Both the position numbers and the translations under genes were made by a program. A stretch of DNA of 59,453 nt, counting the filler, from Diploschistes diacapsis (lineage: Eukaryota), in the NCBI GenBank assembly GCA_023645945.1. It is 4 parts of 4 records of this genome, joined end to end, with 100 filler letters (N's around TTAATTAATTAA, not from the genome) between each part and the next. Parts side by side here need not be neighbours in the genome. Positions count along the whole stretch, not along the records: positions 44,701 to 59,453 come from JALAIB010000587.1; 3 more parts are not named here. The stretch is one strand, 5' to 3'. Shown in pieces: positions 1 through 59,453 of the stretch. The notes below the pieces were generated by a model. The model saw nothing but the letters and a program-made list of their open reading frames with translations, was not told where the DNA came from and did no database searches. How positions within the stretch are numbered: the first letter of the stretch is position 1; each line of letters begins with the position of its first letter.

Positions 1-153
1 CTTCTTATATATAATAGATAATTGAATGAAAAGTAATATTTTAAAAATAATATAAAAATAACGATTAATTTCGAAGAATTATTGAAGATTTAAACTATTT
101 CTTGGCAAAAGTGGCCGGAATCTGGGGGTGGCCGGAATCCCCGTGAAACACGT
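1..153. mobile_element. Right end of a degenerate Tc1/mariner (pogo/Fot1-like) DNA transposon; TIR ends ...GAAACACGT followed by TA
   Basis: 127-153 GGTGGCCGGAATCCCCGTGAAACACGT is the exact reverse complement of 14446-14472. TA lies immediately outside (154-155). Internal direct repeat GTGGCCGGAATC at 111-122 and 128-139. Interior is very AT-rich. Confidence 0.75.
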
Positions 154-155
154 TA

Positions 156-195
156 TAGTGTTTGTGTCCCTCTGTGGCACGAAACGGCCAGCTTG
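156..195 (-). mobile_element. Isolated terminus of a hAT-like element related to the 13422-14013 element
   Basis: Reverse complement reads CAAGCTGGCCGTTTCGTGCCACAGAGGGACACAAACACTA versus TAGGCTGGCCGTTTCGTGCCACGGTCACTGACACGGACACTA at 13422; 19-nt identical core. Confidence 0.6.
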
Positions 196-497
196 CATAC
201 AACATCATTCCTTGCTCAAGGCAATCGGTGGTCAATATTGACGGAACAAATTACGGCTAACGTTCTGCCGTCGATTTTATGGTGCTGGTTCAATTGTTGT
301 AATTGTTCTTTGCTAGTACTGCAAGGCCTCGGTAATTTATTCTACCATCTGGCGCAGCCTTTGACACTATAGACAGTGATATCGATCATTGCGTTTGAGT
401 TCATTAGTCCCCGCCAGAAAGCAAACGGCCGTCCTCGGAGGATTAAACGGTGTTGTGTACGAACCCCTGAAGATTCGAGAAAAGCCATCTAGCAATC

Positions 498-1335
498 ATG
501 GGTGCAAGTACGAAACGACGCGAGCTGAGAAGGAACAAGTTTGCTGTATCACAATCCACAGTAAATGTTCCGGACAAGTATTCAGACAAAGAACTCACAG
601 GCAATGACTATGTGCAAAATACTATCACCGTCACCGAGCCCCCTCTAAAAACTTCAGATACAGCCGACGATGAAACGGTAGAGTCTCCGAGGGTAAATGC
701 GCTACGCCGCGACAGAGATACGGCTGCTACGCATCGTTTCATCTGTTTCATTGGTAATCCATTCTCTTATTGCTACAAGCTTGGTTTTGAACCGATCAGG
801 CAATCTACCCTTTACAGCGACCACACAGACTATCGAGAAACATTTCTCTCCAGTGAAGCCAAGTTCCGTGCGACATAGAACGGAAAAGTCAACTTGCCGG
901 TCTAAAGGATTTGCCTTCCTCGAGTTTGACTCTTATTCGTGAGTTCAAAAAGGTAAGACGTGGACCTAATGATCGTTGATGCGGTGCAGACAAATGCAGA
1001 AATGCATCAGAAATTACCATCATTCAAACTTTTCAGATGGCCAGTCCGCAGCCAGAAAGATCAATGTGGAGTTGACGTGAGTGCCTACCGTCTTGGCTGT
1101 GCAATCTACCCACTAAACGAACGTATGAAACAGTGTAGGAGGAGGTGGGGCAAAGAGCAGGAACCGTCAGTTGAAATTGAGAACCAAGAATGATAAGCTC
1201 GGAAAAGAGAGGAAGAATCGAATCAAGAACAAAGCAAAAGCAGCATCGCAGCTTGAAGCTCAATTAGGCAGCCTCGCCCCAGCCACTGGTGAACAGGCCA
1301 TCCATCCCAGCAGGAGAAGCAGAGTGGAGCACTAA
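498..1335 (+). CDS. NOP6: Nop6-like nucleolar RRM protein (4 exons)
   Basis: Spliced product contains RFICFIGNLPF (RNP2), SKGFAFLEF (RNP1), RKINVELTVGGGG and a C-terminal IHPSRR motif. Three GT-AG introns; TAA at 1333-1335. Confidence 0.8.
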
Positions 1336-1672
1336 AGGATGATGTCACGAGATAGAGAGACAGAAGTCATGTAGGGAAAAGGGTTACGTCTGGGACTACA
1401 TTGAAAGTTATGGAAGGCTTGTGTAAAACGGGTTTGGGACTATCTTAACCCATGCGTCACGAGCCTGCTTCACCTCTTGAAGTCTATTTACAAAGGGTTG
1501 CTAAAAGCAACGCTCAAAGAAGTCGATATCTCAACGGCTCCTGAATCTATGGTATCACCAATGCAGTACCCTAAGATTCCCATACTCCAAACGCCGATGT
1601 CATCAAATCTCATTTTACTTAGTCCAAGGTCCCTTCTTTCAATTGGTGGAAAGCAACATGTGAACGAGTGAA

Positions 1673-2485
1673 TTAAAAGAGCAAGCATCTCTTTGGCTTC
1701 ACTTTACTGACTGGCTTAGGGCTAAGAACAGCGCTGTACGCCGATCAGTTGCTGTTGTACCAGTCGGGCATGAATGGGCTGGCGTTGCTCACCGTATGGC
1801 TTCATCAAATACACTTTTCAGATTTCTCTGATTAAGGGCCGAACACTCCAGATATTTGTGCGCACGAATTTCACGGGATGTTTGCAAAGCTTGTTCGTAC
1901 GAGACTGGCTCCATGCGCTTCTGCCTCAGATTGTCCAATGTTCCTTTGTCTTCTCTCAAGTCCAATTTGGTGCCCACAAGAATGATTGGCACGTTGGGTG
2001 CATGGTGTTCGATTTCAGGAAACCATTTTGCTTTGACGTTGTCGAAGGATGGAGGACTAACGATCGAAAAGCATATAAGAAATACGTCGGTCTGCGGGTA
2101 CGAGAGAGGCCGCAATCTGTCATAATCTTCTTGACCGGCTGTATCCCAAAGGCCTAAGCTAATCGGTTTGCCGTCTACCATAACACTGGCAGAATAATTG
2201 TCAAATCTTCAGAATAACTTAGCCTACGCCACCACTAACGCTTGAGCATCTTACACAGTAGGTATGTATTCTCCAGGAAAGGCATTGGTTGTGTATGAGA
2301 TTAAAAGACACGTCTAGCTGCTGTTGGTATTGCATATCAATATTTTTTTGATCATGAACTTGCCTTCCCAACCGCGCCATCACCAGTAACAACACACTGT
2401 TTTTGAATTAGTTATTATAATGATTACTCCGTGATTGGCAATGGAAACTTACCTTCAGTGACTGCGTTGCTGGCGCAGCGGCCAT
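1673..2485 (-). CDS. rac1: Rac-family Rho GTPase (5 exons; intron 2 is GC-AG)
   Basis: [84 protein letters not shown]... ending in a polybasic region plus CaaX (KPKRCLLF*). Confidence 0.97.
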
Positions 2486-2929
2486 TGATAGCTCTCTGAC
2501 AACTGACTGATTAGAGTAATTTGTCAGTGCACGGAGACTGGCCCTTTTCGAATTTTGCACGCCGTTATCAGCAACACGGAGTATCAACTGTTAAAGAGAA
2601 CAAGTCCGAACTTGCATGAGCACGTTCACGGCGGCGGAATTCGTAGTTCAGGGGATATGACCCAAAACAATGTATGTCTCAAGGTAGAAAGGGTGTAGCA
2701 TGTCAAGTGCCAAGGATTAAAAATGTCAGGATCGGATACAAGGTTATTGTTTTTTCCGTACCGCTACAGCCTTGTGTATTGTACTTAAACCACCCATTAT
2801 GCCTGCAAATGACCCTTTTTTAAGTCGCTGTGTCAATATGTCATTTTGCCCTTGAAGCGATAGAATGAAAAGTGCCATAGAACTTCTTAACATAATAATT
2901 CTGCATAAACTTTGTAGCCATAGCAATCC

Positions 2930-3480
2930 TTAGTGTGGTTTTCTGTCTCGGATCCGCTGTTCTACATATCTTTATAATATAATATCAGTATCTGCCAAAC
3001 AATATCCACTTATTTTACAATCTTAAATTTATCAAAGCGCATAATTATTAAACCTATATAAGATATCCTTTTTAAAAAACAGCTCCAAAGAAGCAAAGCT
3101 GGAAAAGAGTATAGCAATCACAAAATCCGCGTTAACACGTTCTCTGTGCCAAGGGTATATTGTTAGAAGGATTGCTTTTTTTTATTCTCTCTTTTTAATA
3201 AATAAATAGGGGTTCTTTTGGCGGCGTTGTCATTTTTTCCCTTTCGGAAACATCTTCCGCGGCTTTGTACCTAATCTTATCTTAATTGAATCTACAGGAT
3301 AAGAAGGTAAATAAAAATAAGAAATATTTCTTATAAAATTCCTCCTCTTATGTTATTATAATACTTGGTTTATATTATACAATAATCTTCTTTTGCCTCT
3401 GATTTTCATGCTTACGCCAAGAACGTCGAGATAATTTTGTTAACTTTTGCGACGTTTGGCAATCCTTCCCGCCCCCTAGG
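2930..3480. repeat. AT-rich degenerate repeat remnant in the rac1/RhoGAP intergenic region
   Basis: Abrupt AT enrichment with no ORF; no TIR or TSD that I could confirm. Confidence 0.35.
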
Positions 3481-3617
3481 TTTAGGAAATAGTTGCTGGA
3501 TCCTACAAAAACTGCTTTCGAGGGCAGGTTAATTGACTCTCTTTACCTGTTCGGCATCGTTCCAGTCTCTTTTCCATCCTTGAAGCTCTTGTATATCTCC
3601 AGCAAGGGAATTTTCCC

Positions 3618-6135
3618 ATGGCCGAAAGAGCTTCTTTTGAACGATCCTCCACAGAGATACCTGCCAGTCCTGTAGCTCCCGCAGGCCACTCTCCAGACGT
3701 AGGCATTGCCACGGTCGAACATGAAGCTTCAAACTCTCTATTTAATGATCTTTCAGCCGCGTACGATACCGTAGTCAGATCTGAAGTTTGTCTATCTTCC
3801 AAGTTTTACGCTCAATGCTTACAACACTAGATTGGCGTGAATACGCTCTTAGCACGCTTGAAGCAGAGCATAGCATCTGCAAGGGTGGGAACCCATATCT
3901 CGGTCCTTGCAAAGGCTAATTTAAGCTAGGATTTCGCGGCCTTCTTGAAGAAACGGTCTTCTATTGAGGAAGAACACGCTCAGGCGCTGAAGAAATTGTG
4001 TCGTAGTATCTCAGAATCTGCGCGGCGTCCTGACCATCGACAGGGGTCATTTGGGCGCAATTATGGAGATATGTCGAGTATACATGACAGGACGGCCGAC
4101 AACGGGGTGCAGTTCGCGTTATCACTGCATCAGATGCACGAGGATCTGCAAGAGCTCGCTGCAGAGAAGGAGAGGAAGAGAAAGGAGTGGAAACAAAAGG
4201 GTCTTAGCGCAGAGAAGAGGGTTCAAGATGCAGACACTGCTATGGAGAAGGCCAAGGTCAAATATAATTCCCTAGCAGAAGATTACGACCGTGCGCGAAC
4301 CGGCGACAAACAGCCAGGTCGATTTGGGCTAAAAGGTCCCAAGTCTGCCGCTCAAGTTGAAGAGGACCTTCACAGAAAGATGCAGGCCGCCGACTCGGAC
4401 TACTCTGGAAAAGTGCAAACCACGCATGCTCTACGGCAGGAACTAATAAACACATTGAGGCCACAAGCTGTGCAAGCAATCGAGCAATTGATAAATGAGT
4501 GTGACTCGGGGATAACTTTACAGATGCAGAAATATGGTAATTGTGCATACCCCTTCTCACCAATGGGACTTACTGTTCTAGCAACTTTCAACGAGAAATT
4601 ACTGCTCAGTAATGGACTCTGCATTAGCCCTATCAAAGCGCCGGAAGCCTCACAACGGTCCCAGACACGCAGTCTACGAGACGTTATCCGTGAAATCGAT
4701 AATGAAATGGATTTGAGAAGCTACGTCTCGGATTTTGCTTCAAGAGTTGGGCCAAGACACGCTGATTCTAGATATGAATCCTATCCTGTAGGTCTGATCG
4801 TATCTTCCTTGGCAAAAGCTGTTCTCGCACTTGCTGAACCTTCCAGACGACGCATTCGCAAATTGCAGCTCAGCCCTCCGTACAACATTCCAGTCAACTG
4901 CAAGGGACATCACATCTTGCGAGCCACAACCTCCAACGAGATCAATTCTCCTCAGCTCAGCGGTCACCCTCGCCCCAAGCCCAAGAATCCTCAAATATTC
5001 CTCCTCAGTTTGCGCTCACCTCAGACGGCATACAAACTTCCCCTTCAACGGCACATCCTACCCTCTCCTCTCCATACCAAGATCCTTACCAGCAGTCCTT
5101 AGCTCAGCATGCCATCTCCAACAACCCTCCGCCTATTCATCCATCCCAACAAGCTCCATTTAATTCGCACATGGCAGCCCAGCTACCTACTTCCCAGCCT
5201 CCGCATCCCCAGTCTTCTGCGATCCAACAGCAACCCCTAAGTGGCTCTCCTATAGCAGCTTCCAAGCAACCAGGCTTCGGAGAAATTGCTACTTCCCCTT
5301 CTAGGCCTGTATTCGGCATTTCCTTGGATGAACTCTTCTCACGTGATGGCTCCGCTGTTCCGATGGTTGTTTATCAATGCCTGCAAGCAGTTGATCTCTT
5401 CGGCCTCGATGTCGAGGGCATCTATAGACTGTCTGGCAACGCTTCGCATATTACTAAACTTCGCACTATTTTTGATCATGGTATGGGAATCGAACCCTTC
5501 TTAAAGCCTTATAACACTAAAGGCCTGTAGATGCCTCATCAGTCGACTTTCGAAACCCAGAGAACTTCTATCACGATGTCAACAGCGTCGCTGGCCTCCT
5601 TAAGCAGTTCTTCAGAGATTTACCCGATCCACTTCTGACCCGAGAGCATTATCAATCACTCATTGATGCCGCACGTAAGTTGTACGCCCTCTCCAGTTGT
5701 CACCGGTGGAACTGAATTCACTTAAGGCATTGATGATGAGGTTGCCCGAAGAGATAGTCTACACGCCGAGATCAACACTCTCCCTGATCCAAATTACGCA
5801 ACGCTGAGGGCTTTGACACTAGTAAGTCCAACTTCCCCGAATCTGGCGAGCAATTTTTCCCAACTTAGAAACTCCCTGGTCCAAGCAGTTGGCTAATGTT
5901 TTTAGCATCTACACCGAGTTCAAGAGCATTCAGACAACAATCGCATGAACGCGGGTAACCTTGCAATCTGCTTTGGGTAGGTCCCTTGCAAGCTGCTCAA
6001 TGCTTTGCGTTAACTATTTGTAGGCCGACATTGATGATCGGCGGTGGGATTCCCGCTATAGCTGATGCCGGTTGGCAAGTTCGTGCAGTGGACACTATCT
6101 TACAATACGCATTCAGCATATTTGATGAAGATTGA
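3618..6135 (+). CDS. RGD1: F-BAR (FCH) + RhoGAP protein, Rgd1-like (about 9 exons)
   Basis: N-terminal F-BAR ([31 protein letters not shown]), Pro/Ser/Gln linker, RhoGAP (PVFGISL...VEGIYRLSG...[15 protein letters not shown]...[16 protein letters not shown]). TGA at 6133-6135. Confidence 0.93.
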
Positions 6136-6938
6136 ACATCTACTGTGCAGCGATGATACATGATGCAAGAGTACCGCGCCTTTTCACCTACATTTACCAG
6201 TTGGATGATCAAGATAACGGCAATCCTATGTTGAGTCCATCATCCCTTCACTGAATGTATAGTACGTGGAAGCCCCTGCTGAGGTGCTGTAATTGGCGTA
6301 TGTATGTAAGAGAGATATGTGGACGCCTAATATAGCTAACCTGCCGCATCCATAGTTTGGTCTCTTCAAGACCAAGCGAGTCGTTTTCTTGTACCAATAG
6401 GTGCTTCCTTATTCTAGCACACTGTGAAGTAGATACTACTTTAGTCTCTTGCTTCCATTACCAGTTTTAATTAAATCACAAACTTGTCAGTCCATTCACG
6501 AATTTTCATGATGCTATAGTAGTCCCATTGCTGCCACTTACTACCTGCGTGACTACGTATATTGACCGTCCCCAGCGATTGCTACCAGCGCCAACCATAA
6601 AGGGGTGTTTTTTGACTGGAGGTCTTGAACACGTTTAGTAGTACACCCCAACCGTCTTAATTTGAGTGCACTTCAACCGAAGAACCTCTCCTTCCATTGT
6701 GCAACAAGTTCAACTATCCTTAAGCTTCGTATATGGGATGTTCCTAACACAAGTTAATCATCAGACACTTCCCTCATATATCACTGATGAGAGATAATCT
6801 GCTTATGGTCGGTTGGCGGTCGAGGAGCTCCTTGGATTCTAATGAGCGGTGATCTTAAAACAACAAGAATGAGTCGTCGGCCAACACAGATCTTCTGCAG
6901 CGAAAGCCGAACAACTATCCTAGGAGGATGTTTGCTTC

Positions 6939-9900
6939 TTACATGACCCTTTTTCTAGCTCCGAATAATGCGAGACTGAGACTGGTGTCATTCTCGTTGA
7001 TGGAAGGGGCAGCATCTTGGACCAGTTCCCAGCTCTTGAGGTAAAACGGCCGCATCCTTCCCGATTTCTGATCCGAAAGGAAATCTGGGGTTCTCAAACC
7101 TTCTGAGGATCGGCTGCTTTCTACCACTGACTGAAGAACCGCTCCATTTTCGTTTGCCGTAGGACCTAACAAAAACGTAATACGCTCATCATGTAATCCA
7201 TGCTCATCTTGAATTATATGGAAGCACCTTAGGCGGGCTTGATCTGTCAGAGGTTCGGAGACAAGCGCGATTGCGCCAAAGGTTCGTAAGGATATGCGGT
7301 CATGTGGCTGTATCATCTCATCGAGGAGGATTCTACTTAGTGAGACCGTGAGGCAGATTAGAATCTGCTGTGGTAGCTTTGGATGAAGGATTGGTCTTTC
7401 ATAGATCGAAATAAGCTGAAGGATAACCGCGAGCCTGTAATGCATGAGCGAATTTGTTGTGCACCACGGAAGTTTACAAACCACTGAAAGCAAGCCTCTG
7501 GTTTTGTTGAACCTGTTATCGACTCACTAAACCTCGATTTCGGAACGTGCGCTCGAAAAAGAAGGGTTTGAAATCTGACTGCAGTCTCCGCCAAATTCGA
7601 GAGGGCGGGAAACAATTCTTCACTCGGTATGGATCGCCGGACTGAGTCTACAATGTTTAGCAAGGCTATATGTCTGGTTTCACACTCATCGTTAGACTGT
7701 TCAATTTTTCCACAAAACCCGGGACTAGGCTCTTCAAGAACCAAGCTTTCCAAGGCAAGAGTATGCACCTAGAACATGTTCATTAGATTTCTTCTTATCA
7801 AAGTTTTCATCATGAGAATACCTTGATGGCTATGTTTCGGGGAAAACCCTCTAGCAGAGAGTTCCACACAGGAAGGAAATACTCGGCGAAAGAAGTCGCT
7901 TTTAGGAGAGTGGTTCTTGCCATGGAGTTCAAGTCGTTTTCACTGCACTTCGGTGAGTTGGGAGAATCTAGAAGTAGATTCAAGAAAAGGCGACAAAGGT
8001 GAACAACGACATAATCTAAGAGGTCAAGAACTTCCTCCCAAAGCGCTAGTAAGTCCTTATCGACTGTCTGCATGAGCAAAATGCCTTCAATATAAGCGAA
8101 CTGGATTACCTTGATGATGGGATAAACCGAGGGCATTTTGAATCATTTTCACTAGCAAGGTCTGTCCCGTAACCGATAGAGTACATTCATGTAACATCTG
8201 CATCGCAATATCTGAGCGCGAGATGTCCCAAATCACCTGTTTGAAATTCGCATCAGTCAAAATTTCTGTTGCTGTTTCCTGGCATGCTACATCCGACAAG
8301 GATATCACTTGGATCGTATTTCGAATGAAGACGGCAACTAGAACTGGCTGTGTCCGGGTCGTTCGCTCTATTTCTGTGTAGCAGCGATGGTACTTCTGTA
8401 TGAAGTCAGCAGCATAAAGTGGAAAATGAATGTGCCTGCAGGCCTACTGAATGGTGACAGTGTTCAAAGTTCCTGCCAAAAAGAGCCAGGATTGCAAGGA
8501 GCGATGATGTGGGAATGTGTTTGCTTTGACCGCTATCTGCAAGCAATTTTTTTATTAGAGACGGGAGCCGGATCAGCCCACGGCATAAGAACATGGCCAA
8601 AATCGCTCGAAAATCAAGAGGCCTTTTGCTTTGCAGAATGACCGCCAACCAAACAAGGAAAAGCTCTTCCACGTATCTGGAATCATGTGCATAGAGTTTA
8701 GCAAGAATATCAATGAGGCTTGCCATGGATGGAACGTTATGCATCCACGCAGCCTCGAGTCGCTCAGTGACATTGGTGAATATCCGAGATATCGTTGATC
8801 TATCGATTGCTGTATCGGTATTGTAGAGCAGTTCAAACTCTTCGAAGAACGAGAAATCTGGCTCTTGCGACAACTCGCCCATGTTGTCGGAGTCTGGCGA
8901 GCAGGCTGACCATGCCGGTTTGGGTTCGCACAGGATCAATTCTCTTTCAAGGATATTCAAGGTCTTCTTGCGCTTCGGAAACAATCGCGTTATGTCTATC
9001 AAAGCGGTGATTAGAGGCTTGTCAGGTCCAGATCGCGTTCTGACGTCTTGGAAGCGCTCTAGGACAACTTCATAGATGTCAGGGGCCGCGCCAATTGCAC
9101 GGAAGATTTCGAAGTGTTTGCTGCCAAGCTCGGTTATACCGGTTAGGAGTGACAGCTCACCAAAATGAGCGAAGATGCAGAGCACATCCGCAAGGAATGT
9201 ATAGTCCCCAAGTTGCTCTAATATAGAACACAGGAGGTTGTAATCACCAGAGTCTAGAAATGGAGGGGCGCTTTTCACTCTCTGGGCATGAGATATATTT
9301 GCACCATGAGCGGAGACAGAAGAGAGCAGTGAGCGTCTCATCCAGTGAAGGAGTTCGTACCTCGCTGGCAAAGTAAGGCGTCGCAGGTCCTCTATTGTTG
9401 TGTACCTCGGTTTCGATGCCTTGCTTGGCTGGAGAGGAAGGAACTTGAGATGTGATGATAAAATGTTTTTGGCTTGTGTAAGTTCCTGCGTATAGTCAAG
9501 GGAACTTCCATTGAATGGGGCTAAGATGGTATGATGAAGATTGAGGACGTGATCGGGAAGATCATAAAGGGGTATATTGCGAAGCATATCCATCAGAAAC
9601 TCCTGTCTCTGACACGGTTTAGCATAAGAAAGTCGGCACCGAATCAAAACTTACTCGAAATATGTGTGCTTCCTGGTCAGTTGCAGTACCATGAGCCATC
9701 ATCCACTGCAGTAATCTGGGAATCGAGAAGTGCCGCGAGCGAATCAACTCACACACTAGTTTGAAAATGTTCGGCCTATCAAACCTGCGCGGATAGAAGC
9801 ATTTTGGTATGGAGGAAAGAAGGGCTGGCTCTAAGTCGACGTAAGGAACTGTCCAGCCACGAATGAGACGCGCAGCTATATAGATTCGTGAACACCCGGG

Positions 9901-11760
9901 CCTGAAGCGGGTTGTTGCCCACTCTGCTGCTGTGCGTATCAAGAGTGTGCGGTCTTCCGTCGTACTGGAACATTTCTGTGCTATGGCGTTTACATCAGAG
10001 CCTGAATAAAAGGAGTCTAGAGTATTCAAAACTTGTTGCCTCGTATCGCTCTTTGCAGACTCTGCAGCGGTCCTGCTCACATAAGCAGCATTGCGCGCGT
10101 CGATAGCTGCAAAGCGGGCCACAAGCGCTGGATCTTCATCCTTGATATATATCTGCAGAGCCGGCCTAAATTCGGCCCAACGACTTGGGATAAAGAAACA
10201 TGCTGGACGCTCCAGCATAATGAAACGAAGAGCACTCCGTAGCGGTTGTAAGAGCAGCATCTTTGCTGCAACTACGTCCCTCGAATGCGCCGATTCGAAA
10301 GTCAGCTTGAACTTCAGTACTTGTGATTGCGCGACCAACCTTCGACAACTGGTTGACTAATGAGATGGCAAGGGTGCGACCCCGTCTCCAGTAAGCCAGC
10401 ATATCGGACCAAAACATCTTCACGAGCAGAAGCCAGAACGGCAGCTGTGTAGCTGATGATGCGTGTAGCGATAGAGCCATCCATCGTAGAAAATGCTCCT
10501 GGTCCACAAGGCCTTCAGCATATATGCTCGCTACAAGCTGGAGTCTAGATTATGGCATCAGACCTAAAGAGGATAAGGTCAGGATTGGCCAGAACATACC
10601 CGTAAAGAAGATCGTTTTTCCAACTTGCAGTACCGCATTCTTCGACCAAGCCTTCTAGGAACTGTTCAATACTGACTGTCCAATCCTGAATCCACATAGC
10701 TTCGCCACCAGAGGCGAATGCACCAGTAGTTCCTTTCCTCTTGAATGCGCGGATTTCATTAGCGCCGACACATTTTGCTAGCCATACTGTCCTCCACGGC
10801 GGAATCTTCTTCACAAGAGCTTGGTCGAGAAGCGTTTTACCTCTAATGCCGTGGGGAATGGTCCTACTTAGACGTCGCAATGGAACACTCGCATCCCCGA
10901 GATCCCTAAGCCATACTTCACGCTTGGCCTCTGTCAAAGTTGCCCGGGGCGGAGGCTTGAAATTGCTCTTTGGTGCGATGGTAGAGTAATCTCGACGTTG
11001 ATCCAAAACAGAGACATAGAGGGCAGAGAGTATCTGCACGCCAGAGTTATGTTTTACACTTGGCCAGATTGAGGAACGTGCCGAATTCAGCTCGTTTTGT
11101 GAAGCCAACGTTCTATCGTAATACCCAGACTTAATAGCGTGTCCGCTTAAATCGTCCTCCACGTGATTTCCGGCCCATGGGAAGAAATCACTCGGCTCTG
11201 CTCGCCAGAATCAGCCATGCTCTATATTTGTCGAGCAGTGTAGGCGCCCTTGTAAACTTACCTTTACTAGGGTACCTTGACACAGTCTTCGGAGAGCATA
11301 GCGTATACGGTCTAGGTTGAACAACTCCGCTCGGCTGCTTGTTGTTCCTTCGAGCCGAGTAGCTTTTGCCGTGCAAGTTCGTGCCAGGCCGCGGCGGAAA
11401 CGGTGAGTGGAGCGTTGCCACAGTCTCCGATCCGGAATGCCGTTTCTCTTCCTCCAAGGAGTTACAAGGCCATGCGTATGACAGCACTTGCCCTCCAGCT
11501 GCTTTTCCTGGCTGCTCTTCTTGCCTTGATCCGTCGTCTAAGCCACCTGGCAACGCATGTAATCTTTGCTTCTTGGCTAGACGTCCTGCAAGTACTTCTT
11601 GCGTAGAGCGTTGGCTCCGGTCCAGAGACAGCTGCTGCGAAACAGTTACCGGTCGCTTGCCTATGATCTGAGATGAGGAGCGAACCGGCGTCCGAGCTGC
11701 TTCCGAGAGCGTAGTAAGATGAGGCGTTTGCCAGGGCCTTTCGGAAGGAGAATCATTCAT
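6939..11760 (-). CDS. SRB8: Mediator kinase-module subunit Med12/Srb8 (multi-exon)
   Basis: Med12 domain FKPPPRATLTEAKREVWLRDL...PLRRLSRTIPHGIRGKTLLDQ...RTVWLAKCVGANEIRAFKRKG, preceded by DFFPWAGNH. Long helical body across ORFs 10545-11162, 9619-10338, 8406-9647 and 6939-7493. Start ATG assumed at 11760. Confidence 0.9.
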
Positions 11761-13074
11761 GTTTTGTTCATCGTGCGCTGAGGTTCCGCCCGTACAAATC
11801 TCGAAAAATACATCCAAGAGCACCCGGATTTGTGTCGTCGACTCGGAAAGAAGGGAAAGTGGTACTAGCTTCTGTCAATAAGTGACAATTTGTCCGGCAT
11901 CCGCGACATTTTAGAAGCTGCAGAACTCGCCTGTCATTGAGCTCTATTGCCCCAAACCATATTGTAAGAAATGACTTCGCATACAGCCTCCAGCCTGGTC
12001 CAACAGTTAGATCGCCCCACTCACTTTAGCGCTTTAATCCTTCCTTTTCCACCTCATCACCTCTAAAACTAAGTGGGACGTGCTAGCAAATGGACACGGC
12101 TGAAGGTTTGATAATGCATTGTTTCTTTCACTGTTAGAACGACTTTTTTTTATCGTGGTTCACTACCTAGAGTTTACTGTTCGGGCATAGCATCTATGTA
12201 AGTCCAACATCAATCTATGGTATCTAGGATAGGGCTCGATATTTTCTTACATGCACCGCAGAAGCTGTGATGGCCTCCAGAAAGGATATGCGGAGACCTG
12301 CTCTAGGTATTAAATCTGTTTCATTCCACCTCCCTGATCGTCTTCCATGAGACAGACCTCCAGTGTATTCACAACGAAAACTGACGGTTGCTCAAAGTTG
12401 TCCCATACGTTTTACCCTCAAAGAGCAAAGATTCTACCGATATGTCTAGTATTAGCACGCTCTGAATTTGTTAACAGGATTATCTGAGTGCGGTACAGGT
12501 ACTTTGGCTAGCACTTTACCTATGGCGGCCGTTCGTGTTGACCATTATGTTCGGGGGGGCTCTGCTAACTTCGACAGATGTTCACAAGAAACAAGTAAGC
12601 TGTGTTACCAGTTTCACTCGCCACTGATAGGTTATTCAACTCACTCTTGCTAGGCTAATGGGCTGGTGCGTCTCCATGGAAGTCATCGTTATCTCAACGT
12701 GCCCTGCTGAAAGGCGCGATAGGGCCGCAGTAGTCTTTACATTGCAGAATTGGCTCGCGGAAACTCCTGAGCAGTCGTCAAATTCGGGCACACCAGGCTA
12801 TCTTAGCGTCGGCATGTCTGGTACGTCGTGCTCAGCTGTACAAAGGGTTGGGGACACCACAGTTGGCTAACTTGGGCGTGCTCTCGCTAGTGATGGCTGT
12901 TGCCGTAGTATGTATTATCGACTCTTGCTCCAAAAACCATCTAATCAGGATAGTCTTATCTTCCCCTCTTTCTACCGCCTCAACCAAAGCTAGGCTGAGC
13001 TCCTACGCAGGGTGCAGCTTGACAGCTAGTACATCGTCGGGCAGTACATGACCGACTCCATGAGCGACAACAAG

Positions 13075-13336
13075 TGTTGTTGTAATGTACTATATATCTA
13101 CATAGTTAACATATCTATTTGTTTAGGGATAAAATGATAGGGACACTATAGAAGAGCAGATCTCCCAGCGACGTGATGCCTAATCAGTTGAGTGGTCTTC
13201 AGGTCTTGAATTGGATAATCACGCAGCTTAGGCGTGTGCTAAATAATTCTTCTATTAGACCGATTCACCTATACAGCACAACTCGAACCAGTTGATACTA
13301 CACTGCTTTAGATCTATACATCACGGCCCTGCAACA
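13075..13336. mobile_element. Possible solo LTR
   Basis: About 260 bp bounded by TGTTG...CAACA with TATA-like tracts; no matching target-site duplication found. Confidence 0.25.
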
Positions 13337-13393
13337 AACATCGTAGATTTGGAACGTAGATTTCCGTTACTGACAAAGCAGGCGTAGTCGTTA

Positions 13394-14443
13394 ACGTGTT
13401 TCACCACGAAACTAAACACACTAGGCTGGCCGTTTCGTGCCACGGTCACTGACACGGACACTACAACAAAAATTTTCAAAACACGGATACTGACACGGAC
13501 ACGACAACTAAAATTTTAAAACACGGATACTAACACGGACACTATATTACAGTAAAAGCACGAACACGGATATTATAATTAAAAAATTTAAAATATTAAT
13601 ATTAATACGGATATTATATTTCCGTAAATCTATCGAAATATTACGGTAAATCTATCGAAATACCGCAATAAAATTTTTTTAAAAAAATAAAAACGTGAAA
13701 AATAAACGTAATAATTCTAGAATTATTAAAATTAAAAAAATAATTTAAAATATTTTGATAAATACACGGACATGGACATCGTAATTAAAAATTTTTCGAT
13801 ATAAATATTAACACGAACATTATATTATAATAAAAACACGAACACGGATATTATAATTAAAAAATTTAAAATACTAATATTAATACGGACATTGCACTTC
13901 CGTGAATCTACGGAAACGGACACCGCAGCTAAAAAATCTAAAACACGGATATTAATACTGTTAGTATCCGTGTCACTGACACGGCCGTGTCAGTGTCAGT
14001 GATGGCCAGCCTAAAACACACCACCAAGCGGAACATTACATTATAATATAATTACGCTAGATCGAGCGCTTCCAAAATTTTAATTTAATTTTTAAATTTT
14101 AAGTGAGTTTTTGAGCTAAGCCTGATCCGTACGAAATCTTATAATTTATATATTAAATTATTTGTACGAAGACGACGATGGAGCGTTATTAAAAGAATTC
14201 CGTATCGTTTATTGACTTATCGTATGTTACAATCCGAGGTTCCTACCTCGTCACGTCCCAGCCATTCTTGTATATAATTCAATCATAATAATATTGATCA
14301 CGTGATTCGCTTATTACTTAAGCTCATCACGATAAACGACGAATAAAATTCATTACCTGCTCGATAATCGCGTTTATTTTTATAAACGACGAACTTTAAA
14401 GACACAGCTCGATGAATTTAAAATAAACAACGAACTATTCGAT
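13394..14443. mobile_element. Degenerate Tc1/mariner-like element end (TA|ACGTGTTTCAC...) interrupted by the hAT-like element
   Basis: TAACGTGTTTCAC at 13392 shares 13 nt with the TIR start at 14444. AT-rich, CpG-retaining interior. Confidence 0.45.
13422..14013. mobile_element. Non-autonomous hAT-type MITE, 592 bp, with 10-bp TIRs and 8-bp TSD
   Basis: TAGGCTGGCC (13422-13431) ... GGCCAGCCTA (14004-14013), flanked on both sides by AAACACAC (13414-13421 and 14014-14021). Many subterminal ACACGGA(C/T)A repeats. Confidence 0.88.
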
Positions 14444-14445
14444 TA

Positions 14446-14806
14446 ACGTGTTTCACGGGGATTCCGGCCACCTTAAATCACTACTGCCAACATTCTACGG
14501 TTTTTAGATATAACCTATTCGTTATAATCAGAATCTAATCGATCTAAATCGAATTTATCTTTTTTCTTTTTTATTCTTCTTGATTTTAAAAACGCGACGA
14601 CGTTTTTTACGCGTTATAAATCGTTTCGAAATTATCCGATTCGATTTAACCCGAACTATTATTTTAAAAACTTCGTTTATATAAAATATAAAACGATCTT
14701 TTAATTCAATTCGTTTATTTCATTTACGTTTCTTACGATTATTAAAAAAGGTTTTTTATTTTCGGTTTTCTTTATGAAACGTTATAAACTTAATATACGT
14801 TAACTC
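14446..14806. mobile_element. Left end of Tc1/mariner (pogo-like) element, truncated by contig end
   Basis: TA|ACGTGTTTCACGGGGATTCCGGCCACC, a 27-bp perfect match to the TIR at 127-153. AT-rich, CpG-retaining interior. Confidence 0.75.
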
Positions 14807-14906
14807 NNNNNNNNNNNNNNNNNNNNNNNNNNNNNNNNNNNNNNNNNNNNTTAATTAATTAANNNNNNNNNNNNNNNNNNNNNNNNNNNNNNNNNNNNNN
14901 NNNNNN
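14807..14906. other. Artificial contig linker (N44-TTAATTAATTAA-N44)
   Basis: Identical 100-nt construct occurs three times; the 12-mer has stops in all six frames. Confidence 0.99.
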
Positions 14907-15926
14907 CCCTCCACACCTCCCCCTCCCTTTCCAACGCCTCCCTAACCTTCTCCTCGAAGCCCCCCACCAACCTCCTCCTCCTCCACGGCTCCACCCCAAT
15001 CTGAAACACCAAAAACAACAACACATTAACCCCCATCAATCCCCACGTACCCCACGTGCTCATCCGCCGAATCTTATCGCTCCAGATCTGCTCCTCGTGG
15101 TACCGCGCTAGAATGCTCCGGTTCAGCTGCGCGGCCGCCTCCTCGGCCGCCTTCTCGGCCGCGGCCAGCGCCGCCTCCGCTTGGGACTCGGCCTGCGAGG
15201 CGGCGTGGTCGGAGCGGTAGAGGGAGGTGAAGCGCTCGAGATCTGGCGTCGTCCACGTGTGTTTGCGCTGCAGGAGCTCGTTGACTTCGCGCTGCGAGGC
15301 GGAACGAGAGGAGAGGGTGGTGGTGTAGGATTCTTTGGCTTCTTTGAGGGATTTGCGGGTTTGTTGAACGAGAGCCTCTGGTGGGTTGGGCGGGTCAGTG
15401 TTGCTGGGTTGGGATAGCGATGGGTGTCTTTGGGGAGAGGAAGAAGGGGAGAGAAGGACGGGGGCTTGCCTTGCTCTTCTATCTCTTTCTTGAGGGCCTC
15501 GATGCCGGAGTAGCCGGTCAGATCGTTCAGCCGTTGGCCGGCGAGGAAGATGTTGGATTGCAGATGGTCCATTACGTGCGCGAAGCGCTTCGAGAGGTGG
15601 GAGCGCCGGCCTTCCTCTGTTGAGGGAAGGTCGGAACGGGTTGTTGAGGAGGGCTTGCCCTGGGTTGCAGATGTGTCGGTAGAGGTGCTCTCATGGCGTA
15701 CATCTGGGTAGCGTAGAGAGGACTGATGGTTAGAGCTGGATAGGAGCTTTTTGAAGGGTGGGTGTCTCCATCGCGGAGCTTTGCTTGGCTCTTTGTATCC
15801 ACGGCATTGCTGGCAAACCCAGATTGAGGTGTCGACCGTCTTTCGAGTCGCAACCGTTGCGCTCAATTGCTCGGCTCCGTACCTAGAAAGATGATTGAAA
15901 GCAGCGCGAGGCCATACAGCTTTCAT
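14907..15926 (-). CDS. SHE9: Mitochondrial inner-membrane protein She9/Mdm33 (3' end lost at contig break; GC-AG intron 15378-15469)
   Basis: Presequence-like N-terminus; [15 protein letters not shown]; after splicing [15 protein letters not shown]...[13 protein letters not shown]...[50 protein letters not shown]. Confidence 0.93.
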
Positions 15927-16249
15927 CGCTTGCTGCTGAGCGGGTATGGTGACAGAAGCTGAATTCCTTGAGCTGCGCGATGGTAAAGCTCCAATTGTTC
16001 AAACTGGTGGCTTGCAGGGAACAGTGGCTAGAGCTTAATTTTACTAACTAGAAACTAGTTTAATACCGAAGGCCGATATATCAGCCCTATAATATCAGTC
16101 CTATAGTTTTTTTGCATTGCGGTTGCCTATGGATGCTCCTTCGATTACTCTTTCTTCGCCCCTGCTCCCACATTGCCCTATGCATCTTACTTTTCCAACT
16201 CTAACTTATGTTTTATGTTTCCGAGACATGTTCTGACATAACAATCGCT

Positions 16250-19200
16250 GGACGAATGTGTACTGGGCAAATGCAACCAATAGCATCAATAATCAAATGA
16301 CGATGTTTGATATGAGACGGCGATTTATAGATCCATATATCAAGGTCTCCATTCCCCAAAAGGTCTTACTTATTTCAGCCCCTTCCGCTCGGCCTCTAGA
16401 CGCTGTGATATTGAATCTCACCTTGATTCTTTGCTTAGCGAACGTGCAGGAAAGCGCAAGGTTCTGATGGTGGAAACTCACCGACCCTTATGCACCTCCG
16501 CACCTCGTAATGCAACCACAGTTCCGTTTGTTCCTTTGTCGTTCGTTCTTTATCTAAGCAACATCCCTTTTCTAGCATGTCAGACTCAAAGCAGTGGCTC
16601 GTGAGATCGAAGCGTCGAATTTCTTTCAGTATGCAGCGGATCGCTGAACAGCAAAGGCTTAGGCTCATTCTTTTCAGTATTTTCTCTAGTGATTTGTAAT
16701 GCCTTTCTGTACCATGCCTCTAGATGCTTGTATCACAGCGTTGGCATGGCCCTTGCAGGTACCAAAGAGTAACCTACGAAGCTTCGAGGGAGGACTTGAC
16801 CTTTTAACACCAGCAGTGCAGAGTTCGGCTTACTGTTAACAAAGCTTCTTGAAAGGAATAGGCGGCCATGAGGCTAGCTTGGTCTGTATTGCGCAGGGAC
16901 GCACCCAAAGTCGAGATCACGAGGAAGAAATCTAGCGCTTAAGGTTTAAAGATTCTGTCCAGGCACATTATCTTCATTATTTCGCGCATGACCGAGGCTA
17001 CTAGCATACTTCCAAGATGCCGCGCCACTGTTCTGAGTATTGCCTAGGCAGATGATACCTTTACAGGCCGACAGTAACTCTTCCTTTTGCAGCAGGTCGG
17101 TTTCGAACTTGGTCTCGTCAAATATAATGAGTCGAGGTTTCCACTTGCTTGTTGGTTGCTTGTATCTGTTGCATGAAAGCTCTTTGCCGGCTACAGCTGG
17201 GTGATATCTGGGAAATCAGGGCTGTAGCCTTTGCGCCTCTGGAGACCAAGACGTTTGTGACCTTATGGATAATCTCTTCGGCGCCTCCGGCTATCCACTG
17301 GGTTGCACTGCATCAAACGTCGCCTGAGGTACTTTCGAAGGCCTTATTGGAACCCTGGCATGCTCGGTTGATAGGACTACTTTGCCAATACTCTTGCGTG
17401 CTTGCAGCTGTTGGAAAGCAGTCTCTATTACTGTAAGTAGCATCTCGACGACTGGCTTCACAGGTCTGATAGATTCTGCTGCAAGCTTCTCAATAATCAC
17501 TTTTAGTACTATACTTAAGTGGCCTGACCTCTGACGTCCCAACAAATTCAAGTCGACCAAAGCGAATGTAACATTGCCGCCAAATCGCTCCATAGGCAGC
17601 TGTTGTTTTCCAGGGCTCCCAGTGTCAACAAAGGTACCAAAGTTCTGCCACGCAAGCCCAGGAATCGAACAGCGTATCACCTACAAGCGAGTTCAAGACG
17701 ACATCAACCCCCGATCATTCGTCTGCCTCTGTATACCATTTTTGAACGTTCAGCGGTGGCGAGAGAAGATATGTGTATCAGGGATACAGTAATTATCTAA
17801 TAGAATGTGCCGTCCTCCCGAGGTCCCGACCATGGCAAATACTTTGGCACCAAAATGTTGGGAATCATAACAGCTATCTGGCAGACAGCATTAGCCACTG
17901 AATGGATTAATATAGTCTGGGCTTGCTTGAGATGTTATGCTTCGATCAAAGCTTGATAGGCCAACGTAGCAGTGAGGCTCCCTCAACGAATGTTAGAGCA
18001 TCTGGCAAATGCTGCAGCAAATGGCTATGGACTCTGTCCGACCGGCATAATGCGCTCCGGCCCATGCAAAGACTCATCGTCAACCACAAAGGCTTGGTCA
18101 GCTGTAGTGCCAACCGCAGTGACGACTCCTGCAAACTCGCCGATCATCACCTCCGAAGGTTTTGCACGACCTAGAGCCACCGCAGCATCGGCATGATTAA
18201 CTTCGATTGCTAGAGGCTTGACTTCCACCTCTTCAATTCCCAGCGTCCTAGTAGTAGTAAATGCGTCCTCGACAATACAAGGCTACTTAGAAGCCAAGGT
18301 GTTCCGACGTGAAGCTTCAATGGACGTTGTGCTTGGTGAAAGGCGTCTGTGATGGTCTGGAATTTAGTGTCTCCTGGATTAAGGCACATTTGTAACGCCG
18401 AAGTGGTTTACAAACGAGGAATCAGAAGCTGACCGTTTTTAAAGCGATACTCACGTTTCCACAGTGTTGTCGCCCGGAGACGTATCTGAAGCATTCATGA
18501 GAAAGTTGGATATCAGTCCTTCAAGCGTATCATAAATTCCTTCAATATATTCTTGGAACTTCTATCATGATAAACTTTGAGTTTCTATATTCTTTTTGTG
18601 CAGCATGTGCGAGGCCTGCGATAAATGATCCTATTTCTGTGCAAGAAGCATATTGCACGGAGACCCAGGTCACAATCTCCAAGTGCGCCGCGAGAGACCT
18701 GATTTGACTGGCCATTTTGTTAAGTAAATCAGAGGTCAATGGCTGTACTTCTCTAGCAAGAACAATCGCAGTTGGACAGTCAGTATCCTTACGCGCCAAC
18801 AAGGACGCTGGAGTCCAACTTAGCCCCTGGGAACCAAAAATGGTGAAGAATTCATCTTGAAGCATCGCTATGGTATCACCGAAGCCTTCGTACTATTATT
18901 GAAACCCAACAGTTGACGCCGGCTGATCGCTGTTCAGCTACAGCCACGGCTCTTAACACCATTATCGAATTCGTTGGTGCCCGTCGGCATAGTCATGACC
19001 AAAGAACTCTATGCCACTGAATGATGAGGAGCTGAGCAATTGATCCCAGCTGTTTGATATGGACTGTAATAAACAGTCTAGCTCGTGCGAATTGTCTGTC
19101 CAACCACCACTAAAGGTCCCGTAAATCACGCTGTACGTTGGTGTGATTCGGGTTGGTTCCATAAAAAGAAGACGCCCGCCACATCTCAAAAGCTTTCTTG

Positions 19201-21420
19201 CATTCCCAAGAACCTTTTGACTGGATATCTTTGAGTGAAAAACACCGGCGGCGAAGACGAGGTCTTGGGTACGGTTGAACCTTTTTTCCAGCGGATCATG
19301 CTCAACGTCTAGAGTTTTGTAGGACATGAAGGTTTTCCATCGCTGAAATGGTGCCCTGGCCTCAAAGAAATCAACCAACAGGTTTATGAACACGTATTCG
19401 TCCATCATAATATTCTAACCAGGACAAGCGTCTCCATCAGTCATTGCATGCAGCAAGTGTAATGTAGCGTTTCCCGTATCTGCTTTCATCGCAAGGATCT
19501 TCATATGCAGCTTCTTGAAAGTGAGATGTTTAAGATAGCGGACCATTTGGGCATAGCACTGGCGTGAGAATTCGCTCCCAATAAACAAGCGGCGGATAGC
19601 CTCCTTCTTAGCACTTGTCGAGTACAGGTCGACGTCGCCAGCGAGGATTGAATACAATTCACTTCCGGTCCCTGACAGTAATCTTTCCTCAGCACCGATG
19701 TCCTTCGTTGCTTCAGGTTTGAGTGGGGTGCCGGAGCCTTTACCGAGTGAATGCCGCCTCATGCAAGCAACCAATTTGACATGATGGGGGGCAGGTATAA
19801 GCTGCTTGCTGACAAGAAGTCGGCTGAGGTAGTCCTCATATAAACCAAAGCTACCTGATCTAGTAAGCGCCGTTTCTTAAGGGGTATTAAAACGTTAGCT
19901 TCTACATTCACTAGAAGTGGCTCGAAGTTCATAATTCCTAGGTGGTTCCATATCGACCTGCCATTGCCTTCAGTAACAGGAAGGCTTCGTTTCTGAGTCT
20001 GAAATTACCGCGATTGCTTCTCCGATGCCTCGAACTCGCCTTGTGCCATGCTCAGCACAGGTACTAGTTTTTATGCCTCATCCAGCTGGTAAACTGACCA
20101 ATCGACGATTCCCAATTTGGCCCTGCTGGAGACAGCTCGCAAGTTATAAATAACTGATCCTTACCTTTTGAAAGAAGTTTGGAGCAGACAATGACTTCAT
20201 TTAGTGAAATGAGCATGACTGCACCTTCGCTGCAATGGCGGCTGTACAACGGAAGTACAATATGCATCTAGCGTGACTGGATGAATAACAGCGGGCTTGC
20301 AAGTCGCCACGTTGGGAATTGTGACAGTGCCTAGCGCTTTGCAGTCGCCCAATCTAATGTCCTCAAGAATGGAGAAGTTTGGTCCATAGTCGATACCACT
20401 TTCTCTTAGGCTGTCTTAGAAGCTTTGAGAACTCACCATTTCGCGGCAGCAATCCTACATTTGCTCTGCATTCTCTCTAGCTGTTTCGGCATCCAAAATC
20501 GCCTGGCGATTCCCTTCCATATCATTAACATCAGTAACATATTCAACCGTGATTATCCGCCTGCAATACTCGCCCCATAAAATCTCTGCAGAAACAGAGG
20601 TCACGCGGAATTCTTGCCATGAGTCGCTTCTTTGTCAAAAATTGGCTTCTCAGATGCCTGAGAGTAAGTTGAACTTCAATCTGTCCTGGCAGGTTGGGTA
20701 TAACAAGAGCTTTCGAATACACGATATCTTTACCACGAATTTGTCGATCAAGCCTGGTATTTGCCGGTGGAGCATAATCTGGCTCAAAGCTTGCATAGTC
20801 ATGCATAAAAAAGACAGTGCCGGTGGTCAGCGTGAACTTATCATGTCGGTTCCAGTAGGCTTATGGCTGCAATTCTAGATCCTACCAGCTCATCTGGAGC
20901 GTTACTGCGTCGCTGATATTCTTTGCTGAGTCGGGACCCGTCCCAGAAGCTCGCAGAATGGTCTCACGCATAGGAGTGTAGATTTTTGACCACCTTACAG
21001 GAACAGTCTGCCTATCGTATCGAGAATGTTAGCCAAGGCATCACGACCCCTGCGGAAACAGGATAGGTAGGTCTATTTCAGACTACTCAAATTTGGTAGG
21101 ACAGCTTACGAACCGAGCTGTGAGACTGCGTCAGTGCCTAGATGCTTAATTGTTTGACGTACGGATTCCGGCCATAGCGCTCCTATGATAAATATGGCTG
21201 AGGTTGGTGTGGTCGCGCAGATCACAGAAATGGATAGTGTATTGGTTGAAGCGAGATTTGTGCGACAACATAAGCGCCACCATACTAAGCGATATCTTCC
21301 AGGCTCTTAAACTCAGAGATAATCTTCGTGACCTCTATAGGACGAAGATAAGAATCAGTCAAAACATGGGTTGCTTGCTACTGGGGCGATGTCATACCAA
21401 GTATCTGTGAATCCAGCGTG
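16250..21420 (-). pseudogene. Decayed highly-reducing polyketide synthase (AT end-DH-cMT-ER-KR remnants)
   Basis: Collinear fragments broken by many stops and frameshifts: AT end (SAMAG/VRQTI, YLSCFRRGRDA...IGRLFL*G), DH-like, cMT (MKILAMKADTGNAT; TLDVEHDPL...DLVFAAGVFH...NARKLLRCGGRLLFME), ER (VEVKPLAIEVN...GEFAGVVTAVG; NVTFALVDL; AFQQLQARKSIGKVVL), KR trace (VLVSRG). Boundaries approximate. Confidence 0.85.
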
Positions 21421-22906
21421 GCCAATGAAGCGGTAAGTACTACCGGCTTCGCTCCATTAAGCCTGTTCTCCTTAACATTGGATCTCTTTCAGTTCAACGT
21501 CACCACCTTTGGTGTCCTTGAGCACGCAAATTCTTTGCTCTGTATGTCCATATGTGGGATTCTATGTTCTTCTTTTGTCTTTTCTAGAGATTGCTATTCT
21601 CCGACATTTACGTGATTGCTAATACCTACGAGGAAGTTAAGTCTTATTGGTTTTTCTTGCTGTGAATTAGTGTAAAGTCCTTTTCTTAAGCAAATGCTCA
21701 ATCGTGGTGATGATTGTGCAAGAAACGAAGCTCACTTCCTACAAAAAAAAGATAAGCCGATACACGGGCGTTCTCTTTAGCAAACTATACTGAAAGCGTA
21801 TAATGCTTCGGAAATATCCTTAAGCTTTGTAATATGTGCCTATTGAGTTGTTAAGATATGGTGGCGTCGGTGATGCGTGGGGTTACCTACTCACGTACAA
21901 GGTTGAACTATGCTAGGGAATGGCAACAGGTCGATCGAAGTACAATTCATCAATAACTCCTTCCCCAATAGAAACACGTTATCAATTTGCAGTGTCGATC
22001 TTTGGCAGAGATGCTCTTCCTATCAGTGGATCACCCAAGGATGTAATGCATCATCAACAGAAGCGATATCAGACAATCATATCATCATCCTACCCTACCG
22101 TTGCAGGCGGAATAAACAAGCAAAGGCAGGGTAATTAATTTACAAGAGCTTGGTGGAGCGGGAAGAAAGGCTAGGTGTGTTAGCATACATCAGTTGAGAA
22201 TGGGGGAAGCCACCTAACAAGTAAGTATATTTTGTATGCTAAATAGCATGAACCGTACAGGTCGACTGTCAATAAAAGATCATCGTGCACAGTGAAAGTT
22301 ACTAAGAGGAGAAATATTTGAATAACTTGCGTTTGATGAAAACATGGGATTGAACCGACTAACCATGGTTGCATTGCCTTAATTACGAATAGGGCGGCTA
22401 GCGCCAGAACAACTAACAACTGTGCCATAACAAAGTGATATATGTAAAGAAGCAGTGTGATGCTGCTACCTTTTCTTTTGCACAGAAACAGAAAACGAAA
22501 AACAGCGAGCAACACTGCGAATAAGAGGTTGATGACACCCGTAAATGCAATGTTGTCCCTTTCAGAGCCAATAAGTGCATAAGGCCCCTAAAAACTTTCC
22601 ATTGCTGAAAACCGCGTCGACACACCACCTTGGGCTATGCCGCAGCCCACTTACTAGGAACTCAATGTCTTATAGTAGACTGGAGAGCTGATTGGATTTC
22701 ACGCTCGTATAGTGTGCATTTTCTTTCCAGTCGAAAAATGGACTTCTCAACAGAACTTAGCCTCACATGTCCATCCGAAGAATCTGGCACGCTGTGTTGA
22801 TGGCTAGCATAAATTGTACTTATGGACTGATCTTTCCTACAGTTACAGAACATTCAATATTCATTAGCTTATATGATTCCGGTCCTCATCAGCCTCCATT
22901 GATACC

Positions 22907-24268
22907 ATGTCTGGTCTGTCAAATGCTCAGGAAGACCGAGGGTCAGGACTGCTCGCGCTCTGTACCGTATTTTTGGCTTTGTCTGTGATAACCGTGGCTT
23001 TGCGCGTCGTTGCAAGGAAAGTAGCGCATCTCAAGCTATGGTGGGACGATTGGATTTTGATTGCAGCCACCGTAGGTACAACAGTGCCAGTCGAGGCCAT
23101 AAGTACAATCCCGGATAAAGCTAAAGAATAAAGGCCGCTATCGTTATGCAATATGTTATGTTTTACGAAGGTAAGCTCTTTAACTTGCTTAGAACACTCG
23201 CACTTAGCTTACCGTATTCCAGCCATCCAAAATGGGGAGGGCGAGCATCAAGTTAATGTTCCGCCAAAAAATGTCAAGAGGTTTTTAATGGTATTCACCT
23301 TACAATTGAGCTTAAGACCTCGTACTTTGTCTGATATCACATCAAGTACAGCTACGTCTACGGCGCATTTTATGCGGTTATTGTAACCTGCGTCAAATGC
23401 TCCATCCTATGTCTCTATCTCCGTCTTTTTGCCGTTAAAAGGATGTTTGCCAAAGTTTGCTATGGTTTAATAGCTTTGGTCGTGGCCTGGGGACTGGCCT
23501 CACTCTTCTCAACGATATTCGAATGCGTTCCGGTCGAGGCTGTGTGGAACAAGGATCCCGAGACCCTGATGACCGCCCATTGCATAGATACGAGGTCCAA
23601 GCTTATTGGTATAAACATTCCCAACATCGCTGCGGACTTTGCCATCATTATTCTTCCAGTGCAGGTCATATGGCAACTCAAGCTTTCTATGCTACGGAGG
23701 ACTGGCCTTACCTGCATCTTTCTTCTAGCCTTCACGTAAGTTGAGCTCTCTATGGAGAAAATCAGAGGTTGTTGGGCCTTAGATTCATTGCTATATTATG
23801 ATTATGGGACCCAATAGAGCTGATTTCCTTTACAGTACTACTATTATCAGCATTCTTCGAGCAATCGCCAGTGCCGATATCGACGTTCTCGATGTCACGT
23901 GGGGCTACTTTCTCACTGTCAAATATTCAGCCCTTGAAACCGACATAGGTGTGGTGTGCGCCTGCCTACCAGTCCTTGCACCCTTAGCCAGTCTTTGTTA
24001 CAAGCGTCACGCCGCCAAGCACAATTCGGACTTCCAACATACGCATCCAAGCAATACATCGCACACCAAGCGGAGCCGACCGTCTGCTCGAGAACAGAAC
24101 TTTTCACGACTAGAGGACGACGACGCAGGCCTTGTCTACTTAACTACACTAAGCACGGCTAGAGCAAATGGGACGCCGGACTCTGCGAGGGAGGAAGATG
24201 GTGCGGCGGCACTTGATCAGATTACTGTGAGACAAGATATACATGTCAAGAGGACCTTGAAAAGCTGA
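22907..24268 (+). CDS. PTH11-like (fungal rhodopsin-domain) integral membrane protein, no CFEM domain (5 exons)
   Basis: VALRVVAR...LWWDDW, KCSILCLYLRLF, FECVPVEAVW, NIAADFAIIILPVQVIWQLKL, LETDIGVVCACLP; seven hydrophobic segments; frame intact after splicing. Confidence 0.9.
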
Positions 24269-25818
24269 GGATACTGGTGACTTGTAGCTGGGGCACAATA
24301 AACCACCAGAAAAAGTGGAGGGACTGATACGAAAACAATCGCAACGGATAATTCTGATGGTTTCTTTCTAAGAACTTGGTGAATGTTTGTACAGGTACCT
24401 TCCCATAACGAACAACTAATGTCCCACCATACTGGAGTCGGCTCCCCTAACTCTAAGATTGGTTGCATTAGGCACCGTAAACACCAAAGCAACCTGCCGA
24501 TAGCTTTTCTTATACTATGATGTATAGGAAACAGAAGCCCAATTTTATTTTTGGTCTTCCAAGGGTGATCACATGTCCAAGTTCTCTATCTGCTATATTC
24601 TCACAAAATCCTTCTCAGATCGCCGGCCATAATACTTCACAAATAAGGCCGGACCCCTACAGTTCTTTACTTTCGCTCCCACCTCTGAGTTCGGTGCTTG
24701 GTAATGGTGGTTTGCAGAGATCATAGCTTTCGGGCTGATTGTGCTAGCCAGCGATTAACCGGCTGTATTTTTATGAGTGAACTGCAAGTCTCAGGTAGTA
24801 ATGAAATGTCGATTACAGCATCCATTCCAGAACGAGCTGCTAGTGCTACCGATTTTGTTATACCTTAGTGAACCCTGCCATTGGCTTCTTTTTTCATATT
24901 CGAGGTGCCCAGGTAGTAAGCGGAGATTTACTAGTATTTCGGTGCTACCGGTTGGACACAGCTAGAGGGCTATACACACACGAGGCGTGTGGATCAAAGC
25001 CTGGCGGAAAGAAATCTTTTCCTGGTTATGGGTGCGGAGATGGTCTGGGTAACACGAACAACGGAACGCCGCTGGAGGGTGTCCATGTAATATGTAATAC
25101 AACTATCTATCATGTAAAAGCGCAAGCCACTCGGCATTGCACCTCGTTCTCCGCGAAGGGCTATATGGAATCTTACGCTCAGCGGTTATGCGTGTCAGCT
25201 TACGAGACCTTTCAGACGAGCCAATAATCCTATTTCAAGAATAACGCTTTGGCAATCGTTCGAACACACACTTGTCGTGATCTAACGCTATACTCCCGTG
25301 TGGATCAGCTTGTGGTTTTATTGAATGCTGTCGGGGGATCTTTTCCCAGACGCCCATCATGCAGTGGAACAGGCATTAGGCACTTGGACTAAGTCAAGTT
25401 CTCTTGCAGGTCTGCTGCTCGCGATGCTCTACTGTATATGGTTCGTGTGATCGTCAAGCGCATGTGATTTAACCAAGACTATCACAACATTGGTAGCACA
25501 ACTCTTAACTGCTTTGCTGCTCCGCCGTATGCTAGGCCATCAATACATAGCGGCACAGCTATACATAGAAAACATGGCAGGCACGCAAATGTGACTGCGT
25601 ATGTACCTCCTTGATTTGGTCAACAGATGCATTAAAGGTAAGAGCAATGAGGCCTCACCCTCACCTCGCCCAGGCAAATAGATTACTTGGCTACTGATCC
25701 TATGAGAAAACCAGCCATAGGCCCGCAGCTTTCTCAACAGACAATGGTGATCCCAATAGACTCCAATCAAGCGCTGCACTCAAAATTCTCATCGGGTCAC
25801 TTGAAGGGTGCTCGATCC

Positions 25819-27160
25819 ATGCCGACTTTAACATCCCTTGCCAAAGAGCTTTTAGATCGAGCAAAGCAGATTGACGAATATCTCGGGTCGAAGAAGCTCC
25901 CATCGCCATCCTTTGACAACGATGTCTTCTCGGAGCTACCCGCGGAACTCCAGGACGTGCGCGCCTCCCTAGCCAGCCTTAGTAACAACCTCAAAAGTCT
26001 TACGCGTGGGCCCGTCGGATCGACTTCAGACATTATATTCAGCGTAAGTAGACAGGTCGCCTTGTATGCTCTCGACAAGAATAATTCCTCATACTGATGC
26101 CTCATTCTTCTTCTTATAGTGGACAGATGTCCTTCCCCTGCGTGTCATTTACCACTACAAACTCGCGCATGCTGTACCGCTTGAAGGTTCGGCTTCTTAC
26201 GCGGAAATCGCTGCTCATGCTGGTCTGCGCGAGGATATTGTCTTTCGCTTCTTGCGCGCCGCTATGGGCAACCATATATTTAACGAGGACCCAGTCACCG
26301 GCCACGTCCGCCATACCGCTATCTCACGCCTGCTCGTTACCGACGCCGGCTTCGCCGACTCGGTCGGCCTCCAGACCGAGGAACTAGGGCCGGCAGGCAC
26401 GTGGGTGATCGGTGCCTGGGACAAATGGGGCCAAGACGCCATCGAACCGAACCAGACCGGCTTTGCGCTCCTGAACCAGACGGAGCTCTCCACCTTCGAG
26501 GTCCTTGCCAAGTATCCCGACCGCGGGCGCCGCTTCGGCAGCGCAATGCACTTCTGCACCGCCGACGGCAGCTGGGACCTACGTCATATGCTGGGCGCGT
26601 ACGATTGGCGCACGCTCGACCGGGCCGGAGCACGGGTCGTCGACGTCGGCGGCGGCAAGGGCTCGGTCTCGCAGTTTCTGGCACGGCACACGAGCCAGGT
26701 ACGCTTTCTGGTGCAGGACTTGCCCCACGTCGTGCCCGCCGCCAGGGAGGACCTACCGGCGGAACTTCAAGGGCGAGTAGAGTTTGAGGTGCACAGCTTC
26801 CTCGAGCCCCAGGCATCCGAAGATCCCGCGCCAGACGCGTTTTTGCTGCGCTGGGTGTTGCACGACTGGCCAGATGCATACAGCGTGCGTATCCTTCGGG
26901 CGCTTGTGCCGGCGATGCGGCCCGGCGCCAGGGTGCTGATCTACGAGTATGTGCTTGCGGACGAGCCGGTAACGGATCTGGCGGGGCGTTTCGGCGCGCA
27001 GATGGATATGATAATGGGAGCGGTTTTCAACGGGCGGGAGCGACGGCGGGCGGAGTACCAGAGGTTACTGGAGCAGAGCGACAGGCGCTTTGTTTTAGAG
27101 GCGGTTAGACAGCCGGAGGGGAGCACCATGAGCATGGTTGAGGTGTCGTGGAAAGCTTAA
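25819..27160 (+). CDS. SAM-dependent O-methyltransferase (Methyltransf_2, secondary-metabolism type; 2 exons)
   Basis: Intron 26044-26119; VVDVGGGKG SAM motif, VQDL, LRWVLHDWPD catalytic-His motif, NGRERR. Confidence 0.93.
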
Positions 27161-27520
27161 GCTTCTGTGAGGCTCGATCTCACACATGTGGGCAGATAAA
27201 TCTCTCTTAGGTAGAGTCGATATACCTATTTCTCTACATGCCTTCAAACGTGCGTGTGTATATCTAGACCACTTGTACCAGACTTCTGAGATGTTGAAAG
27301 GATATGATTTTACCCTTACAGAACTCCCTAGCGCTAGGCCCGATTGAAATGGCTGTTAAACCCGATAGAGTAAAGCTCAAGCCCTCGTGTGGCTCAAGCT
27401 CTTATCGTGGCTTGCCCCCACCATCAACATACATGGGAACATCCCTAGATTTCTTTCCTTTCTCCTTATAGGCATACAGCTCTGTACTGGACTTGTATTC
27501 TAAAACCATCCGGTTTCATC

Positions 27521-28599
27521 ATGTCATACCCTAAGGCTCTCAAGGGGCAGCCGAAGATCATTTTTTTCACTGATTTCGATGGTGATCTGCTCCTTTACTA
27601 GCTGGGGAATAGCGAGTTAACCTGTGGTTATAGGGACGATAACGCTCAAGGACAGCAAGTGAGCTTTCGCTTCACGATGATCGTGGACTGACCGTGCAAC
27701 TAGCTAATGATTTCATGGTAAGCCTCTTGTCTGGAACAAACTGAAGAAAAGTCCTGATAGACTTCAGACGGACAACCTGGGCTTCGGCGAGAAGCGCCGC
27801 CGAGAGCTGAACCTGGAATGCCTTGAGGAAAAAAGGACTTTTCGGTACTGATGTCGACCTAGGGTAGCTCCAATACTGATGATCCAGGGACACGTTCCAA
27901 GAGATGATAAATAGCATCAAGGCGCCCTACTCCGAGTGCGTCAAGCTGCTCCTGGACAACATCGAGCTCGATCCGCACTTCAAGCAATTCTACAGATGGG
28001 CCAGAGAAAATGGCATTCCGGTCATCGTCCTATCATCCGGAATGACGGTCATCATCCGGCCCCTTTTGGAAAAGCTCGTCGGGTCCGAGGCCAACGACAT
28101 CGACATTATCTGTAACGAGATGGTCGACAGGCCCGGAATGAACAGAGAGCAGCCGGGAGGCTGGAACATCCAGTACCATGACGACTCAGGCTTTGGGCAT
28201 GACAAATCCCTCACCATCAGGCCGTATGCCGAGCATTTCGAGAAGCATCCGAATGAACCTAGGCCAACGATGCTGTACGCTGGGGACGGCGTTTCGGATT
28301 TATCAGCGGCTCGTGAGACTGACCTCTTGTTTGCGAAGAAGGGGAGAGGTGAGGTGATATGGAACCCGAGAATAGGCTGGCGCTGATGAAGTAGATTTGG
28401 TGACATATTGCGAGCGCGAGAATGTACCATTCACCATTTTCGAAGATTGGAGTTCCATCTTGGCAAAGACGAAAGAGATCTTGTGGGGTATGCCCGGCAT
28501 TCAAACAGGTCAAGCTGATTCTTGCACAGTGAAGGGAAGGCGAGCCTCAAAAGCCTAGCCAATGAGGGTCTGGAGGAAGCGCAGCAGCAGAAGAGTTAG
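27521..28599 (+). CDS. HAD-superfamily phosphatase, MtnX/Pyp1(YNL010W)-like (7 exons, incl. 21- and 14-nt exons)
   Basis: FFTDFDG|TITLKD|TNDFM|TDNLGFG, VIVLSSGM, FGHDKS, YAGDGVSDLSAARETDLLFAK; TAG at 28597-28599. Confidence 0.9.
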
Positions 28600-29214
28600 C
28601 GGTATACATGAGCGAGAAGAGTGGTTGCAAATTCTGATGGGTTGTCGGCAACAGGCTCCCACATCTGGGGGTGCTCTGTGCTTCCAAAGCATCTCGGAAA
28701 ATTCATTTCCAATTTGCAAGTAATTTAGACATTAACAAGATAGATTTGATTTGTGGGAAAATCGATCCATCCCACATGCAGTTAAGTGCTCAGCTGCTGT
28801 CATGGAACACTATTGTACGTTTACCTCCTAAGGAATTGCGTCCCTGGTTTTGCATTGGCTTGAAGAGCGCGAACAGCGGCAATGAAAGTGTCTTGGTAAA
28901 GGGTGGGTTAGAGAATCTTATTTAAACCATTCATGGACTTGTTCGGTGTGATCTAATCTTAGCTCAGCATGGGAATTTATAATACATCTGGGCAACTGTT
29001 CTTGAGACGTGAGCAACGAGAAGGTCAAAACTCAGGGGTTGCATACCTTTGTGATTCCACCCAAAAGGAGTATTTATGCCAAGCCCAAGTTTTCAATCCC
29101 GGCTTAGCGCATTCAAGCTTCAGGGTTTCGCCGGGCTCAAGATCCAGCATCACATTTCCATCTACACTCAGAATACTACGGACCCTAAAGCTATCCTCAA
29201 TCTACTCCCGCACA

Positions 29215-29703
29215 ATGCGTCCACCACCGTCCACCTCCCTCCTCTCCTCCCTCCGTGCCCTCTCCCTATCCTCCTTTCCCACCTCCACCTCCACTGCCAC
29301 GACCAGAACCACGACCAGAAGCATCAACCTCTTCCCCAGACCCCCCATCTCCCTACGCTCCTTCACCAGCACCCGGAGCCCGCAAACGACGCTCAACCAA
29401 GTCCGGCGCGGCCTGCGCCTGGCCCAACGCCAGCGCGCCCGCCGCGCCATCTCCCCGCAGCTGCGCAACCGGCCGCAGATGAAAGGCGTCTGCCTCAAGG
29501 TCGGCATCACGAAGCCCAAGAAGCCCAACTCGGGCGAGCGCAAGACGGCCAGGGTCAAGCTGAGCAACGGCAAGAACGTGACGGCCATCATTCCCGGCGA
29601 GGGCCACAACGTGCAGCAGCACAGCGTCGTGCTGGTGAGGGGCGGCCGGAGCCAGGACTGTCCGGGGGTCAGGTATCATCTTGTTAGGGGGGCGGGGGAC
29701 TTG
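29215..29703 (+). CDS. MRPS12: Mitochondrial ribosomal protein uS12m (last exon lost at contig break)
   Basis: Arg/Ser/Thr-rich presequence, [41 protein letters not shown]...[41 protein letters not shown] donor at 29704. Confidence 0.95.
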
Positions 29704-29711
29704 GTAAGTAG

Positions 29712-29811
29712 NNNNNNNNNNNNNNNNNNNNNNNNNNNNNNNNNNNNNNNNNNNNTTAATTAATTAANNNNNNNNNNNNNNNNNNNNNNNNNNNNNNNNN
29801 NNNNNNNNNNN
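29712..29811. other. Artificial contig linker
   Basis: N44-TTAATTAATTAA-N44. Confidence 0.99.
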
Positions 29812-31433
29812 CCCGAATGGACCCTGTTCCCCTGAATATTGTGGAGGGAAACTTTGTTTTCATGCATGCCGGCGGGGGATGAGAGGATTGGTCTCGCGGA
29901 AAGATCTGCTTCTGTCTGGATTATAGGGTGTGGTCTGGTCACTACCTCCGTAAGGAAGGAAGGAAGGAAGGAAGGGCCTTTGGGAGATGCAGTTTGGCGG
30001 GCTCGGGATGGTCTGTGGCTGCTGTGCTGGAGAGTGATGTGTGTGTCGACGGGAGCGTATTGGGTGGTGAGCACTTGGAGATTGTCAGTCGAACGGGGGT
30101 TATTTGGGATGAGAGAAAGCGGCTTTGGATTTGGTGCGGGAACTGTCGTCACGGTCGTCTGGAGCTCTGCATCTTTGGGTCTTGCTCGCTTGATCCGTGC
30201 GGGCTGTGGACTGGGAGGTGAGCTTAGGAAAAGGCATTGGATTGATAGGGGTAAAGGATGTTCTGGCGTGAGAGAGACTGGGGCTGGGTTGGATGGGAAT
30301 TGACTAACAGAACTTCCACTAATGTCTCAGTTAAGATAAAGCTGAAAGTTTCAGAGATTTAGAAATCTGCTGCTCTCCCTAGATAAATCCTTACTCTAAG
30401 CTCGACTGCCACACATTAGACAGTAAATAGGTAGGTCAAGAGCCATGTTTAACAGATGGTAAATGCTGAGTTGAAGGCGTGATCCTAGACTGCTCGCTGC
30501 TGCTTTCCTTCCAACATTATCGTTGAGAAGTAAGTGACTCAAGGACTTGAGTTTGAAACGCAAAGACCTTGCAGTTGTCGGTTATCGTATTGGAAACTGA
30601 ATCGTCCTCACTGCTGTCTGTTTATAAAACCGCATCTTCCTAATTCCTTTCAAAAGTCAAACCAATCGACGGCCGCTTGAGCCTTCAAGGCCTTCCAAAG
30701 AAGTTAGACACGTCTTCCTAGCATGTATCAACAGACAGCAAAGCCTACAGTGAAAACGGGGCTGGCCCAACGACGGGACATCTATGCCGTGTAGTGGGAA
30801 TTAGGCAAGGTGTGCAGAAGCGTATAACTCGGCGAGAGTAGGCCTATTTATTCATCTCCTTTGTGCCATCGTCCTCTTCAGCCATGTCGACTACCTCGAC
30901 AGAGAACAGGCATATACAGTCTCGAAACCTCATTAGATTTGACGGAGCCAGTGGCAACCCCTAACGCTAAGCCTAATGGCATCATTTCCCCTCATGGTTG
31001 GCGATAGGCCGAAAGGCCAACGAGTTCTTTGTCGTAAAAGGAACGTATAGAGAAGGCAGCAACATGAGAGTCAAATCTGGTCGGTTTCGATAAAGAATGA
31101 CATTGAAATAACATGAAGATCAGAGCCAAGGAGAAGTCGAGCGAAATGGGCCAATTATAGCAGCACTACTCCCGTTATGCGAAATGGCAAAAGCATCAAT
31201 TGATTAAGGCCAAAGAAGATGATGGACCCAGAGGAGGAAATAGAAGATCGGGAAGAGATGAAACGCACCCCATGAATATCCCAAACGACACGAGCAAGGA
31301 GCTTAATATGGCAGAGGCTGTGCCGGATGAGCTGCTTCCAGACCTCCTCTAAGTTTACCATCAAGAAAGGATCAATTATGGGCTTCAATGGAACGACTGC
31401 TATCAAACCAGGTAAGAAACTGGAAACCAACTC

Positions 31434-32021
31434 ATGTATGAAGAAGTCCTGCCTTACGAATCCGTCACAACCAAGCCCACCTCTCAAGGTTTACACTTAG
31501 GCGAGTCCTTGGCCAAGGGAGGCCATGCTGCAGTCTTTTGCGCAGTTATATCAACTTCCGAATCTCTCATGTCCAGGTTAGGTAGCGACAGTATGTCCAT
31601 GGCCGTCAAGATTGCGATCCAAAACGAAACTGACCGCGCCCACCTATGAAAGGAGGCAGCGGCGTGCAATCGTATCTCCAAGGTTGATGTCAATTACCCA
31701 CCGAGCGGGCTCCTCATGGAGGATTCCGGCCAATCCATCCACGACTTCAAAAGGTCGAAGAAGTATGATCAGATAGGCAAGTCTAGTAGAGTCTCCATTG
31801 AGCGTGACATAGCTTGCCAAGATCCGATGATGTTCGCCTCACTCTTCTCGGCTGGTTTCCTGCAATGCTCTGCTAAGTGGCAAAATGTAACTATAAAACG
31901 AGGACCGCTATCTGTGCCTGTCGGACAGCGATCTTACAAGACGCCAAGCCTGAGACTCATTGACTTGGGTCGCGCCTGTGTACGTTGTGGATGCTCCCAT
32001 TCGAATTTGCTTGCTTTGTGA
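31434..32021 (+). pseudogene. Protein-kinase-like pseudogene/pseudokinase with one in-frame TGA (31647-31649)
   Basis: ORFs 31434 and 31716 are in the same frame: LGESLAKGGHAAVF (Gly loop), MAVKIA, HL*KEAAA (helix C Glu), LLMEDSG (hinge), GFLQCSAKWQNV (degenerate catalytic loop), LRLIDLGRA (DFG-like). Confidence 0.65.
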
Positions 32022-34075
32022 ACTGCGACGCCTTTGAATATTCTTGTCCAAAATTTGGCGTTTATGTATCACGAGCTTTTTTACCTACTTTTAACCTCTT
32101 GTCGGCTTCTAGATATTAACTGAAGATCCTAACGCTTTGAAGCCTGATGATTATAGAATTTGCCATGACCTTTTACTGGGATTGGGACGATACATATATC
32201 GCCCTCAAATCAAACTTCAGAAAGTCAGGGAGTTATACTGCTGCTAAATCGAATAAGGTCATTATCATCGTCCACGTTGGCCACAGCTTTCTATTCCTCA
32301 AGTAAAGCTGAGAGGCCTAGCTTATAACGGTAGGTGATTCTCAATAATATGCACGTCGCGTATAGCGCGTCTATTATCACGTGATAAAAACACTCCTTTT
32401 GGGAATTATCAGACCAATGAGGAGCGTTCATTCCTAGACCAAATTATATCAAGTGTCGCATAGCAGTGAATCAGAATATCCATCTTCACATGTGGGCCAA
32501 GAAGTTTGATTGCACGAGTTATTACCAGCACCAGCCCCCCCAGTATTAGTGTCTGCTGATATATAAAGTCTCTCCCCAAATAAACTATAGCGCAACTCTA
32601 GCGACCGCCATATATTCAGAAGTGCTCCCAAATACCTCTACTGTAAGGTCTTCAGACGTGTCCAGGAGCATTCAAAGAGGATTATATATTCAACAGCTAC
32701 TGCAGCGTCTCCTATTGATCTGTTTGCCCGATCAGATCCTGCCCTAGCTTCTCAAGCGATGAGCGACCTTTCCGATAGAATCAACGATCCCTTGTACCGA
32801 AACGTGGCTGACCGCGTTTCACTCTCTGGCCGATAATCGAAGAGAAGATAGGAAAGAAGCGATCTCAGGAAGGAGCTTGGGGTGATCGCAGAGAGGTTTG
32901 CGCACAGCGGCTACCGCTCTTATCATTTCAGGAAGGCTCCTGGGACCCTTCGTTCCCTAGCCGCGTGGACAGTGGCGATGACTGAAACGTGATATTTGGG
33001 GGGACGCAGATCGACGAGAATGGTGGCAACGTGCGGAGGATCGTGGAGTACTTGGCGGGGGGAGCTACAAATCGTATGGCAGGCTTGGTATGCACGCTTT
33101 CCGGTGATAGAAGTGGAGAACGATTACGGATGGCGCCCTACTAAGGCCTACTGGATCGAAGAATTACGGTTTGAAGAAGATCTTTTAAAAAGAGCGCAAA
33201 GTCCGGGAGATTGGAATCGGGTTGACTTCGTCGTCGGCACGTTGGTACGAGTAATTATTTGCGCCACCCAGTGTGCCGAAGGAGTTGGAGCACCGGTTAG
33301 AAGAATGGAAAACCGCTATCCCCATCAACATAACAGCGCAGTCAATGGCACCTGCCACTACGCCACCCCATCAATAAATAGTCAGAGGTACTCAATCTAC
33401 CCACCTTCATATTCTTCTCCCATGCACACAGGGTATTCCCAAAGGCACCGTGCAGCTCATCATCCTTAGATGGTACGAGAATATGTTTGCAGGCAAAAGA
33501 CATATGCAGGAAGTAAGGACCACACTGTAGGATATGAATCCCTAGTATATCTCCAAAAAGACATATCTATACACTGCACACTTTCGTATTCGTAAATAAT
33601 GATTGCAGCGAGTGTAGTAAAATGAAGGACATTTATACCGTATCGGAGTACATGGAAAACATTATGCTGTGACAGTAATGCCATAAGGGTATAGATAGGA
33701 TGTTGAAGGAGAGCATTAGAAGTCTGTTGGTGCTGTTTTTGTTCTATAAGCAGCTAGAATACTTTGGCAGCCATGAACATCAAACAAGGTGGCTGCAAGC
33801 CTACCACATCCCCTACATATGATTCGAGAAACTCCGGCTATGAGGTTAAATCCGAATTTTCCTCCAAGCCTTTGTCCTTTTTTAACTACATATTGAATCC
33901 CTATGACAAGAACATCTGATCTTGAGCCAACCACCAACTCTCGGATTGTTAAGTCATCAAGACGTAGCACAGCATAATTCTGGGCGTTCCGCATCTCGAG
34001 CCCATACAGGGCCAGCCATCGCTAGATTCTCTTGATGAACAACCATCGCTCAACAAAACCGATTTGATCGTAACC

Positions 34076-37009
34076 TCAATAGCTGCGACCAAACATGACC
34101 CAAGACTTCGCGTGCCGTTCGCACTCTGGATTCAGGCACTTGGTCTCGCCTTGAACAATACCGTCAGGCTAAGGTGAACGAATGAAGATTAGTCATTGGC
34201 TTCAACAACAAGAATGGGACGTGGGGGTCGACGGAGATTGACGACGAACCTGCTCAAAAGGAATACACAAGCTCTTCATACCCATGCTGGGCAACTTCTG
34301 ACCATCCGGTCCAAGTTCTTGATGATCATCGCTCTTTGTTATTTCTTTTATCCTATCCTCGCATGCCGGGTCCTCACAAAACGGGATAAGCACCACGTTG
34401 CGCGCATCGAGGGCTGGTACCACTCGCGTCCAGTCTGTCAAGACCAGGCGACGGGATTTGAAGGATCCATCCGCCTTGTTGTACATGTCCTCTTGGATCG
34501 ACTTGAGCAGGGTAGGAACTTGAGTTCCCAGCTCGGCAATAGGGATCGTCCCTTTTGAGCCGGTGTCGCGACGAGCATAACTTACCACCGAAGCGGCAGC
34601 ATCCTTGGGCCCAAATTCGAGACGACACGGAATCCCCTTCATCTCCCAATCAGCGAATTTGAAGCCAGGAGTACTAAAAACAGAGTGTCTGTCAGTGTGT
34701 GGTCACGCTGGGAAGAGGAAAAAGGAACAAAAGAAGGGTGGGATGGCGGAAACAGGCGATGCTCCACTTGAATGCTTGTCTCAACCTCCCGGGTCACTCT
34801 CTTCAACAATAGTCGCAAATCTAAAGGGTTCAAACAAGACCATTGAAATTTCACTTACTAGCCCTCACGCTTGTCCACATCAACGCGAACGTTAGCATCC
34901 CTCAAAGAAGCCTTGAGCTCATCAAGTCGCTTCATGAATGCCTTCTTTTCTTCAGGGTCCGTCTTCGCGGTTATGCCGACAGGAATTAGGATGACTTGAG
35001 TTTTAGCTACTCGAGGGGGAAGGACGAGACCCTTATCATCTCCATGTATCATGACCATGACGCCAATAACACGGGTTGATAAGCCCCTATTTTTATATTG
35101 AAACGATTAGCCGGTTGGCTTTGTCATGGGGTACGGTATTGAGGTAGAGCAAATAGACAAGGCTATCTGGTATACTGTCACACCGATTTCATTCGATTTG
35201 AATTGAAAAATTCGCACCAACGGAAACACCTACCATGAATTCTGCCAGACATTTATCTTACCACCCTTCTTCTCTGGATCCTCGACCGTAATGTCAAACA
35301 TCCGGCTGAAGTTTTGCCCAAGGGCACTAATAATTCATTGTTAGCCGATTCCGCACGCGAATTGATATCGCCACGGAAAGATAGCAGGTGCCTACTGGGA
35401 TGTTGCTCCTTGGATCCCGCGCCCATTTGTTGGAATGAAAGCCTCACATGTTGATGTCCAATACCCGCCGGCAAATTTCTCGTTTTCGGTCTTTCTGTAC
35501 CACACGTATGATCAGCAGAATACCCCTGTCGAGTAAGCAGTAATGTAGGAGAGATATGCTCGGCAATAGTGAAGCTCCAAACTCGCATATAGCTAGGGCG
35601 ATGAAGGCCTTGTACATACTTGCCACGCACAACAGGTACCGCAAGCAGTTGCTATACGAATTCAGCAAGGTTCGCACGAAGATAGAGGAAGAGAACTCCT
35701 TGCCTCGTAGACCCCAGCGTAAAGTTCCAGGATTTCGAGCACTTCCTTAGCAGCGAGTTCTTCAGTAAGGTGAGCACTACCAAACATCAGCAGCATCTTC
35801 GAAAGCGAAAAGAAACTACAAACGTGTGTCCTTCTTGCCAAAGGAACTCCCTTGTCCGAAGAAATGGCGTGGTTTGTTTGGCCTCCCATCTGACCTTCGC
35901 ATTGCATCAGTGCCCTAGAGCTATTCACATGGAGGCTTCGCGAATACCCACAACTGAGTTCCACTGATTTAACCGAAATGGAAGGTCCCTATAAGATCGG
36001 ATCCACTTTGCGTAGTATGGGTACCTGAAAGCTACTATCAGCAAGGTGCGTTAGCAAAAGGGGCATAATTACTCGATCGTACATCACTGCTTCAGAAGTA
36101 GGCCGGACCGCTACTGGAATCTGTGTTGGACATTGGTTTAGTCGATAACGCTAAAAGGTGCCATCCAGGAAAGGGGAAGGGCCAACCTCCAGGTCTTTTT
36201 CTCCTCTATATACGGTCAGTCCCAATTGCTGGCCTCAGTAACTTCTAAATCAAAGATGCGAGTACCTACGCCTTTGTTACCCAAGCTAGCTCCGGAGCAA
36301 ATCCCGCCACATGTTCTCTGTAATCCATGAGTCAGTAAGTCACCTCCTGAATGCCGCAAAAGTTTACTTCTCCTATTAACCATTAGCCTTACTTCGGTCA
36401 AAGCCTTGCTGGGTACAAGAAGACAAGAGACGCTGCTTAGTCGAGTCGCTTTGCCATTGACTCCTAGGCAGCTAGAGGTGGTTTCCACTAAAACGGAAGC
36501 GCTGACCTTTTCCAACGATTTGGCAGATAAGAACATAGGAAAGTTCGTCTCCTCTATTCCCATGTCTTCAATCCTTTCCTGAAACCATGCGCGAATAACG
36601 TTCCAGGTATGCATCGCAGCCGCTACCAGTTCTTCAAGTTAGTCCGTTGGTCCCTGTCTTAAGCGATGTGGAATCCCACGTCGGAGAATATAAAAACCAG
36701 CAATCTGTCCAACGTCCTGAATCAGCATATATAACATACTTGATCAGCTACCTTGTTCACCTCGTGATAGTATTCCACGAGCTCAGCCTTGATAACCAGC
36801 TCTTGGTACCACAAGCTGAAATTGGTTTCCTTTGAGACAGTGATGCCAATAATCTCTTTGGAATCATCACGCTTCTTACTGCCTCCTCCGCCGCCAACAA
36901 CGACTGTGGCAGCTTGCTTGGCGGCTTTCTCAGCTTTTGCGGAAGCCATCTTGGCCTGCTTCTCGGCCTTCTTCAGCGCGCTTTTCGATGGACCTTCTCC
37001 GTCTTCCAT
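34076..37009 (-). CDS. Cytosolic prolyl-tRNA synthetase (16 exons, incl. 5-nt micro-exon)
   Basis: Spliced product has [118 protein letters not shown] and C-terminal FGRSY*. Confidence 0.96.
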
Positions 37010-37190
37010 AGCGACGAAGTCGAGAGGTGGCACCCTAGGATAGGCAATATTGAAACTGGACTTTCTCAATGATGTAAAGAAGTCAGCCAATGGCTCATGG
37101 TGAGTAGACGATTTTCAATGCAGAGTCACCATTATTTACTACTGCCTGAAGAGTATCCTGTGGGGTAATCCTTAATTGATATAATTGATA

Positions 37191-37209
37191 TGAGTCACGT
37201 GATCACGTG
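37191..37209. promoter_or_regulatory. Gcn4/CPC-1-type site TGAGTCA overlapping a palindromic double E-box CACGTGATCACGTG in the ProRS/MUS81 divergent promoter
   Basis: TGAGTCA at 37191-37197; perfect 14-bp palindrome at 37196-37209. Confidence 0.55.
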
Positions 37210-37476
37210 TAGTGGTGGATTATCCGAGCAATATTGACAGTACGTCGGATAATTATTATACCTGCGCCGTAATGATAGTGCGTCTTTTCACCATCTTTAC
37301 CTGAAAAACTATCTTCTGATCTACTGAAATATGGCTGGGGCCAATATACACTGTCGCTATGGAGGCTGTGAGAATGTATTGAGAGCTCAAAGACAGTCAG
37401 GTTGAGTACTTCAGTATGACAGTGTTTGCGATAGCTGTCGAAGCTTGGTGATATTTTACAACTTTAGCTGCTCATC

Positions 37477-40022
37477 ATGGCGGAAAACTGCGCAAACCAA
37501 TTGCTTCTGCTGTGGATTAAAGAGTGGTGGGATGCAGCGATTGAGCACAACGCGAAGAGCGTCCTAAGGTGTGCCATAACCCTTGCCAGAGTGTGACGAG
37601 GATGCTGACAAGTACAGCTACAAGAAAGCGTACATGTCCATGAAAGCATGCCCGATAGCATTGCAACATCCATCGCAAGCCGAGCAACTCAATGGTATTG
37701 GCCCCAAACTTTGCAAGAGACTAGTGGAACGCATGGAGACCCATTGTAGGCAGAACGGGCTACCGATGCCTGTTAATCCACGAAAGAGTATGGCAAATCA
37801 TCGCATGCTAGATAATCACTAAGCCTGCAGAGAGACGGCTGCCTGCCGATGCTTCGAACCCGGACACAGAGCAATCGCCGGCAAAACGTCCTCGAAAATC
37901 GAGAGCAAAGCCATATGTGCCTGCGCTACGCACAGGTGCATATGCAATGATTCTCGCTTTGTCTACACGTGCGGAAAATGCGCTTGATGGTTTATCAAAG
38001 CAAGATCTTATAGCATTAGCACAGCCTCATTCTGATTCTTCGTTCACGGTTCCCTCGGACCCGTCGAAATTCTATACCGCATGGGCTTCTATGAAAACTT
38101 TAGAGGAAAAGGATCTAGTCTACAAATTTGGAAGGCCGACTGTCAGGTATGCTTTGACTGACGAAGGCTGGGATGTTGCAAAGAGAATGAAGGAGACAGT
38201 GGGAATCAGCAGCGCAGGGATTACTGAGGCTGAACTTGGACCATTTTCGACCCAAAGTGACAATCGGCCGAGTCATAGCAGGACTTCTACCATCGAAGTT
38301 CGAGACAGCGCGCAAAGACGATCAGTTTCTGATTCATTGGCCGAGAGATGCTCAAGGGAAGCTCGAGGCTTAGGTGAACCAGTGAATCTTGACAGTCTCG
38401 ACAATAACGAAGGTAACGGCCATAACGAGCAAGGAGCTTCTAAAACCACGATCCGATCTAGTCGCGAATCAAATTCTGAACTAAACCTCTCACGTGTACC
38501 CGCCTTTTCAGATCCCAAAGTGGCGCGGGTTAGGACTTCTAGCATCGATCCAGACTTTCTCGAGATCCTGGACAGTCCGTCCCCAGAGCCTGCTCTTAGG
38601 CCTAAACCAAGTGAAGATTTTGGTCGTGGGAGAACCAAAGAGCCTGCGACACGACGAGCATTTATGAAGGAGCTAGAAGAACGCATTTTTAACTCCGATA
38701 ATAATGATCTTGACGATGTGGCATTTGCTAGAGCTCTCGTAGCTGCTCGACAAATCATTACAGACTCAACTCGCAAGACTCTAGAGAGTACTTCGCTACA
38801 AGACTGTGCTGCTTCAAGAAAGCCAAAGCCTACAGATACGCAATCCCTTTTTCTCTGCTCAGGAAATAGTAATGCACCAATGCGGACAACTTCGGGGATT
38901 TGTGAGAGGCCAGAGCTAACCAGACTTATCCCAGCTTCTGAATCGATGACTATAAGCGTACCACCGAGCAGGATTGTAAGTGGTAAGTCCGCTAATCACA
39001 GGACAGCTCCTTGTTCGAACCCAGCTACAACCGGTATTCCTCAATTCGAGCCTATCATGATCCCAGCAGGGTCTTTCACAGTAGAACTGATCGTAGACAC
39101 GCGAGAGGTTCGCACAAGAGTGGATCGGGAGTATATACCCTCAAAACTAGCGACCTTGGGGATCCACTGCACATCGCGCGCTATGGAGCTAGGAGATATG
39201 CTATGGGTCGCCAGGATCCATGATCCATCCATCAAGGCACAACTCGAGCTATCAGACCAGGAAGTTTCCGAAGTTGTCTTAGACTATATTACAGAGAGGA
39301 AACGTCTGGATGACCTCGATGCCAGCATCAAAGACAGCCGTTTCACTGAACAAAAATTCCGGCTGAAGCGCTCGGGAGTATTGAATCTCATCTATCTAGT
39401 GGAGGACTATGGATCTATCGGCTACATGCCAGAAGAGCAGCATCAGCGATTGGTGACTAGCATCACTGCCACACAGGTCATTGACGGCCTTTTTGTTAAG
39501 CGGACACGCAAGCTAGACGATACAATAGCCTACCTCGCCCAAATGACTAGGTTATTGAAGAAGCGATACGAGTCGAAGCCGCTGACAGTGATACCTTCAT
39601 CTGTTCTTACCCCCCAGAATCATATTCTCTTGCGCAATCAAGGCGCAAACTCTGATAACTGCCAACAAGCTACTCACCATATCACTTACTCGTCATTCGC
39701 CAGTCTTGTTCATAAGAGCAGCGCGCTGACGTTAAGGGACGTTTTCCTAAAGATGCTTATGTGCACCCGTGGTATCACTGGAGAGAAGGCTATCGAGATT
39801 CAAAGGCATTGGGAAACTCCTCGCGCATTCGTGGAGGCACTTGAGGATGCCGGCCGTGACCGAGCAACGTCGAACGTGCCTGGTGATAAAGCTTCGGGCG
39901 CAACCAAAAAGAGAGATCTTGTATGGAGCGTGGCGGGTGAATTGGTGGGCAGGAGAAAGATTGGGAAGGTGGTTAGCGCAAGAGTTGGCGACATATGGGG
40001 TTCCGAAGGAGAGAATTACTGA
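37477..40022 (+). CDS. MUS81: Crossover-junction endonuclease Mus81 (3 exons)
   Basis: N-terminal HhH (YKKAYMSMKACP...LNGIGPKLC), winged helix (YVPALRTGAYA...FYTAWASMKTL), ERCC4 nuclease (VDTRE, LGDMLW, ERKRLDDL...RFTEQKFRL), C-terminal HhH (LMCTRGITGEKA). Confidence 0.96.
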
Positions 40023-40672
40023 TTATCAGAACGTCACAGTGGCAGTCCCAGCTTCTCATGCTTATCAAGCGATCAGATGTGTCTGCTAACATTTTGCGTG
40101 AATGCAAACATTCAGTCTCTATAAGACAGCTACATATAATCTGCAGGAGATACTCGTAACTACTACAGTGGGTACAAAGCCTACCCCATTCAGCTTACTT
40201 AATCTCAACATACAAGTATTTCAACAATGGTCACTCTTCCTCGCACATTCCACAACACCATGCTTCTGGTTCCTACGCGACAAAACTTAACGCTGCATCG
40301 CACAAGGACCTCATTCCATTTGGAGATCGTTGTCCCATTACTAAAGTAACCTAGGTAACTATCCATCTCTCTGTTTCCCTCTGGATTCGATGCGCGTTTT
40401 GTGCGTTGCGCTTTTTGTGCGTACTTTAGTCAGTCCAATTCTATGACGTTAATCCTTCTATATACGACGCTCCTTCATCCCTATTGCGTCTCTCGCGATC
40501 TTTGTTCTAAGGATTGCTCAAGTATTATTCTTCCGTTTATAAAAGCCTGGATTGTTCCTATCTGGGCGTTGACTGCTTCGTGATGGCATAGCAGTGCTTT
40601 GCTTCCAATACTACTGGGTTATACCATCTAGGCCAGCTTTACCAGAATATAACTTACCGAGAGTTTCCCATA

Positions 40673-43600
40673 ATGGACTATTCATCCAATGAGAGCACGC
40701 CAAAGTCCTGGAGAGCAGAGTCGACCCTAACGACACCGCAAATGTCTCCATACTCTATCCACCCACCAGAAATTCAGAATCACGATGAGGTATTGTCTAC
40801 TACTGTTTTGGCAGACAACATTCATTGTGGCTCTTGCGTAAAACACATTGAAGATACCCTCACTGTTCTAGGATCGGACATTCTCCATGTTAGCGTTAGT
40901 GTGGTTAGTCACGAAGCGCACATCCTCCATCAGTCGTCCATCGGTCCTTCCAGCATTTATAACGTTCTTGAAGATGGAGGATTCGAAGTGTCCAGTGCCA
41001 CAACCGTTGATGTCAACGACAAAGTCCGCTTCGAATTTGCACCCAGCGAAGCTCGAGGGGAGTACACTGATGCCTGGCGCCGGGCCTTTCCACCTTTAGA
41101 TTACTCGGACCCTATCTCACACTGCTTGCCCCTTACTACAAAGTCAAAGAAGAGGCGTCATGTCGAGAACTGTACGCTATGTCAGGAGCAAGAAATGCAA
41201 GATTCCCCAGGTCAAAGATCACAATCTGTCAGTACACGCGTGGACGGAAGGCAGGGATCAGGTACTCGGATCGATCAGACAGAAGTTCAAAGTCAACCTC
41301 TTCCTCCCCTAGATACGACTGCGAAAGCTGTTGCTGAGAATATTATCATCCAAAAGACTGGGCAGTTTCAATCCCGATCCGAGCATCTAGGACCTCGGAG
41401 TGACCGCCGCGAATCTGATGATAGTTCAGTGAACCATCATACTATCGGACTAAGTATAGATGGCATGGCCAGCACGTCATGTGTCAATGCTATCAAAGAG
41501 CGTCTTAAGAGTATGGATGAAGTCAAAGCCGTATCAATCGATTTGACATCCAAAAGAGCGAGAGTGGATTATGATGGCCGCAAGGGCTTCGCTTATAGAC
41601 TAGTGGAAATCGTTGAGAATCTTGGCTATCACTCCTCCTTTGTCGAGGAAACTACTACGCACCATGCGCATGCAAGGAATGAGAACTCCAACCAGCCCAA
41701 TTTACTCCACGAAGCGATGCTTAGCATTGGAGGGATGACCTGTGCAGTATGTTCGAATGCCATCATTGGCGGTCTGCAAGAGCTATCAATGGTGAAAGAT
41801 GTCAATGTATCACTCATGACGAACTCAGCAAAGGTAAAATACGAAGGGCAAGGGAACCTTGAAAGTATTGTAGAGAAAATAGAAGATCTAGGCTATGAGT
41901 GTTCCACCATTTCTACCGGAGTCGTGGAATCCGGTGAGGAATTAAGCTTGCTTCGACACGCGAAATCGAGAACACTACAGCTCAGGGTTGAGGGTATGTT
42001 TTGCGAAAAGTGCCCAACGCGAATCCGCCAGGCGCTTGAGGACAGGTTTGGGACGTCAGTACAAGTCCAGAAAGGCTTCGACCTTCGCACGCCTATAGCC
42101 ACAATTTCATACGAGCCCCAGCTGCCGACCATTTCAATACGCACGATTCTGAATCTGATCGATTCTTTGAACCGCGACTTCCACACAAGCGTCTATCAAC
42201 CCCCCTCGATCGAAGGCAGGTCGCAGCAGGTTCAGCTAAAGGAGCTTAAGAAGATTTCTTATAGGCTTTTCTTTTCTGCTCTTGCCGCCATTCCGACTCT
42301 TCTCATAGGCATTATCTGGATGAGTCTTGTCTCTGGGGACAACCCGATACGCAAATATTTCGAGGCGGAGATGTGGGCTGGCAACGTCACAAGGGCAGAC
42401 TGGGCCCTATTCATGCTCGCTACCCCAGTCTATTTCTTTGCAGCATCTGTTTTCCATGTCCGCGCTTTAAAGGAAATTCGGGCTTTGTGGCGTCGAAGTA
42501 GTAAAGTCTCCATACTTCGCAGGTTCTACCGCTTCGGTAGTATGAATCTCCTTATTTCTGCCGGCACAACCGTTGCATATGTATCATCGTTGGCTCTACT
42601 GATTATTAATGCCACATCAGTATCAAGCGGAGCTTCGAGCACCTACTTCGACTCGGTGGTATTCCTGACCTTTTTCATCCTGGCAGGTAGATATATGGAA
42701 GCTCTGGGCAAGTCAAAGGCAGGAGACGCTGTTGCTTTACTTGGGAAGCTCCGACCTCAGCAGGCAATGCTGATTGACCCTTTGGACGAACGAAGTAGGG
42801 TAGAAAGCGGCTCCAAAAAAGACAAAGGTCGAGATGCGCCCCAAGCTCAAACAAATATACGGAGGATTGATTCAGACTTGCTGGAAATCGGAGACACAGT
42901 GATCATCGCCCACGGATCGTCGCCTCCAGCCGACGGTATACTGGTTTCAGATGACGGTCAGTTTGACGAAAGCTCTCTGACGGGTGAATCTAGACCTGTC
43001 AAGAAAATCAGGGACGACCGGATTTTTGCTGGTACAATCAACATTGGCAACCCAGTCCGAATGGAGGTCATTGAGGTTGGTGGATCTTCCATGCTTGATC
43101 AAATTGTCGCAATCGTTCGAGAGGGACAGAGTAAGAGAGCGCCCGTGGAGAGGTTAGCGGATGTCGTTACAGGCTACTTTGTGCCCGTCATTACAGCACT
43201 GGCTATAATTACATTCTTTGTCTGGTTTGCTCTTGGTCAGACCGGTGCTCTCGATCCGAAGTATCTGGGAAACGTCACTGGTGGTTGGGCGTTCTGGAGT
43301 CTAGAATTTGCTATTGCGGTCTTCGTGGTCGCTTGCCCCTGCGCTATCGGTCTCGCTGCTCCGACTGCGCTCTTCGTTGGCGGCGGACTTGCAGCGAAAC
43401 ATGGCATTCTGGTTCGAGGTGGTGGCGAGGCCTTTCAAGAAGCTGGAGATCTGGACGCAATAGTTTTCGACAAGACTGGCACTCTCACGGAAGGTGGTGA
43501 TCTCAAGGTGACAGATTACGAGATACTATCTGAAGACCGGTCCGAAGAGCAGATATGGTCCATCGTTGCGGCCCTCGAGGAAGCAAGCTCTCACCCAATT

Positions 43601-44600
43601 GCACGTGCAATTCTGGACTTTGCTTCCTCCAAACAGAGGTCCACCTCATCAGTCCAGGATATTATCGAAGTGCCAGGTCGCGGTCTCCGGGGCACCTTTG
43701 CTTTCGCACCGCCCTCCAATGTCTCTCCTAGCCTAGACACCAGCTACGAAGCCGCGCTCGGCTCCGAAGCCCTCATAACCTCCATGTCCCCTTCCCTCCT
43801 TCAAACCAACACCTTCGCTGCACAAACCCTCTCAACCTGGAAATCTCAAGCCAAATCCGTCGCCGTTCTCGCTATGCGGCGTCTCCCCCCTTCGTCGACA
43901 CCAGCTACCCCCATCGTTCCCCCAAAGCCTTCTGAAACCCAGGACACAGATACCCCCTGGCAGCTTATAGCCCTCCTCTCGACCTCTGACTCCCCCCGCC
44001 CCTCTTCCCTCCCCACCATCCTCGCCCTACGGGAAAGAGGTATAGAAGTCTACATGCTCTCAGGCGACAACCCCCAAACCGCCACCGCAGTCGGCACCTC
44101 CCTCGGAATCCCGTTAGCCAACATCTTTGCCGACGTGCTCCCCACGGAGAAAGCCGAGAAGATCCGGCATCTCCGCCAAACGCTCGTACCAAAGTCCCCC
44201 CTCCGCCGGCGTCGTCGCCTAGAAGCAGCAGCCACCAGAATCGGCAGCGCAAACGGTGCAGCTGGGACAAGAGTCGCCTTCGTCGGCGACGGCACCAACG
44301 ACGCCCCCGCCCTACTAGCCGCCAGCGTCTCCATCTCGCTGTCCACGGGCTCGCCCATCGCGATGACGTCCTCGTCCTTCATCCTCATGTCCTCGGACCT
44401 GCGCACCATCATCAAGCTGCTGGACCTGAGCAGGCGCGTGTTTAGGCGGATCAAGTTCAATTTCTGCTGGGCGCTGGGGTACAATGTGCTGCTCGTGCCG
44501 ATCGCCGCGGGGGTGCTGTTTAGGGCTAGCGAGGGGGGCTGGATTCTGGGACCTGCGTGGGCGGCGGCGGCGATGGCGGGGAGCTCGATTAGTGTTGTAC
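40673..44600 (+). CDS. P1B-type copper-transporting ATPase, intronless, C-terminus lost at contig break
   Basis: HMA motifs IHCGSC, MASTSC (degenerate), MTCAVC, MFCEKC; TGES, CPC, DKTGT, SSHP, GDGTND, YN and MAGSS Cu(I)-type signatures. Confidence 0.96.
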
Positions 44601-44700
44601 NNNNNNNNNNNNNNNNNNNNNNNNNNNNNNNNNNNNNNNNNNNNTTAATTAATTAANNNNNNNNNNNNNNNNNNNNNNNNNNNNNNNNNNNNNNNNNNNN
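44601..44700. other. Artificial contig linker
   Basis: N44-TTAATTAATTAA-N44. Confidence 0.99.
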
Positions 44701-45887
44701 CGCTTCCTCCTCCCCTCCGCAAAACTCTCCTCCAGCGCATCCCGCTGGTTACTCACCGCATTGACCAGCTGCATCAGGCTATGTTTCCCAGCGGCAATGC
44801 CTCGCACGGGATTGTGCGCCGCCGTCTCGAGCGCGCCGGCCGCGCGCAGGGCCTCGTTGCTCGCATATTCGGCGTCGGTGTTGAAGGTTGTTAGGGTTAT
44901 GTTGCCGTCGTTGGGGCCGGCGGCGGATTTGGCGGAGCGGCCGAGGAGTTGGCGCCGGGCAGAAGGGGGGAGGTTGAGGGTGTTGGCGAGGGAGGAGAGG
45001 GAGGTTGGTGTGGGGGTTGAGCTGGCGTGAGGTTGGAGGGGGGGAGCGGCGATTGGGGGGCTTGAGTCTTCGGTGTCTTCGGTGTCTGGGGCTGGGAGTG
45101 CGGTGGTGGTTGTGGTGCTGGTGGTGGTGTGGATTAGGGGCTGATAGTCGCCTTTTGGGGCTGGTGCCTTGGCTGGTATATCATCGATTGGTGGCGTAGA
45201 GAATAGGGATATTTTGGGTTTCGACGGTGGAGGTGGTTCTGCAGCCGTTTTCGGGGCCGCTTGCGTGATGTTCGTCCCTGCGACGACCGTCGTTGTTGCC
45301 GCGGCGTTGCTCGCCTTTTTCTTCCGCGGCTTCCGGGCTACGGAGAGCGGCTTGAACATCATCGGGTTGCCTACTTTCTTCGGCTCCTCTTTTGGCGTCT
45401 CCAAGATATCCACAATGTCCGTTGCTGCAACGGGCAAACTGGCTTCCGCACCCTCTTTCTCCATGTCATCGTGCACATGCTCCTCATCCGCGCTTGTCTC
45501 CGATTCTGCAATGGGCTCGCGACTGAAACCGACCTGAGCGCTCGTCTTGAGACTCACTCCATTCCCGAGCCCTCTTCCTTTGGAAGCACCGCCTGCTGCA
45601 CCCTTCGCCCCCGCGCCAGACCTCTTCGGCGCCGGTAGCATCGCATTGAAACCCCCGGAGCTAACGACTGTCTTCGCTCTCTTCGCTGGGCGCTCCCCAT
45701 CTCGTTCGCCCTCCAGTGGCTTCGGTGCGGAAGCTTTAGGTAGGTTGATGCGGATTACATGGGGGTTGGAGCGGTCGATCAATCTCTGGGAGCAGTTCGT
45801 AGGGGCTGCTTTCGACGATGGTTGAGTGGTCGGCTTCGACTGGTCGTTGCCTGAGCCTTCGGAATCCGAATAACCTACCAGAGCCAT
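44701..45887 (-). CDS. PRCC-domain (MAD2B-interacting) proline-rich protein, 3' end truncated
   Basis: MALVGYSDSE start, LPAPK, FKPLSVARK, FNTDAEY, GKHSLMQLVNAVSNQRDALEESFAEGRR. Confidence 0.85.
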
Positions 45888-46896
45888 GCCTGTGGCTGTT
45901 GGTGATTGTACTTCTTGCTATAAAATCGCCCACCAGCTCCAGTAAACAACTCCGCAGGTGCTCATATCACCCCAACTCCGTCGGCGTCCATTTACTCCTG
46001 TTATCTCCGGCGCTAGCGGTACGCTAATTATTTAAAGGACGTAAGGCTGAAAAATTATTTTGCGTAAACTTTAAGTTAGGTTCCATATAAATTTGTATGA
46101 GCGTTGTTTTTAAATTTCCAATTATTGTATTCTGGTTTTAACATCTCTCCATACATTTCAGAGCTCTTTTTTCAGAGCTTAATGCGTCGCTTTTCGGGCT
46201 AGGACATCAATATCTAGATAATTACTATGGGAACTAGATATGAGCTAAACGGCTTGGCACACACATTATATGTGAAGGGACGTTTGAGGCAGAAAAGGAA
46301 GTCTTGGCAGTCTTGGCATGAGATAGCCCCTTTCTTATCACGGAGGAAACTTTGAGACGGGAGAATTGGACGGGCGGGATAGAACCTCTAGGCGATGGAC
46401 GATGGACGGGGACTCTTAGACGACCATCTCGGAACTCGGGACGGTGGGAGAGGAATACGAGGTAACAGACGAGGAGCTTTACCATGACGGTGACGGTTTG
46501 TTATCACAAAGCAAGCGGGAACGAAACACTCTCAAACGGTCCATGTACACCTCTTCAACATACCTCTATCTTTTCTCCATTGGCTTGAATTGACTTCCGA
46601 CTCCGAGGAGTAGATAGGCTCGACCATCTCCCTCTCTTCGGAAAAAAACCTAGCGCGCCCTTTGCCTCGTGCCTGAATCCAACGATAGCCGGCGAAACGG
46701 GAGGATCTTGCCTTGCGTCCAAAGTGATCGATTTTCGATGAGCAAGGGGTATTTTCCGCGACTGGGTCTATAGTAAAAAGGTCTTGCTATATATCTGAAT
46801 TCAGGGGCCTCTTAAGTAAGCGGGATCATCGAACTTTGTGAAGTAATCATCCAATCCATTCATTTCTCCTCTTCGTCCATCGTTTCCTCGACCTTC

Positions 46897-47927
46897 CTAC
46901 GATTCATGCCAGTTTAACCAACCCATCCATAAATCTCCCGTCGAGGGAGGGCCTTCTGGTGAGGGAGGGCTTTCTGGTGAGGGAGGACCTTGCTTTGTGC
47001 CTGTATTTTTCTGTTCTGATTTTGATTTCGCTTTCGGTAAGGAAGGGTCTTCCAATTGCCCTACGCCCGAGGTTTTCGACTTCAGTGCAGCGACCCCTTT
47101 CGCTTTCGGTTCGGAGGGACCTTGGCCCCGATCTTTCTGACTTTGCGGCTGTTCCGGACGGGCAGCCTTGTTCTTGGCGCGACGCCTTCTGTCACTTTCA
47201 AGTCGTTTGCTTAAACACGGTCAGTGAATGGAGCAGCTGGGACATGATTGCCACCACTTTCGATATCCCTCCAAGTTTTCTCGTGACTGTTTCTCCCGCG
47301 ATGCTCGTGTCCTCGCCCTAAACATAATTAATGAATGAAAGATCTGAGGTATAATTGCCATCACCGTTCGCCTGCATAGTATTTCTCAGGATCTGTTTCT
47401 CTCAATTTTGCGCGGGATTTTCTTCTATTTTCACTAAACATGATCAGTCAATATGGTATCTCAGATATTCCTGCCATTACTTTTCTTTCTGCTTTTGTTC
47501 CTTAGATCTTAACCGCCTCATTCGACGTCTCCTCTCATACGCACTACTTGGTCAGTAAAGGGAGCATTTGGGAAGGTGTGGTTGTCGTCATCTCTCGCCT
47601 TGGTCTTCATGGGCATCCAAGCTTACTTATCCTTCTCCTTTCAAGCTTACTCATAGCGTGTTTCTCTGAAGCTGGCTGCACTTGAACCTACCTCAGCTCC
47701 GCTGGTACTGGTGCTGCAGCATCGTCCTTTGACCCCTGTTTCCCTGTGTCTGCTCGACGTACTGGTGAGTTCAGTGAGATAAAGGGTAGATAGTCATCAT
47801 AGCACGGCTGATAATCATTGATTGAATTTCTTTCGATGATTCCGTTATTGTGGGCATAGTTTTCCTTTAACTGAGCGTTGACGAGCACGGCGAAGACGGA
47901 GAAGGAAAGTATGATAAGATGCCGCAT
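46897..47927 (-). CDS. Orphan secreted Arg/Lys-rich repeat protein A (5 exons, 246 aa)
   Basis: Exons 47927-47692, 47543-47481, 47433-47365, 47317-47258, 47209-46897; all four introns GT-AG and phase 2, giving an uninterrupted 741-nt frame. Signal-like MRHLIILSFSVFAVLVNA, dibasic PVRR, then AYERRRRMRRLRSKEQKQKENENRRKSRAKLRETDPEKYYAGERARTRASREKQSRENLEGYRNKRLESDRRRRAKNK, Pro/Ser tail, ends DLWMGWLNWHES*. Confidence 0.72.
46943..46992. repeat. 18-bp tandem repeat x2.7 (encodes PPSPE(S/G))
   Basis: GAGGGAGGGCCTTCTGGT GAGGGAGGGCTTTCTGGT GAGGGAGGACCTT. Confidence 0.85.
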
Positions 47928-49291
47928 GTTAAGAATAAGTAGGTGCTGTATCGTCTGAAAAACGTAGAGTGTTTGCGATAGTAAGAATCAAGATAACCAT
48001 ATAGCAATGCAAGGGACAGTGATTATTACTAGGGCGGACTGCTCGACATGACAAATCGAGGCTACCCTGTAAACATAATGTAAGCGCCGGCCCTGACCTG
48101 AATGATTATTCCACCCATCTAAACAGTCCACAATTTTTGAATGGCTTCGATCTTGAGGCTCGGAATCTGATATATTGAAACGAGTGGCAGGCCCAGGCCA
48201 AAGCGTCTGCGCCTAAACTTCCAACTGAGCTGCTTGCCCGCAATTCGCCAAGTCGTCTTCCTGTTGCATCTCTCTTGTGGACCAACGGCTATCTGGCTCC
48301 AGAACGCTAAAGTTGTTTGGGGGTGCAACTGTAGGGTGGAGTTCCGGTGTATTGTCCCAATGATAATGCTATTTGGCGTACGAATTCGAAGACTGCGCAT
48401 AGATGGTTTTGTGCCCATGCGTTTTGAATGAGCAGCAGATGTACCATCAATGCATTGAGATTGGCGCGCCAAAGTAGCTTTGCTTCGGCTATGCTGGGTG
48501 CAGTATACTTCTGTTGCTGTGTCCCTAACGACACATACAGTACAACTTCTGTACTTACCATGCCTTGAATGAGCCGACAAAGTACACAAGCCGGCCACAC
48601 TTTTTCAAGAAGCTGGGATTCCTACCAGTGACGATTAACTTTTGAAGTCACTAAAATCCGTGGAGCCGCATCACTATTCCGCTTGTGGTCCGGTGCTATA
48701 CCACCCTTACAATGAATGTCTGTCGTGCCAACCAACAAGACTCCATGCAGCCATTGCCATTCCTGTCACGGAGGTAGGATGACTGGATGCATGCTTCTTT
48801 CTAACTTTGAAATTTGGTGCTAAGAACACGCCATCCATCTTTCCCTCCTGGCTTCTTTTGACGAGCGCAGCGATACTATCTCAGTCCAAAGAATCACTAC
48901 ACCTGTAACCATCCACGCCCCAGATCAGGCGCGCCTATCAACCTAGTGAGCGATACATCCTCGAAACACGTCATTACCACCGTGCGCGAGATAGGCTTGC
49001 GATAGTAGAGTGGTGAACTCGAAGCCTCGTGCCGTTAGGGCCCGTCAGTCACTGGGAAACTCGAAGGCTTCGAGAGCATCGGCAATGTGAGACTACACTA
49101 CGGATGCAAGCTTGTCACTGCCTACTGATTAGTTTCAAATTTGGTGACACATTGGATGTAAAGGAACGTGAAAATATCTTGAAGCAGTGGGAGGCCATTC
49201 AGCTTTTCAACTTTCCAGTTCGAGACCGGCCCCCATATAATATTATATCTCTTCGTGTTTTATCATTTATTTCCCCCGCACAGCCCCGAAG

Positions 49292-50309
49292 ATGCAGCTT
49301 TTCAGAGTCCTTATTCTCCTTTTTGTCTTGTCTCCTGCCGTCTGGTCGCATCGAGTGCACCATCGCACCGTTTCTGTTCCGGTCGATATTCGCTACGAAG
49401 ATCTTTTACGGCTCCGCGGTGTCGCTCTTGATAGAAATTGCCGCAGCGACGATGCTGAAATGTGCCTGTCACGAAGGGCAGTATCAAGGCTGTTCCGGAG
49501 GGTGAAGTCTCTCCATGAGTGTAAAGATGATGAAGAAAAGGAAAAAGTTCGGTAAGTTCACGAGCGTTTTAGTCTACTTCCAGATTTTCTTTTTGGGTCG
49601 ACGCTGAAATAACCCCAGTGAGCAACGGCGGTGTGCTTGAAAGTACAGCTGCGTGTTATATGCGGCTGAAAAAGGTTAGGAAGTACCAGGCGGCCAGGCG
49701 GCTGTCGGAAGCTGACATAAATCATAGGAATGAAGTCGTTCGGTGAGTTTTTCACCAAACATACATCCGACATCAAGTAATCAGGCGGCTAAAAAGTATT
49801 CTAGGAATTGGCGAAAGGAGGCAAAAGAGAAAGATCCTGAAGGTTACTTGGCAAAGCAAAGGTAGGCTTAAGCATGGCGAGGCCTATCAATTTCTTCAGT
49901 AGCTGAAATCAATTCTAGAAAATATCACAGAAAATATGTGGACAAAAAGAAGCAGGAGGCGGCGGACGAGAAGGGAGGACAGGAAGCAGGCCCGAGAGTA
50001 AAGACGAGGAAGCATAGGGAGGGGAAGATGAAGAGGAAGATTCCAGAGGCAAAGATGAAGAACCCAGAGCAGGAGACCGAAAGCCTGGAGCGCGGGGGGA
50101 AGATCCCGAAACAGGGAATGGAGAGCCCGAAGCAGGCGTATAAAAGTCAGGAGCGCGGGGGGATAAGCGTGGGACAGGGAATGAGGAGCCCAAAGCAGGC
50201 GCATAAAAGCCAGGAGCGCGGGAGGATAAGCCCGGAACAATGCATGAAGAGCCCAGAGCCAAAGCGACCTCGAAAGCCCAACAACCCTCAAAGAGCGCCC
50301 TTTGGCTAG
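49292..50309 (+). CDS. Orphan secreted Arg/Lys-rich repeat protein B (at least 5 exons, about 244 aa)
   Basis: Exons 49292-49551, 49619-49630, 49728-49742, 49805-49861, 49919-50309; all introns GT-AG and phase 2, 735-nt open frame. Signal-like MQLFRVLILLFVLSPAVWS, dibasic LSRR/LFRR, then EEKEKVREQRRNEVVRNWRKEAKEKDPEGYLAKQRKYHRKYVDKKKQ and a repeat tail. Confidence 0.68.
50055..50260 (+). repeat. 63-bp coding tandem repeat x3.3 (21-aa unit M-x-(S/N)P-x-Q...ERG)
   Basis: MKNPEQETESLERGGKIPKQG / MESPKQAYKSQERGGISVGQG / MRSPKQAHKSQERGRISPEQC / MKSPEP. Confidence 0.9.
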
Positions 50310-51497
50310 CACTCGCCAACGGAAAATCGAGTCGTCCTGGATCAACACAAAACCTACACATTCCATTCCAGTCCCATACAATTCCATTTTCGATTCCTAT
50401 GGACTTTATTTTCTGGGAACACCTTGTTCTTGGTGTAATCCACTTAGCTTGGTCGCTCATGAGAATTGCAAAAAGAGGAGAAAACGGGTAAAGAGAACGC
50501 GACGCTGGGGCGCCGTAGTCCAAAACCAGCCTAAGTACTGGACGTACTACCTATGGGAAAGGGGAAGGGGATCATTTAAGACTGAATAATACATAGGTAT
50601 ATATCATAATGGCACGACCAGAATACAAGAGATGTTGCATTGAATCTGTGTGGATAGCATGTTAGCTGGGATGCTACCATTTTGGGCGAAAGTCTTCAGT
50701 GACCCTGTCTAACCTCTATATTTACTACAATGACCCTGTAAACCTCAAATATATTTCAACAAGCCCCCAAAAAATAATATGTTAGATCCAAGTATCCACG
50801 GGACCAACACTCCATGCGAGCCATGCTAGGCCCTTACGCGATTACTTTCAGACGGTTTTCTATCTGTATGTCACCTTGTTTCTTGTTTTTCTTTCTTGCT
50901 CGGTTTCGAGGGACGCTCGTCGGCGCATCATTGAGCTCGTCGGGGAGGAGCTGTAGGTTTGTAATGTCGGCCGGAGGCATGATGTCGGTGTAAAGTAGCG
51001 AGCAGACCGCACGCTGGCGGTGGGAGATCTTTGAGGCAGCGACGTAGTCCATAGTATATATTTCTCAAACAAATCTCACCTTTTCACGCCAAGCCCGCCA
51101 GAAATCCCTTTCTTTTATAGTATCCCGCGGCGTCGATATGCCTGTTCTGATCGTTATTTCTTTAGTGTAGACACGGGGTATCGATGAAGGGATTGTCTCC
51201 TAACAGAGAGAGTATTGAAGCACGAAATAAGAGTTGAATATGGAAATAGAACTTTCTAGGTGGAGAAATTATACTTGACAAGAATAATAAACAGATTGAC
51301 CTGGCTGGCGATTATGTAAAACGTAAACACTCAAGTAAGATTCTAGTGATAATGATGGAATTATCAGCTGAAGCTGAATTACTTTAGTGAAACTTCTATC
51401 TTCCAGTATTGCCATATAAGCCACATCTGATTATCTTCCCACATAAGTATTTATTTCCGCAAAGGTTGCTAAGCCTTGAATAAAGAAATTTTGGGGT

Positions 51498-51608
51498 TGG
51501 TGGCAGAAGTGGGAGTCGAACTCACGACCTTTGAAAAAGGTCCGCCAGCAATTTATTTATATTTATTTTTAAGTCGCTTGAATTTCTTCGAACATATAAT
51601 ATTTTGTC
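51498..51608 (-). tRNA. Degenerate type-II (Leu-like) tRNA pseudogene or tRNA-derived element with genome-encoded CCA
   Basis: Minus strand: long variable stem GACCTTT/AAAGGTC, T-arm GTGAG-TTCGACT-CCCAC, acceptor 3' side TTCTGCC-A-CCA. 5' end GACAAAA is consistent with G>A-mutated GGCAGAA. Possible anticodon stem AGCGA/TTGCT with an AT-rich insert. D-arm not recognisable. Confidence 0.55.
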
Positions 51609-52106
51609 AATATTTTATTCCCTACAGGGTCTTTAAGAGATATACGGAACGAATGATGGAAAGGGGAGGGAGGAATGCACATCAGTGAAAGGTTTCCAGC
51701 CTGCAGTTCATGATGCACGACAACAACGGTTCGGATGCTAATGGTGTGGTTTCAGCGCGCCGTGCATCTGTGGATTGCTGCTATTCCTTTCTATTCTATC
51801 TCTGTCCCAGCCTGGCTGCTGGTGCGCAATGCAAGGCGGAAGCACTTTTGTACAAACAACGCACCACTTTACTTCCCCCATCTTCTGCGCTAGCTACATG
51901 CAATCTACACCACCATTGCTCGCTTGTCAACTTTTCTCCCCCACGGGCTGCTGCACATTCCGCTACACATTTCCCCTTCCTCTCCCCCTCGAGCTAATCC
52001 CATCGCCGTCGTTGTCGCTATCGCCACGCCCAATGCTGCAGGTGCGCGCGCACTCTAGAGTCTTCATCTTCCCTTCACGACGCTGCGAGAGGGAGCAGAG
52101 CCGTCT

Positions 52107-54045
52107 TCAAGGCGTACACCGGCCCATGAATCTCGGGTAAAGACAGCACTCGCGCACCGTGAAGCGACCGCACATCCAGGCCAGGAAGCGCTCAAGGCCG
52201 AGGCCGTAGCCGCCGTGGGGAGAGGTACCGTATCTGTTGGTTGTTAATACAGTTTTTATGAGAGGAAGAGAGGTAGGCAAAGAAAAATGGAAGGAGAGAG
52301 GGAGGGCTGAATGGCTAGCTTTAGCATAGCCAGCCTGAGCAGTTGGACCTCGCTGTTATGAAAGCCAGCAGAAACCCAGCGAAATGGAAATGACCAACGG
52401 GAAAAAAGACTCACTTTCTCTGATCGGTATACCAGTAATATGGCCCCGCCTCAATGCCCTCCCTCTTGTACGCTTGCAACAGCTCCTCGTAATCGTCCAT
52501 CCTCATGCTCCCGCCCACGATCTCGCCCACGCCCGGCATCAGACAATCCACAGACTCCGTCACCCTCGGGTCAGCAGCGTCCTTCTTCATGTAGAACGCC
52601 TTGATTTCGACGGGAAAATGCGTGAGGAATATCGGTCGGTTGATCATGTCCGTCATCTTGCGCTCGGCAGCCTCCGCTATGTCGTCGCCGAATGCGTGCG
52701 GCTGGCCTTCTTCGTTTTTGATATCGTGCTCCACGAGCCAGTCGATGGCTTCCGAGTAGCGCATGCGTTTGAAGGGCCGCTCGGGGACGCGGAAGGAGGG
52801 GTTGAGGTCTGTGATCAGTTTGACCATGTGCGGGTCGGACATGGCGATGTCGATGACGCGGCACATGACGAGCTCGAGGTGGTCGAGGAGGTCCTCAAAG
52901 GTTATGAAGTCGAGTTCAGCTTCGATGTGTGTGTACTCTGACAGGTGGCGCCTGGTGAGCGATTTCTCGGCACGGAAGGAAGGGGCAACACAGAAGACGT
53001 TGCCGAGGGAGGGGAGGCAGGTTTCGAGGTAGAGCTGCGAGGATTGGGTGAGGTAGGCTTGCTGGCCGTAATAGTCGAAGGAAAACAGAGTTGCGCCGCC
53101 TTCGACCTGGGTCTGGACCATGGAAGGAGGCGTCACTTCGAGGCACGAGGGTTTGATTTCTTCGTAAGCTTTGCGAAAGGCGCGGAGGACAGCGGCACGG
53201 ACTTTGAGGACAGAGGAAGCGACTTCGCCGCGGATGACGAGATGGCGGTTGTCGAGCAGTATTTGTGGGCCTGCCTCTTTGGAGACACGGGTTGTAATAG
53301 CCTCTTTATCGCCGGCAGCTTTGCCGATAACTTGGAAATAGTCGGCGTGCAGTTCGCGGTCGTCAGGGGCGTGTTGTCCAGGCGGTACTTCCCACATCTC
53401 GCCGTATACTTCTAGCGAGGACCCTTGTGTCAAGGTCATTGCGTCGTATGTCTGAGTCAGTGGTCCCGTAAGCACGCATTGCAAGTAACCATAGCCGTCC
53501 TGTAGAGTGAGGAAGATGACATCTTTCTGTGGCCGTAGACGATGTACACGCCCTCTCACCCGCACCCGAGATCCGCGCATGTCTGGGTCCTCCGGACCTT
53601 CCTTGCCTTTTCTGAGCTTCACGCTCTTGGGATCTTTCTCGCCGAGAGTCATGGTCATGGCCCGGGGTAGGCTTGGGTCGAGCTCAATCTTCCTCTTCTG
53701 TGCCTCCTGCAACACGACCGCCCTGGCCTCGGCCTCTTGCTTTTCTCTCAGGGCGAGCTCCTTTTGCTTTGATTTCTTCTTCAAATGCTGTTCATAGAGA
53801 GTGTTGGCCTTCTTCATTCCTGATTTCGCCGGCGCTTTCCATTCTAAACGTGCTGCTGGGTCTCCATCTTCACTGACCGGGCCGGTTTCTGACTTGCGCG
53901 TGCGATACGAATGTCCCTCCGCCTGTGGTCGCGCGATAAAAGCGTGTAAGAGGGACCTATATGGCTTTTCTTGCGTTCCGTCAGCTGTTGCGTCGTCCTT
54001 GCCGACATCTTCATCGATGTATACCTCCTTTGCAGGAGCAGCCAT
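52107..54045 (-). CDS. DED81: Cytosolic asparaginyl-tRNA synthetase (2 exons; intron 52234-52414)
   Basis: [25 protein letters not shown] (OB fold), [77 protein letters not shown]. Confidence 0.97.
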
Positions 54046-54160
54046 TGTGCGTAGCCGAATGCTGAGTCGAGCCGTTTGGAAGGTCAAATGCAGAGACCAA
54101 AGCCGGAAGATGCTCAATATAGGTGCTGAGAATCATTGGAACATGAATATAGTGGATGAG

Positions 54161-54186
54161 TGAGTCATGCCAGACAGGTTGAGTCA
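54161..54186. promoter_or_regulatory. Two Gcn4/CPC-1 response elements (TGAGTCA) upstream of AsnRS
   Basis: TGAGTCA at 54161-54167 and 54180-54186. Confidence 0.65.
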
Positions 54187-54356
54187 ATAGGATTCTATTG
54201 TGTTTCGCATCAATGTTAAATGGTGGGGGATGTTCAGCCACCACCACTGTACAGCCACAGCCAAGCCACAGCACATAGACAAGCTTTGTAAGGCTGGAGC
54301 ACGTGATATGGCTGATGCTCGTCCAACCAACCGCTTTCTGATATCTGATATCGACA

Positions 54357-54417
54357 TTTCTTCTTCTTCTTCTTTTCTTCAGCCTCTTCCTCTTCCTCTT
54401 CTTCTTCAACCTCTTCA
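54357..54417. repeat. TTC/CTT-rich simple repeat
   Basis: (TTC)n/(TCTTCC)n pyrimidine tract. Confidence 0.8.
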
Positions 54418-55956
54418 AGGTTCCATTTGCCAGTGCAACCTTGATCTACCCTTGGAAGAAGATGAACACTGTTAGTACGCTTAGACTTGCACCTCGAAAG
54501 CATCCAATGCTAGCTGCATCTGCGTACCGAAGGCCTGTGTGCAGGGGCACTCCATGTCTCCAACGGGCTCCTTGTGTCTAAAGGCGTCTATGTATTTCAA
54601 GGCCTTTGTGTGCCTGAAGCCGCTGAAGCCTCTACCGCCGTGACGCCTTCGAAGTCGAACTGCCTTGCAGGAGCCTCGCCCTTGCACCGTCAATCCAGGA
54701 GGCGACACCCAGATGGCCTACGTCTCTGCTGCACACAGCACACAGCCCTGGATAGTACAAATGGTCGATATAAACATGAGTCTTTTCTGCGTGTGTTGCT
54801 GGCTATATTGCGATACTCTGACATAGCGGTAACCCTATTCAAGTTGACCGCATCTCCGTTGCGATTGTGATTTGCCCCTATTCCTGCTTCATCCTGCCGC
54901 CCCCTCCAAGATCACGTGCTAACGCCCTGGCTTGAAGTTGTTGAACATAAAAGTACCGTCATGGAAAATGTAGAAGCAAACATCTGATGGTAGATCTGTC
55001 TCTCTAGCAAGAGTGTTTTGCTCACTGTTGGGGACGAATATGTCGATACTTTGCAGTCACTCACAGTTACGGCCTCGCTTAGCTCCTAAGCTGTCCCTCT
55101 TACTCTGAACCCATCTTCCACTCTTTCATTCCATTAGCAAGCCGTTCTCAAGCTTGACCTCTTCCATTCATCTTGGCTTGCAGTCATACTACTACCTTGT
55201 CGTTCTGATACTCCTCATTCGCATCTCCTGGAAGGCGCTTGCATCCGTGATCGTCTCTCTTGGCTGCAACTCTATTCTTTCCCCGCTTACCAGACAAGCA
55301 AGATTACAAGCCCGAAAAGTGCTGGCCCTTCTCTCCATCTTCTAAGAACTTGATCAAGCAGGAACCATCCAAAAGACCTCGCTTGCAACCTGAGACTAAC
55401 CAGTCCTCTTCATTGACAAGTCACTCCTCGAGAAGTACCGAAATGTAAGTGACCGTGTTCCTCTTTGCTGCTCTTCTCACAGAGCAAACCAGTAAACAGT
55501 CTCAAATCAAGCCCATTTCCTTTCAACCCTACCTCAATAAATTAACGAGGTCCGGGATATCCGAGTCTAGAGTCACAGTCAGCTCTGTTGCTTGCATCGC
55601 GGATCAACACGGGTCGCTCTCCAGCATCACCAGGCTTAGAGGCAAGATCCTTCCTACCTGAACGTTGAAAGCGTCAGAGACAACCTTCTTTCCTACCTCA
55701 GCGTTGGAAGCGTCAGCCTTGTCCTCAACAGCAGACTCAGCAACCCTGTCGAGAGGTCTTTCACCTTTCTTCTCGCCTTGGACGCTTGTTCCAATCTCGG
55801 TCAAAGACTCATCTTTGAAAGCCTCCCAAAGCGCCAGAAGCCTTGGCCTCGGTTTTGTCTGTGGTGACAGTGTTCATCTTCGCCTATTTCTCGGACTTCG
55901 GTAGCCTTGGACCTCGATACGACCAGTCAGCAGGCTAAACATAGTTCCAGTTCAGT

Positions 55957-58038
55957 ATGTCTTCGCCTACCGGTTCCGAAAGCTCAGGGTCCGCTGGAGG
56001 AGTGCCACTCAATTCAATTGTCGCTCGGGAAAAAACCTCTACAAGCAAAGCCTCCACGGGCTCCAATCAATCTATTTCCGAAACCACTGCAGTTCGGAAG
56101 CAAAGCGGATCAAGTACCGACGGCTGGGAAGTTATCTCGCGAGGGCCGTGCAGCGGTTATCGTGACCAGCGCCAAGTCTTAGCCAGCTCTGGCGGCTCCT
56201 TTGAACATCACCACCCTGACAAAGGGCGCACCTCTCCTCTTGTTGACAAAGCGAACCTGCAAACAGCGAGCTCTTTCTCCACCGCATCCAAAACAGGAAC
56301 CAGGGCCACGTCTCTGTCCACAGAAACTCGAAACAGAGCCCTCTCCGCAGCTCAGTCGGATTCTTCCCTCCCTGGAGGTATTCATCCCCCTCCCTGCACC
56401 CCAGAGACCTACCACTACCAGGGGGAGGGTGAGGTACCAGATGCCGTGAGTTTTGCTCTCGACAATGTCAACGCCCAAGATGCACCAAGGGAAAACCTCA
56501 TGTCGCCTGATGCCTTCCGCAAGGCAGCGATGCTCCGTGCCGCAGTAGGTGCTATCGGTACAGAACTCAATAAAGACGGCCTTTCCGAGACAAAAGTTGA
56601 GGAAGTTGTCGGGCGAGCGTCTTTGAACTCTCCCGCAACCAGCGAGGAGGTTCTCCGCCAAAACGAGCCTACCATCGAACAGCCTATCCCTCATGTCCCC
56701 TCTCGGTTTTTCAGTTCGGAGGAGTGGCAGTCTCTGCATGCCAAATTCGAAAAGAGACAAAAGGATACTCTTGTAGACGGAGGTACAGAAGGAGCAGATA
56801 CTGGTGTATGCCATGGTGAGGAGTTCTATGAAGAGCCAGCAGGCTTAAAAGAACATGATGGTGAGGTCAAACATCCGCTACAGAAACTTCAATCTCGTAG
56901 CTCTTCGACAGAGGAGGAGAAGGACTTTGGGGTTGAACTCACCCGGGAAAAGAAGAGATCCTCGATATCGGAACCAGAGGGGGTTGCCGCAATATGGGGT
57001 GAGAGCAGTGTTGAGAGTGTAAAGTCACAGGGAAGCGGTTATGTCCCACGAAGCATGGTAGCTGGCACAGTTCTCCCAGAGAGGAAAACCGTAGACGCAG
57101 AACCTTTACGGGGCGAACACAGCAAGACATTCCACGCCGAACACGTATCGCACGCAAGTCGTTCCACGATGGACTCAATCGAGGCTTTGTCCTCAGGTGC
57201 CCCCGGCTTGGGCCATATCGGCGCTGACTACGAACCTCAACAAGATAATACTGCTGATCCAGAAGCCCGCTTGCTTTCAGGTGCCACACAAAAAACTTCC
57301 GTCCCACCCACTTCTCCATCCACCTCTTCTACCAGCGACTCTTCTCCATCCAAGGATTCTGACGGTGGTGTCCGACTTTCTCCATTTCGCCGCAAGGCTT
57401 CCACTACTTCTACTCTCGACACCTCTTCTTCAAAAGAGTCCGACGGCGGTGTCACCCTTCGACCGACCTCTCGGATCCACCTTGGTCACCACAAGCCCTC
57501 CACCCCCTCCTCCGAGCTTGCCGATAACTCGCCTTCGAAGGAATCTGACGGCGGTATCATCCTCCGTACAATTTCGCTGACCCATATGGAAGGCTCCAAG
57601 TCAACAATTGAGCCGGAATCAGCTTTGAAACTTACAGCCGCGAATTTACGGCGTCTCCCTGGTACTGCCCGACGTCCTGAGAGTGACTCTCTAGTGAGCA
57701 TTTCGTCCGGAAGGCCTGGGAAAGTCCGCAAGATGTCCACCGACCCGTTCGGCAATATTGGCGACTCCATCCTGACGCCGGAGAAGCTAGATGAAGAGAA
57801 GGGCAAGGGCAAAAGCGAGGCTACTGGTATGGACTTCGATACTGGCGCACATAAGGGCAAGGGCAAAAAGTCCACCACACCAGTCTTCAAGCTGCCAATG
57901 CGTCCGGCTGTCAGCGACGATACTACTGGAGGTCAGGGCTCAAGCAAGAACGCTCCAACCAGTTTCGCAGGAGAAAAGAAGGGTGAGGATGGGGGCAAAG
58001 AGGGATCGGTCACTGGGGGTGAAGCTCATTCCAAGTGA
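55957..58038 (+). CDS. Hypothetical Ser/Thr/Glu-rich, probably disordered protein (693 aa) with three SK(D/E)SDGG(V/I)xL repeats
   Basis: 2082-nt uninterrupted ORF with ATG start; no globular domain recognised. Confidence 0.75.
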   Translation: MSSPTGSESSGSAGGVPLNSIVAREKTSTSKASTGSNQSISETTAVRKQSGSSTDGWEVISRGPCSGYRDQRQVLASSGGSFEHHHPDKGRTSPLVDKANLQTASSFSTASKTGTRATSLSTETRNRALSAAQSDSSLPGGIHPPPCTPETYHYQGEGEVPDAVSFALDNVNAQDAPRENLMSPDAFRKAAMLRAAVGAIGTELNKDGLSETKVEEVVGRASLNSPATSEEVLRQNEPTIEQPIPHVPSRFFSSEEWQSLHAKFEKRQKDTLVDGGTEGADTGVCHGEEFYEEPAGLKEHDGEVKHPLQKLQSRSSSTEEEKDFGVELTREKKRSSISEPEGVAAIWGESSVESVKSQGSGYVPRSMVAGTVLPERKTVDAEPLRGEHSKTFHAEHVSHASRSTMDSIEALSSGAPGLGHIGADYEPQQDNTADPEARLLSGATQKTSVPPTSPSTSSTSDSSPSKDSDGGVRLSPFRRKASTTSTLDTSSSKESDGGVTLRPTSRIHLGHHKPSTPSSELADNSPSKESDGGIILRTISLTHMEGSKSTIEPESALKLTAANLRRLPGTARRPESDSLVSISSGRPGKVRKMSTDPFGNIGDSILTPEKLDEEKGKGKSEATGMDFDTGAHKGKGKKSTTPVFKLPMRPAVSDDTTGGQGSSKNAPTSFAGEKKGEDGGKEGSVTGGEAHSK

Positions 58039-58584
58039 AAGAGTAAGTGATTTGATCTGGTGTCTTTAAAACCCAGCTAACTAGCTGAACAGTACTTCAT
58101 GGATTTGTCTGTAGGGAGAACGGGGACTCGAGATGAGCGAGTAAGAAGAAACAAACGGCATGGATAATGGATTCCTTTGCTCTGTGCCCAACCTGCTGCT
58201 ATCTAGTAAGTAGTAGTTAGATAGGTACAAATCCATTATCTGGCCGCCAGAAGTATCGTGATAGCCATGGGTGATAGTAGCCACCATCACGTGACCTACA
58301 ATGGGGGATTCTAACATGGAGGTCTGCTACTCACTCGTAAATAGCTTTATTTCCCCACAAGTCTGCCCATGCAGATTTTTCTACTTACTCTAGATATCTA
58401 CTGACTTGAAGCTTGCAAAAAGCTCCGGAACCACCTGCTTGAGTGAGCTCTGCGCGTGTTAGCAAAGAAGGGGGAAGTAGGAAAGAAAACACAAAACGAC
58501 TGGGAGCTTGTGGTGACTCCAGCTAGATGTTTCCACAATGGAAATCAACCTACTGCCTGTTTATCAACAGCTTTATGTACAACG

Positions 58585-58602
58585 ACACACACACACACAC
58601 AC
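58585..58602. repeat. (AC)9 microsatellite
   Basis: ACACACACACACACACAC. Confidence 0.9.
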
Positions 58603-58989
58603 GCGCGATAACTTTGCAGAGCATGTAAACCATTCGAGAGAAACGGGGGCGTCCGGGCCCACACATCCCCCAACCCAGCATATGTCTCGTTCCAGCCAAA
58701 CGACATGGCCAACGACAGCCCCATCCTGGCTGAAAAGCAATTTCTCTCCTCCCCCGCTCTCCTCGAGTCGCGCATAACTCGGGCCGAGGCCCAGGAAGGC
58801 GAGGGCTTCCGTGCCATCTTTTTTTTTCCCCGTTCCCTTGTTTGGTTGGGGTAGATAGATACAGCGACAGCGTTTCGACGGAAAAACATCATAACTCTGC
58901 CTGCCTCCCGGCCCCACACGTTAGGGCTTGTCTTATTCTGCCTACTATAAAATTGTGTAATATATTTAGTGGCGCCCTAGTAATGCATT

Positions 58990-59453
58990 CTGCTTAGTTC
59001 GCTATGGCTCTATTAAATACTTAAATTTCTATATAATTTACGTATAAATGTATATCACTTATAAAAATACGTAGAACTATATAAAATTAAATATATAATA
59101 AATAAAATTTAATTATTATTATAATTATAAAAATTATATCGTAATAAAAAATAAATATTAAAATATTAAAAGATAATTAAAATACTTTAAAAATAATTTA
59201 AAAATATATTTTTAAATTTTTTATAATTTTTTTTATATCGTGTTTTTTTTTCGTTTATTATATTTTTTTACGAATCGCGATAATTATATTATAAATTACG
59301 CGGTCGCGCGTTATTATTTTTTTTATATCGATATTACGCGTAATAAATATCGTATCGCGATCGCCGGTTCGTTAATAACGATAACGATATTAAATAATAT
59401 TTTTAAACGTTCGATTAAACGTTGAAAAATGATTTACGTAAGATTACAACGCG
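58990..59453. repeat. Extremely AT-rich hypermutated (RIP-like) repeat at contig end
   Basis: Long stretches nearly devoid of G/C; surviving C and G are almost all in CpG. Confidence 0.8.

Follow-up and report, generated by a model that had tools for sequence, protein, structure and literature searches.

What do two closely spaced, intron-broken genes of a lichen fungus encode, and could their products act on a symbiotic partner? We know of no lichen effector with a demonstrated action in a partner cell. An in-depth lichen secretome study describes many predicted secreted proteins without a recognisable domain or characterised match, most of which also lack a confident structural model (10.1101/2024.08.16.608140). 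Genes A and B provide a concrete, testable pair of this kind. They lie in the window, i.e., the whole stretch of 59,453 nt that was analysed. A preliminary description had presented them as two head-to-head genes about 1.36 kb apart, visible only as fragments in the ORF track and flanked by PRCC and AsnRS genes in a supposed accessory island. The gene ends, the fragmentation, and both flanking genes were found as described, with 1364 nt between the two ATGs. The term "system" was an overstatement; the only functional link seen between A and B is their common 1.36-kb upstream region.

47927 to 46897, minus strand: gene A, ATG at 47927, stop TAG at 46899-46897, read directly
47928..49291, no strand assigned: upstream region common to the divergent pair, 1364 nt
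49292 to 50309, plus strand: gene B, ATG at 49292, stop TAG at 50307-50309, read directly

Splicing at predicted GT..AG sites restores intact frames in both genes (spans of 1031 nt for A and 1018 nt for B), in line with the preliminary description, which had predicted eight introns. Each gene has four, all of them short and in phase 2, and the internal exons, 12-69 nt long, are phase 2-2 in three of three cases per gene. Exons of 236/63/69/60/313 nt give gene A the 246 aa foreseen earlier (247 aa if splicing uses a donor 3 nt downstream), whereas the earlier figure of about 244 aa for B was too short: exons of 260/12/63/57/391 nt yield 260 aa, which drops to 256 aa when the 12-nt micro-exon is left out. 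KAI4151453.1 in the second list is a relative of B that is described below.

47692..47927, minus strand: A exon 1, 236 nt, ends in phase 2; A at -3 of the ATG; codon log-odds 0.103, best of six frames
47544..47691, minus strand: A intron 1, 148 nt; donor GTAGGT; branch-like site ACTGAC 8 nt before the 3' splice site
47481..47543, minus strand: A exon 2, 63 nt, phase 2-2; Arg-run module with four successive Arg
47434..47480, minus strand: A intron 2, 47 nt; weak donor GTAATG; branch CTGAT 10 nt before the 3' splice site
47365..47433, minus strand: A exon 3, 69 nt, phase 2-2; holds the ETDPEKY motif
47318..47364, minus strand: A intron 3, 47 nt; weak donor GTGATG; branch-like site TTAAT only
47258..47317, minus strand: A exon 4, 60 nt (63 nt with the donor at 47254), phase 2-2; holds ENLEGY
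47210..47257, minus strand: A intron 4, 48 nt; weak donor GTGGTG; branch CACTGAC 11 nt before the 3' splice site
46897..47209, minus strand: A exon 5, 313 nt with the stop TAG; second run of Arg residues followed by a tail rich in Lys, Ser, Pro, and Gly

49292..49551, plus strand: B exon 1, 260 nt, ends in phase 2; 47% identical to KAI4151453.1
49552..49618, plus strand: B intron 1, 67 nt; donor GTAAGT; branch GCTGAAAT 11 nt before the 3' splice site
49619..49630, plus strand: B micro-exon (tentative), 12 nt, phase 2-2
49631..49679, plus strand: B intron 2 (tentative), 49 nt; donor GTGTGC; branch GCTGAAAA 10 nt before the 3' splice site
49680..49742, plus strand: B exon 3, 63 nt, phase 2-2
49743..49804, plus strand: B intron 3, 62 nt; donor GTGAGT; branch GCTAAAAA
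49805..49861, plus strand: B exon 4, 57 nt, phase 2-2; EKDPEGY, 8/10 residues as in KAI4151453.1
49862..49918, plus strand: B intron 4, 57 nt; donor GTAGGC; branch GCTGAAAT
49919..50309, plus strand: B exon 5, 391 nt including stop TAG; Lys-rich stretch, then tandem repeat

Two choices enter these models. The donor of A exon 4 was picked by the resemblance of GTGGTGGCAAT to GTGATGGCAAT of intron 3. For B, a three-intron model has intron 1 at 49552-49679; the global score against KAI4151453.1 was 255 with the micro-exon, 234 without it, and 207 with the alternative acceptor 49644.

By their sequence, A and B look like real, spliced genes. Stricter donor or branch rules missed proposed introns; relaxed rules were used for the spliced-ORF test. 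Under these, the best spliced ORF from any ATG measured 744 nt in the A region and 810 nt in the B region, lengths reached by none of 200 dinucleotide shuffles per region (maxima 687 and 798 nt), and the antisense strands gave 267 nt (A) and 387 nt (B). Codon log-odds in the proposed frame were positive in all nine exons scored, eight of which had it as the best of six frames. The in-frame values of 0.085 (A) and 0.153 (B) compare with -0.21 to -0.28 out of frame and with 0.10-0.29 for nine Pfam-supported ORFs of the window. Furthermore, each of the eight predicted introns carries a branch-like site [CT]T[AG]A 8-12 nt before its 3' splice site, and three inferred reference introns elsewhere in the window resemble them. 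Ordinary gene finders are likely to miss both genes because of exons of only 12-69 nt; the two proteins are absent from the protein libraries searched, in which the neighbouring AsnRS is present. That AsnRS ORF is 84% identical to the one of Thelotrema lepadinum, which belongs to the same tribe as Diploschistes, and the sequence places A and B in a lichen-forming lecanoromycete fungus of, or close to, the family Graphidaceae.

An exhaustive HMMER search with B exon 1 retrieved one protein at E ≤ 0.001 among 1.84 billion representatives, namely KAI4151453.1 (337 aa), annotated as hypothetical protein LQ340_003481 of Diploschistes diacapsis, metagenome-assembled genome P0001. It matches three separate B exons: exon 1 (E 5e-16), the motif exon, and the tail (39% identity, E 2e-12). 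Both proteins start with MQLF in a signal-peptide-like segment, contain two LxRR sites and a KDPEGY module, carry SPK/NPK heptads in their tail, and have KRPRKP-NP at the C-terminus. B exon 5 holds a 63-nt tandem repeat (x3.3; 50055-50259) encoding 21-aa units with SPK/SPE. In contrast to B (260 aa), KAI4151453.1, itself uncharacterised, carries an additional stretch rich in Ser and Gly, and its Glu/Arg/Lys helix is longer. Having this relative, gene B is confined to a lineage and not to a single strain. The searched library included the Thelotrema proteome, in which no annotated protein matched B exon 1, and a word-index search with KAI4151453.1 found only the query itself. For A exon 1, no relative was among the 37 candidates of a word-index search against longer proteins. 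Metagenome scans produced 590 (B exon 1 alignment) and 430 (A exon 1) pattern-matching stretches, none confirmed as a relative, and the Protein Atlas gave no usable match for KAI4151453.1 or A exon 1. Homology to a transposon or a known intracellular protein, named at the outset as a reason to abandon the proposal, did not emerge: five exon translations, KAI4151453.1, and five spacer ORFs matched no Pfam family, and KAI4151453.1 had no PDB sequence match. We found no description of the family in the literature, nor any paper in a search combining lichen-forming fungi, small secreted proteins, and nuclear localization signal.

The preliminary description had also credited A and B with a shared motif and the same architecture. 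The motif holds up: over 28 nt, the DNA arms at 47373-47400 and 49826-49853 show 71% complementarity, and the similarity of A exon 3 to B exon 4 was equalled by 1/300 shuffles. A exon 4 shares 9/16 residues with the motif exon of KAI4151453.1 (E 0.001; 0/300 shuffles). Smith-Waterman scores of mature A against B (101; shuffles 56±9) and against KAI4151453.1 (117; shuffles 68±10) were each reached by 0/300 whole-protein shuffles, which ignore local composition; for the basic blocks alone, 4/300 and 9/300 shuffles reached the score. As for architecture, the DPExY-type mini-exon, the intron phases, and the layout are common to both genes, with the motif exon 527 nt (A) and 534 nt (B) from the ATG, but A exon 1 and tail have no BLASTP similarity to B or KAI4151453.1. 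Because of this mini-exon, the phases, and the mirror-image layout, gene A is probably a distant paralogue of gene B that arose by inverted duplication. No long or terminal repeats were found around the genes. In this reading, each gene opens with a signal-peptide exon, continues with two or three mini-exons that are symmetric in phase 2, and closes with an exon that bears the repeats.

A decaying inverted copy could give a similar picture, with A non-working, its frame restorable by choosing GT..AG pairs, and B alone functional. This fits the donors of A introns 2-4, three of its four, which are off consensus (GTAATG, GTGATG, and GTGGTG), and the lack of any relative found for A exon 1; the weak branch site of intron 3 is a further point against the A model. 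Decay also fits the divergence of A exons 2-4, which are near-random to one another while introns 2-4 are 65-72% alike (intron 2 is 72% identical to intron 3 and 65% to intron 4). A profile of these three introns, applied as a check for introner-type mobile introns, found no additional copy within the 59-kb window. We nevertheless consider decay unlikely: no shuffle reached a spliced frame of this length, all five A exons score positive in frame against a short antisense ORF, the exon lengths 63/69/60 differ by multiples of three beside introns constant at 47-48 nt, and the N-terminus is still an intact signal-peptide-like segment.

For the products, a secreted polycation is the best reading of both genes. 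By rules of thumb, the N-termini of A, B, and KAI4151453.1 have the signal-peptide layout that the preliminary description had proposed, i.e., an uncharged core of 14-17 residues and small residues at -3/-1 (V-N-A at -3..-1 for A residues 1-18, V-W-S for B residues 1-19). The hydrophobic core is single and N-terminal (12-aa Kyte-Doolittle mean 2.9), with no later segment above 0.34. A and B are indeed polycationic (pI 10.0-10.2), with net charges of +18 and +28, compared to +38 in KAI4151453.1. The supposed "Cys-containing pro-region" proved weak: A has one Cys (C42), lying with RR 57-58 in a neutral/acidic segment of exon 1 after residue 18, and B and KAI4151453.1 have just one conserved Cys in common. 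AlphaFold2 models KAI4151453.1 with helices at 47-60, 63-92, 96-114, and 122-167 and the remainder disordered (pTM ~0.2); the 10-residue block-mean pLDDT is 50-98 over the helices and highest over 131-160. B exon 1 was modelled poorly (pLDDT 53.9, pTM 0.18).

Our preferred reading, at a probability of roughly 0.45 and so a little short of even odds, is that A and B are divergent lichen-fungus paralogues from an inverted duplication, encoding predicted secreted polycations that would bind polyanions at the fungus-partner interface. If the genes are expressed, the N-terminal 18-19 residues would lead the protein into the ER and then be cut off, and in B, Kex2 may remove a leader of ~40 residues at a conserved LxRR. 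The secreted form would be cysteine-poor, part helical and otherwise disordered, with its net charge of about +18 (A) or +28 (B), and could bind nucleic acids, acidic wall polysaccharides, or membranes. Given these predicted features, A and B are reasonable candidates for symbiosis effectors.

The same composition would also suit a self-directed extracellular protein on the fungus's own wall or thallus matrix, either a hydrophilin/LEA-like desiccation protectant or a polycationic glue for acidic polysaccharides, with no partner cell targeted. Hydrophilins have Gly above 6% and high hydrophilicity, and A, B, and KAI4151453.1 lie at or near these thresholds (Gly 6.1, 5.8, and 7.4%; GRAVY -1.58 to -1.66). 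The models of KAI4151453.1 and B exon 1 are disordered or helical without a fold, and the A tail is Pro/Ser/Gly-rich (an 18-nt x2.7 repeat at 46943-46991 encodes (S/G)PPSPE units) with a Trp-rich end of 12 residues. Lichens withstand drying, and the source is a lichen fungus. However, the strong positive net charge, the Arg runs, and the conserved KRPRKP are atypical for LEA proteins, no LEA or other Pfam family was matched, and no 11-mer repeats were found, so that this role, too, appears unlikely.

Returning to the secreted polycation, we considered where it might act. The classical monopartite NLS has the consensus K-K/R-x-K/R. An NLS-like motif fits this consensus in B (KRPR, at position 242 of the 256-aa model and ~246 of the 260-aa one) and is conserved C-terminally in KAI4151453.1 (KRPR at 324) as part of KRPRKP; in A, a scan for the consensus found RRRR runs only. 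If present inside a partner cell, B would be directed to the nucleus by KRPRKP, although nuclear targeting in a partner is speculation. A close parallel is offered by the SP7-like effectors of arbuscular mycorrhizal, i.e., mutualistic, fungi. According to PMC11333574, these are sequence-divergent proteins recognised partly by gene structure. They combine a signal peptide with imperfect repeats of hydrophilic character, several members contain an NLS, and a conserved intron precedes the repeats; their 6-11 repeat units each end in a conserved island, they are reported only from Glomeromycotina, and their nuclear action is shown by experiment. A and B likewise come from a mutualistic fungus, are divergent in sequence, and have a signal-peptide-like start, repeats, and, in B, an NLS-like motif. 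Both also have a phase-2 intron directly after the signal-peptide/leader exon, which does not imply homology to the SP7 intron. They differ in having 2-3 modules per gene and in coming from a lecanoromycete near Thelotrema and Diploschistes, outside Glomeromycotina. No similarity to SP7-like proteins was found, the single match of the exhaustive search not being one.

A bolder version holds that A and B are translocated effectors specific to lichen fungi and that, once in the nucleus of the algal partner, they would attach to nucleic acid through their polycationic helical modules and the heptad tail of SPK type. Phase-2 mini-exons would vary the module number by exon duplication or skipping, and coding sequence would diverge faster than the adjoining introns in an arms-race-like or partner-matching manner. 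We regard this version as rather improbable. If the proteins are secreted and taken up, they could be an entry point for lichen biology, as SP7 was for mycorrhiza research; if not, the pair would still be a clean case of gene growth through tandem duplication of exon-plus-intron units.

Retention in the fungus was weighed against secretion. The N-terminal stretch could be a signal anchor in the ER or nuclear envelope, in which case the basic part would bind RNA, ribosomes, or chromatin in the fungus's own cytosol or nucleus. Basic residues (H/R) directly after the core in B and KAI4151453.1 favour a cytosolic C-terminal side, and in composition and NLS-like motifs the proteins resemble nuclear or nucleolar ones. 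Nevertheless, 14-17 uncharged residues make a short core for crossing a membrane, positions -3/-1 are occupied by small residues in all three proteins, and few parts are as well conserved between B and KAI4151453.1 as the N-terminus, which makes an anchor hardly probable.

Regarding maturation of a secreted form, the dibasic Kex2 site of the preliminary description agrees with the Kex2 pro-domain rule in B but lacks the Leu at P4 in A. K2PP effectors, e.g., SnTox3, have a signal peptide, a leader ending in LxxR or RR with Leu at P4, and folded, often Cys-rich mature domains, as given in 10.1101/2020.05.27.120113. Two LxRR sites are conserved between B and KAI4151453.1, and LSRR 59-62 of B and LLRR 57-60 of KAI4151453.1 fit this pro-domain rule (L59..R62 and L57..R60), the latter following a low-confidence leader (pLDDT < 50 over residues 23-50 in the KAI4151453.1 model). 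Unlike in K2PP effectors, the part of B after the site is basic and unfolded, with more dibasic sites, and A has SPVRR without Leu at P4. LSRR 59-62 and LFRR 67-70 of B sit inside a cationic amphipathic stretch that is conserved in KAI4151453.1 (hydrophobic moments 0.65 and 0.53, charge +5/+6). The many further dibasic sites, with [KR]R at ten positions in A and five in B, would leave the whole protein open to Kex2.

KEPs, as far as covered in PMC6339444 and PMC9769878, likewise combine a signal peptide, repeats, and dibasic sites, which A and B share in the form of a signal-peptide-like N-terminus, repeats, and dibasic sites; their several near-identical cores are each flanked by Kex2 sites, whereas neither the 21-aa units of B nor the 6-aa units of A are bordered by KR/RR, and A and B therefore fail the definition of a Kex2-processed repeat protein (PMC9769878). 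Least probable of all is a precursor whose basic block is cut at RR/KR into cationic antimicrobial peptides against bacteria or competing fungi in the thallus: the dibasic sites, the amphipathic stretch, and the large lineage-specific repertoires of secreted antimicrobial proteins predicted for lichen fungi (10.64898/2026.09.03.749242) speak for it, and the unflanked repeats, the low amphipathicity of A throughout (mean moment 0.16, maximum 0.38), and the Pro following KR in KRPRKP speak against it.

The gene structure itself recalls aphid bicycle genes, which, according to PMC9168663, encode secreted products with CYC motifs, have at least 5 exons (mean ~17) with small internal exons almost all in phase 2, and keep this structure longer than sequence similarity. 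A and B share the phase 2-2 internal exons, but have only three per gene and no CYC motif; bicycle genes are unrelated to them and serve solely as an analogy for how such genes may evolve. The common upstream region holds a 161-aa ORF without a Pfam match, a TATAAT that ends at 49241, ~50 nt 5' of the gene B ATG, and short direct repeats at 49011-49027/49053-49069 and 48806-48819/49133-49146.

Gene models of A and B, a head-to-head pair, were derived by reading both strands and enumerating GT..AG joins. The window contained fungal DNA, with Pfam-supported open reading frames (ORFs) including Med12, MUS81, a copper ATPase, PRCC, and AsnRS. The AsnRS ORF was 84% identical to its counterpart from Thelotrema lepadinum, a lichen fungus of the same tribe as Diploschistes, and the named matches that followed came from further lecanoromycete lichen fungi. 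The features were located as follows:

47927, minus strand: gene A ATG
47927-47692, 47543-47481, 47433-47365, 47317-47258, 47209-46897, minus strand: gene A exons (GT..AG joins)
47691-47544, 47480-47434, 47364-47318, 47257-47210, minus strand: gene A introns (GT..AG joins)
49292, plus strand: gene B ATG
49292-49551, 49619-49630, 49680-49742, 49805-49861, 49919-50309, plus strand: gene B exons (GT..AG joins)
49552-49618, 49631-49679, 49743-49804, 49862-49918, plus strand: gene B introns (GT..AG joins)
44703-45917, minus strand: PRCC, Pfam-supported ORF
52414-54132, minus strand: AsnRS, Pfam-supported ORF
40592-44599: copper ATPase, Pfam-supported ORF
14807-14906, 29712-29811, 44601-44700: N blocks, each of two 44-N runs separated by 12 bases, dividing the window into four pieces of ~14.7 kb

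The last piece (44701-59453) has the same length as the contig recorded for the AsnRS (14,753 nt), so that certain linkage is limited to PRCC, genes A and B, and AsnRS and does not extend to the copper ATPase. Downstream of AsnRS, a 697-aa open frame (55945-58035, plus strand) with a gene-like codon log-odds of 0.258 and no Pfam family is probably a further uncharacterised gene. Gene B and AsnRS are separated by a 2.1-kb spacer, of which 500 nt (51201-51700) have 36% G+C, compared to 45-50% around them; no Pfam match was found for the adjoining ORFs.

An exhaustive HMMER search with exon 1 of gene B against 1.84 billion representatives returned a sole protein at the cut-off of E<=0.001, namely the hypothetical protein KAI4151453.1 (337 aa), encoded in a metagenome-assembled genome of Diploschistes diacapsis. 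Three B exons aligned to this relative in the same order: exon 1 (39/83 identical, E 5e-16), the mini-exon carrying the KDPEGY motif (8/10 residues), and the tail through to the C-terminus (35/90 identical, E 2e-12), with KRPRKP-NP forming the end of both proteins. We regard these ordered matches of separate exons as settling, at the level of sequence, that B is a conserved protein-coding gene. Gene B encodes a predicted product of 260 aa, or 256 aa without its tentative 12-nt micro-exon. An acceptor and a branch-like site specific to the micro-exon are present, and the model that includes it aligned best with KAI4151453.1 (global score 255 vs 234 and 207 for the alternatives). A word-index search with the relative as query gave no match besides itself, and the A and B proteins themselves were not found in the searched protein libraries, where the AsnRS of the window is present.

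Genes A and B are best read as a lineage-restricted pair encoding secreted, cysteine-poor polycations. In A, B, and the relative alike, the N-terminus carries one uncharged core, 14-17 residues long; small residues occupy positions -3 and -1 of the putative cleavage site, and no hydrophobic segment follows the core. Past the N-terminal segment, net charges reach +18 (A), +28 (B), and +38 (relative), at pI values of 10.0-10.3 and a GRAVY of about -1.6. Cysteines number one, four, and one, respectively, and a single one is kept between B and the relative. B and the relative also share two LxRR sites, eight residues apart, inside a cationic amphipathic stretch (hydrophobic moment 0.65 and 0.53, respectively), and these candidate sites agree with the Kex2 rule of an aliphatic P4 and Arg at P1, as worded in 10.1101/2020.05.27.120113. 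The mode of action we favour would be the binding of polyanions, either beyond the hypha or inside a partner cell. As a rival explanation, a secreted polycation of this kind could be self-directed, as a matrix protein or drying protectant. Another rival takes the N-terminal core as an anchor, making the products membrane-tethered intracellular proteins. A third regards them as precursors of cationic peptides.

AlphaFold2 modelling of the relative from its single sequence (pTM 0.22) predicted helices at residues 47-60, 63-92, 96-114, and 122-167, the last starting with the DPEGY motif, and disorder in the remainder; within the helices, mean pLDDT per 10-residue block ranged from 50 to 98, with its peak over 131-160. 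The model of B exon 1, from a two-sequence alignment, was all-helical at low confidence, and the basic block of A contains Pro/Gly-free stretches of 39, 18, and 20 residues. Both tails are repetitive and carry SPK/SPE units: the repeat of B has a 63-nt period and 3.3 copies, that of A an 18-nt period and 2.7 copies. A 7-residue period (x-K/E-S/N-P-K/E-x-G) runs through residues 262-325 of the relative and 50055-50259 of B, whose 21-aa repeat unit equals three heptads; we presume a resemblance to SPKK-type DNA-binding or proline-directed kinase sites. The last 12 residues of A (46900-46935, minus strand) hold three Trp within eight residues, unlike the hydrophilic rest of the tail. This end, absent from B and the relative, could be a candidate membrane-interface or carbohydrate-binding tag.

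The nearest known architecture is that of the SP7-like effectors of mycorrhizal fungi, which, according to PMC11333574, combine a signal peptide with hydrophilic repeats, an NLS, and a conserved intron; A and B do not fit this family in signature, repeat number, and taxon. Their mini-exon layout, in phase 2 throughout, recalls the aphid bicycle genes as portrayed in PMC9168663, by analogy only.

For exon 1 of gene A, no relative was found by a word-index search of longer proteins, a metagenome scan, or the Protein Atlas, and BLASTP detected no similarity between A and B in exon 1 and the tails. Exon 4 of A matched the motif exon of KAI4151453.1 in 9/16 residues (E 0.001; equalled in 0/300 shuffles), while the scores of exon 3 against the B motif exon and the relative were equalled in 1/300 and 10/300 shuffles, respectively. 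On the DNA level, a 28-nt inverted repeat (47373-47400/49826-49853) is 71% complementary. Whole-protein alignments of mature A were collinear with B (score 101 vs 56±9 for shuffled sequences) and with KAI4151453.1 (117 vs 68±10), each unequalled in 300 shuffles; scores for the basic blocks alone were equalled in 4/300 and 9/300. The genes also mirror each other in layout, with five exons each, phase 2 throughout, 527 (A) and 534 nt (B) from ATG to motif exon, and spans of 1031 and 1018 nt. Taken together, the motif-exon match, inverted repeat, collinear alignment, and mirror layout lead us to read A and B as putative products of an old inverted duplication.

Within gene A, introns 2, 3, and 4 are mutually 65-72% identical (0/500 shuffles), whereas the exons beside them show 57-61% identity, near random for such an alignment; among exon pairs, exon 3-exon 4 alone stands out (5/500 shuffles). 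Since mini-exon lengths (63/69/60 nt) also differ in steps of three at constant intron lengths of 47-48 nt, these features point to tandem duplication of ~110-nt exon-plus-intron units, after which the coding parts would have changed more quickly than the introns. With a profile of introns 2-4, no further copies turned up within the window, so that mobile-intron spread is not indicated there.

A last rival holds gene A to be a dead copy. Donors of its introns 2-4 are weak (GTAATG, GTGATG, GTGGTG); in gene B, donors 1, 3, and 4 match GTRNGY and the tentative donor 2 is GTGTGC. Gene A yields a predicted product of 246 aa, or 247 aa if the donor 3 nt downstream is used. All eight predicted introns of both genes (47-148 nt) are in phase 2, and in each the 3' splice site is preceded at 8-12 nt by a [CT]T[AG]A motif; three reference introns, placed by inference at junctions of ORFs in other parts of the window, look the same, but have phases 0, 1, and 0. 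When splice rules were kept loose on purpose and any ATG was allowed as start, the longest spliced ORF measured 744 nt in the A region and 810 nt in the B region, lengths matched by none of 200 dinucleotide shuffles per region (maxima 687 and 798); on the antisense strands the values were 267 and 387 nt. Of 34 further tiles of the window, which may contain real genes, one exceeded the A value (786 nt), followed by 711 nt. Codon log-odds, based on a table from nine Pfam-supported ORFs, were positive for all nine exons scored when these were read in the proposed frame, and the highest of six frames in eight, and the best-frame score fell below zero in 6/7 introns; this test is partly circular, as frames without stops score higher by construction.

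The upstream region shared by A and B contains two pairs of short direct repeats, within 300-500 nt of the B ATG (49011-49027/49053-49069, 82% identical; 48806-48819/49133-49146, 93% identical), and a TATAAT upstream of B has its last base at 49241. Repeats and TATAAT alike may be cis elements of the divergent promoter.

Follow-up and report, generated by a model that had tools for sequence, protein, structure and literature searches.

Why do nearly all the cytosines at one AT-rich end of a lichen fungus contig stand directly before a guanine? The question is raised by the last positions of a 59,453-nt stretch of Diploschistes diacapsis DNA (assembly GCA_023645945.1), hereafter the window, which was analysed at its full length. 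In the final 233 bp (59221–59453, GC 26.6%), 27 of 29 cytosines are followed by G, one by A, one by C and none by T, exactly the count of 27 CpG cytosines given by the sequence-only reading; 27 of the 33 guanines are preceded by C, three by T, two by G and one by A. This saturated core of an AT-rich block, which stops exactly at the end of contig 4, therefore holds 27 CpGs, 2 non-CpG cytosines and 6 non-CpG guanines. Its ratio of observed to expected CpG (O/E) is 6.57, and mononucleotide shuffling, repeated 20,000 times, never produced 27 CpGs (mean 4.1, maximum 11).

The window consists of four contigs of 14,806, 14,805, 14,789 and 14,753 bp, arranged by descending size and joined artificially by three identical linkers (N44-TTAATTAATTAA-N44) at 14807–14906, 29712–29811 and 44601–44700. 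The affected stretches at 13.5–14.8 kb and at 59 kb are therefore unlinked loci, and nothing on one contig is a genomic neighbour of anything on another. The genes of the window are fungal and include SRB8, MUS81, a copper P-type ATPase, PRCC, an asparaginyl-tRNA synthetase (AsnRS) and an O-methyltransferase. The AsnRS protein is recorded with a source contig of 14,753 bp, so the window stops where contig 4 does. The best named relatives of the AsnRS all belong to lichen-forming Lecanoromycetes, with Thelotrema lepadinum at 84% and Lambiella, Lignoscripta, Icmadophila and Xylographa next at 75–77%. Among public sequencing runs, sampled words of 50000–59453 were present at fractions of 0.96 (a lichen metagenome), 0.35 (a coded organism) and 0.23 (a rock metagenome). 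The same interval contains, in a GC-normal region at 50055–50259, a 63-nt tandem repeat of in-frame length (3.3 copies, 77% matches, no indels). AT-rich DNA occupies three of the eight contig ends (1–110, 14030–14806 and 59000–59453), and the genes that adjoin the AT-rich blocks are normal in composition.

At the end of contig 4, a gradient away from normal DNA begins at about 58940 and leads into a near-pure A/T portion (59000–59220, GC ~5–10%) in which CpG is scarce, followed by the saturated core; across 59000–59453 there are 31 CpGs against 3.9 expected, a number again reached in 0 of 20,000 shuffles. The sequence-only reading had also assigned the bias to 14150–14806 and 13560–13900, and in both it is present, in weaker form. 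The first, which closes contig 1 and is an AT-rich block (GC 30%) that seems to have been mutated in part, has 49 CpGs against 14.6 expected, 49 of its 116 cytosines being in CpG (O/E 3.36); the second has 17 against 3.0, with 17 of 35 scored cytosines in CpG (O/E 5.55). Neither number was reached in 20,000 shuffles. The remainder of the window has a CpG O/E of 0.87, with ~20–22% of cytosines in CpG, compared with a share of 0.74 in 59000–59453 and up to 0.93 in its core. An AT-rich control without the pattern (2901–3500, GC ~30%) carries CpG at expectation (17 against 16.5; RIP composite index −0.17), so AT-richness by itself does not bring the bias with it here. At the start of contig 1, the AT-rich segment 1–110 holds five non-CpG cytosines, nine non-CpG guanines and two CpGs.

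The CpGs of the two contig-end blocks lie in diverse contexts, with 39 distinct hexamers among the 49 CpGs of 14150–14806 and 22 among the 31 of 59000–59453, so that a single conserved motif does not explain them. The two blocks resemble neither each other nor the rest of the window. At least two sequences that are unrelated to each other, both with CpG in varied contexts, thus carry the pattern; confinement to a single CpG-rich ancestral element, which would have refuted the sequence-only reading, is not what is seen.

All cytosine contexts other than CpG are depleted. Dinucleotide densities per bp were compared with those of 56,982 bp of normal DNA from the same window. The two contig-end blocks (1,111 bp) retain CpA/TpG at 0.28, CpC/GpG at 0.23 and CpT/ApG at 0.34 times the normal density, with CpG at 1.38 times; when the AT-rich core of the transposon-like element described below is included (1,452 bp), the values are 0.29, 0.23, 0.29 and 1.28. 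In the blocks, then, the three CpH classes are removed to an equal degree and CpG is not removed. CpT/ApG is threefold depleted in the pooled blocks and ~20-fold in 59101–59400, where two sites are left in 300 bp. If the ancestral DNA of the blocks resembled the rest of the window, survival of non-CpG C and G relative to normal density would be 0.09 in 59221–59453, 0.13 in 59000–59453 and 0.40 in 14150–14806. The rate of change at CpG would be at most ~0.05 of the CpH rate if the ancestral CpG content did not exceed the 95th percentile of normal windows, and at most 0.05–0.27 of it in the two contig-end blocks if the ancestral content equalled the normal-window maximum. Hypermutation beginning with CpC was not detected in the window, where 0 of 581 windows of 300 bp had a CC/GG O/E below 0.5.

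When all C and G outside CpG in the normal DNA of the window are turned in silico into T and A, respectively, the product has 10.3 ± 3.5% GC and a TpA/ApT ratio of 0.97 ± 0.05, compared with 1.00–1.04 in the block, and 15 of the 16 dinucleotides of 59041–59453 agree with this model within ~2 s.d. The sole exception is GpC (z of 6–9). The saturated core also contains seven CGCG, a density of 30 per kb that is 11 times the 2.65 per kb of normal DNA, and over-represented short repeated words (for example ATCGCG, CGCGAT and TACGCG, two each). This segment requires a CpG-rich ancestor, since counts of at least 27 CpGs occur in only 2.1% of normal windows of 233 bp; this, the CGCG excess and the GpC misfit weigh against the conversion reading.

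The depletion is asymmetric between strands. Outside CpG, 14200–14806 contains 68 C and 27 G (binomial p = 3e-5), and this surplus of C over G points to G>A changes as predominant on the plus strand; in 14100–14199 the bias is reversed, with 5 non-CpG C and 13 non-CpG G. RIP in Neurospora likewise acts tract by tract and on one strand. The usual basis for recognizing and defining RIP is a CpA>TpA signature, and neither part of that hallmark, a high TpA/ApT or a selective loss of CpA/TpG, is seen in the blocks: TpA/ApT lies at 0.95–1.06. The substrate index (CpA+TpG)/(ApC+GpT) is low, 0.18–0.54 against 1.23–1.29 in normal DNA, and the RIP composite index is 0.41–0.84, so that standard RIP indices would only half detect the pattern.

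The third region that shows the bias belongs to a 588-bp MITE-like element (13424–14011), bounded at both ends by inverted copies of TAGGCTGGCC, which thereby place TA on either side (13422–13423 and 14012–14013). Its interior contains 41-nt and 72-nt tandem subrepeats based on a CACGGA-type motif. In its AT-rich core (~13500–13900), CpG is retained mostly in CACGG/CACGA motifs, and 8 of the 18 scored CpGs fall in three related hexamers (CACGAA, CACGGA and TACGGA) of the subterminal repeats. The CpG excess there is thus partly a motif effect, and the hexamer repetition makes 13560–13900 weak as independent support. A second copy of the 19-nt end of the element lies at 174–192 on the minus strand, near the start of contig 1, and has CpA at two sites at which the first copy has CpG. 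Ten loci on metagenome contigs that match the 19-nt end are all high in GC and share no likeness beyond the 19-mer, and were set aside as chance bacterial matches.

The subrepeats of this element allow a comparison of aligned copies. In a gapless 129-nt pair, CpG sites were changed at 4 and conserved at 10 positions, compared with 14 and 8 for CpH sites (odds ratio 0.23, Fisher p = 0.086); 18 of the 21 differences are C/T or G/A and three are transversions. The overlapping 72-nt pair gives 4 changed and 4 conserved CpG sites against 6 and 4 CpH sites, with 10 of 16 differences C/T or G/A and six transversions, and a gapped alignment gives 5 and 12 against 15 and 11, with seven transversions. 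CpG therefore changed less often than CpH between copies, as the sequence-only reading had expected, but it is not untouchable. That reading had described C>T change as almost complete at CpA, CpT and CpC with CpG kept; the composition of the blocks and the fit of the conversion model are as such a change would give, whereas strong sparing is not seen in the subrepeats, in which 4 of 14 CpGs changed. The subrepeats are old and cannot tell when or in what manner they diverged. Moreover, once a CpG has been hit at one base by any process, its partner base becomes a CpH site.

Other traces of transposons lie close to the blocks. The segment 127–155 is an exact inverted match of 29 nt to 14444–14472, with AT-rich DNA beside both copies, which suggests that fragments of one transposon family lie at both ends of contig 1. 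Any wider relationship of the AT-rich start of this contig with the opposite end was rejected, as a transition-tolerant alignment scored 71, below the shuffled maximum of 79.5, and only the 29-mer stands. The start of contig 1 (1–192) is thus made up of the AT-rich 1–110, the 29-nt match and the element-end copy; it is assigned to the minus strand, the other features described here to neither. With the MITE-like element, its end copy and the 29-nt inverted repeat nearby, the blocks sit in transposon-derived surroundings. A search of 12 read-through frames (14010–14806 and 58900–59453) against Pfam at E ≤ 1 returned no families as coding remnants, and a 21-nt word of the saturated block, used to look for other copies, had 0 matches in genome contigs and 0 in viral contigs. 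The evidence amounts to 1.1–1.45 kb in total, located at the ends of short-read contigs.

From the composition of the contig-end blocks we infer both the direction of the changes, C to T, and their sequence context. On this evidence, the AT-rich contig ends were probably made by RIP-like, repeat-directed C-to-T hypermutation that acted at all CpH sites and to which CpG was nearly immune. They would be relics of repeated DNA, descended from GC-normal repeats and driven almost to saturation by a RIP-type process. Cytosine would have been deaminated on one strand at a time, about equally in CpA, CpT and CpC and almost never in CpG, leaving A/T and the original CpGs; a remainder of this kind would look like bisulfite-converted, CpG-methylated DNA. 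As the putative cause of the sparing we favour an intrinsic non-CG specificity of a DNMT-fold mutator, in a RID and/or DIM-2-type pathway. Next in order would come pre-existing symmetric CpG methylation that makes CpG refractory, and after it a putative CpG-specific repair of T:G mismatches. Protection by methylation would mean that the CpGs were symmetrically methylated at the time of attack, for example by a Dnmt5-type maintenance enzyme, and that unmethylated cytosine is the only substrate of the RIP deaminase; to this version we attach a low probability.

The proposed process shares much with the RIP of Neurospora crassa and other Pezizomycotina, which depends on RID and DIM-2/DIM-5. In both, gene-free AT-rich blocks have sharp borders beside normal genes, the composition is consistent with C:G>T:A change in strand-wise tracts, and the blocks, with transposon fragments beside them, interrupt assemblies made from short reads. 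The taxon fits as well, as RIP is reported for lichen-forming Lecanoromycetes in the available part of PMC12542154, which describes RIP-derived AT-rich regions of 10–20% GC together with RID and DIM-2 homologues, the latter for Cladonia rangiformis only. RIP-derived AT-rich regions are likewise described in the accessible portions of reports on Xanthoria (preprint 10.1101/2025.11.25.690456) and on the Teloschistales (PMC9907504). The word CpG is absent from the available parts of these three lichen texts (PMC12542154, 10.1101/2025.11.25.690456 and PMC9907504), and in openly available full-text literature we found neither a CpG-sparing RIP nor a mention of CpG with RIP in lichen fungi. Known RIP prefers CpA and also targets CpG; here, by contrast, CpA, CpT and CpC fall together, CpG shows no decrease and TpA/ApT is ~1.0. 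According to the part available of a 2025 survey of 1,239 fungal species, RIP-like defences share the CpA preference (PMC12543289), and in the ribosomal DNA of L. maculans the changes are mainly at CpA and CpG (PMC3105345).

Processes that act on CpG itself leave the opposite trace. Like the decay of 5-methylcytosine and the TpCpG hypermutation of Microbotryum and rusts, the process proposed here would concentrate C>T change in repeats; unlike it, those processes remove CpG (PMC2621366), which here alone survives. CpG is depleted in the repeats of Parastagonospora (PMC2621366), and the CpG depletion that marks methylated-CpG decay, or a CpG-targeted hypermutation of Aspergillus or basidiomycete type, is absent from the blocks, in which CpG stands at 1.28–1.38 times its normal density. 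A nearer parallel may be the Dim2 mutator of Zymoseptoria tritici, which, in the available part of its description, promotes C>T change at CpA while methylated CG shows no high mutation rate (PMC8016269). CG escapes in both cases, here as judged by composition, but the activity described in that part for Z. tritici is CpA-specific, mitotic and shown by experiment (PMC8016269), whereas here all CpH sites are affected and the pattern is read from composition; the exclusive use of CpA is not seen in the blocks. Neurospora DIM-2 is said, in the portion available of PMC13297926, to methylate mainly non-CG sites.

For a quantitative comparison we used, with our own arithmetic, the 79 rows of the OcculterCut dinucleotide table (Table S3; PMC4943192 supplement 2, sheet 3). 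The largest share of cytosines in CpG in any AT-rich region of that table is ~0.33, in a row labelled Macrophomina phaseolina, compared with 0.74–0.93 here, and CpT is never depleted more than about twofold. The AT-rich regions of Cladonia macilenta and C. metacorallifera, whose dinucleotides sum to ~18% GC in agreement with Table 2 of that paper, resemble the present blocks in class and as very AT-rich regions of RIP type. In both Cladonia rows, CpG is 12–17-fold lower in AT-rich regions (0.0039 and 0.0029 against 0.0491), CpA is 13-fold lower and CpT is unchanged (0.066–0.071 against 0.067), so that CpG and CpT are treated in the opposite way in this window (PMC4943192). Several species labels in sheets 2 and 3 of the supplement conflict with the AT-rich GC contents given in that supplement: the values of the Caloplaca row add up to ~28% GC against 14.9% listed, a row labelled Grosmannia fits the Caloplaca values, and one Zymoseptoria tritici row is a near duplicate of Neurospora crassa (PMC4943192). 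We therefore rely only on the statement about all rows, which needs no labels, and on the Cladonia rows.

Could the blocks have arisen instead by ordinary CpA-preferring RIP over very many sexual cycles, until all contexts were exhausted, with CpG the slowest, so that the difference is one of degree? In Neurospora the context that RIP least prefers is CpC, not CpG, whereas CC/GG is nearly gone here, and where mutation is only partial, CpA, CpT and CpC have been lost in equal measure (to 0.23–0.34 times normal), both of which argue against it. The most mutated 300-bp windows do speak for it, as CpA/TpG is their most depleted class, with one site left in 59101–59400 and five in 14501–14800 compared with 2–16 for CpT/ApG. 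So do the low substrate index and the report of CpA-preferring RIP in other lichen fungi and as a kingdom-wide rule, as given in the available part of PMC12543289. In the OcculterCut table, however, a CpT depletion beyond about twofold is absent from all 79 rows, and TpA/ApT is 1.2–2.0 for CpA-driven RIP, compared with the values near 1.0 in the blocks (PMC4943192). Taking these points together, we regard prolonged ordinary RIP as unlikely.

A similarly small probability falls to the idea that no hypermutation took place and that the blocks are natively AT-rich non-coding DNA, such as MITE interiors, spacers or satellite-like sequence, with CpG motifs kept for other reasons, for example as protein-binding sites. 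The concentration of MITE-core CpGs in three hexamers, the over-representation of CGCG and of short words in 59221–59453 and the lack of a GC-normal homologue of the contig-end blocks in the window self-comparison and in Pfam would all be expected of such DNA. Against it, the rule that only CpG is left is common to two unrelated blocks and the MITE core, the CpG contexts in both contig-end blocks are diverse, non-CpG C and G are depleted asymmetrically between strands and in tracts, the differences between MITE half-units are mostly transitions (18 of 21 in the 129-nt pair), and CpG is at its normal level in ordinary AT-rich DNA from elsewhere in the window. Assembly error or DNA damage near the termini of short metagenomic contigs is a highly improbable source of the pattern, even though every affected block touches a contig end or lies within 1.4 kb of one. 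The best public run covers 0.96 of the sampled words of 50000–59453, and since the 4% not covered roughly equals the block in length, the presence of the block itself in that run cannot be asserted. Blocks derived by RIP are, however, expected at contig ends because assemblers break at repeats (PMC12542154, in the part available). No known error or damage process strips all cytosines except those before G, on both strands and over hundreds of bases, and the MITE core lies inside a contig with normal DNA on both sides.

The reading of the blocks as products of a CpG-sparing, CpH-wide hypermutation in a Lecanoromycete, which as judged from the sequence is partly supported, would mark a departure from the known specificity of RIP. 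Genomes of this kind would be under-reported by the TpA/ApT product index, which is ~1.0 here, and such a lineage would also matter for the binning and annotation of lichen metagenomes, in which these AT-rich parts are often lost, as noted in the available part of PMC9907504. If, in addition, the CpGs were protected by methylation, the blocks would record an ancestral transposon methylome in fossil form, much as bisulfite treatment does but by a natural route, two interacting DNMT systems would determine the specificity of Lecanoromycete RIP, and the loss of CpG in Cladonia would be explained together with its retention in this lineage. The step that sets the context preference of RIP would become open to comparison with the CpG-losing Cladonia, through the repertoire of DNMTs and glycosylases and the methylome, and the context rule of the mutator would be able to evolve within a single fungal class.
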